Shown here piece by piece: positions 1 to 64,000 of a stretch of DNA of 64,000 bases (the stretch's first letter is position 1; every line of letters starts with the position of its first letter). Position numbers and translations under genes: made by a program. The notes beneath the pieces are model-generated. The model saw only the letters and a program-made list of their open reading frames with translations, did not search any database and was not told the origin of the DNA. The stretch lies in contig NC_068996.1 of assembly GCF_001194135.2 (NCBI RefSeq), forward strand, positions 36,809,653-36,873,652, read 5' to 3'. The DNA comes from Octopus bimaculoides (lineage: Eukaryota).

Positions 1-94
1 GGGAGTTTCACATTTTCTTGCCAAACAACCACAAAGATGATTTGTTTATAGTGATCAAATATGTTTGTGTTGCACGTAAACTCATTTGTTCCAG

Positions 95-255
95 GCGCAT
101 AAGTGTGCCATACATCAGATGTTGAAATGATTGAAGAGCAACATGAAATGAAGTGTCTTGCTCAAGAACACAATGCATTGTCCAGTCTAGGAATCAAAAT
201 CACAATCTCATAATCATGAGTGTAACACCCTAACCACTAGACCATGTGCATTCAC
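95..255 (-). mobile_element. Second tRNA-headed SINE family ('gaaatgaagtgtcttgctcaagaacacaa' core)
   Basis: Reverse complement shows A-box 'tggtctagtggttagg' and B-box-like 'ttgattcc'. Related copies at ~5675-6050(+), 45380-45620(-) and 48780-49040(-). Confidence 0.75.
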
Positions 256-810
256 ACACACACTTGTTACATATATAAAACAAAGTTACAGACCTTCTCT
301 CTCATGAAAGTCTCTGTAAAATATGTCTTTATATTTGTAATGTTTGGAATGTCAAGAACAATATGCCATCATAAACATGAATGGCAGCTTCTCAAAGGTC
401 CTTGCTACAAACTGTTGTAAACAAGTGAGCAAAACCAGAGATACACTAAGCACTGACAGATTCTAACATTCCAGTTGTACAATTCTTATAGCAGAAAATT
501 GTATTGCCATCTAAATTAAGGTCTTCAATAGTATAAGTGTCTCCCAAAATGATTGGAAATGGTCTCCAAAGTTTCTTCTGAGACTTTGGAAAAAGGTATG
601 TTCCTGCATTACTCCCTAACATTCCACATCAACCATCAGTGAAAGCTACAACCAAACCTGAGAAACCTCCACTAATTCAACGATCAACCAAATACATAGA
701 CTGGGAAACAAAATCACTGCACCTAGGGACATGTGTGTGTGTATGCATGCAAGTTTTGTATGTGTCCATACATGTTCATGTGTATTTGTGCATGTGGATG
801 AGTATGAACA

Positions 811-920
<110 letters not shown>

Positions 921-997
921 TGTATGCATTTGTACGAATAGGTGATTGTATTTTTTCTTAATTTGTGTTGTACATTTTGCATATGTAAGTTCATGTG

Positions 998-1043
<46 letters not shown>

Positions 1044-1229
1044 TAAAGATAAAATTACTGTGCAATTACCTCAACCTAATTTACTCTACTCAGATAAAAT
1101 AATGTTTTATACTTAAATGCATTGTTGTTTCAGCACATGAATGAGATTATTAAAATCTACTTAACAATAATAAAAAAAGAAATCAGGGAAAAATAAATTT
1201 ATTCCAATTTTTACAAGCCTTAATTTTAA

Positions 1230-1421
1230 ACCTTTAGTTGCTATGTTTCTATCGAAACACACTGCCTTTGTTTTATTTGATTTTGAAAATAATAAAGAAT
1301 TTAGCAAAATAATAATAATTAAGCAGATGTTTGAAACAAATTAACATGAAATTTGAATGGACGGTTTTAATTTAGACCACTTTAAATGTGACAGTTTCAG
1401 TTTGGATGCTGACCAAAAGGT
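1230..1421 (+). mobile_element. piggyBac-type MITE, family 2 (degenerate)
   Basis: TTAA at 1226-1229 and 1422-1425; homologous to 10324-10528 and 27442-27637. Confidence 0.65.
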
Positions 1422-1425
1422 TTAA

Positions 1426-1628
1426 CCCATTCGCATTTAAATCAGCCATATTTGGCCCAACTATTGTACCTGTTTTATGTTCAAAATGGCTAGATCCAGC
1501 CTCTCACACCCACCTTCCAATGTTAGTCACATAATTGAAATCTCAATGCTACGAGATTATGCAGGATAAATTGAAAACAATGAATAAATAAGCATTACAT
1601 TGGACAGAGTAAGCTGAACGCTAAAAGA
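1426..1628 (+). mobile_element. piggyBac-type MITE, family 1
   Basis: TTAA|CCCATTCGCATT...GCTAAAAGA|TTAA; TTAA target and CCC-start TIR are piggyBac hallmarks. Confidence 0.75.
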
Positions 1629-1800
1629 TTAAACTGTTGCATTTGAAGTGTTTAGTTACTCTTTATAATAGAGAGCTTACAGATCATGATAAGGATTATG
1701 CAAATTGTACTATTAAGATTATAAAATGATAAACTGTAGAGTATTGAAAATATCACAGGAATTGTTAATCTGCAATATCAAATACTAAATAATGATTTAA

Positions 1801-2019
1801 CCCTTTAAAATTCAGATTACTTTGTCAATGCAATGCTGATTTATTCACATTGTTTTGAATTAATCATGCATTATCTTGTAGCTTCAAGATTTCGATGATG
1901 TAATTGCATATTCTTTGAATGACATTATAGTACTGGAGCAAGAGACTAGTTCTGACTGGTTTCAACATGAAACAAATGGAATATTTAGGTTGGGTATGGC
2001 CAGTTTAAATGCTAAAGGG
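1801..2019 (-). mobile_element. piggyBac-type MITE, family 1, inverted relative to 1426-1628
   Basis: TTAA|CCCTTTAAAATTCAG...AATGCTAAAGGG|TTAA; internal sequence is the reverse complement of the other copies. Confidence 0.8.
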
Positions 2020-2599
2020 TTAAAACAGATGTCACAAGCTTGAATATTCTGGTAGTTATTGAGAAAGAGATTGGGCTGCTATATTTATGACTTCTGCAGT
2101 ATGTAAATATAACAGAACCATGTAAAATGTGCTACAGGTTCAATAGGATACACTTTGCAAATTCTAAAACATTTGCCAACACTTCCAATCAGGCAGTTTG
2201 CCAGTGTGTATATTCTGTTGAGATCAAAGGTTTGTATTTCGACAAGTATCTACTTAGAGAATGTTGCAAATGGGCAAGTTCCTTGCTTCTGCATAACTTT
2301 TCTTGTCTTAGCTCACTGCAGAAAATACATCCTGTTTTACAAATTATTGACGGGGCAGTAGATCTTTTAAACAAGGGGAGGTCCTACAGGGGTATTTTGG
2401 TCACTTTTTCATACATTTTTAAAATTAGGGTATCCATTTCATCTCAGGATATTATGGAATGTTAACACGATTTGTCTTCTTTCTATCTCACTACATTTAT
2501 TTTAAATATGATGTAGCTTAGTTTCATTGAAAGTTCCTAAGGACAATTTGAGGTGGATGAATAAACTGAGTCTCAAGGAAATAGACTATGTTTTGCTAA

Positions 2600-2706
2600 C
2601 TATTTTTGGCTGAAAAACAGTGATTTCATTGGTGGTTTCACATAGAAACCAATGTCTACATCAGCTGCCTGCTCAACCAAACGACTTGAAAATATTGCTT
2701 GCTTTT
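2600..2706 (-). CDS. Candidate terminal coding exon of an unidentified gene
   Basis: Strong acceptor (T13-ATGTGCAG|); single open frame (E)KQAIFSSRLVEQAADVDIGFYVKPPMKSLFFSQK*. No family recognised. Confidence 0.35.
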
Positions 2707-2765
2707 CTGCACATAAAAAAAAAAAAAATCTGTACTATTTTAGCCTTATTCCACACTGTATACAC

Positions 2766-2891
2766 CAACTGTTCTCCATAACTGAATAACTTCTGTTTTG
2801 ACAGTTGCATGTGTACAAAGGTTACAGGATAACCAACAGAATTTCTCAGGCTTCCTCATGAGGTAATTACAAAGATTAAGGCTTGTTATAA
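2766..2891 (-). CDS. Candidate penultimate exon (126 nt, phase 1 to 1)
   Basis: Acceptor gagtatttcag|; ITSLNLCNYLMRKPEKFCWLSCNLCTHATVKTEVIQLWRTV; phase-compatible with 2600-2706, but only via a weak donor (GTGTAT) and a 59-nt intron. Confidence 0.2.
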
Positions 2892-3000
2892 CTGAAATAC
2901 TCAGTAAACTAATTATTTTTATTTGCATTGTTAGATATATTTCCTTACTTTTCTGGTCATAAATTTCTGGAGTTATTACATTTATTTTTTTGATTTTTAA

Positions 3001-3215
3001 GCCTTTAGCTTTTAAACTGGCCATACTCAGCTCAAACATTCTACCAGTTTTATGTTCAAACTGACCAGGTCTGGCCTTTCATACCTACCTACAATGTCAT
3101 TCTAAAAATAACCAATCATATCACTGAAATCTCAAAACTATGAGATAATGCATGATTAATTCAAAACAATGTGAATAAATTTTATGGTTGACACAGTAAT
3201 CTGAATGCTAAAGGG
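3001..3215 (+). mobile_element. piggyBac-type MITE, family 1
   Basis: TTAA|GCCTTTAGC...AATGCTAAAGGG|TTAA. Confidence 0.8.
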
Positions 3216-3969
3216 TTAAAGTAAAAATTGTAATAGTGTTCACACTTATAGCATTTACATATCATCATCATTATCATTTAACATTTGTTTTACATACTAG
3301 CATGGGTTGGTTGGCTAGGCAGAAGACTGCACCAGGCTTCATTCACTGCCTGTTTTGGCATGCTTTTTACAGATGGATGCTCTTCCTAACAACAACCACC
3401 TAACAGAGTAGAGTTACTGCTATTTTACGAGACACAAAAATTGGTGAGTGAAAAAAAAAAAAAAAGATTGAAGTAAATTTTTTTACTGATCTAGAATTCA
3501 AGTTTCAATGTAAGATAATGATGAAATCAGAATAACTTCAACCAAATTAAAAACATTCACATCCAAAAGCAACAAGAAAAAAAAAAATGTTTTGTATTGA
3601 ATATAGGAGAATATCTCTGATACAAGTTCATGGATTAGAAAATGTTTCACATCACTGTTTAAGTTGAATGGTTCAGCAAACAAGATAACGGTAAAATAAA
3701 AAGGTTTCAAATTTCTATTTTTACACATTAATCTATCGAAATGAGAGATTACTGAAACAGCCTCACGTAGGTTTTGGCAAGATCGTACAGGAATGCAGTA
3801 GTGATGTGATATCAATTAGTTGAATTAGTACAGCTAGATCTAGCTTGGTCACCATTTCTATGACTATTATTTCTTTCACACTCAGATAACCACACCAAAA
3901 ATTGTCACAGTTGATTCCTTTTGGTGATCATAAATACATACAGCTTGAATTGATTAGTGTTGCATATTA

Positions 3970-4046
<77 letters not shown>

Positions 4047-4217
4047 GGTGCAGGAGTGGCTGTGTGGTAAGTAGCTTGCTTACCAACCACATGGTTCCGG
4101 GTTCAGTCCCACTGCGTGGCACCTTGGGCAAGTGTCTTCTACTATAGCCTCGGGCTGACCAAAGCCTTCTGAGTGGATTTGGTACACGGAAACTAAAAGA
4201 AGCCCTTCGTATGTATG

Positions 4218-4259
<42 letters not shown>

Positions 4260-7200
4260 TTAGTAAAGCCTGCATGAAGTATTGGCTGGTACACATTTTT
4301 TTTTTAAACCAAAACAATGCAAGTTATAAGAAATAATACAAGTCAATGGTTTTTCTCCAAAGGTTTCTTGAAGAAGGGGCCCTAACCCTGAAATACTGAA
4401 ATACAAGTTAAAACTACAAACCATCAATTTGATTTATTTCTTATAATTTGCATTACACTGGTTCCTATCAAATTGCTCAACTCAAGCCAATATGGAAAAA
4501 CGGACCTTAAATGATGATGATCACACACACACACACACATGCAAATATATATATCTGCATCTAATGACTGAAGCAAGTAAAAGAAAGAAAGAAAGAAAGA
4601 AAAAAAAGAAATAAATACATATATATTACAATATCTTGAAGCTGACAATTTACCATGGGGATTCATAATTTTTAAACTACATTCAGATTCAAAGTAGCTA
4701 TTAATTTTCAGCAATCACTCTCTCTATTAATTATGAGCCCTTTAGAAGATCAAGACAGCTGTAGGGGAAGAGGGACAAGTTCAGAGTTTTATCTTAAGTT
4801 TGATTTAACATTACAGGTAGTCACTTCAAGTAACAGATTAACACCTCACTCATTAATTCAATTTCGGTAAAATTGCCAAAAGTGAGTGCAGAACAAAAAC
4901 TTTTCTCTTTTTAAATCTAAAGTGTTAATTAATGGATAAATCTTTATGTTTTTACAATTAAAAGTTGTAGTAATTTATCCCTCTAACTCCAACATCTGCT
5001 TCTAATCTGTTTCTTAATATTTTTTTATTTATTTATTTCCAGTTTTTCACATGGCTTAAAATGAACCTTTATAAACGTAGATGATGCTAAATTTTTCCCT
5101 TTTTTTCTTCCAAATCAAAATATTTCCAATTATTAATTATTAACAACAGAAGCAGTATTAATATGAAAAAGTAATCTTTATATTCAACTTTATGAAATCA
5201 TGAGATCTTGGAGTTCTGGCACCCATGACAGATGATTCTTGTCTGCCATGATCTATGTGTGTACTTTTATGCACCAAGCACCTATATGAGAGGATCTCTC
5301 AAGGCTAATAACACAGCACTGGGTGTTCTAATGAGAGGTCCATGTTAAGTTGGGCATAAGGATTTCCAATTACAACTGATGATCAACTTTCATATTTTTT
5401 TTAGATAAGTTTACCTGATTAAATCATTCAAAGTCTCTTTGTACCATATCCTGTCTACTCCCTTTTGCTCCCTTATTCAAGCACTGAAATCTCTCTCATT
5501 CCAATTATACCCTATTGTAGATCAATCTCAAATCCCCAAATCAGCAAATCACACCCAATTAAATCACTGTAAGTACTTGATTACTATGAAGCACTCAATT
5601 TCCATTCAATGCTAAATATAATACAGCACACATTGCAAAACAGTTTACAAGGTAAATTAATCTTTACTGAAAATGTATGGCTCAGTGGTTAGAGTGTTGG
5701 GTTCACAATCATAAGATTGTAAGTTCAATTCCTGGACTGGGTAGCATATGTTTTTAAGCAAGGCAATTCATTTCATGTTGTTTCAGTCTATTCAGATGTA
5801 TACGAGTACCAACCTAGTTTTGACACAACTCTCTCTCTCTCTCTCCCCTCCATTTGGTACATCTTCAATGTTGTACTGGGTTAAGGGTGGGAGGGCTGAG
5901 AGAGTGTTTGTGCGTGCTTGCAATACATAGATATCAAAAACAATTGGGAAGTGCTTGGTACATGCTGCCAAGCTGTACTTACTCGTGAGTGACAACTGAA
6001 ACATCTAGATTTATATGTCTACCAGATCAAGACTGACCTGGGGATAAACGACAACATTGCACACATAAAAGTAATCATTAAGGCATCACAAACTCTTCTG
6101 CCTGTTTATTGCAAACTCTTTAAAATTCTAAATAAAATCATACGTAATTATTCTTGCCTTACATTCAGCCAATTACCAAAAGTAGCAGCAAATAATCTTG
6201 CTTTTCTCTTTCACATTCAGTTCCCTTAAATATATTATTAAATTATAAATTAAAATTCTTCTCTTTCGAATTCTACATAGTCTATTTGATTAATAAAAAA
6301 AGAAAGAAAAAAAAAAGTAGTGAGAATAATTAAGCTATATAAATAAATCATTTTTTTAATCATAATTTTAGCAGAAATTAAATTAAATAGTAAGAATAAA
6401 TTAAAATACAAAAGTTACAAATTAGTTTCATGTATAGAAGTAAAACAAAAAAAAAAAAAAAGAAAAGAGAGAGAGAGAGAAAAGGTTTAATAATGTTAAT
6501 AATACTAGTTATTTGCAGATATTTCTTGGACATTTAAAATAGCTTACAAATTAAGCATTTTGAGGTGGTACAACTATGGTAAAAAAAAAAAAAATAATGA
6601 ATCCTCAGGATTTAATATAGGTGTAGATTAATTAAGTATAATTGAAATATTCTGAGTTAAGAGGAGGAGAAGACCCAAAATAGTGTGCAAGAAATGGCCA
6701 CATTATATTACTGTATAAATATAGGCTTGGTTTTCCTGTATCCATTATTAAAATTCTCAAACTACACCCCAGACTTAAGGACCAGAATTTATATGCTCTC
6801 TGTGTGAAGCTTTACTGAAATCTGAGACCAAAGAGAATCTGCCACCCCATTAATCAGGGAGTGGGGGAGACACACAGACACACACACACACAAAGAGAGA
6901 GAATGAAGTAATATGCAGCAATGAACTAACAGCCAATTGATGCTTGTGTGATATTAGCAGTTTCCATTTCCAAGAAGAAATTCTCTTCACGCATGAGAAT
7001 AAAATAACAAGGTTGATGATTGAAACTTTAGAAAATAACAACATATCATGGGTGGAATGGAAGACAAGAGGAAAATCTATTCCTAAACAGGTTTTATTCA
7101 GAGACAAGCTTACACAATGGTAAACATACTGCTTTGATAATAAATACAAAATGCAGTGAGATAATGTATATTATTAGTATTAGCAGAGCAGTGGGGAAAA

Positions 7201-7850
7201 ACTATAGTTGTAAAATAGTGTCAGACAGAACTGTGTAGTAATGAGAATAAAAGTTATTTTCTATAATGTAGCCCCAGAAATGAAATAGAGATAATGGGTT
7301 AGATATGGGAACTGTGCTATGTTTGTGATATGACTTACGTATGTCCTGGGCCTACATGGATTATATTACCAAACGGCAGCAATTGCAATTCTTTGTTCCT
7401 GTTTTCTCAATTTATTTGCTAAGCCTAAAGTAGATTGTTCATTAGCTCCAAACCAAGACTAATTATTTTATTAAAATCAATAATTAATATGACCTGTGCA
7501 CACCCACATGTACACATACTTTCATTACCACCAACTGCTACATATGGACCAAAAATGTTTTGTTGGTTTTTCTTTATTTTGTGTGTATGCATCATTATCA
7601 TCATCTTCATTTAATGTCTGTAGTCCATGCTGGCATGGGTTGGACAGTTTAACTGGAGTTGGCCAGCTGAAGGGATAGATGCCTGGGCTCCATGTTTATT
7701 TTGGCAAGATTTTTACAGCTGGGTGTCTATATGTATCAATGTGTATATGCACATACACACACACACAATTTAAATAAAACTGCTACTTAATATTTCTAAA
7801 CCTGGTGAAAATATTAAAACAATTCTTTTTCAAATAAATATATCTTCTTA

Positions 7851-7880
7851 CTGGTTTGCATTTGAAGCATTTGCGAACAA
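7851..7880 (-). CDS. Candidate 30-nt micro-exon
   Basis: ttctaacttcag|ATTGTTCGCAAATGCTTCAAATGCAAACCA|gtaaga; all three frames open. Coordinates approximate to +/-1. Confidence 0.2.
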
Positions 7881-7934
7881 TCTGAAGTTAGAATTTTTTA
7901 TCATTAAAAACTATAAAAATAAACAACAAAGTCA

Positions 7935-8320
7935 TAGTAAGTTTGCTTCGCAACCACAAGGTCCTAGGTTCAGTCCTACTGCATGGCACCTTGCGCAAAT
8001 ATCTTCTACTTTAGACTCAGGCTGACCAAAGCCTTGCCAGTGGATTTGGTTAGATAGAAACTGAAAGAAGCCTGTTGTATGTGTGTGTGTGTGTGTGTGT
8101 GTTTCTCATATCTTCATGTCTGTGTTTGTCCATCACCACTGCTTGACAACTGGTGTTGATGTGTTTACATCCCCATAACTTAGTAGTTTAGCAAAAGAGA
8201 CCAACAGAATAAGCACCAGACTTTTAAAAAAATAAATATTGGGGTTGATTCATTTGACTATAATTCTTCAAAGTGGTGCCTCAGAATGGCTGGAGTCTAA
8301 TGACCGAAACAAGTAAAAAA
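7935..8320 (+). mobile_element. Bipartite SINE copy
   Basis: Same layout. Other full or partial copies: 4047-4209(+), 10835-10940(+), 12280-12495(+), 29290-29690(-), 35075-35225(-), 38755-38905(+), 39865-40025(-), 40180-40498(-), 43205-43300(-), 45040-45180(-), 45620-45730(-), 52995-53440(+), 53905-54250(-), 58340-58770(+), 59295-59450(+). Confidence 0.85.
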
Positions 8321-8503
8321 AAAATTTATTCAAGGGACAATCTACGTGGTCAATATCACTATGGAATGATATGACCTTGGATACTCCCTGAAGAATACCC
8401 CAAGGCTATACTGTTCCTTTCAGCCATTTCCAATTACTGCCATACTAGGTTCCCAACTTTTGGTAGTTTAGCTATTATGATACAACACTATTGTATTATT
8501 TTA

Positions 8504-8551
<48 letters not shown>

Positions 8552-10323
8552 GAACTGGTTAAATCAGCTACATGGTATCAATCCTTGCAATTTTCACCTT
8601 GTGCTTACTTAAAAGAAAAATGTTTCCACACATTAACAAATGAATCGCTTTTGAATTATGCAATATAAATGTTACCCAAGTTATATTATAAAGGCACAAA
8701 ATGCTATATTTCTATATATTTATTTATTTAAATTTAAACATGCCTCAAATCAAACTAAAAAGTTACATAGATAACTGAAATATTAGGAAAAAACCATTTT
8801 CCCCCCACTAGACTAGTAAAGCCTGAAAGATTTACCAAGTAGTACAACCCACCCAACACAATATTTTCAAGATCATGTTTCTAACAAAATCATGTTCATC
8901 CTGGCAGAGTAACGTACCACTAGTCCCTCTTAAAGATGACAGATGACTTGTACACTGACTTCGTTTTAAGTGGCAATGAGTTGCACACCACCACCCTCAC
9001 TCTCAAATTAGTAACCATCTTCAATCCTGTGGCAAAATCAGGTCAAGACAACTGTAGAAGGAGACAGACGCAGTGGATGACCAAGGTGTTCTACTTGCCT
9101 CTCTACACTCCACAATGTATTAGAGTAATTTATTTAGTAATCTAGTTAAATTTAATATTAATTAGACTAAGCTAGTGTTCAGACCATAGTAGACCATTCT
9201 TACATGATATAAAAGGCCTAATTTTAATATTATTCAAGAGGCCACAGCTGTAAAAGATGCATCTCACAATGCTGTACAAGGAATTTCTGTCTCTCATAAG
9301 CTTTGGTAGATCCTCAATTTCAAATTAAAATTCAAACACACAACAGCAACTGAAATATGAACTCTTTAAATGAGACAGTTTGGCATCATAGAATGAGAAG
9401 TTGTGGTCTCAAAGTGTGTTTGGTACCAATAAGTTAATCTGGTATATATTTTTTGTTTGCAAAGTGACTTTCAGCTGTCTGTGCAGGTTACTAAACATTA
9501 CTTGATTAGTGTTATATAGTTGTTTTTAGTAACACCTGATGATGTCCTGACCTTTATATGACCAACAAATAATTAAGTTGTCTACAATCAATAAATCATT
9601 AAACCCCAGAAGCATTTTCTAATAAATGAAGACGGGAATGTTCTAAGACATGAACAGAAAATAACAAGCAATTACTCATTGAAAAGAAATATGTGAAATA
9701 GCCTCACAGCAATTTTAAACATTATTTTCCATTTACTTGCTTTATTTCAAGTTTTCAATTTTAATTTGAAGGCACAGGGTTAAGGTTAATGGTTAACTTT
9801 AGAATGGATCTATTTTCCAGCCAGTTAGATTTTAGTTGCTTCGTCTAAATACATAGAACAATGTAAGACTGTTTGAAATTATGAGATATACACTAAGAGA
9901 CTACTTCTAGATTTAATCTTCTAGTAAAACAAGAGTCTTTGAATAAATAATATTGGTTACATAGATCAGCGGTTCTTAAACTGACAGATATTGGTACCTC
10001 ACCAAAATATTAGTGAAATTTTTTGGTCCTTCCCTCCTTCTTCTTTAATGAGAAGACATCTGGTTTGTGTCTACATCATTTTTAGTCAAGAAGTTTAAAA
10101 ATCTTAAAAACCCTTGCAATTTTATTACACATAGCAATTTGTCCAGCCACTTTTCAATCCTCAAAAAGCTCCTACACCCTATGAAAACCTCTTGGGTAAG
10201 GTGACAAACAGATTAAAAGTTTTTAGATAAATCCTAATAGGAATGTATGTGAAACTACAAACAATACAAAACAGGAAAGCTAGCTCAATCAAAGAAGGTA
10301 AAAATATCTTGCTAAACCATTAA

Positions 10324-10528
10324 CCCTTTTATTACCATATTTCTTCCTTTGTTTCAATTAATTTTGAAATTAATGAAGAATTTAATGAAATAAGCTCGTC
10401 ACTATTAAGGTGATGTTTGGAACACAACATAAAAATTTAATGAGGAATCTTAATGTAGATCACTTTAAGACAGGGAAGTCTGTATTATAGAATCAGAGGT
10501 GGTCCTAGGTAGGTTGGTATCAAAAGGC
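10324..10528 (+). mobile_element. piggyBac-type MITE, family 2
   Basis: TTAA|CCCTTTT...CAAAAGGC|TTAA. Confidence 0.75.
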
Positions 10529-11025
10529 TTAAGATCAATTAGAGCTCTTAATCTTAATTTCGGGATTAGTTGATACAGCTAACACCTCTCACCTACTGAT
10601 TTTTGATATTTCTATCATAACATTTCTATATATTAACTCTTATGCCTGTAAAGCAGAATTAACAGTCTCAGCTACAATTAGGGTAGATAAAGAGAAAATT
10701 ATTGGAGTGTATTCGCATGAAAGGTGGTACAAGCAAAAGCAAAGACTCAGTTTTTGGTATCGTAGCAGTAGAATTAAAGGTAACTAACTTAATCTCAGGA
10801 ATAGATCAGTATGACAGCCCCTTAAAAAAAAAAAGCATGGCTGCGTGGTACCTTGGACAAGTGTCTTCTACAATAGCCTTGGACTGAGCAAAGCCTTGTA
10901 AATGGATTTGGTAAATGGAAACTGAAAGAAGCCTGTCATGTATAAATCTATACTATATATATAAAACAGAGATGTGTGTGTAATCGCTTTTCATGTGAAA
11001 TCTACTTCACCAAATGCTTCCATAC

Positions 11026-11073
11026 TTGTGATGCGTGAATAATTTGATCTTTGATAAATCTTAGGCTCTTCAT
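11026..11073 (-). CDS. Candidate first coding exon downstream of the ETS/CRE motif
   Basis: tcaaATG context; MKSLRFIKDQIIHASQ|gtatgg. Unidentified. Confidence 0.2.
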
Positions 11074-11150
11074 TTGATTTTTTTAATTAAAAATAAATAA
11101 TATTGCTTTATATTTAAGATTCACTTTTTTAAAAAGGTTCCTCAATGTCA

Positions 11151-11169
11151 ACTTCCGGTATTGACGTAA
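11151..11169. promoter_or_regulatory. ETS-like (ACTTCCGG) plus CRE/ATF-like (TGACGTAA) composite motif in a CpG-retaining patch
   Basis: Sequence 'acttccggtattgacgtaac'. Adjacent ETS and CRE sites are typical of animal housekeeping promoters (established); function here is inferred. Confidence 0.35.
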
Positions 11170-12024
11170 CAACGGCAAAAAACCTTCACTCTCTATTTTG
11201 TGTGTTCGTGTGTATGAGAGAGAGAGAGAGTAAATACTACATATACACCGCTCTCTCACTCTGTCTCACATNNNNNNNNNNNNNNNNNNNNNNNNNNNNN
11301 NNNNNNNNNNNNNNNNNNNNNNNNNNNNNNNNNNNNNNNNNNNNNNNNNNNNNNNNNNNNNNNNNNNNNNNNNNNNNNNNNNNNNNNNNNNNNNNNNNNN
11401 NNNNNNNNNNNNNNNNNNNNNNNNNNNNNNNNNNNNNNNNNNNNNNNNNNNNNNNNNNNNNNNNNNNNNNNNNNNNNNNNNNNNNNNNNNNNNNNNNNNN
11501 NNNNNNNNNNNNNNNNNNNNNNNNNNNNNNNNNNNNNNNNNNNNNNNNNNNNNNNNNNNNNNNNNNNNNNNNNNNNNNNNNNNNNNNNNNNNNNNNNNNN
11601 NNNNNNNNNNNNNNNNNNNNNNNNNNNNNNNNNNNNNNNNNNNNNNNNNNNNNNNATGTACGTATACATGACAACAAACCTCTCTCTCTCACTCTCACAC
11701 TGTCTCTTACAAACACACACATACATAAATGTATATAAACATATTTACAAAGACACACGTGTGTATGCGCGCGCGTGCTCTGGTATTGACGTAACAACGG
11801 CAAAAAAGCTTCACTCTCTATTTTGTGTGTGACTGTGTGTGTTCGTGTGTATGAGAGAGAGAGAGAGTAAATACTACATATACACCGCTCTCTCACTCTG
11901 TCTCACATACATACACATGCACACCCCTTGACTCACTCACACTCTGTCTCTTACAAACACACACATACATAAATGTATACAAACATATTTACAAAGACAC
12001 ACGTGTGTATGTGCGCGTGGGGGG
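11156..12024. repeat. ~240-bp tandem unit, at least 2-3 copies, bracketed by gaps
   Basis: 11156-11271 matches 11782-11907; 11700-11776 matches 11945-12018. Confidence 0.7.
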
Positions 12025-12229
12025 NNNNNNNNNNNNNNNNNNNNNNNNNNNNNNNNNNNNNNNNNNNNNNNNNNNNNNNNNNNNNNNNNNNNNNNNNNNN
12101 NNNNNNNNNNNNNNNNNNNNNNNNNNNNNNNNNNNNNNNNNNNNNNNNNNNNNNNNNNNNNNNNNNNNNNNNNNNNNNNNNNNNNNNNNNNNNNNNNNNN
12201 NNNNNNNNNNNNNNNNNNNNNNNNNNNNN

Positions 12230-12279
<50 letters not shown>

Positions 12280-12963
12280 GTGAGTGTCTTTGTCTGTGTT
12301 TGTCATCCCACCATCACCTGACAATTAATGTTGGTGCATTTACATCCCCATAGCTTAGCAGTTCAGCAAAAGAGCCTGATAGAATAAGTACTAGGCTTAT
12401 GAAGAATAAGTCCTGGTGTTGATTTCTTCAACTAAAACCCTTTAAGGCAGTGATCCAGCATGGCTGCAGTCAAATGACTGAAACATGTAAAAGAAATAAT
12501 GATAGATGTAATGTTGAGCATGACATAACAGAGCAACCAGAAAAGTTTGTCAATCTCAAATCTAACATGGTTAGGTGGTGTTTAATTCTTGGTTAATTCC
12601 TGATGCAAAGGTCTTCCAGTTATGTGACAATCTTTTTATTTTTATTTTTTAGACATGACATTGTTCAACATGTCTTTTTCTTAAGATGACAGGTTTTGGT
12701 GAGAGAATTCAGCAGCTATTTCTAGCAGATTGGGCAGCTACATAAAACCTATCATTGGTAGTAATTTGTGTAGTCATGTACATTGTTGCCAACAACAAAG
12801 AGCTTCTTTTTAATATTACATTAAGTGTTATTTTATCATTGTAATAATTTATGAGACAGGGAGGAAGAGTCCATAAACAGCATCACATAAGTGAACTTCA
12901 TTAGAGCTAAGTAGACTTGCTGATCAATAACTATAAAGAATACAAAAAGTGAAGCTACCTTAC

Positions 12964-13011
12964 AGGGTTTAGAGACCAAGTTGGATAATAAATAGAAGTG
13001 TCAGTTACAAT
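12964..13011 (-). CDS. Candidate 48-nt internal exon
   Basis: gtcttttcag|ATT...CCT|gtaagg; only phase 0 to 0 is open: IVTDTSIYYPTWSLNP. Confidence 0.3.
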
Positions 13012-13471
13012 CTGAAAAGACTTCTTTTTCTGTTTGGCAGAAACTAAGAAGATAAAGAGAAATAAATACTTGAATTCATACAGTTGCATAGTAACAGAGG
13101 TCAATGAATTTTATATTCTAGCTTACTTTTAATCTAATTTAATATACTGGCCTTCTTTATTACTAATTAACTTTATTGCACTGGTATATATTTAAGACAT
13201 AGAGAGAAAACAACAATGCGACATAAACTTTATGCCAAAAGACAAAATAGACTTTCCAGTTATTACAGTGTTTGGTGGTGAAGTGGTTAAGTTACTTGAG
13301 TGTAAGCAAAAATCATAAGATCAAATCCTACCCATTGTAAAATTTTTCAAGCAGTCAAGAATGCTGATAGGTAAGAGAAAGAACGGTCAGCTAGCCTTAA
13401 CAAATGATATCCATCTGCCATGTGCTTTCACACAAAAGGATCAAGTTGTAGAATAATGTATTGTACATTAA

Positions 13472-13660
13472 TCCTTTAGCATTCAGAATACTCAGTCAAA
13501 TGTAATGCTTATCTTTCTACATTGTTTTCTCATAGCTTTGGGATTTTGATATGATTGTATACTTTTTAAAATGACATTGTAGTGTAGGTGTAAGAGACTG
13601 GATCTTGACAGTTTGAACCCAAAACATGTAGAATATTTGGCCAATTTGAATGCTAAATGG
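13472..13660 (-). mobile_element. piggyBac-type MITE, family 1
   Basis: TTAA|TCCTTTAGCATTCAG...AATGCTAAATGG|TTAA. A partial copy also lies at ~18290-18395. Confidence 0.75.
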
Positions 13661-14356
13661 TTAACACAAAAAAAAAAATATATATATATATAAATTACAA
13701 AAACCAGAACAACAAAATGTTGTTGAATATAATTTGAATTGTAATCCTATTTACACAGTTCCCATAAGCAAACAATGAAATTAAAATGTCCAAAGAGATA
13801 AAAGTTGTTATTAGTATGCTTTGAACAAAAGGAAAATGTTATCATGGCTAAAGAGTGGTTTATTATTTAGTTGTCATTTTCAAAAATCAAAGCTTTATTC
13901 ATTCAAGAAATTGAGAGAGAATAGCTAAATGCCTTGAAAGAAATTACAATCAAACACATAATTTTGCTAATTATGATTTTTATTTTATTGCACTTCTTTC
14001 TAAAATCACAATTTGCTCATTCTTCAAGCCTTTCAAAAATGGAGGAAGGGTGGTTGAAAAAAAAAAAAAAAAAATCAATTATCAATGAACAATTATTCTA
14101 ATAATTTATTAAATAATCTTGATAACAAAGTGCACTACAAAAGTTCAACAAAGAAAACTGATCCCAAAGTGGATATGCTGAGTTAGAGGGGTATCACACA
14201 ATGTTTTTAACGAAAACGACATGACGAAAGTGGAATAGAATCAAGCAATGAGATAATATACACTTTATTAAAGATAACACGCTTAACTGATAGCATCTGC
14301 TAGAATGACATACTAGGTTAGTAGAGGAGAGAGAAAGAGAGAAAGAGTAAAACTTA

Positions 14357-14557
14357 CTGCTTGCTATTTTTGCTGCAAGTAAAACCAAGCAACTAATTAG
14401 AAAACATTCAGATTCAGATTTATAATAAAAAATTTGTCCTGTCAAAATTTTAACACATATTTTTGTTAAAGTATATTGTAACAATTTGGTGAACCTTGGT
14501 AAAACTATTGCAATAGTGTCCCTATCTTGTGTAGGTGGAAATATTTCCAGATGACTC
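14357..14557 (-). CDS. Candidate ~200-nt exon
   Basis: Long poly-T tract, first AG (AAG), stop-free frame SHLEIFPPTQDRDTIAIVLPRF...CLVLLAAKIAS, donor GTAAGT. Boundaries approximate. Confidence 0.2.
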
Positions 14558-14793
14558 TTGGTAGATATTGAAAAGATGAAAAAAAAAAAAAAAAAGAAAA
14601 GAAAATTTGATGTATCTAATATAATGGTTAGGTAAATGTTTCAATTTAAAGAATAATTCCAGAAATACTTATATAGAATATGGATGTGAGGATTCTAACA
14701 GTAATTTTTTAGAATTTAGTATTAAATAAGATATTATGGACCAAGATACATGACATACCCAATCAAACCATCGTTATATATACTTATATATAA

Positions 14794-14870
14794 GGCAGTC
14801 TGATGATGACCTAACTGGCTGAACAGCTGAAACTTTGAAGTCACTATCAATAATATTCTTGTACTCTACA
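14794..14870 (+). mobile_element. Penelope-like terminal remnant with a hammerhead-core-like motif
   Basis: GGCAGT-CTGATGA-...-GAAAC-TTTGAA-GTC-ACTATC followed by 'aataatattcttgtactc'. A similar 3' end occurs at ~18645-18690. Confidence 0.45.
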
Positions 14871-15344
14871 AAAGTATAGAGTAACTCATCAGATTAATGT
14901 AAAATTGTTTTTATTATAACATAAAATGAAGCATTAATTAATTAATATTTTTATATGTATGTATATGTAAATGTCAACCACTGAAAGTGAGTGCTCAACA
15001 CTGCATTGATGGATATAATTTCTTTATTTGTGAATTAAGGCTACCATTGGTTTCATGTTAAGAAAAGTAGAAAAATATCCTTGTGTCTTAACAATTTTTC
15101 AAGCTGATAAATTATATATACACACACATACACACAGAAAAAGAGAGAGACAATAAATGTGTGTTTCACTAAGTTTGTATAACTTGGAGAGAAGATAAAG
15201 GGATCATGGGATCTCATCACAGCATATAAACTTATTCAAAACCATGAAATTCACTGTCATTTTTGCCAATGCAGATTAAGGCCAGTTCATTTGGACTCTT
15301 TCACATGGCACACATACACACACACAAACACACAAGTTCTAGTT

Positions 15345-15425
15345 GACAGCTTTTGTTACTAAGGAGATGTAATTAGTAAGGGAGGAGGTTACTTCAAAAG
15401 TATAGTGGCCAGAATAAGGAGAAAG
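15345..15425 (+). mobile_element. Displaced duplicate of an internal RTE segment
   Basis: 'agcttttgttactaaggagatgtaattagtaagggagga(g/a)gttact(t/c)caaaagtatagt' recurs at ~16320-16380. Confidence 0.7.
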
Positions 15426-15539
15426 ATTGGCATAGCAGTATCACTATAAGGTACTACAAAAGCAAAGGAGATGCCTTAGAGAGAAGCAATTATAGAGGAA
15501 TCAAATTACTGGATCAGATTATGAAAGTCAAGAAAGAGT

Positions 15540-16815
15540 CATAGCTCAATTGGCCCATGATAGGGTAGAAGTAGATGAAATGCAGCTAGGTTTCCTGTCC
15601 AGTAAAGGTACCACGGATGCAATCTTCCTAGTGAAGCAACTGCAACAGAAATACTTGGCTAATAGTAAATCATTATTCCAGGCTCTTGTTGATTTGGAGG
15701 TGTTTGACAGGATACCACATACAGTAATCTGGTCATTAATGAAGCTGGATGTTGGCATATGGCTTGTGAGAGCTGTACAAGCCATGTACAAAAATGCAAT
15801 AAGTGAAAGTCAACAACTTCTATGGTGAATTTAGCAAAATGGTTGCAGTCCATCAAAGTTCAGTTTTGAGTCTCCTCCCATTCATAATAGTCCTACAGGC
15901 CATCACAGAACAGTTTAAGACCAATTATCTATGGGAACTCCAATGTGCTAATGATCTAGTTCTCATAGCAAAATCTATAGAAGAATTAGAAATGAAATTT
16001 CAGGCATGGAAACAAAGCCTAGAATAGAGAGGTCTTAAAATACATTTAGTAAAGACAAAGGTTTTAAAATGTAGGAAAGGAGACAGGAAGCTAGTACATT
16101 GTGAAACAGCTTTATTCAATATGTAGAAAAGGGGAAGTTATAAATTTGATACACTGTACCCATGTAAGCTATGGACAAAAGAGATGTAACAGAATCTCAG
16201 GCAGACTAGCAGAGAACATAAGCTTCATATACGATAGACACACTGGAGCAGTACATACTATGAACACACCAGAAATAGACTTCCTTGAATGCCTGGATGG
16301 CTCACTAAAATTAGTTGATAGCTTTTGTTACTAAGGAGATGTAATTAGTAAGGGAGGAAGTTACTCCAAAAGTATAGTAAGGACAGGTCGGAGAAAGATC
16401 AGCGAGAAACTACTGCTGCTAGCAACAAATGTGAAAGGTAGATTGTAATAATGCATGTGTTAGAACTGCAATGCTGCATGGTTCTGAGACATGAGTTTTG
16501 AACACAAAGGACATTAGAAGTCTTGGGAAAAAAAACCAAGCAAGCCTGCTCTGTTGGATGTGCAATGTGAGTGTGCATGAAAGACATAGTATAGAAGTGA
16601 TGTATGAAAAAATGGGCATAAGAAGTGTCACATGTAGTGTGCAGGAAAGAAGATTGTGCTGGTATGGACAATGTATGGATAAGGACAGTTGCATAAAGAT
16701 GTGCCAATCACTTAATGTGGTTAGAGCTTATGGAATAGTGAAGCTAAGGGAGTCGAGGGATGAAATGGTGAACACTAACATCAGGACCCAGAACCTCACA
16801 GTAGATTTGACAAAG
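15540..16815 (+). mobile_element. Decayed RTE-clade LINE (RT domain and C-terminus)
   Basis: Track ORFs 15550-15828 (DEMQLGFLSSKGTTDAIFLVKQLQQKY...VDLEVFDRIPH), 15803-16027 (VHQSSVLSLLPFIIVLQAI...ANDLVLIA) and 16498-16821 (LLCWMCNVSV...VQERRLCWYG) match RTE RT motifs. Confidence 0.9.
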
Positions 16816-17809
16816 GACTAGGATGACTGGAAATACTTGGTTCAAGAAGACCTGTCCACCTCAGCGAAACCAATTTTTAGAAGCAATGTCTATATATATA
16901 TATATATACATAGACATAAGGGCACCTTGTAGAATCTTCTTGTCATATCACGCCACTTCCACCCATTATCTCTCTCACTGTAGCTCTCCCTTGATACCAC
17001 TGTTTTCCTTGCAAATGTTGTCTCCACTCACATGTTACATTGATCATCCTCTGCCCTCTCCACTGAACCATCAAGTTATCTCCTCATGCACTACGCCTGT
17101 TTCTTTCTTCAACTGTATCACCTTTACTTACTGCTCTTCCCCACCCCAACTCTCCAACTTTTGGATTATTGGTTATCCCCTGCTCCCCACATCCACCTTT
17201 CAACCTTTCCCAATCTTTACAGTTGTTGCCTATCTCTCCTCCCCAATCTCTTGCTTCTGCACATCCCAACCTATCTACACTCCTAGTTCCTGTATCCCCA
17301 CCCATTTTTACTTACCACATACCTAGAGAGACCATCTACACACCTCATCACCACTATTTATATTTATCTCTCTGCAGCCCCTACTGATCATTCTCATCCC
17401 CTTTTCTACATGGAGTAGCTATGTAAATCTTCTAGAGAACCCCTGCTCTTCCTCTTCACCCTGCCTCATATTTTGACCTCTTGCCCCTAGCATAAAGCAG
17501 AACTCTACCTATTCTTGTGCACCAAATACACTCTGTAAAGTGGTTGGTGTTAGGACAAGCATTCAGCTGTGGAAACTATGGTAAAACAACACCGGATGCA
17601 ATGCAGTTTTAGGACCTGTCAGATCCTTTCAAACTATCTATCCAAGTTCACAATGAACAAGGATGTTCATTGTGAACTTGGATGGATGTTGATGACAATA
17701 CATACACATACATGCATGTGTATTTTTGTATATACATACACAGTCATCATCATCATCATAATTTTTTTAATGTCCTTTTTTTTCCATGCCTGCATGAATT
17801 AGATGAATC

Positions 17810-18260
17810 TTCTGCAAGTAGTATCACACCACTGGCTGTAACCTCTTGTCAGCCATTTTGTCAAGCTCAGTTTCAAGTAGTCAGCTTTCATTTCTTTCCA
17901 TATCTGCCTCTTACAAGAGTTTCTTCCACTTAGCTCACTTGACAATTCTTTATCCGACTGTTATCCCCCATGTACATCATAGCTCTCAACCAACACAGTC
18001 TCTTACACACTAATCTCAGTTTTTCTCTCAACTCAAGTGGTATTTTAGTTGTTCATTCACACTCACTAGAGAATATGCATCTCTTTTTTTTTTTTTTTTT
18101 TTCTGGCCTTCACACATTCTCCTCCACATTAAATGCTTAGGTTTCACTACCATGCAAAAAGGAAGTATTCACTACCCCTCACTCAAACAGAGAACCCCTT
18201 TGCTGCTAATAAAAGTAACAATTCTCAAAACTTTAATCCAGTTGTAACTGACTGTCCTAT
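17810..18260 (-). mobile_element. Old RTE-clade LINE C-terminal fragment
   Basis: Reverse complement resembles the 16400-16800 and 33560-33900 RTE C-terminal region (tgtcaagtgagctaagtggaagaaactcttgtaagaggcaga ~ 'RGRPRKTW'). Confidence 0.55.
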
Positions 18261-18559
18261 ATTCAGAATAACCACCTCCTTTATTAATTAACCTTTTAAA
18301 CCAGTCATATCCATCCTAAATGTTGTACCTGTTTCATGTTCAAACTGACCAAATTTGGTATCTCACACTTATCCTACAATGTCATTCTAAAAAATTCTTT
18401 TTTTTGCTGTATTGTGTATTTGTTTCTTTTTTGCATGTTATTTTTTATTATTGATCTTCTATATAAATGAAGCTATATCTCTTAATTTGCTGCTTTCCTT
18501 TACATGAACAGAGAAGACACCTTGTGTAACAGTCATTATTTTAACGAGTTATAACCAAT

Positions 18560-18690
18560 TATCACCCGAAGAGATACAGCTGCACCAATGGATGCTCCTG
18601 AACCATGAGTTAAGTATCCCACCTGTAAGGGATCAATGCTAGATGGTTGAAACAATTGTAGTGATTAATAAATATTCTTGTATCTTCCAT
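18560..18690 (+). mobile_element. Penelope-like terminal remnant
   Basis: 'cacccgaagag...cctgaaacc' and 'cacctgtaaggg...ttgaaac...aataaatattcttgtatc'; degenerate C(T/C)GAnGA...GAAAC cores. Confidence 0.35.
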
Positions 18691-18710
18691 CTCTCTCATT
18701 AACCAACCAA

Positions 18711-18744
<34 letters not shown>

Positions 18745-20467
18745 GTACATATATATATATACACACACACATATATATAATGACTCCTTTACCTATGAGT
18801 CAAATACAACAATCTCTAATTCATTCTTCGAACCAGTCTTCATTATATGATTAATCAACAATGGCATTTGAAATTTGCCAGTGATTTATAGATTTTGTAT
18901 TATTGATATAATATTCAATGCATTGACTGCATAACCATTATCTAACTCACTGTTATCTGATCTGCTGCAACAACCAAAAAAAAAAAGAAAAGATAAAAAA
19001 TATATTACAAGTAAGTTTCATATGAAAGTACTGCATTCCTTTAGCAAGGGACATTCCCTACCTAGCTCTTCAATAGTGCTTGTACAAGTGTTACAGTAAT
19101 CTCAATGTCACTTGGACACCCCCCCCCACCACCACCACAGTTGCTCAAAGTCTAAAACAATCATTATAGGAAGAGAACATAGAGACTCTATGGTCTTTTG
19201 AAACCAGATACAACATTCTAATAAGTTAAATGGTTTATTTTCTGCAGAAAGCATTGGTGCTGGTGCCACATGAAGAGCAATGGTGATAGTGCCACGTAAA
19301 ATGCACCCAGTACTCTGTGTAAAATGGTGTTAAGAAGGGCATCCAGCTGTAGAAACCAAGCTAAAACAGACAATTGGACTTGGTGCAGCACCTGGCCATG
19401 CCAGCTTCTGTCAAACTGTTCATCATAGAAAATGGACATTAAATGATGATGAAGAATGGACATATCTCACTGTCTTCAGCAGTGGTTCTCAACCTATGCC
19501 AACTCAGGGCCTCACCTAGTGCACTAAATAATATTTCACGACTATCTCTCCACCAAACCCTCCTTTTTTTGTTCTTTTTGTCTTTGTAGAAGAGAAAAAA
19601 GAAAAGATTATTTATACTACTCTAACTATCATGTGATTCCTTTTAGATGCTTGTGTGAAAATAACTAGAGAAAGCAGTGACTTATATAATGAAATTATAA
19701 TGGTCAGTCAGGTTTCCTGCTCAATGCTATAACTATGTCCTATTTATACTTTTCAATCTTGACAAAGATCTCTGAAAATTCATTAAAATTTAAATATTTC
19801 TTGTGGTTTAGGTATTATATTTGTAAGAAAAATCCTAACCCCATTCTGAACACCTAGTGCCCTATATATTAGTTTCTTGACATTTGCAGCCCTAATGCAA
19901 TGAGCTCACAAAATACTTGCATCCAAAAGAGAACTTTACCAATTACATAACATAGTGTCATCAACATCTATCATTCATTCAGCTTTTGGGTTTCTTGCAT
20001 GGCTTAATTCTAATGCCAAATCATTCACACGAAGAAAATTATATGTAGTTCAGCTAATGAGAGAACCACTAAGTGGTCACCCAACATGCTAGTAATTGCA
20101 GCCCAATCACAACTAGTATCTTAAAAAAAAAACAAAAACAAAAACAGTAATACACATTTAACAATTAATTCAATCCAGGATACCAATGTTACAGGCAATA
20201 TGATTAGTGAAGTTCAACTAAACTACAGTCTTTAGCAAAGAAATATACTTTTCTATTTATGAAAGAAATATACTTTTCTATGTATGAGCTCTCCACATGA
20301 CTTATGTCTAATTTGAACTTTTGAGAACTAATGTTTGTAAGAAAGACATGTAGGCAGGGAGTAAGTTTTAGAAAGTTGTAGTTCTGCAGAGAACACAATT
20401 AGAGGAAGTGCTTCAAGCAAGAAGAGGTTGAAAAAAGACAGGTGTAATGGAGTGTTGTGAATAAGCT

Positions 20468-20709
20468 TGTTTGTTTGAAAAGCTGGAACCTCTTTGAGTA
20501 AGTATCAGTTTGTTTACTTGCACAAATCCTTGTACAGACCACTTTGCATCTCTGTTTTATTTGTCTGTGGAGAAATCTATAGAAGACGGATTTCAATAGA
20601 TTTCTCCTCCACAGATAAATAAAACAGAAATGCAAAGTTGTCTGTACAAGGATTTGTGCAAGTAAACAAACTAATACTTACTCAAAAAGTCCAGCTTTTC
20701 AAACAAACA
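20468..20709. repeat. Long inverted repeat (~113-nt arms, 15-nt loop)
   Basis: 20468-20580 is the reverse complement of 20596-20709 with few mismatches; loop agaagacggatttca. Confidence 0.95.
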
Positions 20710-21807
20710 TCCACAGATGATACTATTAAACGTTGCTCTCAGTCATACACACACACATACATTCACTGATACACATGCATGTGTACACAGAAACACACAT
20801 ACTGAAATACAGGTGGGCTGTGTTGTGCAGTTCAGTGGTCTACTTCCTAACCATGTGGGTTTGGGTTCAGTCCCACTGCACAGCACATTGAGTAAGTGTC
20901 AACCACTGGAGGACCATGCTGACCAAAGCCTTACGAATAGATTTGATGGGTGGAATCTGAAAGAATCCCATCATCATCATTATCATTGTCGTTATTTCAT
21001 GTCAGTTTTCCATGTCAAGCATGGATTGAATGATTGGACAAGATCTGTTAAGCTGTAGGGTTGCACTGAGCTCCAGTGTCTGTTTCGGCATGTTGGATAC
21101 CCGTCCTATCAAAGTGAGTGTGTGTGTGTATGTGCGCACGCGCGCATATGCATGTGTGTGCGTTGATATTAAATTTGTAACCAAAGATATAATGACATGT
21201 TTAATAAACATACAGGTTAGCAATTAATGTTGCAGGATTTTAGGCCCAACAAAGCACATGCAATATCAGTTTTATCCACCTTATTGGCATGACCCGGAGA
21301 CAAGCCTCAATGAGATATCTTGTGTCAATAAAGACTTCAGGCTCTGAAGTGTGAGAGCATTATGATTTACTGCTAGTACATGAAGAACTCATAAATGACT
21401 AAGACCACTCTCTCCCCAGTAGGTTTTATATTCATAATATAAACCTACACTAAAGCTACAAGAAAGCTTAGGAAGGCACCAACAAGAGACCTAATAGTTG
21501 GATACTTATTGAATGTAGAGAGTTTCTTTAAGAATAACCAAAAGGCACCACACTCCAAATGCTTTTTATGACATATTCAACACTAATCTGAAGTTTCTAA
21601 GTTTCTATATTATATATATATAGGCACAGAGAGAGAGAGAGAGAGAGACACACTCACATGTACATAGACAGACAAACATACATACATACACACAGGCATA
21701 TACATACGCACATACATATATACAATCAAATATGCTAAGTCCAACCCATGCTAGCATGGAAAGCAGACGTTAAACGATGATGATGATATATATATATATA
21801 TATAAAG

Positions 21808-22264
21808 TTCATGTTCTCTTAAATGAAGGGAAGAAAATGAAGAGTTAAATGTTAATAATTATTTATTATTAAAAAATTGGTAATCTTTACTTCTTAAAGC
21901 TGTTTCCATTAGTGCCCAATGGGTAAATTGAAAATAATTGTGCTCTAAATTTGCATTTATATGTTATGAGCATAACTTCATCAGAGCATAACTTCAACAT
22001 TACAATATTACATTTCAGCCTATCTGTTCAGTCTGCTTGCATGAACGGATAGGTCAGAATGTGATATTGTAATGTATATCTTTTTCTCTGATGAAGTTAT
22101 GCTCATAACATATAAATGTAAATTTAGAGCACAATTATTTTTAATTTACCTATTAGGCATTAATGGAAATGGCTGTAAGAAGTAAAGATTACCAATTTTT
22201 TAATAATAAGTAATTATTAACTTTTAACTCTCCATTTTCTTTCCTTCAATTAAATGAACATGAA
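21808..22264. repeat. Long inverted repeat / palindromic MITE (~220-nt arms, ~11-nt loop)
   Basis: 'ttcatgttc...ctatctgttca|gtctgcttgca|tgaacggatag...gaacatgaa'; arms pair along their whole length with scattered mismatches; TA-rich flanks. Confidence 0.95.
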
Positions 22265-22387
22265 TTATATGCTTAATATATACCTATAAATTTAAGGAAA
22301 TTTCATTTCCCAAAAATACTAGGTATAGATCCAGTGTTTCATTGGATGTCACCATCCTTTTATGAGGCTAACATATCATCTAAGCAA

Positions 22388-22425
<38 letters not shown>

Positions 22426-22601
22426 CAAGAAGATCTTAAATCATTTTGGTTTAAGATCTGGAATGAAAGGGATTTCAGTCAGGATGTACCATGGCTAGAT
22501 ATAATCAAGAAGGAATACTAGATTAAAATCACCAGTAAAATTTACAAGATCAACTTTGAAAACTTTCACTAAAGCTATGAGAAAGCTTGAGAAGGCACTA
22601 A

Positions 22602-23458
22602 NNNNNNNNNNNNNNNNNNNNNNNNNNNNNNNNNNNNNNNNNNNNNNNNNNNNNNNNNNNNNNNNNNNNNNNNNNNNNNNNNNNNNNNNNNNNNNNNNNN
22701 NNNNNNNNNNNNNNNNNNNNNNNNNNNNNNNNNNNNNNNNNNNNNNNNNNNNNNNNNNNNNNNNNNNNNNNNNNNNNNNNNNNNNNNNNNNNNNNNNNNN
22801 NNNNNNNNNNNNNNNNNNNNNNNNNNNNNNNNNNNNNNNNNNNNNNNNNNNNNNNNNNNNNNNNNNNNNNNNNNNNNNNNNNNNNNNNNNNNNNNNNNNN
22901 NNNNNNNNNNNNNNNNNNNNNNNNNNNNNNNNNNNNNNNNNNNNNNNNNNNNNNNNNNNNNNNNNNNNNNNNNNNNNNNNNNNNNNNNNNNNNNNNNNNN
23001 NNNNNNNNNNNNNNNNNNNNNNNNNNNNNNNNNNNNNNNNNNNNNNNNNNNNNNNNNNNNNNNNNNNNNNNNNNNNNNNNNNNNNNNNNNNNNNNNNNNN
23101 NNNNNNNNNNNNNNNNNNNNNNNNNNNNNNNNNNNNNNNNNNNNNNNNNNNNNNNNNNNNNNNNNNNNNNNNNNNNNNNNNNNNNNNNNNNNNNNNNNNN
23201 NNNNNNNNNNNNNNNNNNNNNNNNNNNNNNNNNNNNNNNNNNNNNNNNNNNNNNNNNNNNNNNNNNNNNNNNNNNNNNNNNNNNNNNNNNNNNNNNNNNN
23301 NNNNNNNNNNNNNNNNNNNNNNNNNNNNNNNNNNNNNNNNNNNNNNNNNNNNNNNNNNNNNNNNNNNNNNNNNNNNNNNNNNNNNNNNNNNNNNNNNNNN
23401 NNNNNNNNNNNNNNNNNNNNNNNNNNNNNNNNNNNNNNNNNNNNNNNNNNNNNNNNNN
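22602..23458. other. Assembly gap (largest). Others: 11272-11656, 12025-12229, 36124-36297, 37170-37409, 38967-39822, 43396-43845, 53134-53253, 58822-58831, 59150-59159, 63225-63234
   Basis: N runs. Confidence 1.
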
Positions 23459-23790
23459 CCTGTTCTCTGCACTCTTCGATTAATTTTTCATATCTCTTCT
23501 CCTTTCGTTTCTCTGCATTGTCGATGTTTTCTTCCCATGGTACTGTCAGTTCTAGCAAGATTCCTATTCTCTGTTCTGTGTCCCATATGACTAAGTCTGG
23601 TCTTTTTGTTGTTTTTATAAGTGGAAAAATTGCTAGACTTCCCAAATCCGTGGCCAGCTCCCAGTATCCCTTCCATCTTTCGTCTATCTCATATATTTTA
23701 TTTGGAGGCCTGATCTTATGTCCTTTTCCCTCCTTCTGGAAGTATATTTTCCTGCGCTTTTCCACTTTGGGGTACTCTCCTCTGTTGTAT
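23459..23790 (-). mobile_element. Hero-like RLE non-LTR retrotransposon fragment (endonuclease domain), stop-free over ~110 codons, running into the gap
   Basis: Reading frame '...KIYFQKEGKGH...WELATDLGSLAIFPLIKTTKRPDLVIWDTEQRIGILLELTVPWEENIDNAEKRKEKRYEKLIEECREQ' carries the RPD-x12-ELTVPWE-x8-RK-x2-Y pattern of Hero-clade RLE endonucleases. The boundary at ~23790 is approximate. Confidence 0.8.
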
Positions 23791-25689
23791 TGATGTTCTA
23801 CAAAAAGTGACTTGATATATATTAAAAGAACTATGGAAGGCCAGATCAGCATAACATACTGACTTGCCATAGCACAGAGAAATCTTGCAACCAGGATTGA
23901 AAGCACTAGCTTGGCAGAAAACTAGAAGTCAATTACTTGTCTAAACATTTATGCATAAACCTTACACAAGCTGTCACAACCAATGCCTGCAAGACATTGT
24001 GTGTCCAACAAGATAGTAATGAATAGCTGACAGGTGGAAAGAAAGTAGTGTGGGGGAATGTACCAAACAGATTTCTTGTGATAGTAAGGATTTATTACAG
24101 AAAGGCATTGCTTCTTTCTCCCTTTCATGGATGTTGAAATCCTTGGAGTCAGTAAAAACACCCACTGCTTCAGATGTTGCCTCTGAAAGGCTCATGAAAA
24201 ACTGGCCAACAATTTTCACACATGAAAGTGAGATGATTGTTTCCAAAGATTATAAATTTTTCAAAGAGAATAATTCAAGAAGATGGTATGTCTGCGTTAC
24301 TGTATATTTTGGCACTAAATCCACTGTCTTTTCTTTTACAAAGATCCTCTGGTTATGTGTTAGGGTTTACAACAGTAAAGGATAATAATGTAAGCCTTAA
24401 TTTCGTTGTAGATGATCTAAAGATCTATACTAGATATTTATAATGCTGAAAAACAGCTGAATCTGGTAACATTTTCAAGTGATAGCAGAAGAGGATTTGA
24501 TAAAAAAAAACCCAAAAAACCCAGTTTATATCTGATACTTGAAAGCAGAAAATTTGCTTTCCAAACTCAAGACCTTTACATCATTGGTCTCCCTATATTC
24601 CCCTATTTCACTAATACTTGTACATGCTACAAAAACCTAGGTATTGATGAAAATATATCATAGAAAGGTACTGTGAACAAAGAATATTTATATCAGACTT
24701 CAAAAAAATAAAACAGTCAGGAGTCTTATAAGAAGGAAATGTCTCACAATACATTAACAATACCAGTAATGACACCAACATTTCAGATACTTGGTTTTCT
24801 ATGGAGGAAATCCATTCCACAGATACTGAAGTCTGCAAGATCCTGACTTGAAGCTTTCAAGAAACAACGATACAGTTAGATTCTATCTCAAAAGAAAAGA
24901 GGCTTAAGTTAAGTCACTTTCACTCAGACAGCATCATCTAAACAAGGCAACAAAAATTCATCAATCAAGCATTCAAAAAAATGAAGAGAATAACATCCTG
25001 CAGGTCAATAAGACTGCAGTACTCACTTTGTGATGACCTATGAGAACTCAAATATGCAAGACCAACATGTCTCAGCAAAGATCTGGAAGAAAAACATTCT
25101 ACATAACACAAAAAGGTTATGCATGGGTGCGTTTCTTACAAACTTGAAGAGAATGATAATGTTAATATTTCAGGTGACTCATAACTTACATTACATCATA
25201 CCTTGAAGATTATGCTTTTGCAATCCAACAGAAGAAAAATATCTACAGAACATCTAAAATGAACAAAGGACATAAAGAAGCCATTAAAACACCAAGATCT
25301 GACCAAAAATGTTGATAATGTCACATTTCTGTGGAGGTAATATGCGATTAGCAGTCACCCATAATGTCTTTTAAGTACTACTTTCCAATGTGGCATCATG
25401 ATATTAGCTAAATCAATATAAAATGTCGTCTGTAGGGAAAGATTGTCCTGGGAGAAATACAGATAATGCCTCTGCTACTGAATATATATCAATACAAAAA
25501 ATATCAGAACATTCCTATCAAGCACAAATATAACCAACCTGACAAAGTTGTTTGGGACAGAAAGGAAACAACCATGCAGGGCCACAGAGATTATCTGCCC
25601 AGTAGAGATGAATCTCTCTCTTTCAGGATCGGTGAGGAAGAAAAATAATTACAAACATTTACCTTGCAAAAATACATCTTAGATTTGTT

Positions 25690-25900
25690 AGTAATGCACT
25701 TGGATTTGTTGGTAAACATCTGAGGGGAATTATCAAAAAGCTAAGGTTTTCAAATGTTAGAATCTACAGTAGCAAGAGACATCAAAGTAACCCATAATCT
25801 TTGTTGATGATTTAAAAATCTACAGTGGAAATATTTACTATGCTGAGAATAGCTGGATTTAATAACATTTTAAGCTGATATTGTGATAGATTGGCTGAAA
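25690..25900 (+). mobile_element. Second R4/Dong-like RT fragment
   Basis: 'gtaacccataatctttgttgatgatttaaaaatctac...tatgctgagaatagctggatttaataacattttaagctgata' (FVDDLKIY) is clearly homologous to 24390-24490. Confidence 0.65.
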
Positions 25901-26263
25901 GGTTTTATTCATACTTGATAGATGGATACAGAAAAACTATTTCCTAACACCTTTACATCAATATGCTCAACCCCGTCCCCACTGCTCTCTGATTTATTTA
26001 GGTCCTGATCAGAATGTATAATATAATGTATAATTTTGTAGTAACTGCTGTGAAAACAGATGTAAGTTAGGACCAGTTTAGAAATGTAGCTTGAATAAGA
26101 ATTAAATTGATTAAAGCAAATAAGAACAAAAGGTGTTACAATGAGAAGAAAATTAAGATTAATGATTTTAATAGGGTTCTTTGTTGGAGAAGAATTGGGA
26201 GGGAATGCTCAGTATTTCTTCTTGTGATACATCAAAAAAGCATTTTCTTTCACTGACTATTAC

Positions 26264-26313
26264 CAGTCTACCAATTCTGGTGACCATCTCAAGACAAAGG
26301 TAGGGAAGAGAAC
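26264..26313 (-). CDS. Candidate 50-nt internal exon
   Basis: aaaattttctag|GT TCT CTT CCC TAC CTT TGT CTT GAG ATG GTC ACC AGA ATT GGT AGA CTG|gtaata (xSLPYLCLEMVTRIGRL). Confidence 0.25.
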
Positions 26314-27919
26314 CTAGAAAATTTTAGAAACTAAAGGGAAAAATATATTAATTGGTGGGAAATTTTTTTATTGAATTTTTTTTTAAAAGGATTTCGTTTT
26401 TAATGATTCAAATTAAAATATAATTCGGTGCTATATTTGAGTAAGCTCACTATAAAAATCTTGAAACATTGATATATATATACAAAGGCTGGCAGAACAG
26501 TAGCCTCATGTTTGATTACCAATGTAATACTAATGAATAACAAAGACAACCAAGAAACTATTAACAAAATAAGAATTACATTATAGACAATTGTATAGAA
26601 TCAAATAAATTTTGGCATCGGTACAGCAGAGCAATTTATAATGGCCATAACTTATTAATTTAGAGTAGTTTAATTGTTACAAAACACTAAACTTAACCAT
26701 TTTTCTTTTTTCTTTATTTTTAAGTATATTTCTCTTGAAACACATTGCCTTTGTTATTTGTTTACTTTACTCATTTAATGTCCATTGGTCATCATGGTTC
26801 AGATGAGATCTCCTTTGAGGTAGTATTTCCAGGTTGGATGTCCTTGCTATTGCCAACCTTTGTCCATTTTTCAAGTAAAGGATTTTTTAAATTTTACTGG
26901 TTTTCAAACAGCAATACAAAGAATGTAAACATTATATCACTGTTTCCTGCAAGCAGTGACAAGCAAAGCTGTGGAATGCCAACACATGCACGCACATGAC
27001 AGGCCTCCACACAGTTTCCATCTACCAAATTTCACAATCTATCAGTCAACCTCCATAAAGTGCTACTCTTAGGAACTGAACACAGAACCACAGAGTCACA
27101 AAGCATTCTTCTTAACCAGACAGCCATGATGGTCTGTGCCAACATTTATTGCAGTTTGTATATTCATGAAACCCAGCAATATTTAGCCAGGTGTGTCACC
27201 TTCCCTAACAAAACAACAATAATGCAGGCTTCAATGTTAGTCACAAGGAACAAGGTTGTTTTCAGAAGAGAAACAAACTGAATCAATAACAATTTCTCAC
27301 AGGTACTTATTTTATCATCTGCTCCATGAGGTATGAAATGTAAAATCTATCTGGGTGGGATCTAAAATCTGAATGCTGATAGAATAATAATATATATTTA
27401 AATAACATTAAATGCAACAGAGCTGGGTGGGGTTTTCTTTGATCCTTTTTTTACCAATCTCACCATTTTTTTTTCAATTACTTTTGAAAATAATGAAGAA
27501 TTTAGTAAAATAACTTGTCATCATTAAGGTAGATTTGAAATATAAATTAACATGTAATCTTTTCAAAAGGTCTTAATTTAACAGGAAATTTGTCTCTTAG
27601 AACAGGAGTGGTTTCAAGTGGTTTGAAATCAAACGAGTTAAAAGATATATGTAACTATTAGAAAATGTATAAGTGCCACTAAATACTTATACTAATTCAC
27701 ATGGCTCCAGATGTGTGAATGACTAGAGATATGGTTAGAGTTACACACGGCAGAACTGAGGCCTATAATTTAGAAAAAAAAATAATAAAGTCTTTTTTTT
27801 ATCAAAGATTAGCTGGATTAAGCCTGGGTTGGATCTGAAACAATAAAATCAATTTAGTGTGAGCAGTCTCATTTTGATTTTAAATGTTCCTTCTCTGATT
27901 GTTAACAACATCAGTTACA

Positions 27920-28250
27920 GCTCATCATAATCATTGTTTAATGTCCGCTTTCCATGCTGGCATAGGTTGGACGGGTTTGACTGAGGACAGGCTCCAATCT
28001 GATCTGGCAAGGTTTCTACAGCTCGATGTCCTTCCTAACGCCAACCACTCCAAACATAGTGGATGCTTTTTACATGCCACCAGCATGTGGGCCAGTCAGG
28101 TGGTACTGGCATCAACCACGCATGAATGGTGCTTTTTGCGTGCCACCAGCACAGGAGCCAGTCAGACAGCACTGGTATTGACCACACTGAAATGGTGCAT
28201 TCTGCATGCCACTGGCATAGGAGCAAGTCAGGCAGCACTGGCAATGACAA
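27920..28250 (-). mobile_element. RTE-3'UTR/SINE-like copy with three ~65-nt internal repeat units
   Basis: Shares 'catgctggcat...ggttggac...ctacagct(g/c)gatg(c/t)ccttcctaacgccaaccactc' with the family; the 'tggtgctttt...tgccaccagca' unit occurs three times. Confidence 0.8.
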
Positions 28251-29485
28251 TGTGAGAAAATGTCTCTTCTTCTTCTAAAGTTTGCTCACTTTTGCTCATT
28301 TTTAGAAGAAAGTTAGTTTAAGTCTTGATCATGTCAATGATATGTAACTCACCGACCAACAGGCCTTTTGTTTTTGTCAACATACACTACAACATTTGCA
28401 TCTCAAAACTCAAATTGCTATAATTTAAAATCAAGAAAATATCCTGAAATTCTTTAATGGTTATTAAATACTAAAAGACAAGAATAAAGAGTGAAAAATA
28501 GTGCAAAACTGTTTAACTTTTTTGATGCTAGCCCACCTGAAACTGCCCATGGTCCTTTGATACAAACTTCCTGGTTTGTATAAAAACATTCCATAAAAAT
28601 TTCATGTGAATTTATGTTCTGGATAGTAGCATAATACTGACAATGTTATTTTGATAAATTCTTGGTTATTTTCAAAATTAATTGTAATATAGTCAGTGTA
28701 TTTCACTACAAATATGGTAACAAAAAGATAAAAATAGTGTTTAGGGAGGAAGACAAAAAAAGACATAGAATATATATAACAACTAAGTAGCTAGTTAGAA
28801 AATCTCTATAAGAGATGATGGTAGTAACTATACTGAGAAGTAATGTTTTTTATTACCATTTCAATATGGCTGTTCTATAGGAATCAATGTTACTACTGCT
28901 TTTAACCCCAGGAAGAACCTCCTCCAGCTGGTTATTGGTGCAATCTGCACCTGATTTATATATTGCAAGCAGGGGAGTGAATCCCTACCATCTTCTAGGA
29001 GATAATGGGATCACCATACATACATATATATATATATGTGTGTGTAAATATGCAGTAACAAGACTCTTTGGTAAGTAATCAATTTGTAAGGAAATAGGCA
29101 GAAACTAAAGACATGTGCTGTTGGAAACAAGGGTTACCAAGAAAAACTAAAGGAAGAGAAAAAATAAGCAAAAGTTTGCTTCGCAACCATATTCTGCATT
29201 TGATTAGTGTTGCATCTTGGAGCTCTGAGTGGAATTTTGCAAACAGAAACCATGTGGAATGCAGTTGTGTGTATGAACATAAGTGTAAAGATATTCACTT
29301 GCTTCAGTCTTTGAACTGCAGTCATGCTTAGACAGTGCTTGAAAGGTTTTAGTCAAACAAATTACCCCAGTATTTATTCTATTGGTCTCTTATGCCAAAC
29401 CTCTAAGTTATGGGGACATAAACAAATCAGAATTGGTTGTCAACATTGATGAGGGACAAAATAAAGTCACACACATACATATGGT

Positions 29486-29535
<50 letters not shown>

Positions 29536-30188
29536 ACAGGCTTCTTTCAGTTTTGGTCGACCTAATTCACTCACAAGGCCTGAGGCTATATAAGTAGAAG
29601 ACACTTGCCCGAGGTGTCACACAATAGGACTGAACCCAGAACCATGTGGTTGAGAAGCAAACTTCCAACCACAGCCACATCTGCACACAGAAATTTTGGA
29701 GTGATGTCTTGCATGCTGGAAGACCACTGGGAGTGGAGTAACCCTCAGCCTTAGTTAAAACATGTCGCTAAGAGAAGGTCACTCTGTGGTCAGACACATC
29801 TATGAGTTGATGGCCATCACATACATATAAAACACACATGCACAGTTATATATTTATGATATATATTGCTGAAAGATGTAGACAATGATGAGAAAACTAA
29901 TGAAACAATATTTTCAAACACATCACTTAAGAGATATTTGTTCTGCCTGAATTTGCAGAGGTAATCCCTTACCCCTCTCTCTTTCATAAATATGGAGAAC
30001 TACCGATTGACCCAATCAAAATTAATAGCCAACAATGCTTTTGTGCACAAATATGCAATATACAATATACAATAAATAAATTTGCTAATAAAATTAATAA
30101 ATTTTCCAACTTGTATAACTGAACAGTTTACTATGCTGTTTTTACATGAATTTTTACAGAGTTCTCTAGCAAATAAGAGTTAAGAAAT

Positions 30189-30233
<45 letters not shown>

Positions 30234-30880
30234 TCTATTTACATTTTTCTTTTCCTTTTTTTTTTTTCCTTTGAAAAAGAAGATTCTAATGAAAATTAAG
30301 ACTGAATATTTTTACATTTACGAGATCTCTGAAGCATAAATGAATAATACCTCCATGTGTAATTTATATAATCATTCAACCATAAAAGAGAATTTCTTGT
30401 CACAATCACTGTCAAAACTGAATGAGCGTAACTCGATTGACATTCAGAAATATGGAAGTTATAGCAAAAATTTTAATTAACAGGTGAGAAACAATCCTGC
30501 ATTTAGTGTTGCTTTATTAAATGAGAGGTATAATAAGGTCAAAGTAAATGTGAGTGACTAATAGTGAATAATTTAAAAGAAAATATAGACAAAACTCATC
30601 AAACAGTTAAAAATATTATTAACCAGATCAGCAACTCTTTCAAGAAAATGACTGGTTTGGGGGAGGGGGTTATTTTAGAGAGAAGTCAGTGATACTTTTG
30701 TTGAAGTAAAACTATAGTTATTTTTAATGTTCAATAAATAAGGCCAAAATGGTCTAACAGATGAGTGTCTGTTAGGGGGTGCTGACAGAATCAGCTGAGC
30801 TAGAATTCACTGAATGTCCACAATAAAAGTTTCAACAGTTATATATATACTTGCCAAATATTCAGTTATTACCAACTTAC

Positions 30881-30912
30881 TAACCAAATTCTGAACAATT
30901 TTCTTAACTCAC
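30881..30912 (-). other. Candidate 32-nt exon beginning with a 5' splice site (recursive-splice-site / RS-exon architecture)
   Basis: Minus strand: TAATATATTTTTTTTTGTCTTTTTTTCAG|GTGAGTTAAGAAAATTGTTCAGAATTTGGTTA|GTAAGT. One open frame (phase 1 to 0: xELRKLFRIWL); the other two frames have stops. Confidence 0.5.
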
Positions 30913-31460
30913 CTGAAAAAAAGACAAAAAAAAATATATTAAAGATAAACACCAGTTTAATGAAATTTAGTGAAAAAGACAGGATACTACAAATTCAAAT
31001 ATTATGTGAAGCCTAAAATATAATTTCACAGATAATAAGAAAATTATTACTGTATATGATGGCATCTTAGATGTATCCCAATTTTAGCAGTGCACATTAC
31101 AAAAAAAATTTTTTAGTGTAACGAAACTTTATGGAAAGCCTAACTTTGCATATAAGGCCTTTTTCTGAGACATTTTTTTCCTCAAAAAAAGGAATGCATC
31201 TCATTTGCCATCAAATATAGTAACTGTCAACAGATACCAAAAGAGAAAAGCAGCACCTATTGATATCTGGAGGGCATCAAAGACAAATGAAAGAGATGAA
31301 AACCCACATTGTATGAGTTATCTTCAGAACACAGACCTTGTCTGATTGCATGCAAGACTATCTAGGGCAGGTGTCATCAAACTTTTTAGACCATCGACCC
31401 TTTCATGGAATCCTTGACCCCACTCATCAACCTCCAGGCATATACAAGAAAATAAATAAA

Positions 31461-32045
31461 TCATCATCATTTAACGTCCACTTTGCATGCTAGCATGGGT
31501 TGGACGATTTGACTGAGGACTGGTGAAACCAGATGGCTACACCAGGCTCCAATCTGATTTGGCAGAGTTTCTACAGCTGGATGCCCTTCCTAATGCCAAC
31601 CACTCAGAGAGTGTAGTGGGTGCTTTTACGTGCCACCGGCACGAAGGCCAGTCAGGCGGTACTGGCAACAGCCACGCTCAAAATGGTGTATTTTATGTGC
31701 CACCCGCACAAGAGCCAGTCCAGGGGCACTGGCAACGATCTCGCTTGAAAGTCCTTGCACATGCCGCGGGCACATGTGCCAGAAAGGCGATGATGGGCAC
31801 AGGTGCCATCTCGATTTCGATTTCACTTGCCCCAATAAGTCTTCGCAAGCTGAGTTTCGTGTCCAATGAAAGGAGACGATGTTGGCATGGGTGCCAGTCG
31901 TCGAATTTAACTCAATTTCGATTTCACTTGCCTCAACAGGTCTTCGCAAGTGGAGTTTAGTGTCCAATGAAGGAAGGTACGCCTAAGTGGACTGGCTGAG
32001 ACCTTAGAATTAGGTCTCACTTGGCTTGCCGGGTCTTCTCACACA
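31461..32045 (-). mobile_element. RTE 3'UTR-derived copy
   Basis: Near-identical to 33005-33580, including 'ctacagctggatgcccttcctaa(c/t)gccaaccactc' and a (CAT)n tail. Confidence 0.85.
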
Positions 32046-32626
32046 CAACATTTGGCATAGTTTCTACAGCTGGATGCCATTCCTATTGCATCTTTCTCCT
32101 TGAATAGTCCAACCAACTTCCAGGGGTTAATATCGACCACTTTGTAGACACCTGATCTAAGGTTTAGGTGATGGTTTGAAATACAGAAAAGGTTTAAGTA
32201 TATTACACAGTCCATTCAGCAGGTATCTGCACAGTTTCTATCTACCCAAGTTTATTCAAAATATATAAACGCTTATCACCTACTCAGGATAATATATAAA
32301 AATTTTACTGAGTCTGAAGGAATGAAATTTCACTTCAACATGATTTGAATTCACAATGCAGAAAATCACATTTTCATAGAATATGGAATGAAAGAAGAGA
32401 AGCACCAAACAGAGATATTATTCTTTCAGCAAGCCAAAGATATTTAATAATTATTGAGCCTAAGATATTTAATAAAAAAAACCTGAATGTCACACAATAG
32501 TACTTTCGCTCCTCTTTACATATAGGCATAGCAAATGGGTTAGCATCATCAAGAGCATCTGGCTATAAAATACCTCAAAAAGTCCTGCCCAACCCCTGCC
32601 AGCATGGAAAAGAGACTGTAAAGACA

Positions 32627-32981
32627 TTGATCATCATCATCATCATCATCATCGTTTAACGTCTGCTTTCCATGCTAGCAAGGGTTGGACGATTTGACTG
32701 AGGACTGGTGAACCAGGTGGTTACACCAGGCTCCAATCTGATTTGGCAGAGTTTCTACAGCTGGATGCCCTTCCTAACACCAACCACTCTGAGAGTGTAG
32801 TGGGTGCTTTTACGTGTCACCGGCACGAAGGCCAGTCAGGCTTTACTGGCAACGCTCAAAATGGTGTCTTTTACGTGCCACCTGCACGGGAGCCAGTCCA
32901 GCGGCACTGGCAACGATCTCGCTCGAATGTCCTTACACGTGCCACGGGCACAAGTGCCAGGGCACAGGTGCCATCACGATT
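32627..32981 (-). mobile_element. Truncated copy of the same RTE 3'UTR, abutting the previous element
   Basis: Near-identical to 33000-33350; (CAT)n tail at ~32627-32653. Confidence 0.85.
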
Positions 32982-33897
32982 GATCATCATCATCATCATC
33001 ATCATCATCATCGTTTAACATCCGCTTTCCATGCTAGCATGGGTTGGATGATTTGACTGAGGACTGGTGAAACCAGATGGCAACACCAGGCTCCAATCTG
33101 ATTTGGCAGAGTTTCTACAGCTGGATGCCCTTCCTAACGCCAACCACTCAGTGAGTGTAGTGGGTGCTTTTACGTGTCACCCGCACGAAGGCCAGTCAGG
33201 CGGTACTGGCAACAGCCACGCTCAAAATGGTGTATTTTATGTGCCACCCGCACAAGAGCCAGTCCAGGGGCACTGGCAACGATCTCGTTTGAAAATCCTT
33301 ACACATGTCACGGGCACAAGTGCCAGAAAGGCGACGCTGGGCACAGGTGCTATCCCGATTTCGCTTTCGCTTGCCCCAATAAGTCTTCGCAAGCTGAGTT
33401 TCGTGTCCAATGAAGGAAACGACGTTGGCACGGGTGCCAGTCGTCGAATTTATTTCGATTTCATTTGCCTCAACAAGTCTTCGCAAGCGGAGTTTAGTGT
33501 CCAATGTAGAAAAGGTGCGCATAAGTGGGCTCCTGGCAGGGGCCTTGGATTTAGGTCTCACTTGACTTGCCGGGTCTTCTCATGCACAGCACATTTCCAA
33601 ATGTCTTGGTCAGTAGTCATCGCCTCGGTGAGGCCCAATGTTCGAAGGTCTTGCCTCACCAACTCAGCCCAGGTCTTCCTGGGCCTACCTCTTCTACGGG
33701 TTCCCACAACTGTTAGGGTGTGGCACTTTTTCACGCAGCTATCCTCATCCATTCTCACCACATGTCCATACCAGCGCAATCGTCTCTCTTGCACACCACA
33801 ACTGATGCTTCTTATGTTCAGCTTTTCTCTCAAGATACTTACACTCTGTCGGGTATGCACACTTACATTACACATCCAACGGAGCATACTGGTTTCA
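32982..33897 (-). mobile_element. Young 5'-truncated RTE-clade LINE with long 3'UTR and (ATG)n tail
   Basis: Stop-free 'ETSMLRWMCNVSVHTRQSVSILREKLNIRSISCGVQERRLRWYGHVVRMDEDSCVKKCHTLTVVGTRRRGRPRKTW...EKTRQVK*' (33558-33897); (CAT)n on + at ~32982-33012; CpGs retained. Confidence 0.9.
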
Positions 33898-34330
33898 TTT
33901 GTGGCTGTGCGGTAAGACACTTGCTTCTCAACCACATGGTACTGTGTTCAGTTCCACTGTGTGGCACCTTGGCTGAGTGTCTTCGACTGTAGGTTTGGGC
34001 CGACCAAAGCCTTGTGAGTGGATTTAGTAGACAGAAACTGAAAGAAGCCTGTTGTGTGTGTGTATATATATATATATGTATATATACATATATGTGTGTG
34101 TGTGCATACAATATGTTTGTGTCTGTGTTTGTCCCCCTCCCCAATCATCACTTGACAACTGCTGTTGGAGTTTTTATGTCCCTGTAACTTAGCAGTTTGG
34201 TAAAAGGGACTGATAGAATAAGTACAAGGTTTACAAAGAATAAGTCCAGGGGTCGATTCCTTCAGCTAAAAGGTGGTGCTCCAGCATGACCACAGTCAAA
34301 ATGACTGAAACAAGTAAAAGTGTAAAAGAG
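33898..34330 (+). mobile_element. Bipartite SINE copy
   Basis: Same head, microsatellite and tail layout as 55791-56200. Confidence 0.85.
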
Positions 34331-36070
34331 TATTAGAAATAACATTTTACATGATCATACAACCTGTTAGAAATAGCAGCTAAATCTCCCTAACATCACA
34401 CCCTATTGCTTTAAAAAAACAAAATGAAAGATTCATTGAATAATGCAATATTAAATGAAACTATGACTAAATAAAAAAAATAAAAAGATAGGAACACCTT
34501 TGATAGATCTGTTTGATCAGTGTTGAACAAAACAACAAGAGGCTTTCTGCTTTAAATCTTACACCTTTGTATCAAGTTTCTTTTTAGTTCAACTATGCAG
34601 TCTACATACAGAGAGGATAGTTTCTTTTATCTTCTACCTTTAACTTGTTGCAGTCATTAGACTATAGCCATGCTGAAGTACTGCCTTGAAGGATTTAGTC
34701 CAATGAACATATCCTAGTAGTTGAATGATGGTTAGGAACTAATACACACATGTATGAATGTGTCCTTGTGTGGATATATAAGTTTAAGTCACAATATATG
34801 AATTCAAGTAATCTAGTAGTACTCATGAAAAAAGCTCCTTAATGTATTATTCTACAAAACATATAGAATATATAGTACAATACAAGAGAAAACAATAAGG
34901 AGTGTATAAAGTTATAAATGACAGAGAAATACTTGGATGAAATTTTATTTAACAATAAGAAAATTCTAATATCATGACAAATTGTTTCATAACTTAAAAA
35001 CATGTAAATAATTTATATTATTTTATTCAATAATAAATAAATTACTTACATGCCAATTATGATTCTATATAAATATATACATGACAGGTTTCCATCTACC
35101 AAATTTTCTCACAAAGCATTGGTCCTCTCAGAGCTATGACAAAAGACATTTACCCAAGGTACCACATGGTAGGACTGAACTTGAAATCATGTGGTTGCAA
35201 TGCAAGCTTCTTAACCATACAGTTATAACCATTCTAAATATAAACACTATACCTCTGCTATCCCCTTCTCAAAAAAAAAAAAAAAAAAAGAGTGGCAATA
35301 TTAAATTAGAGGTACCATGAGTATGCCAGAGGTAGTTTTGTAATCATGTGATCTTGTGTTATATCTCACTTGGGCACATGTCTTTTATTGTAGTCTCAAA
35401 GTGAACAATGCTCTTTTAGCAGAACTGGTAGTCAAAAACTATATAGAAGACTCTTGTGCAGGTATGTGCTTAAGAGTGAGTGTTTATAAATCATCATCAT
35501 CATTTAGAGTCTGCTTTCCATGCTGGCATGGGTTAGACAGTTTCACTGGAACTGATAAGCCAGAGAGCTGCACAAAGTCCCACTCTGATTTAACATGGTT
35601 TCTACAGCTGGATGCCCTTCCTAATGTCAACAACTCCAAGAGGGTAATGAGTGCTTTTTATGTGCCAGCAGTATGTAAAAAGCACCCATTCCATGTCTTT
35701 ACATAAAAGCAGAGCTAAAAATGTTGATGCCAAGTTGACATTCCCTATCAACACTATTATTCTCTAGCTTTGCACTTTCAAAGGCAAGTAAAATAAAAAC
35801 AAAAACATCCTTCAACTGAATACAGATTAGGCTTAGAGACAAGAAAGGCATCCAACTGTAAAATAATGCCTCAATAATGTCTCCTCCAACCCATGCTAGC
35901 ATGGTAAAACAGATGTAAAATGAATGAATGAACAACCTAACAAACAACCTTTTTTAACAGATTCCAACACTTTCATAAAATATGCCCATGTGTTTTTTAA
36001 CCTTTGGTGGACATCATCAACTGATGTTTTATTAGAAAACAGTGGACATCATGAAAGGAAAGTGAAAACT

Positions 36071-37169
36071 TTATGACATTTTTCAAGAGATTGTAAATTT
36101 TATTGTGTGAGGGGTTAATAATTNNNNNNNNNNNNNNNNNNNNNNNNNNNNNNNNNNNNNNNNNNNNNNNNNNNNNNNNNNNNNNNNNNNNNNNNNNNNN
36201 NNNNNNNNNNNNNNNNNNNNNNNNNNNNNNNNNNNNNNNNNNNNNNNNNNNNNNNNNNNNNNNNNNNNNNNNNNNNNNNNNNNNNNNNNNNNNNNNNTTA
36301 TGACATTTTTCAAGAGATTGTAAATTTTATTGTGTGAGGGGTTAATAATTATCATAGCTTTTCTACTTATTCAAAGTGAAAATAAGTATTAGAAAAAAAG
36401 AAGGATTGGTTTTTGTTTTTTGCCTATTTGGCAAACACATTCATGCAACCCTTTCACACAGTTATGGGTTAAATCATAAAATAATGACTGAGAATAATGA
36501 CAAGGTCATCATAACTAGGATACAAATCAAATGAGTGCTTGGTCAGCAACATATATATAGTCCTTAGCAGAATTGCTATTACAGCTACAGCTTTTGATGA
36601 CAATAGTAATAAAATGAAAGTAATTTGTATTTGAGAGAGTTTTATGGACTGTAGTAGAGGAGATAAAGGACAATTAGAATATGCAAAAAGAAAATGAGAT
36701 AAGGGAAATAACTCCAGTGGGCTAACAGCATGATTTTAGATAATTAAGAGGTGATGTACTAAATGACATGCAACAATTACTCAATGAATTAGACACACAC
36801 ACATACACACACACAGAGTCACCAAAGTACAAATCTCTGATCATACTGTCGATTCATAATTCCAGTTACACAGAATATAATAATCAAAAAAATTATTGAC
36901 GTATTTAGTTGGAAATTTTGTAAACATGATACCAGTTTCAAGTCCAACAGTGACCAATAAGGACATCCAACCTTTCTGTCATAAATCACAAATTATAAAC
37001 CATTTAGAACATCAAAGCAGTTATGTCATGCTAAGTTGTATATATGACATTTTTCAAGAGATTGTAAATTTTATTGTGTGAGGGGTTAATAATTATCATA
37101 GCTTTTCTACTTATTCAAAGTGAAAATAAGTATTAGAAAAAAAGAAGGATTGGTTTTTGTTTTTTGCCT
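36071..37169. repeat. Direct repeats with ~744-bp period around two gaps
   Basis: 36301-36425 is identical to 37045-37169; the first ~50 nt also occur at 36074-36123. Confidence 0.8.
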
Positions 37170-37409
37170 NNNNNNNNNNNNNNNNNNNNNNNNNNNNNNN
37201 NNNNNNNNNNNNNNNNNNNNNNNNNNNNNNNNNNNNNNNNNNNNNNNNNNNNNNNNNNNNNNNNNNNNNNNNNNNNNNNNNNNNNNNNNNNNNNNNNNNN
37301 NNNNNNNNNNNNNNNNNNNNNNNNNNNNNNNNNNNNNNNNNNNNNNNNNNNNNNNNNNNNNNNNNNNNNNNNNNNNNNNNNNNNNNNNNNNNNNNNNNNN
37401 NNNNNNNNN

Positions 37410-38225
37410 TATATACCCCACATTCCCTTCCCAGTTTTCAGAGTTGGCACTGTCAATGTAGGCACACTGAAAGGTAGGTCTAGTGAGATTGTAGAGATGC
37501 TTGAAAGGAGACGGGTCGATGTAACATGGGCTGTGACTGCTGAAGACATGCGTAGGCTCGAAAGAAATGAAGCTAGCATGATCCACTGGATGTGTAATAT
37601 CAGTGTGCACACACAACAGAGTATAAGCACCCTGAGAGAAATGTTAGACATAAGAAGCATCAGATGTGGAGTGCAAGAGAGATGTTTTCATTGGTATGAT
37701 CATGTACTGCGGATAGACGAGAAGACCCAGCAAATAAAGTGAGTCCACAGCTGTAACCTACACCAGCATCGCATAACCAGCCCACTCAAAAGTACCTTGG
37801 ATCATAGGGCGACATGCCGTGCTTGAGGAGACTTATTGAGTCAAGTACATCAACATCAATATCAAAATCAAATCAAATCAAATTATAATCAAATGGAAAT
37901 TGTAGTTGTGACCCTCGTGCTGGTAGCATGTAAAAAGCACCATCTGAATGTGGCCAATGCCAGTGTCGCCTTGACTGGCATCCGTGCCGGTGGTACATAA
38001 AAAGCACCATCCGATTGTGGTTGATGCTAGCACCTCTGGCCCCTGTGCCAGTGGCACTTAAAAAAGCACCTGCTACACTCTTGGAGTGGTTGGCATTAGG
38101 AAGGGCATCCAGCTGTAGAAACACTGCCAGATCAGATTGGGGCCTGGTGCAGCCTCCTGGCTTCCCAGACCCGTCAAACCGTCCAACCCATGCCAGCATG
38201 GAAAACAGACGTTAAATGATGATGA
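37410..38225 (+). mobile_element. Internally deleted RTE derivative: endonuclease N-terminus fused to post-RT C-terminus, then 3'UTR and (ATG)n tail
   Basis: One frame reads 'FRVGTVNVGTLKGRSSEIVEMLERRRVDV|TWAVTAEDMRRLERNEASMIHWMCNISV...GVQERCFHWYDHVLRIDE|KTQQIK*'; junction at 37523/37524. Confidence 0.8.
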
Positions 38226-38493
38226 GAATGATATATATATATATATCCATGTCCATGTATGCATACATCATACAAGGCTGTACGTATATACAATACACCA
38301 TACTATATTCATCATACTGGCCACATATCATACCAGGTTGTACACACACACACACACACCATACAATATGCATAGCATCTAAGACTGATCAGTATACACT
38401 CTAATTTACACTCATCTTATATCAGACTGAACAACATATACACATCATACAAGGCTGCAGGATGTGCATACACATAAACATTATACAAGCATG

Positions 38494-38543
<50 letters not shown>

Positions 38544-39822
38544 GTATATATAACATTGTGAAATTCACACATCACAAGTCTGTAAAAAAGGCATATCATG
38601 TCCAAACACCTTGTTCATGATGGAAATGCACATGCATACACGCATACGCACACACACACACACACATGTGCACACATGCACACACACCACATCACATCAC
38701 ATACACCACCTAATAATAAACCTCTATATGGTTTGCTCAACCAGCTAAAACTTACAACCAAATCTCTCTCAAACCACAGCAAACTACATGCTTCTGGGTC
38801 CAGTCCCACTGTGTGGCACCTTGGGCAAATGTCTTTTATTATAGCCTTGTGCCAACCAAAGCCGTGTGAGTGGATTTGGTACACAGAAACTGAAAGAAGA
38901 CCATCTTAAAAAGGACACAAAGTAATGTGGTCCTGGATATAACCTGAAAATAAGATGAGATGGTCTNNNNNNNNNNNNNNNNNNNNNNNNNNNNNNNNNN
39001 NNNNNNNNNNNNNNNNNNNNNNNNNNNNNNNNNNNNNNNNNNNNNNNNNNNNNNNNNNNNNNNNNNNNNNNNNNNNNNNNNNNNNNNNNNNNNNNNNNNN
39101 NNNNNNNNNNNNNNNNNNNNNNNNNNNNNNNNNNNNNNNNNNNNNNNNNNNNNNNNNNNNNNNNNNNNNNNNNNNNNNNNNNNNNNNNNNNNNNNNNNNN
39201 NNNNNNNNNNNNNNNNNNNNNNNNNNNNNNNNNNNNNNNNNNNNNNNNNNNNNNNNNNNNNNNNNNNNNNNNNNNNNNNNNNNNNNNNNNNNNNNNNNNN
39301 NNNNNNNNNNNNNNNNNNNNNNNNNNNNNNNNNNNNNNNNNNNNNNNNNNNNNNNNNNNNNNNNNNNNNNNNNNNNNNNNNNNNNNNNNNNNNNNNNNNN
39401 NNNNNNNNNNNNNNNNNNNNNNNNNNNNNNNNNNNNNNNNNNNNNNNNNNNNNNNNNNNNNNNNNNNNNNNNNNNNNNNNNNNNNNNNNNNNNNNNNNNN
39501 NNNNNNNNNNNNNNNNNNNNNNNNNNNNNNNNNNNNNNNNNNNNNNNNNNNNNNNNNNNNNNNNNNNNNNNNNNNNNNNNNNNNNNNNNNNNNNNNNNNN
39601 NNNNNNNNNNNNNNNNNNNNNNNNNNNNNNNNNNNNNNNNNNNNNNNNNNNNNNNNNNNNNNNNNNNNNNNNNNNNNNNNNNNNNNNNNNNNNNNNNNNN
39701 NNNNNNNNNNNNNNNNNNNNNNNNNNNNNNNNNNNNNNNNNNNNNNNNNNNNNNNNNNNNNNNNNNNNNNNNNNNNNNNNNNNNNNNNNNNNNNNNNNNN
39801 NNNNNNNNNNNNNNNNNNNNNN

Positions 39823-39869
<47 letters not shown>

Positions 39870-42800
39870 GCTTTTTTCAGTTTCCGTCTACCAAATCCAC
39901 TCACAAGGTTTTGGTTGGCCTAGAGCTATAGTAGAAGACACTTGCCCAAGGTGTCACGCAGTGGGCCTGAACCTAGAACCACGTGGTTGGAAAGCAAGCT
40001 TCCTACCATACAGCCACTCCTGCATTTAACAATTTCCAGATTACCTGCATACATTAATATGATAACTGTTAACACATTTTTTTTCACCTCTTGACCCAAA
40101 CTCAATTCTGGGATTACCAAACCACATATACTGAATCTCAAAGAATTGTATTTACTATGTCCAACCCATTTTACTTTTATCCTTGACTGTGGCCATGCTG
40201 GAGCACCACCTTGAACCTTTTTTGTTGAAGAAATTGACCCCAGGACTTATTCTATGTAAGCCTAGTACTTATTCTATCACTTTCTTTTGTCGAACAGCTA
40301 AGTTACAGAAACGTTAAGACACCAACATCAGTTGTCAGGTGATGATGGGAGGGCAAACAGACAAGCATACACACACACGCGTGCATAAGATGAGTTTCTT
40401 TCAGTTTCCATCTACCAAATCCACTTACACGACGGCTTTGGTTGGCACGAGGCTATAGTAAAAGACATTTGCCCAAGGTACCACACCGTGGGACTGAACC
40501 TGCATCTATGAATATTGACTATTTTACTAAATTCTTCATTATTTTCAAAATTAATTAGTACAAAGGCAGTGTATATCAACAGATATATGGTAACAAAATG
40601 GTTAAATAAATCAGCCAAGTCATGCACATCAGATATTAGAGCAGGCTGAATTAGTCTAATATGTACTACATCTAAAGGTCACACCCAATCATTCTAGCAA
40701 TCATCTCTGGGCAACAGTTTTGCTTAAGCAGGGCTGATGTTTTGGAGTATGTGTTGAGATTTCTTTCCATGATTTCAGAGTACATACGGTGTGAGTTGTA
40801 TAAGTCGCATGCAGATGACACTTGGGAACGGAAGGTTAGGAGGAATGAAGTGAGTTATCATTTGTGTAGGTATGAGTGATTAAATGAAAGTGACAGAAAA
40901 TAAGCTGTTGATGTATACGAGAAAGAATAGGAGGAACCAAATCTGGGGTACACCAGGGTTGACAGGACAGAGAACTCCACTGGAAAATGGTGCTATCTGA
41001 GAGAGAGAGAGAGAGATGTGTATATACACATGGCTACATGTGTGCTAAAGTATTATGAAAGTAATTGGAACTTCTATATATCATAATGACCTATATTCCA
41101 TTTGGAACGCAATCACATCCAACATTCACGTGGAAAATGGTAGAAGAGTGGCAGAAATGATAATGTGCCAAAATAAATACTTTGAAATATTTAGTTTCAT
41201 TCCCTGCCATATTGTCAGTGTTAATTCTGCCAAATTCAACTTAACATCTCAATTCAGAGTACCACTCATTCAAGGCATTGTTCTTCCAGGTGTAAATACA
41301 TGTACCAGTCATGAACACTTATACAACTAACTTGGCCTCACATATCAAAAATCAATATACACATGAATAACCAACACCTGTTATTTGTCATCAACAGTCA
41401 CAGTTGGTATTTAATTACTTTAATTACGTGTTTTTATTTACATTTGTTTGCTGTGGTGGTTTTGTGGGGTTTTTTCTGCTTGTTTTTTTTTGTTTTGTTT
41501 TTTTGGACATAAGTTACAATATTTTGACAAAGGTGTGAGCTTGTGAGTTCCAGTGCCATGTAAAAGTACCTGTACCGATGCTGCATAAAAGCACCCAGTA
41601 CATTCTGTAAAATGGCTGGCATTACGAAGGGTATCCAGCCATAGAAACCATACCAAAACAGACAGCTGGCCACTCCTGTCAAACCATCTAACACAGGCCA
41701 GCATGGAAAGCAAATGTTAAATGATGATGATGATGATGATGAAATCAAGGAAGTTGAAAAATAGAGGCAAGTGCTAAAAGGATGCCTATGTTAGGACAAC
41801 TATCAATTCACAGCTGCAGGTAGAATTGTCAGTGCCGTAAGGTATACTGTATAGTATACGTTCTGATCCTGAGCATTTTAAATTCAAAACCTGCCTCTAG
41901 TCACAAGACAAATAAATAAATAAATAAATAAATAAAACCTGCAATACTTCTGGGAGGAGTGGCAGCCATTATATAGTTTCAGCAATTAAATGATAAAAAA
42001 AAAAAACTGTCTCCAGGAAATTGTTGGAAGCCACTTAAAAGCAAGCCTGTCTGGCTCAAGAGAGAGGACAAGGGATACAGCAAATATGAGCATTGAGGAT
42101 GGTAGAAACATGTGGCCCAGAGTCACAGTATCTGACTCAACAAAGCTCATGGTATTGTGTTGCAGTTTTGTCACCTACATTGGTGAGTGGCCCTGGGTAG
42201 CTCTGATATCACGATGAAGCATGCCAAAACATCTACAGAGCTGCTTCACTGCTTGATGACACATCTACTACTACATTTGGAAACAGAGAACAACAGCACC
42301 CTCAGCACACAACAGCAACCTCAGCACCCTCAGTGTTTGCCCTAAGTATGTGTAATTATACAAATATCTGTGTGATATCTATGTTTTGTGGTAAATTAGC
42401 AAATATCTATGGCACCACGCAAAAGCACCCAGCACATACTGTAAAGTGGTTGGCATTAGGAAGGGCATCCAGCCATAGAAACCTCGCCTCACAACAGTTG
42501 CAGTCTGATGTAGCTCCCCAGCTTACCAGCTGTGGTCAAACCATCTAACTCATGCTAGCATGAACAACAGACATTAAATGAAGAGGAGGAGGAGGAGGAG
42601 GTGAGCTAATTGTTTTTAATTTTCTAGCAAGAAAGGTTTAAGTATAAAGAAAATTAATGCTGTACACACCCATTAAACCAAATAGAATGTAAACCTATAC
42701 AAAGTTGTGTTATCTTTCTTTTCTTAATATATAATATCGACAAAAAAATAATAATAATAAAACGAAAATCAATTATTTTCTTTCTTTTCAGCCTTTTACA

Positions 42801-44666
42801 ATAAACACGTTGCCATGATCAAGTAGGCCTACGATTAAAAGTATTGTATATCAAAGACTGAAGATGATTCCTTTGTTAACTTACCACTAAACATTACTGA
42901 GTAAATACTATACATATATATTCACACACACACACGTACATATAGAATTATATATTCATTTGTTTGTTTTTACATGCTAGCATAGGTTAGACAAAATAGA
43001 TTGAACTCTTCTTCCATGGCTGGATGCCCATCCTGTTGCTAACCCTTACCTGCTTTTCCCAAGTAAAGGATATCTTATTTCACCCATCTTCAAAGATAAG
43101 GCACTAATCAATGGATGACCCAAAAACAATTGAAAAGAAAGCAACATCACTGCCCACAGCTGACCAAATGTCAGAGATGAGCCTTATATAAAAACACACA
43201 CACACACATATGAAGAGTTTCTTTCAGTTTCTATCATGAAATTCACCCACAAGGTTTTGGTTGGCCTAGGGCTATAGAAGAAGGAACTTCCCTCAACCAC
43301 GTGGTGGGGGAGTGAAGTCCTTACCCAAATACTCTGTAATCACACACTCAGCTGTTGCTGGTGGATAGGTTTCCATGTTGTGTGTGTGTGTGTGTNNNNN
43401 NNNNNNNNNNNNNNNNNNNNNNNNNNNNNNNNNNNNNNNNNNNNNNNNNNNNNNNNNNNNNNNNNNNNNNNNNNNNNNNNNNNNNNNNNNNNNNNNNNNN
43501 NNNNNNNNNNNNNNNNNNNNNNNNNNNNNNNNNNNNNNNNNNNNNNNNNNNNNNNNNNNNNNNNNNNNNNNNNNNNNNNNNNNNNNNNNNNNNNNNNNNN
43601 NNNNNNNNNNNNNNNNNNNNNNNNNNNNNNNNNNNNNNNNNNNNNNNNNNNNNNNNNNNNNNNNNNNNNNNNNNNNNNNNNNNNNNNNNNNNNNNNNNNN
43701 NNNNNNNNNNNNNNNNNNNNNNNNNNNNNNNNNNNNNNNNNNNNNNNNNNNNNNNNNNNNNNNNNNNNNNNNNNNNNNNNNNNNNNNNNNNNNNNNNNNN
43801 NNNNNNNNNNNNNNNNNNNNNNNNNNNNNNNNNNNNNNNNNNNNNATATATATATATATATATATATATATAAACATCATTGTCGTCATCATTGGCATGG
43901 GTTGGATGATTTTACAAGATCCAATGAGTCCAAGGACTGCACTGTGCTCCAGGGTCTGTTTAGACATAGTTTCTATGCCAACCATTTTGTAGCATGCACT
44001 GGGTGTTTTTTTTTTTTTTACATGCCACCAACACTAGTGAGGGTGCCATGCAACTTACAAGACCACAACATCCCAGGTGGGGGAGAGCAGTAGTTATGTG
44101 AGGAGATGAAGGTATAGAATATGAGTAGAGGAAAAGAGGGAGGGGGAAAGAAGGAAGGAGAAAGGAAGGTAGGGGGAAAGCAGGTTCTAGTCAAGAAGCT
44201 ACATGGTTACTCACTTTTATGAGAAAAAGTAAAGGTTACAAGTTCAAGTAGCTACTCAAGGTATGAATATAAATGATGACCTCTTATTTTCAACAGCATA
44301 AACATACAAAAAGAGTTCAGGTAAGCCAACTGAATAATGAGGTTGATAAGTAAATAAATTTTCTTATGAAGGTGTTACTCCCCTTCCCGATTACAACTAT
44401 TCGTTTCACAAAAGAGTTTATTTTTACAAGAAAATAATGTAGTAAAGGAGAAAAATAGCATAAAAGTGTGGTGTGTAGCTAACACAGAAATAAGTAATAC
44501 ATTTCTTATTTCTACAAATAAGGACATAAAACATGCTAAATACTTTTGCCTTGCTTTAAGCTATCAACTCTTTGAAATTGTAAGGATGCCATCCTGAAAT
44601 ATGGTGAGTCATGGACATTTTTATAATCCAGGTCTGATCACAGCTGGTTTGTTCTGTGTGTGTGTA

Positions 44667-44750
<84 letters not shown>

Positions 44751-46804
44751 ATCAACCCCAATACAAGACTGGTACTTTATCAACCTTGTAAAGATGAAAA
44801 GTAAAATTAACCTTGTTATGATTTGAACTTAAAATGCAGATTGTTGGAACAATAAAGCAGCCTATCCAATTAGCAGATCAACAAAGGCAATCCAACCATG
44901 ACCAGCCCATCTTTTCATCAGACAGATAAAGGCTAAAATTACATTACCCAAGAAGTCCAACATTAAGAGAGTAGTGCAATAGTTTCCAAACTATTATTAT
45001 ATCTTATATCTTCTGATTTCAGTCCTCAAAGGGTTTAAGTCCAATGAATTGACCCCAGTACTTATTTCTTTTTAAGTCTGGTACTTATTCTATTGGTCTC
45101 TTTTACTGAATCACAAAGTGACAGGGATGAGGAAACAAAAAGCCAACACCAGTTGTCAAGCATTGGTAAGGGACACACACACACACATAATTTGTAATAA
45201 TGAAGTCAAACCAAATAGTGATATTTTGAAATCATTTAATATGTATATTTCACACACACACACACACAAAGAAATATGACTGGTGACTGTTGGCATTGCT
45301 ACAATAGGTTTCTTTCAGTTTCCATCTATTAAATCTACTCAGAAAGTTTTGGTCAACTTATAAAATATAAAGTCAGTTTCTTGAGTCATGCTGACTTGTA
45401 AGGGTCGGTTTCCTGGTTTCCATGGTGTATAAATTCCCCATCTGGACGGGATGTTGGTCCATCACAAGATTACTCAATTTTGCCAGGTGAGTGGACTGCA
45501 GCAATGTGAAATGAAGTATTTTGCTCAAGAACACAACTTGTTGCCCAGTCCAGGGATTGAAACCAGAATCTTATGATCATAAGTCCAACACCCTAACCAC
45601 TAAGCCATGCATCTCCACAGTGGTCAGCCTGGAGCAACAGTAGAAGACACTTGCCCAATGTGCCATGCAGTGGAATTGAGCCCAGAATCATGAGATTAGA
45701 AAGCAAACTTCTTACCACAAAACCACATCTTTCAATGCGTCATGGAATTAATTCAAATCTAAATTAACTTTTACAATTGTTTAGTCATGAAATACATTGC
45801 AGATCTCACAATACCATATCATGTGACTGGTGATACAAGATATATGTTTGATTATAAATTTCGTGTCACTAACAAAACAATGCATTACAAAAGATATTAC
45901 TTTTAAAATGCATTGTTGCCAATGTAAAAAAACATTTTCAAATGTCCTGAACTGGATTGATTTCATTTGACAGACTTGGCTGTTATTTATACCCCATTTA
46001 TTATCTGCACCCCCCCCCCCATTGACATCTACAAGTTTTCATAACAGCTACACTAACACAGGCATACCTCAACTTATGTTGGTGATCAGCTCCAAGCCAT
46101 AAAAATGATGTAGCACGCAAAAATACTTTTAAATGTTTATTAGCTTGTATCTGTTTTAATAAATGGATTGTACGTATTTTTACATGTACTTTATTTGAGT
46201 GTCTTCTTCAGCATTGGTTTTCAGGTGGTTTTTCTTTCTTTTTTATTTTCCTGCTTTTAAATATGTTTACTGAGATGTAAAGCTGAATAAAATGACTGAA
46301 GTTGAGACTTATTCTTTTTCTATTAATTTCTTTAAAAAATACAGCATAAAATGAAAAAGATGTAACTAAAAACATCCAAATGGAAACTTAACTAAAGAGA
46401 AATATGTTTACACCTTGTAATAATACATAAATTTTCCTAAGTTCAAAACTTTGGAAATAACTTTGATTACAAGAACACATCTAACAGCAACATGGCTAAA
46501 CAGAGATACAAATGAGTGAAGAAATAAACCAAATTTGCTATTAATATCTGAATGGTAAGCACATTCAAAAGACATTCAGTTTATTTATTGTTCTGTTCTA
46601 CACTATCAAAGAACTAAATATAGTTGTAATATATAAAAAGACTGGTATGCTAGTTAAGTGTTTGCCAAACTAACTAAATTTTGCTGGCACATACAGCTTA
46701 ACTTTAAGAAGTAAACAAAAGAAGAGACACAGTTACAAGGATCTTAACTAAATATCACATCATATTTAAAAATAATAATCAAAAACTATCTAACAGCACA
46801 GATT

Positions 46805-46856
<52 letters not shown>
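46805..46856. repeat. (ACT)n trinucleotide microsatellite
   Basis: About 17 perfect units. Confidence 0.99.
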
Positions 46857-46858
<2 letters not shown>

Positions 46859-47071
46859 GAGTGAACTTCAAATGTTGAAGTAACATTATAAAGTCAAAAA
46901 AAAAAAATTCTCAATACTGACTCTCAAATATGAAAATGACAAAACTAAATTTTATCAACCCTGAGAAGACAAAATGCAATGTTGACCTTGGCAGAATTCA
47001 ATAACAAGAGTGTAAAAGTACTAAGACATAATAAACTTAAAAAGACAATTTTAACTTCTCATGAACAAAGA

Positions 47072-47388
47072 GGATCTAGGACTTTTTGTCTAAAACACTT
47101 TGGTCTAATGCGCTATGATCTAAAGCAACACTATAGTCTGAAGACATTTTTGTCTAAATGCCCTTTAGTATAAAGACTAACTTTTGTTTAAATTCACTTT
47201 GTTCTAAGAACTATTTTGTCTATAGAAGCTCAAAAAAAAAAAAAAATGTAAAAGATCTAAATAACTATACTTTAATAATCTGTTTTGTCTTTTGACGAAA
47301 ATACTTAAATGAAAGTGTCTTTAGGCAAAAATGCTTTTAAGACCAAAGTGTCTTAGACTAAAGTGGTTTAGACCAACATGCCGTATCC
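47072..47388. mobile_element. Foldback/MULE-like non-autonomous element with inverted arrays of ~15-bp subterminal repeats
   Basis: About 9 units of core TTGGTCTAA (15-16 nt period) on the left and about 5-6 units in opposite orientation on the right; GGAT.../...ATCC termini; flanks gaacaaaga / caacaaaag may be a decayed TSD. Confidence 0.6.
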
Positions 47389-48261
47389 CAACAAAAGCAA
47401 CCACCACAATTCAACATGCTTTGTCTGCAAAATTAACAGCATTCTAAGTTGCCAAATTCCTAAACCTATCTTTCAAACCAATTTGGAATTCAGCATTGTA
47501 GTTACAAGTTAAAGCTTCTAAGTTCAAATCCTGCTAGTAATAAAGGCTATCAGTTAAGTAGTAGGGTCTGATTATATCAACTATGTCTTTGAAATCTGAG
47601 GTCATGTACCAAAATTTAGAACTCGTATAATTATCATTGCTCAAATCCACAGTTTCAAATCTAGCCAAAGTCAACTTTGTTTTTCATCCTTTCAGAGTTG
47701 ATAAAACAACGTAGCAGTTAAATATTGATCAACTAAACCCTAACTCCATATTTCAGGTATACACACATATATTATATAGTAGCTTAAAATGGCAATTTTT
47801 AAGCTAGCTCCTGTGGAGGGCTCTTCATTGGGCCTTGGGCCCAACAATGACACTTCATGCATTGAGTACATATTAAACTTGACCAATATTTTTCAAGAAA
47901 TGAACAATTTTCATTAAAACAATGATATAATATATCAACTTGGAACTTATTGCAAAGCTGCATGATTAACAACATTTTTCTGTCTTCTCATTCAGGGGTC
48001 AGTACCATATTTTTTCTATCTAACTTTTCTCACTCTCTCTCTCTCTCTCTCTCTCCCCTTTTCTATTGATTGTTTTCAACCATCACCATCACCAGTACCA
48101 CCACCATCGCCACCACCATCAATACCTTTGACTTTGTGTCTTCCCCTCCACCACCATCGTCACTGTCTTTCACATCGCTTACTATCAGTCATCCCTGACT
48201 GCCTCGGCTACCACCACCACCACCATCATCATCACTGTCACCTCCACCTCTGTCACAACTA

Positions 48262-48545
48262 CATCATCATCATCGATTAAAATCCGTTTTCCATGCTGAC
48301 ATGGGTTGGACGGTTTGACTGAGGTCTGGAGAGCCAGCGGCTGCACCAGGCTCCAATCTGGTCTGGCAGAGTTCCTACAGCTGGATGCCCTTCCTAACGC
48401 CAACCACTCCGAGAGTGTAGTGGGTGCTTTTTACGTGTCACCAGCACAGGAGCCAGTGAGGCAGGCCTGGCAATGATCATGTTCAGATGGTGCTTTTTAC
48501 ATGTCACCGGCACAGGAACCAGTAAAGGGGTACTGGCATTGGTCA
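48262..48545 (-). mobile_element. RTE-3'UTR/SINE-like copy
   Basis: Same conserved core and (CAT)n tail. Further partial copies lie at ~3265-3400, 7595-7720, 19250-19450, 21735-21790, 35490-35680, 41540-41740, 42410-42600, 43870-44040, 51615-51860, 53500-53650 and 58832-58900. Confidence 0.8.
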
Positions 48546-49577
48546 ACTCATACTATTACCATCACAACCGTCAATTTACTACTGCCCTCACTGTCTCTAT
48601 GCCTACTATTACTCTCACCCCAACATGAGGAATAGTAGAATTGTCATTGAATAATGAGAGGGGAGGGTCAAAGTGTGATACACTGGTACACAGAAATTCG
48701 TTTTGGCATTTATTATTACAGATGTGTGTGTGGAGAGAGGGGGTGAGTACATCATGGTATTAAACAGACTATTGAATGTTGTTATATACCGTGCGTAACA
48801 GTCCACTTCCTCAGATTATTTTGGCTTTCAAATAATGCCACCCTACTGGCTGGGTGGGCAGGCCAACATTCCCTGTGAATGGAATGCCAGTCCACCATTG
48901 AATCATCCATTTACAGCTAAGTAGACTAAAGCATCATGAAATGAAATATATTGCTCAAAAAACATAATTCACAGCCAGTCTGAGAACCAAACCCATGGTC
49001 TCACAATCATGAGTGCAACACCTTAACCACCAAGCCATGCACCAAAACACACATCTATGAAGTGCACATCACTTGTGTAGTATGTAAAAACAGACATACA
49101 TGCACATATAAATATTATCCATAAGATATAGACACATGCATATGGATGTATGCACTGTCGGTATATAAACTATATATATATATAGATAGATAGATAGAGA
49201 GATAGATAGATATATTAAACATGTTCATGGACACACATGTACAATTTTGAGGAAACTAGACAAAAAACATAAAATTAAAAAAGAAAACAGTAAATGTTTT
49301 TACTATTTAATATAAGCTGCACTGTAAAACTGTGCAAGAATCAAGAATTTCAAGAAGATTAACATTTACCTCTCTGTACAGTTGTTTGACCTACATATAT
49401 TGTAACTGAGCATCAACCTGATGTTAATCCAATCACATACGAAAGTGCAGATGATAGGAATGATCAGAAGGTATGATGATCTAATTTAAATCCATTGAAG
49501 ATTACTTTGAAAAGCAATACAAAATGGTTTCTTATCAAAATGACTTTAATCAAAACCAACAAGGGAGCCTCTAACTC

Positions 49578-50084
49578 AGACGTTCTCAATTGGAGTTCAT
49601 ATGAGATTTGGGGGGATCCACAAATAGTATTTTAACCCTTTAGCATTCAAACCAGTCATATCTGGCCCAAAATTTTCTACCTGTTTCACGTTCTCATTGG
49701 CTAGATTTGGCCTCTCACATCTACCTGAGAGTGTTATTCAAATCATAAACAATCACATCACAGAAATCTCTTGACTACAAGATAATGGATGATTAGTTCA
49801 AAACTGTGAATGAATATGCATAACACTTGAGAGAGTAATCTGAATGCTAAACGGTTAATGGTCCATGAAAAGTTTTGATTGGATGTATTTATAGCAAGAA
49901 ACAACTAAGCGTCTTTCTCTAATGTTTTACATACTTCTACCTACACAAGTTAATGTGTAGGAACTTTGAAAGAAGTGTGTATAAAACTAATTTCAAACAT
50001 CAAATGGCCATGGGGATCCACAGAATAAAATAGTAATCAAAGGGGTCCAATGATAAAAAATTAAAAAATGGTTGAGAACCACTG
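49578..50084. mobile_element. hAT-like MITE containing a nested piggyBac family-1 MITE (49636-49854)
   Basis: Outer ends 'cagacgttctcaa' and 'ggttgagaaccactg'; the inner MITE is flanked by TTAA at 49632-49635 and 49855-49858. Confidence 0.7.
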
Positions 50085-50379
50085 CTTTAACTAGTCACTT
50101 GACCTGCTAGAAATAGCAGTTAATTTACTTCGAGTTTTATTCTAAAAAGAACAAAGCACATTATACACCAAAATATAAAACAGATGAAATGTTTAGATTT
50201 AGAATGTCTTTCATTATAGATCTACTCAGTTAGGACTGACCTGAGGCTAAACAACAATAGCAATAGTTCTTTCATTTGTCTATTGTTGCCCTAACTTTCA
50301 AAATAAGTTTATGTCATCCTCAGATTAGTAATCAAGATTAAAAAAAAGTCATGCTGATCAGTTATCATAGATGAATATC

Positions 50380-51560
50380 CATTTAGGACTGACCACCTTA
50401 TTGGATTACATGAGTAGATCTAATCATAACACATGCCAGTAATGCTGGTATAAATCATGATCATTGTAGATTAAATTGTTGACACAGAAGTTAGCTATCA
50501 GTCCAAGATGTTACCAATAGTCACTCAGACAAATTTGGTCATTAGACAGGAACAATATCTTCAGTATGAAATCTATTAAACATCCAGCGGTTGTTAGCAA
50601 CAATCTTTGTAAACAAACATAACTTATTGTTCTGACTGAAACTAAATAAATCAAATCTTGTAAGTAAATATATTCAAAGCACCAATTTACCAAGTTCTTG
50701 AAGAACTATGGAGACCCATAATAAGCTAGAGCCAAATAGAAAGGTAAAACTGTATTGGGAACTAATTTAGATGCTGTTCCAATGGACATAGAGAACAGTA
50801 CTTAAATGTGGCAAAATTAGAAGACAATTAATTAAAATGGATCTTCTAATTACTGCCATGTATGGATCAAGTTCTTCAAATAATAAATCTGTCGGTCAGA
50901 TGTACTATCATAATACCAGGTGAAATTGCTAATAGTTCAGTAAGATATTGAATTTGGTTGATAAAACATGAACTTACTATCTTCAAGAAGAAACAGTTCT
51001 TTTTTTTTTTTAATGTTAGCGTCTACATTCAAGAAACCACCAAGTACATTCAGAATGGCTGTTTTCAATCATTGTTCCTGCCTTCAAAATGGGCTGAAGA
51101 ACATCATGTACAAACAATAGAGATATCAGATTACTATCTTTGCCCCTAAACTGCTCAACAACTTGAAAGACCTACTGTTATTTTTAAGAATAAAATGAAT
51201 TTCAACCAACCTAAGAATTTACTGACCATATTTTCAGATTTTGTCAACTGTCTCAGTAAAGACTCTTTCAAATGATTGCTTATACTTACTTTCATTAATG
51301 GAAAAGTGTATCCCTAAAGTTCCTGATTGTTGTCTAATATTTCTATTCCAATTCACAAGCAGTGTTTCTTTAAATTGTAACTTTCCCTACTCATTCTTTT
51401 TCAACTTTGTGAATCAATGCAATTATAACAATTCCTTCTCCCACTCAATGCTGTCTTATTTGACTCAGATCCCACTCATCTCAAATTATGAAGCACTGCA
51501 CACTTTTAAAGTAAATTGCTGTTTGAAGTACTGAGGAAATTCCCTTCAACCCTACTCCTA
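50380..51560 (+). mobile_element. Possible very old CR1/L2-like LINE remnant
   Basis: Only faint motif traces ('HVQTIE', 'DLLLFLRIK', and an 'FF..VN..N..P'-like 3' end); heavily decayed. Confidence 0.3.
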
Positions 51561-54500
51561 CAAGCTTTTTAATAAACCTTTCTACTTGAGATATGTCATT
51601 TGTCTCTGGCAGCATTATCATCATCATCATTTAATCCTCCCCCTTCCATGCTGGCATGGGCTGTATCTGTTTTGGTAGGGTTTTTATGGTTGGATGCCCT
51701 TCCTAACACCAACCACTCTACAGTATGGATTGATTGCTTTTTATGTGGCACAAGCACAGGTGAGGTCAGTTTTGGCATGGTTTTTACAGTTGGATGCCCT
51801 TCCAAAAGCCAACCACTTCACAATGTGAACTGAGTGCTTCTTAAGTGGCACCAGCACCTGCAGGATCACCAAGTAACCTGCAATGACAATGATAAAGAAA
51901 GTGCAAGGACTTGAAAGATTAACATGACTTGCCAGTCAAACATAGAGCCCCCGCATGTTGCACAAACAAAATTAGCCACAACTGTTTCCAGAATAAGGGT
52001 CTAATTGGCTGATAATAAGTAGCTGATTATAATACTTTTCACTTGCTGAGATATAAAGAAATTATTAAAAATATCAAATAAAAAATCAAAACAATCCTTG
52101 ATTATTAAAAAAAAACACACAATGATCAATCAATGACTGTCAACTTCAGTTATGCTGGCATTTATCACCTTCCAGATTTGAACCAATGACATCAACGGTT
52201 GGAAATGTTAACCAGCATAGCAAAGCCTTGGAGTCATTGGCATTTGTTCTTGTAACCATTTTCTTTCAATTGATACTATTTTAATCCCTTTCCACCCATT
52301 TCTTTCTGACAGTTCCTTTAAAGACAATTTCTATAATTCTGATGATATTCCAGAATCAAGGGAGCTGCAATTATAACACAATTCTTAGTCATTGCTTAGA
52401 CCTAAGACAGCCATGATCCAACAATCAAAGATGCTCCTATTCATGACAGACCCTGTCTGCTCTTCAGACATAGTACATCTAAAACTACATTATCTGATGT
52501 GTCGATCCTTTTACAAGATACCAAGATGTGAGATTTGGCTGTGATTTCTAACAGATGAAGTAAACCGGTAGAGGCTCTTTCAGTGACTCTATCAGGCTTG
52601 TAGTTGATGATGAGGAAGATGAGTACATATTAGAAAGTATTACTTAAGCTGGAAGAGATTGTTGGGTTAACACTTAATAACAGAGTCAAAGTTCATGAAC
52701 ATGTTGGCAATAAATTTCAATTACATTGTAAGATAGCCAATAATCTATTATACAGAATAATGTATGATGAACATGACAGAATGAATGCACTCTATACAAA
52801 AAAAAACCCCATTAAAAACAAAAATTATGTTCTGAGATACGTATATAAATTACGTTCTGAAATATGTATATAAAGTATGAGTTATTGCTCTAACTTAAAA
52901 ACTGGTGAGGTGGCTTTTGCTGACACAAGCTTTACAAAGAGATATCAATGTAGAAATAGGCTGGACAGGACACATATACACAAAAACTGCATGCAGGTGC
53001 AGGCATAGCTGTGTGGTAAGAAGTTTGCTTCCCAACCACATGGCCCTGAGTTCAAACTCACTGCAGAGCACCTTGGGTAAATGTCTTTTACTATAGCCAC
53101 AGGCCAACCAAAACCTTGTGAGTGGATTTGGTGNNNNNNNNNNNNNNNNNNNNNNNNNNNNNNNNNNNNNNNNNNNNNNNNNNNNNNNNNNNNNNNNNNN
53201 NNNNNNNNNNNNNNNNNNNNNNNNNNNNNNNNNNNNNNNNNNNNNNNNNNNNNTATATATATATACAAACACATGTGTGTGTGTGTTTATGTCCAAAACT
53301 TAGTGGTTCAGTAAAAGAGACTGATAGAATAAGTACCAGGCTTAAAAAAAAAAAGTATCAAGGCTGATTCATTTGAGTTAAAGTACCTTAAGGCAGTGCC
53401 CCAGCATGGCTGCAGTCTAATGACTAAAATGAGTAAAAGGTATTAATAATAAAGACCCATGTTAAAATCTTGTGTGTGTGTGTGTGTGTGTGTGTGCTAA
53501 GTGGTTGACATTGGGAAGGGCATCCAGCAGGAGATACCATGCCAAAGCAGACACTAGAGCTTGACACAGCCCTCTGGCTTATCTGTTTATGTTGAACCAT
53601 CTAACTCATGCCAGTATGGTAATAGGGATGATAAATGATGACAATGATGATACCATCATCATATATAATGTTCATTTTGCCATGCCTGTATGGATCAGAC
53701 AGAATTTGTTGAAGCAGATTTTTCTAAAGCTGGATGCTCTTCCTGTCACCAACCCTCACCTGTTTCCAAGTAAGGTTATATTTTCCCATGGCCAGACATG
53801 GTTTTACAGAAGACTGGAAATGAACATCACTTGTATGATGGTGAAACTCATTTGCAATTAATTATCACACAATATCAAAACAATGGTTCACACATATATA
53901 TACATATTCTTTTATTCATTTCAGTCATTTGATTGTGGCCATGCTGGAGCATCACTTTAGTCGAATCAAATCGACCCCAGGACTTATTTTTTGTAAGCCC
54001 AGTACTTATTTTATCAGTTTCTTTTGCCACACCACTAAGTTACAGGGATGTAAACACACCAACATCAGTTGTCAAGCAATGGTGGGGAGCAAACAGAGAC
54101 ACACACACACATATACGACAGGCTTCTTTCAGTTTCCGTCTACCAAATCCACTCACAAAGCTTTGGTCAGCCCGAAGACACTTTCCACAGTGGGATTAAA
54201 CCCGCAATCATGTGGTTGGGAAGCAAGCTTGTTACTGCACAGCCACTATGCGATATCATATGAAAGAAAGGCATAAATGCAGTTAAGACTAAGCATATTT
54301 CCAAAGCAGAAAACATCCATATCATAAGTTTAAAATAACCTCGTAATTTATGATGTAATCCACCACTTTGACAGGTGCAAACCGCCAGGTATCAAACCTT
54401 ATGTCAAAATGGTTATCAAAACATTACAAGAAAGAATGAAAAAGTTATACTGTGGGAGCAGCAAATGGCTTCGTTAGATATGAGAGAAGCTGATGTGTGT

Positions 54501-55158
54501 TCATGTGTGTGTGTTATTTTATTTCTGTTTCTATGAGAAATGACTTTTTGTTATTAATGAATCTTTTACCATTCTGTTCTTTTACTATTCTACTTCAATT
54601 TATAAATGCTCCTTTCTTGTGAGTTCAAAATTTGTTTTCATTGGCGTCCACTTGATGCAGTTATCTAATCAGCGGGTCGAAAGCCATGTCACCTTGAATA
54701 TACAATGTAGATAAATTATGTAGAGAAGGAAATGGTATCTTTGAGACCCCTCACCATTTCTGTGTTTGTCAGATCTATAGAGAAGACGTGTGATTAACTT
54801 ATATATGTTGTTTTAAGTGGTTCCAATTCTTGGACCTAGTTGCTCTTTGTGTCTATGAGCAAGGTACATCATTTCCCTTGTCTCAATCCACACAGCTGAA
54901 AATCAGTACCCGCAACAGCTAGGGATATGGGAAAGGTAACCCTGCAACCTCATATCGGAGGGATTCTGGGCTCTTGCACTCTTGTTAACAATATAGAAAA
55001 CCATGAAAAAGTTCCACCTAATGAGCTTTATCTTCCTGACAACCATTATTACATTTAATATGTATGCATATATTACACAAATATATACATATGTGTGTGT
55101 GCACACATAAATATAAGCAGGTTTTGCATCTTTTACTTTCCCTTGGTGTACCTCTTGC

Positions 55159-55449
55159 CAGTGGCAGACTGGGTCTAAAAATATTGGTTGCCAGGAGACT
55201 AAGGGAGCCCACCTGCAACTACAATGGTATTATTTAATATATTTTTTTTTATGTTAAAAGTATTCTTTTCAACTGTCTACAAACACAGCCTGGCTGAAAT
55301 AATGCATTCTTCCAGGAGTGAATAAAAAATTCTCAAACTTGATGGGATGGGCCCCTTAGATACTAACATGGGCCCCCATATATGGATTCTAATGGCACAG
55401 GGGCCCACTTGCCATCAGGCAAGCTGGCAGCCTGGCCAGTCCACCAATG
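55159..55449. mobile_element. hAT-type MITE with a perfect 8-bp target-site duplication
   Basis: CCTCTTGC at 55151-55158 and 55450-55457; TIRs CAGTGGCAGACTGG / CCAGTCCACCAATG. Confidence 0.85.
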
Positions 55450-55790
55450 CCTCTTGCACTCCGAAGTTTTTGTAATATTGCTGTACGATAGCATAGGCTT
55501 ACATGTACTTCTCATACTACACACACACACACACACAACTTTGTTTGTGATATCGTAATGACATATCTTCTAATTGATGTAGCCTTTCTTACTGTGTGAA
55601 GATACTTTAGACACTTTATTCTTACTTAGCTAATTAAATCAAATAAGTTGAAGTTTTGTTTGTTTGCTCACTTTGAAGTGACGTGTTCACTTGGAATTAT
55701 AACTACTGTTGTCTCATATGGTTTATATACATATTTTTCTTCATCAAAATGGTTTGGTCTTGTAGTATACTGAAAATATCAACATATTTT

Positions 55791-56200
55791 ATAGGAGTGG
55801 CTGTGTGGTATGTAGCTTGCTTACAAACCACATGGTTCCAGGTTCAGTGCCACTGCATGGCACCTTGGGCAAGTGTCTTCTACTATAGCCTCGGGCCAAC
55901 CAAAGCCTTGTGAATGGATTTGGTAGATGGAAACTGAAAGAAGCCTGTTATATATATATGTACATATATGTATGTGTGTGTGTATGTATATATGTTTGTG
56001 CCTGTGTTTGTCCTCACCAACCATTGCTTGACAACCGATGTTAGTGTGTTTACGTCCCCGTAACTTAGTGGTTCAGCAAAAGAGACCGATAAAATAAGTC
56101 CTGGGGTAGACTTGTTCAACTAAAAAAACAAAAACAGCGGTGCTCCAGCATGGCCGCAGTCAAATGACTGAAACAAATAAAAGAATAAAAGAAAAAAATA
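55791..56200 (+). mobile_element. Full-length bipartite tRNA-headed SINE (head, central microsatellite, tail)
   Basis: A-box-like 'tggctgtgtggt', B-box-like 'ggttcagtgcc', then 'gcaccttgggcaagtgtcttc...gaaactgaaagaagcc', a (TA/TG)n tract, and tail 'gtttgtcc...aaagagaccgat...ctccagcatggccgcagtcaaatgactgaaac'. Confidence 0.9.
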
Positions 56201-56539
56201 AGAAAGAATATTGATAATTAGTAGGAGTGTACTGACATAGTTTCTCTCCACTATTATTCTCCAGTGACCAGTGTTTCTCTTCTGTCATTTATTTCTCCCT
56301 CCCTTCTGAACCTCATCCTACTGTCACCTACACATCATTCCTAAAACCCTCTTATTGACAACCAACCCACCCATCTTTGTTTCCCACTTGATATATTCAC
56401 CTCTCTAGACCTCTGACCTCCTCAACCTTATCATCAAAGGTTACTCACTCTCTTTCTCAAAAGTTTAGCAACTTTCACCCATCCACCTATAATCTCCCTA
56501 ACGTCATCATTATCTAGTTTTATTATTATTATTATCATT

Positions 56540-56760
56540 AAGATGGTGAGCTGGCAGAATGCTTAGCATGCTGGACAAAATCTTTAGCAGTATTCGCCCA
56601 TTGCTACATTCTGAGTTCAAATTCCACTGAGATCGACTTAACCTTTCATCCTTTTGGGGTCAATAAATTAAGTACCAGTTGAGTACTGGGGCCAATGTAA
56701 TCAACTACCCCCTCCCACAAATTTCAGGCCTTGTGCCTATAATAGAAAAGATTATTAGTA
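56540..56760 (+). mobile_element. Third SINE family ('ctgagttcaaattcc...gac..cctttcatcc' core)
   Basis: Related copies at ~10560-10830, 27290-27390(-), 44740-44880(-), 47500-47800(+) and 58985-59280(-). Confidence 0.75.
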
Positions 56761-57883
56761 TTCTGCTACTCTTCATTCTTTCTGCACTGCCAGTCATCAC
56801 CACTTTTCCCCTAAGCTACTTCTATTGTCACCCACTCTCATTCTTTTCATCTCACATTTACCATTAACCACACCTCCATTCTTGATCACCATTCACTACA
56901 GTTATTCTTACTTCCATCTCCAACTGTCTTTCATTCTCTTCCCTTGCAACCTTTACCCATCTGCCCTTCTTGATCTGCTCCCAGTCTCTCTCTTATTTAC
57001 CTTCTTGTACCTTGAGGTTACTTTTGTCACCACTATCTTTATCCCTCATTCCAGCTTTAGGCCCATTACATTCACTAACTCTCATATAATGCAGGGTATC
57101 ATATATCTTCTCCACAACAACAAACCTGTTCTTGTCTCTTTATCATACTTTAACTTCTTAACACCTAATGTAAAGCTTTCCTCCCTAACTACTACACTCT
57201 TATGTAGCCGAGAATACTCTTACAAGCTACATGGCCACCTCACTAACATTGATGCCATGAGAAAGGAAATAAAACCCACCAAATACACTCTGTAAATAGT
57301 CAGTATCAAGAAGGGCACCCAGCCATAGAAACCATGTCAGAGCAGACACTGGAGCTTGGTGCTGTCCATCTCACTGGATCCCGTCAAGCACTCCAGCCAC
57401 TCAGTATCCTCTCAGCCATTCTTGCATGAAAATGCAAGTTTCCTCCATCACAGAATGTCACTTTTTATCACAGTCCCTTGTCATTTCTTTTATGAGGTCC
57501 AGCATTTTGAATTCAGTTTTCAACATTTTATCTACAATACAATTCCAATACTATGTTACCTACCTGCAGCTTGCTTTGACCACATCTCTTGATTGTGGCC
57601 CACAGCAGATAGTCCTGTACAAACACCTGGTTATTCTCTATATTAAAATTCTGAAGGCAGGTTAAGATAACCTGCCTTCAAATACTTTGAGTAGTACTTC
57701 TCTAAATGACTGTTTAAGCTTCTAAATCTTCCTTCTCCAAGCTGTTTTAATCCTCTGAGTTCACCTAGTTGTAATTCTGAAATAAGTAATCACAATACTC
57801 TATCAGATGGTACGTGCTTCACCTGCAAAATCATAGCATTTAATGCCATCTGTCTATATTGAGGTCCGGTGAGAATAAAGTCA

Positions 57884-57916
<33 letters not shown>

Positions 57917-58300
57917 CCTACCTACTGACTTACCTAACCATCTATCTATTTGAAACGACTGGAGAAGATGGTGTCATATGGGACTAGTAAACTTTGAAAC
58001 AGAAAGAATCCTTCACTATAACCAGATGCATGAAAACAGATAGCAAATCTTGCAAATTAACACTGTCCCAGTTGTGACTTTGCCGTCAGGTCAAATGCTG
58101 GCTTAACAAACCATCCCAATGCTCATGTTACTCGAATGTAAGTCAAACATGTGCAACCTACAACTGATTGCGTAAAACACCTTAGACTGAATATACATAT
58201 ACACAGGCATTGAATTGCATAAAGTTCTTTGTCCACATTAAAATTGTAATAATGAAAATAAATTAAGTGTACTGTAGGATTTTTATTTGTGGATGGTGTG

Positions 58301-58331
<31 letters not shown>

Positions 58332-58895
58332 ATGAGGTATGAAGTTTGCTCCCCATCTACATAGCACATTAGGCAAGTATCTCCTTGTATAGCCCCAGGT
58401 CAACCAAAGCCTGGGAGTAGATTTGATAAATGGAAACTGAAAGAAGCCCATCATATATATCCATATATACATAGTAGGGTGTTGGATTCATGATTGTAAG
58501 ATTGTGGTTTTGATTCCTGGATCAAGCAATGCATTGTATACTTTGTGTGCATGCATGTGTGTGTGTGTGTGTTTGTCCCTCACCACTCTTAACAACTGGA
58601 GGTCTGTTCACCTCTGTAACTTAGAGGTTCAGCAAAAGAGGTTGATTGAATAAGTACAAGGCTTTAAAAAATTAGTACTGGAATTAACTCATTTTGACTA
58701 AAACACTTCAAGGTGATGTCCAACCATGGCCACAATCTAATGATTGGAAAAAGTAAAAGATAAAAAATGTATGTATGTATATATCTATATATATATATAT
58801 ATCTATATATATATATATATANNNNNNNNNNTCAGTCAAATCGTCCAACCCATGCTAGCATGGAAAGCGGACGTTAAACGACGATGATGATGATG

Positions 58896-58965
<70 letters not shown>

Positions 58966-59474
58966 GTGCACACACACACATATATAAATACAAACACATT
59001 TCTTTATTGCCCACAGGGAGCTAAACATAGAGGGAACAAACAAGGACAAACAAAAGGATTAAGTCGATTATACCGACCCCAGTGTGTAACTGGTACTTAT
59101 TTAATCAACCCGCGAAAGGATGAAAGGCTAAGTTGACCTTAGTGGAATTNNNNNNNNNNGCGAAAGGATGAAAGGCTAAGTTGACCTTAGTGGAATTTGA
59201 ACTCAGAACGTAGTGGCAGATGAAATACCGCTAAGCAATTCGCTTGGCATGCTAACAATTCAGCCAGCTTGCCGTCTTATCTATACAAACACATATAGGC
59301 GCAGGCATGATTGTGCAGTAAGAAGTTTGCTTCCCAATGAGATGGTTCTGGGTTCAGTTCCACTTCATGACATCTTGGTCAAATGTCTTCTGCTATAGCT
59401 CATAGGTCTATCAAAGTCTTGTGAGTGGAAACTGAAAGAAGCCCATCATATATATTTGTATATCTGTATTTCTA

Positions 59475-60112
59475 TGTATTTATACCCACTACCACTGGAC
59501 AGTTACTGTTGGTTTGTTTACATTCCCATAACTAATCAGTTTGACAATAGAATGAGCATCAGGTTCACCTTCACACATGGCCTCAGACACAACACGGAGA
59601 CCTACACCAAGTGCCTGGAGGAGGAAGTGCTGCCCTAGGTCAAGAGGATGGCTGCTAGAAGACTATGTCTGACAACAAAACTCTGTACCATGCCACACAA
59701 GCAGGAGAACCCAGTCATGGCTGTCAGACAATTTCTGCAACCATATCACCCCTAACATTTGACCACCTAACTCCCCAGGCTACAACACTCTTGATTATTA
59801 CGCGTGGGTCACGGTTGAGCGAGAGACCATCAAAACTCCTTGTAACTCCGAAGATGAACTGAAGGCAAGGATTATGGTAGCATTCACCAACTTAAACAAG
59901 GAAATGGTCCAGAAGAGTTGCAGGAGATTCCGAAGTTGTCTGGAGGTTGTGGTTGAAGCCAATGGTAATTTTATTGAATAAATTTACTCTTCAGTATTTC
60001 AAGATATCTGTTCATAATTTTGGTAAATATATCTGTTAAAATGAGATGTCAGTGTTATTTTCATTTTTGCGTAATTTACATGACAATATATTCACCGCAC
60101 CCTATATATATA

Positions 60113-60151
<39 letters not shown>

Positions 60152-60581
60152 CATATATATATAGGCATAAATATATATATCCCAATCAACATCATTAACA
60201 TTCAACATCCATGCTTCATGCTACCATGTTGTGTGAGTCTCTCTCAGTAGACAGCCTTGTGAGCAGATGTTTGGTAGCAGATTTTTGGCAACAGGGAGGG
60301 CACTCAACTATAGAAAGTCTACCTGAATGACTACTACCTGATCCATGCAAACATGAAAATGGAACATTAAAACTTTAAAGATGAAATACACATACATATA
60401 TACACATGTATTTGTATACAGGTGTGTATAAGTGCATATATATATATATATATATATATATTTATTTGTATTTATACCCACTACCACTGGACAGTTACTG
60501 TTGGTTTGTTTACATTTCCATAACTAATCAGTTTGACAATAGAATGAGCATCAGGTTCACCTTCACACATGGCCTCAGACA
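59475..60581 (+). repeat. 115-bp direct duplication bracketing the mariner fragment
   Basis: 59475-59589 matches 60467-60581 (one difference seen: cattccc / catttcc). Confidence 0.9.
59560..60104 (+). mobile_element. Tc1/mariner transposase 3' fragment of DD37D (maT) type with right TIR
   Basis: 'FTFTHGLRHNTETYTKCLEEEVLP*VKR..YV*QQNSVPCHTSRRTQSWLSDNFCNHITPNI*PPNSPGYNTLDYYAW..VERET...ELKARIMVAF...VVEANGNFIE*'. There are 37 residues between the second catalytic position (QQN, mutated from D) and the last D. The element ends '...caccgcaccctata|ta'. Confidence 0.85.
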
Positions 60582-60692
60582 TATATATATACATATACAC
60601 ACATACATATACTCACATGTATACACATATACATACACAAGTATACACATATACATACACAAGTATATACACATACATTCACAAGTAAATAC

Positions 60693-60730
<38 letters not shown>

Positions 60731-60739
60731 TTACACATA

Positions 60740-61222
60740 AATAGAAACGTATAGTGTGAGTGTGTGTTACAGAAAGCCAATGACGTTTGACCAATTTCCA
60801 AGGTGTCTTGGGTGCAGAGATGAAGAAAAAAAAACGTTTTCTTCAATCCGCCTTCCTGCACATCCATAATCGCATCGGTATAACATCATCATCTGCCATT
60901 ACCGAAGTCGTTCGTGGTCGTCGTTAGAGCTGAAGATTTTCGTCAGTTTTTTACTGCAGTCTTCCTCCATCTTCCACCAGTCACTCTGACAAACCGTCAT
61001 TCACCACTTGCTCTCTCCACGGTTGGGCATATGGCTGGATATCATTCCATGTAACATCCACCGCACGCACCACTAACATTTAAAAAACTCTTGTCACCAG
61101 TGAGCTCTGCCAATACAACTGAATCCTGAGGTCTTAGAAAGCAACACTTCATGCATTCATACCATATTTCACACTACCGATATGAATACATCATGTATTC
61201 GCAGGAACATAGAATTACGTAT

Positions 61223-61287
<65 letters not shown>

Positions 61288-61521
61288 TGCTTATGAGAAG
61301 TTGTGTGTGTGTGTGTGTGTGTGTGTTAGAATGCATATGCCAGTGCAAATATGTGTGATTTTATATATATATATACACACACACATACATATGTTAAGGC
61401 AAGTGAATAATTTAGATATAAGCGTGTGAAAACTTGTGTATGCATATATGTGTGTATGAGTATGGAGGGGTATGTAAATGAGATTATAAAAAGGAAAATG
61501 TATGAACACATGTAAAAGTAC

Positions 61522-61567
<46 letters not shown>

Positions 61568-61780
61568 CAGCATGACCGCAGCCACTTGGCTGAAACACAT
61601 AAATAAATAAATAAATAAATATATATATATATGTGTGTGTATGTATGTATGTATGTATGTATGTATATATATGTACTCTATACGATTACGTAGCGGCATT
61701 ATCTATGAAAATATATAACTGTCACCACCTAATAGCGACAGGCCTGTCTTTCAGCCTTGCAATATTACATTTAAATACAG

Positions 61781-61821
<41 letters not shown>

Positions 61822-62480
61822 TGTGTGTGTGTACACGTTCACGCTGCGATGAAACTGATCTGCACCTGGCGTGTGTAGTCTTGTTTCAGAAATTTCATTT
61901 TACATTTTCTTTTTTCGCATCTCAAATCCATTAGTAAATGTCTTAAGTGGAATGGAACTAGAAACCCCGAGGTACTGACATCACACACACGCACATGTAT
62001 GTATGTATGTATGTGTGTGTGTACACATACGTAACACATCACTACAAACACACACACACACATACATTTATACATATGGACGTATATACACACACAAATG
62101 TATGTACATATACATATGTATGTACATACACATATATGTACATACACATATAGGTACGTATATGCACATACACACTCAAATAATACTATATATCTGCAAC
62201 TTGCTAATTCAGAGACGAGAAGTCCGTCTGACGAAGATGTTTGAACCCCAGAACGTTTACAGATGATCATTAACAAAATAGCATTGGTTAAGCTCAACAG
62301 TTACTTGTCGTTTCACATAGCAATCCTCTCGTTGTGTCTGCGTTAATATCTTTCTGATTTAAATAGCCAATTTGTCATTTTGTCTTGTCATATCTAGCTA
62401 TCAATCTATTTGGAACAACGGACACACGAAGACTATTTGCCTACCTGCCTTATCTATATCGACATAGAACAATGTATATA
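60740..62480. promoter_or_regulatory. CpG-retaining unique sequence with CCAAT/TGACGT/CCAAT cluster (60776-60796); candidate promoter or first-exon region
   Basis: CpG is visibly frequent in the non-repeat stretches (e.g. 'ccgaagtcgttcgtggtcgtcg'), versus strong TG/CA excess in the rest of the window; 'agccaatgacgtttgaccaat'. Confidence 0.35.
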
Positions 62481-62649
62481 CTGATGTCATCACCATACCT
62501 TTCTACCTTGTGTATACACAAACACACACATACATATGTATGTATATATATACACAACTGCATAATTATATACATATACATGCATATAGATACATATACA
62601 TACACATATATACATACATATGTATACATACGAAAACCTGTAGTTTTAA

Positions 62650-63425
62650 AGACCTTCACATAGAATGATTAGTGTCTCTATGCAGATGAAATTACAGGCA
62701 AAGCTAAAAATGCTTTCGGCAAACTTCGTCATCATCTGATGTGTGAACAGGAAATCTAATTAGAAACAAAAATTACTGTCTGCCAGGTTATTTGTACTCT
62801 ATTTTATGGACTGGAATCTTGGGTGTCCTCTCGAACACATATCAACCAGCTTGTCTTTCTGAAGCAAAGTCTTCGGACCATCTGTGGATATAGCCTGAAT
62901 TTTGAATACAGGCCTAATTTCTAAATGTATTGGCAGTACAGCAGTCTTTCTTTTGAAATTCCAGTTAAAGATGGATTGGTTATGTTATCGAAATGAGTGA
63001 CAAGAGAATTCCAAAAGTCCTTATGTAGAGCCGTTTCCATGATGGAAGGAATATCATAGGAACACCACGGCTTAGGTACAAGAATAAGCTCAAAGCTAAC
63101 CTGAAAGTGACTAAGATCTCTTCAATGGAAACATTTGGGAAAAAACTTCACTGAATTTCAGTGAATGGAGGTTAACTTGCTATAAAGCCACAAAGAACTA
63201 TCCTTTGAGCCATTAGGATCATTTNNNNNNNNNNCTGAATTTCAGTGAATGGAGGTTAACTTGCTATAAAGCCACAAAGAACTATCCTTTGAGCCATTAG
63301 GATCATTTGAAAGAGCACAGACAAAGTATTGAATTAACATGCCAGCCACTTTCTCTAACAATCTTCTCTCATGTCCAAATTGTGGGCTTCTCTGCAAACA
63401 ACTGGCACAACTGAAGTCTCAAGAG
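62650..63425 (+). mobile_element. Decayed RTE/BovB-like LINE 3' part (a different subfamily from the 33-kb RTE)
   Basis: 'DEITGKAKNAFGKLR...LETKITVCQVICTLFYGLESW', 'FQL(R)WIGYVIEMSDKRIPKVLM...GTPRLRYKNKLKANLK' and a terminal 'LSCPNCGLLCKQ' zinc-knuckle-like motif. Confidence 0.8.
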
Positions 63426-63654
63426 AGAGAGACAATGACTATATATATATATATATATGTATCCAATTAAATGAAGAAAAGAAAATGGAGATACGGAAGT
63501 TACCAATTATTTATTAACAAATTGGTCATCTTCGCTTAGGCATACCCATACTAATAACATGGTGCTAAAACTCAATGTACATATTCTTCAGAAAAAGATG
63601 CCAGTCGAGAAAAGAGCATAAGAGATTATCATATAAATGTCATTCATTTAATTA

Positions 63655-64000
63655 CACACACATATGTATATATAACACATACATATGCATATATATTCAT
63701 ATATATATATATGCATATATATACAAGTATATACTTGCATATATATGCATACATATGCATATATATATACATATATACATGCATATATATGCATACATAT
63801 GCATATATATATACATATATACATGCATATATATATATACATATATACATGCATATATATATACATGCATACATATATACATGCATATATATATACATGC
63901 ATATATACATGCATATATATATACATATATATGCATATATATATACATATATATGCATATATATATACATATATATGCATATATATATACATACATATGT
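63655..64000. repeat. Compound (TA)n/TGCA/TACA low-complexity satellite
   Basis: Units such as atatatatgc / atatatacatgc run to the window end. Confidence 0.95.

What the first reader, a model, noticed from the sequence alone, without database searches (positions are those of the whole stretch)
30875..30945. Consensus recursive-splice-site-like junction with a 32-nt RS-exon on the minus strand
Seen: a very strong polypyrimidine acceptor (TTTTTTTTTGTCTTTTTTTCAG) is followed with zero spacing by a consensus donor GTGAGT, and a second consensus donor (GTAAGT) lies 32 nt downstream. It was the best AG|GT junction I found on either strand and lies in non-repeat sequence. Established: this acceptor / regenerated donor / short exon / downstream donor layout defines recursive splice sites and RS-exons in long introns of Drosophila and vertebrates. 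Inference: a ratchet point in a long intron of a minus-strand gene. I am not aware of recursive splicing being characterised in cephalopods. Alternatively it is an ordinary coding micro-exon (xELRKLFRIWL, phase 1 to 0) that happens to start with GT, in which case skipping would frameshift, giving a potential regulatory switch.
Basis: partly seen in the sequence, partly recalled or inferred. Interest (0 to 1): 0.7.

Follow-up and report, generated by a model that had tools for sequence, protein, structure and literature searches.

The report
Candidate recursive splice site, octopus DNA
A near-perfect "acceptor fused to donor" splice motif with a second donor 32 bases on really is there and is far stronger than chance gives in this window, so it is a credible but unproven candidate for stepwise (recursive) removal of a long intron in an octopus gene.

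Summary
On the minus strand, TTTTTTTTTGTCTTTTTTTCAG (AG at 30914-30913) abuts GTGAGT (30912-30907). A second consensus donor, GTAAGT, lies at 30880-30875, bounding a 32-nt segment.

With simple splice-site matrices the junction scores 23.4 bits. The next best of 7,108 AG sites scores 13.2. About 0.006 sites this strong are expected per window, and none of 150 simulated windows reached it. A second GTRAGT within 15-100 nt has P about 0.05.

Every sequence-level hallmark of a Drosophila-type ratchet point with a cryptic RS-exon is met:
- very strong pyrimidine tract, with TT at -5/-6;
- a 74-nt AG-free zone upstream;
- a short, frame-breaking segment with stop codons in two frames;
- a downstream donor weak on its exon side.

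The deciding criteria could not be tested: host gene, strand of transcription, intron length, cross-species conservation and RNA evidence. I found no exon in the window, and strand skews only weakly favour minus-strand transcription. A retrotransposon ORF's best named match is Octopus vulgaris.

My estimates are: functional recursive site about 0.42, chance motif about 0.40, expressed cassette or poison exon about 0.10. If real, it is a new member of a known kind in a lineage where recursive splicing is undescribed.

The parts
30939..30971 (-). Candidate branch-point region: YTNAY matches with the A at -27 (30939), -34 (30946), -49 (30961) and -59 (30971), and CTAAA with the A at -55 (30967)
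   Evidence: Motif scan. These are sequence matches only; none is shown to be used.
30915..30986 (-). AG-exclusion zone: no AG dinucleotide for 74 nt upstream of the acceptor AG
   Evidence: distance to the previous AG is 74 nt; sequence.
30916..30934 (-). Polypyrimidine tract TTTTTTTTTGTCTTTTTTT, with TT at -5/-6 relative to the splice junction
   Evidence: The acceptor score of 14.1 bits ranks 3rd of 7,108 AG sites. TT at -5/-6 is found in 99.5% of fly ratchet points.
30913..30915 (-). Acceptor CAG (AG = 30914-30913); the junction lies between 30913 and 30912
30907..30912 (-). Donor GTGAGT directly abutting the acceptor (the donor that would be regenerated after the first splice)
   Evidence: The intronic donor score of 9.3 bits ranks 2nd of 7,108.
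30881..30912 (-). 32-nt candidate cryptic RS-exon GTGAGTTAAGAAAATTGTTCAGAATTTGGTTA. Stops in two frames (VS*, *V..); the third frame reads ELRKLFRIWL; length is not a multiple of 3
30875..30880 (-). Downstream donor GTAAGT (context TTA|GTAAGT), which would define the short exon
   Evidence: Its full donor score is 4.1 bits because of the poor exon side. The chance of a GTRAGT at 15-100 nt is 0.049.

Best explanation
The site is a recursive splice site (ratchet point) in a long intron of a gene transcribed on the minus strand of this octopus scaffold.

Proposed mechanism, all steps inferred:
1. The very strong acceptor (branch point about 27-59 nt upstream, 19-nt pyrimidine tract, CAG) and the downstream donor GTAAGT at 30880 together define a 32-nt cryptic exon by exon definition.
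2. The upstream exon is spliced to position 30912. This removes the first part of the intron as a lariat and regenerates a donor (exon end + GTGAGT).
3. That regenerated donor has a better exon side than TTA|GTAAGT, so it outcompetes the downstream donor.
4. The 32-nt segment is then removed together with the rest of the intron and leaves no trace in the mRNA.
5. If the regenerated donor fails, inclusion of the 32 nt would shift the frame or introduce a stop.

Shown here: only the sequence anatomy and its statistical rarity.
For: - The motif is present exactly as described.
- The combined acceptor+donor score is 23.4 bits, 10 bits above the runner-up. The expected number per 64-kb window (both strands) is 0.006, none of 150 Markov-4 windows reach it, and reversed decoys score 15 or less.
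- A second consensus donor at +32 has P=0.049 by chance, so the joint expectation is about 3e-4 per window.
- Features named in the literature as typical of fly ratchet points are all met: a tandem SA|SD with an unusually strong 3' splice site; TT at -5/-6 (196 of 197 ratchet points); a short cryptic RS-exon (~50 nt, variable) flanked by a downstream donor; RS-exon content out of frame or carrying stops; and the ratchet-point donor usually stronger than the RS-exon donor.
- There is a 74-nt AG-free zone with several branch-point-like motifs.
- Shepard et al. 2009 found such motifs 4- to 22-fold enriched on the sense strand of >50-kb introns in all five invertebrates tested (sea urchin, fly, mosquito, bee, beetle) but 1.5-fold or less in vertebrates. 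In an invertebrate, then, a strong motif in a sense-strand long intron is usually not chance.
- The minus strand is T-rich over A by 5% in unique sequence (12 of 16 bins) and has twice as many T-runs. T>A is the general signature of the coding strand of introns.
- No exon-like ORF lies anywhere in the 64 kb, as expected if the window sits inside a very long intron.
Against: - There is no evidence that the minus strand is transcribed or that the window lies in a gene at all. The absence of exons fits an intergenic desert equally well.
- The G>C skew on the minus strand is the vertebrate direction. Invertebrate introns studied so far show C>G on the coding strand, so the two skews may disagree. 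The T-richness could also come from retroposon tails.
- A 32-nt exon is at the short end for exon definition (fly RS-exons are ~50 nt).
- In a genome of roughly 2.7 Gb (my recollection for Octopus bimaculoides), the null expectations scale to about 260 equally strong junctions by chance, and about 13 with a consensus second donor. One such site is therefore not proof.
- It is unknown whether cephalopods, whose genomes are repeat-rich like those of vertebrates, show the invertebrate-type enrichment.
- Conservation and RNA data are absent.
- The splice matrices I used are approximate, human-like and written from memory.
Confidence: 0.42

Rival explanations
1. Chance juxtaposition. A T-rich low-complexity tract, of which this AT-rich window has many on the minus strand, happens to be followed by CAGGTGAGT in non-functional intronic or intergenic DNA. 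The GTAAGT 32 nt on is a second coincidence.
For: - AGGTRAGT occurs at the frequency composition predicts: 3 copies, and my own back-of-envelope estimate from base composition is about 3.5. So there is no general excess.
- T-runs of 6 or more number 249 on the minus strand, and 0.3% of all 20-nt windows are at least 19/20 pyrimidine.
- Scaled to a genome of about 2.7 Gb, the null predicts hundreds of junctions this strong and about a dozen with a second consensus donor.
- No gene, exon, conservation or expression evidence supports function.
- The composite was defined after looking.
Against: - The per-window expectation is only 0.006 (3e-4 with the second donor), and none of 150 simulations reach the score.
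- All the ancillary hallmarks of ratchet points (TT at -5/-6, long AG-free zone, out-of-frame short exon, weak exon side of the second donor) happen to be right as well.
- In every invertebrate tested, most such motifs on the sense strand of long introns exceed the chance level.
Confidence: 0.4
2. An expressed exon. The 32-nt segment would be a real cassette exon of a minus-strand gene (coding, UTR or NMD-triggering 'poison' exon) that merely begins with GT, or an expressed RS-exon whose inclusion is regulated.
For: - Strong acceptor and consensus donor flank a segment with one open frame, ELRKLFRIWL.
- Annotated exons starting with a donor-like GT exist by the hundreds in mammals, and some fly RS-exons (Ubx mI/mII) are expressed.
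Against: - 32 nt is not a multiple of three, and two frames carry stops within the first 9 nt.
- The donor that would have to be used (TTA|GTAAGT, 4.1 bits) is much weaker than the regenerated one would typically be (about 11 bits). That predicts skipping under the donor-competition model.
- No TGC element lies near the acceptor. That is the hallmark of SRRM4-type neuronal micro-exons, from my own knowledge.
- A 10-residue peptide cannot be tested by homology.
Confidence: 0.1
3. Retroposon-tail origin. The pyrimidine tract would be the antisense copy of a decayed poly(A) tail of a plus-strand retroposed element whose body lies at coordinates up to about 30913 (the geometry of Alu exonisation). 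The site would then be a by-product of a repeat, functional or not.
For: - On the plus strand the tract reads GAAAAAAAGACAAAAAAAAATATAT.
- A-runs of 10 or more are 18 on the plus strand against 5 on the minus strand, consistent with many plus-oriented tails.
- The window is full of SINE and LINE debris.
Against: - No other copy of 30401-31400 exists in the window.
- No target-site duplication flanks it.
- The nearest AATAAA is about 90 nt from the A-run.
- None of the roughly 16 SINE copies in the window carries this sequence.
Confidence: 0.05

Closest known systems
Drosophila intronic ratchet points with cryptic RS-exons (Hatton 1998; Burnette 2005; Duff 2015; Joseph, Kondo & Lai 2018; Joseph et al. 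2021, PMC8605326)
   Same: - Zero-spacing acceptor|donor around AG|GT.
- Exceptionally strong pyrimidine tract with TT at -5/-6.
- Short downstream segment closed by a second donor.
- Segment out of frame with stops.
- Second donor predicted to lose to the regenerated one.
   Different: - The donor is GTGAGT rather than the fly-preferred GTAAGT.
- The putative RS-exon is 32 nt, against a typical ~50 nt.
- The organism is a cephalopod.
- Host intron, conservation and usage, which define the fly set, are unknown here.
Vertebrate recursive splice sites and RS-exons in long neuronal genes (Sibley et al. 2015; Blazquez et al. 2018, PMC6224609)
   Same: RS-exon definition followed by competition between the reconstituted and the downstream 5' splice site. 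Inclusion would introduce a premature stop or a frameshift, acting as a binary switch.
   Different: Vertebrate sites were found from RNA data in genes longer than 150 kb. Their motifs show little sense-strand enrichment, so the motif alone predicts poorly there. Whether octopus behaves like vertebrates or like other invertebrates in this respect is unknown.
Computationally predicted RP-sites in large introns of invertebrates (Shepard, McCreary & Fedorov 2009, PMC2773006)
   Same: It is identified purely from a combined acceptor/donor consensus score, as here. Those motifs are 4- to 22-fold enriched on the sense strand in sea urchin, fly, mosquito, bee and beetle.
   Different: No mollusc was analysed, and the sense strand is not known for this window.
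Neuronal micro-exons and poison cassette exons
   Same: A very short exon with strong flanking splice sites.
   Different: - The length is not a multiple of three.
- There are stops in two frames.
- There is no UGC element near the acceptor.
- The exon begins with a consensus donor.

Membership tests
Recursive splice site / ratchet point with RS-exon | [quoted passage not shown] | tested here: met
   YYY...CAG|GTGAGT at 23.4 bits, the top of 7,108 AG sites.
Recursive splice site / ratchet point with RS-exon | 3' splice-site half stronger than ordinary acceptors; TT at -5/-6 | tested here: met
   The tract is 19/20 pyrimidines and the acceptor score ranks 3rd of 7,108. Positions -5/-6 are TT.
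Recursive splice site / ratchet point with RS-exon | Short cryptic exon closed by a downstream 5' splice site (exon definition) | tested here: met
   GTAAGT lies 32 nt downstream; P by chance is 0.049. [quoted passage not shown]
Recursive splice site / ratchet point with RS-exon | RS-exon content generally out of frame or stop-containing | tested here: met
   32 nt; stops in two of three frames.
Recursive splice site / ratchet point with RS-exon | Regenerated donor at least as strong as the RS-exon donor (needed for zero-nucleotide outcome) | tested here: inconclusive
   The intronic halves score 9.3 against 8.7 bits. The RS-exon donor has a poor exon side (TTA, total 4.1 bits). The regenerated donor would score 4.6-13.5 bits depending on the unknown upstream exon end, about 11 for a typical one. 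The matrices are approximate.
Recursive splice site / ratchet point with RS-exon | Located in a long intron, in the sense orientation of an expressed gene | tested here: inconclusive
   No exon was found in 64 kb on either strand (the homology searches with concatenated ORFs are weak negatives). T>A on the minus strand favours minus-strand transcription, but the GC skew is ambiguous. No annotated gene could be retrieved.
Recursive splice site / ratchet point with RS-exon | Strong evolutionary conservation of the SA|SD core, weaker in the RS-exon body | not testable with these tools
   No cephalopod genome collection is searchable. An exact-match scan of metagenome contigs found nothing.
Recursive splice site / ratchet point with RS-exon | RNA evidence: junction reads into the site, saw-tooth intron coverage, recursive lariats | not testable with these tools
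   No RNA-seq access.
Coding / neuronal micro-exon | Frame-preserving length and a conserved open frame | tested here: not met
   32 nt is not a multiple of 3 and only one frame is open. Conservation was not testable.
Repeat-derived pseudo-exon (antisense retroposon tail) | The site lies inside a multi-copy element with a poly(A)-derived tract and target-site duplications | tested here: not met
   No further copies in the window and no target-site duplication. Genome-wide copy number was not testable.

The most novel reading that the evidence does not exclude
Cephalopods remove their very long introns by Drosophila-style zero-nucleotide recursive splicing through cryptic RS-exons, and this is a first concrete site. 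That would place ratchet-point splicing in Lophotrochozoa as well as in insects, sea urchin (by motif enrichment) and vertebrates, so it would be ancestral to bilaterians. It would also give a frame-breaking 32-nt switch in a long octopus gene.
Probability: 0.4. Interest if true: 0.55.

Novelty: new member of a known kind. Interest (0 to 1): 0.4.

Why it matters
Octopus genomes are large, with long introns in neuronal and developmental genes, yet how those introns are spliced accurately has not been studied. I found no paper on recursive splicing in octopus or molluscs.

A validated site would extend recursive splicing to a third major animal branch. It would support the idea, so far based on motif counts in five invertebrates, that ratchet points are an ancestral solution for long introns that vertebrates largely abandoned. 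It would also mark a position where one mutation, or a regulated donor choice, would insert a frame-breaking 32-nt exon.

The claim can be tested directly with public octopus RNA-seq and genome alignments, so the cost of resolving it is low.

Tried and rejected
1. Exon hunting by homology. I concatenated all non-repeat ORFs of at least 33 aa with GC at or above 0.38 into pseudo-proteins and searched them: minus strand 4,341 aa, plus strand 4,402 aa. There were no hits. The plus query also contained a fragment I take to be a mariner-type transposase C-terminus, and that found nothing either, so I treat these negatives as weak.
2. Pfam on ten ORFs, most of them suspected TE fragments: nothing significant. 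These fragments are too decayed for Pfam.
3. Ranking ORFs by protein-like amino-acid composition. Only SINE/LINE frames, microsatellite translations and a purine-rich stretch next to a LINE fragment (16.9-17.3 kb) surfaced. None is a credible exon.
5. Rfam and tRNA scans of the window: nothing.
6. Look-ups of four window ORFs, hoping to pull the annotated source contig: none on record.
7. An exact 41-mer scan of metagenome contigs: no match.
8. The retroposon-tail idea: no target-site duplication, no in-window copies, and SINE orientation is unbiased at 9 plus to 7 minus.
9. Poly(A)-signal asymmetry (AATAAA 92 plus, 82 minus): uninformative.
10. The perfect TACTAAC on the plus strand (30877-30883) is just the reverse complement of GTTAGTA at the second donor. 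It has no usable acceptor downstream, so I dismissed it as coincidence.

Full report
**Observation**

Reading the minus strand gives ...aatatatttttttttgtctttttttcag|gtgagttaagaaaattgttcagaatttggtta|gtaagttgg. In window coordinates:
- pyrimidine tract 30934-30916;
- CAG 30915-30913;
- first donor GTGAGT 30912-30907;
- enclosed segment 30912-30881 (32 nt);
- second donor GTAAGT 30880-30875.

Every string and coordinate in the finding is correct. The window holds only three AGGTRAGT octamers on both strands. The other two (plus 45487, minus 57933) have 12/20 and 9/20 pyrimidines upstream, against 19/20 here.

**Is it more than chance?**

The window is AT-rich (GC about 34%) and rich in homopolymer tracts, so I used empirical nulls.
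- 0.31% of all 20-nt windows are at least 19/20 pyrimidine. Four such tracts end in AG, and one of them, this site, is followed by GT.
- I scored every AG in the window (7,108 sites, both strands) with a 20-nt acceptor matrix plus a 6-nt intronic donor matrix. The matrices are approximate and human-like, written from memory, and expressed as log-odds against window composition.
- This site scores 23.4 bits: acceptor 14.1 (rank 3), donor 9.3 (rank 2). The runner-up scores 13.2.
- If acceptor and donor halves are paired independently, 0.0062 sites at or above 23.4 are expected per window. The same null predicts 2.9 sites at or above 13.2, and 2 are observed, so it is calibrated.
- None of 150 order-4 Markov windows reached 23.4 (mean window maximum 16.4, highest 23.3). 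Reversed-sequence decoys, which keep all tracts, top out at 15.0 and 14.3.
- A GTRAGT 15-100 nt downstream of a random position occurs with probability 0.049, so the full composite is expected about 3e-4 times per window.

Scaled to a genome of about 2.7 Gb (my recollection for Octopus bimaculoides, not a tool result), that is about 260 equally strong junctions and about 13 with a consensus second donor arising by chance somewhere in the genome.

**Local anatomy**

- Upstream of the acceptor there is no AG for 74 nt.
- YTNAY matches place candidate branch adenosines at -27, -34, -49 and -59, and a CTAAA at -55.
- Positions -5/-6 are TT.
- The 32-nt segment has stops in two frames (VS*, *V...). 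In the third it reads ELRKLFRIWL.
- Read-through past the second donor stops within a few codons in that open frame, so no longer coding exon can begin at this acceptor.
- The second donor has a perfect intron side but a poor exon side (TTA|GTAAGT, 4.1 bits in total). The regenerated donor would score about 11 bits with a typical exon end, with a range of 4.6-13.5.

**Surroundings**

- The 1 kb around the site has no other copy in the window apart from matches of 28 nt or less to the A/T tract.
- The nearest in-window repeats are at 29347-29686 and 31452-32089. The nearest tandem repeats are (TA)n at 29486-29531 and 30192-30233.
- No target-site duplication suggests a retroposon ending in the A-rich tract on the plus strand.
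- The window as a whole is repeat debris. A SINE-like family has about 16 copies in both orientations. There are LINE reverse-transcriptase fragments, microsatellites and eleven assembly gaps.
- The RT-tail ORF at 33561-33947 (minus) has as its best named homologue a hypothetical protein of Octopus vulgaris (74% identity), followed by arthropod and other invertebrate hits.

**Gene context: the crux, unresolved**

- I found no credible exon on either strand. Composition-based ranking of all ORFs surfaced only repeats and low complexity.
- Homology searches with concatenated ORFs returned nothing. These are weak negatives, because a presumed transposase fragment in the plus-strand query also went unmatched.
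- Pfam, Rfam and tRNA scans were empty.
- Four look-ups of window ORFs found no annotated contig.

Strand composition gives a hint.
- In unique sequence the plus strand has A>T by 5.1% and C>G by 6.0%. A>T holds in 12 of 16 4-kb bins.
- T-runs of 6 or more number 249 on the minus strand against 124 on the plus strand.
- T over A is the general signature of the coding strand of introns. The G/C direction, however, differs between vertebrates (G) and the invertebrates studied (C).
- So the TA skew favours minus-strand transcription while the GC skew is ambiguous. Retroposon tails could contribute to both.

**Comparison with what is known**

The literature defines fly ratchet points as follows:
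- tandem acceptor|donor motifs in long introns;
- acceptor halves stronger than ordinary ones;
- TT at -5/-6 in 196 of 197 cases;
- a short (~50 nt), poorly conserved, generally out-of-frame cryptic RS-exon closed by a downstream donor;
- usually a stronger regenerated donor;
- an ultraconserved SA|SD core;
- constitutive use, seen as saw-tooth coverage, junction reads and lariats.

All the sequence-level criteria are met here. The contextual, evolutionary and RNA criteria are untestable with these tools.

Two results set the value of motif-only evidence. First, 91 of Burnette's 160 predictions, made from conservation between two Drosophila species, were later confirmed by RNA-seq. Second, Shepard et al. 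found such motifs 4- to 22-fold enriched on the sense strand over the antisense strand of >50-kb introns in sea urchin, fly, mosquito, bee and beetle. In eight vertebrates the enrichment was 1.5-fold or less. No mollusc was included.

Searches for recursive splicing together with cephalopod, octopus or mollusc terms found no study of the topic.

**Weighing**

The question is what fraction of junctions this strong, genome-wide, are functional. The chance supply is about 260, or about 13 with a second consensus donor.
- If octopus resembles the other invertebrates, with hundreds or more functional sites in its abundant long introns, most such sites are real.
- If it resembles vertebrates, few are.

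With no knowledge of host gene or strand, I put the functional recursive site at about 0.42, a chance motif at about 0.40, and an expressed cassette or poison exon at about 0.10. The remainder goes to a repeat-derived origin. These numbers rest on my own rough priors and are not tool outputs.

**Verdict**

The recursive-splice reading is the single best explanation but is not demonstrated. If true, it is a new member of a known kind in an unstudied lineage. Mapping the window to an annotated assembly, inspecting public total RNA-seq, aligning congeneric genomes and making a sense/antisense motif count in long octopus introns would settle it.

Noticed in passing
window 31452-34333, also 27908-28248, 35485-35676, 37914-38246, 48246-48545 and others: An abundant SINE-like repeat whose translation reads ...LQSDLAEFLQLDALPNANHS.... 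It has about 16 copies in the window, 9 on the plus strand and 7 on the minus strand. A cluster of three tandem or nested copies begins only about 540 nt upstream (in the minus-strand sense) of the candidate site.
   Followed up: partly
window 15380-16820 (+), 33558-33935 (-), 37410-37742 (+), 16498-16821 (+): Decayed LINE reverse-transcriptase fragments and RT C-terminal tails (motif ...ERRLRWYGHV...). For the 33561-33947 ORF the best named homologue is an Octopus vulgaris hypothetical protein (74% identity), then arthropod proteins. Pfam does not recognise any of them.
   Followed up: partly
window 59763-59978 (+): A 72-aa ORF (PPNSPGYNTLDYYAWVTVERE...ELKARIMVAFTNLNKEMVQKSCRRFRSCLEVVVEANGNFIE) that looks to me like the C-terminus of a Tc1/mariner-type transposase. 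This rests on my recollection only: there was no Pfam hit, and no database hit when it was embedded in the concatenated query.
   Followed up: partly
window 23459-23906 (-), abutting the gap 22602-23458: An ORF containing ...KRPDLVIWDTEQRIGILLELTVPWEENIDNAEKRKEKRYEKLIEECREQ, which runs into an assembly gap. It resembles a domain seen in some retroelements (from memory). It was not tested.
   Followed up: no
whole window: Consistent strand asymmetry in unique sequence. The plus strand has A>T by 5.1% and C>G by 6.0%. A-runs of 10 or more number 18 against 5 T-runs, and runs of 6 or more number 249 against 124. This could reflect minus-strand transcription, retroposon tails or replication direction.
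   Followed up: partly
window 16811-18140 (+) and 56667-57300 (+): Two C/T-rich, strongly GC-skewed stretches (GC skew down to -0.33), giving long Ser/Pro/Leu/Thr-rich ORFs of 171 and 178 aa on the plus strand and purine-rich ORFs on the minus strand. The first lies directly after the LINE fragment and may be its 3' region. The nature of the second is unknown.
   Followed up: no
window 11272-11655, 12025-12229, 22602-23458, 36124-36297, 37170-37409, 38967-39822, 43396-43845, 53134-53253, 58822-58831, 59150-59159, 63225-63234: Eleven runs of N (3,316 bases in all). This is a gapped scaffold assembly, and an exon or repeat hidden in a gap cannot be excluded.
   Followed up: no
window 30877-30883 (+): A perfect TACTAAC branch-point consensus on the plus strand. 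It is simply the reverse complement of GTTAGTA at the second donor and has no usable acceptor downstream. I judged it coincidental.
   Followed up: yes
minus strand 6037, 18622, 50240: The next-best AG|GT junctions (12.3-13.2 bits: ccccag|GTCAGT, ttacag|GTGGGA, cctcag|GTCAGT) all lie on the minus strand. Their number matches the chance expectation.
   Followed up: yes
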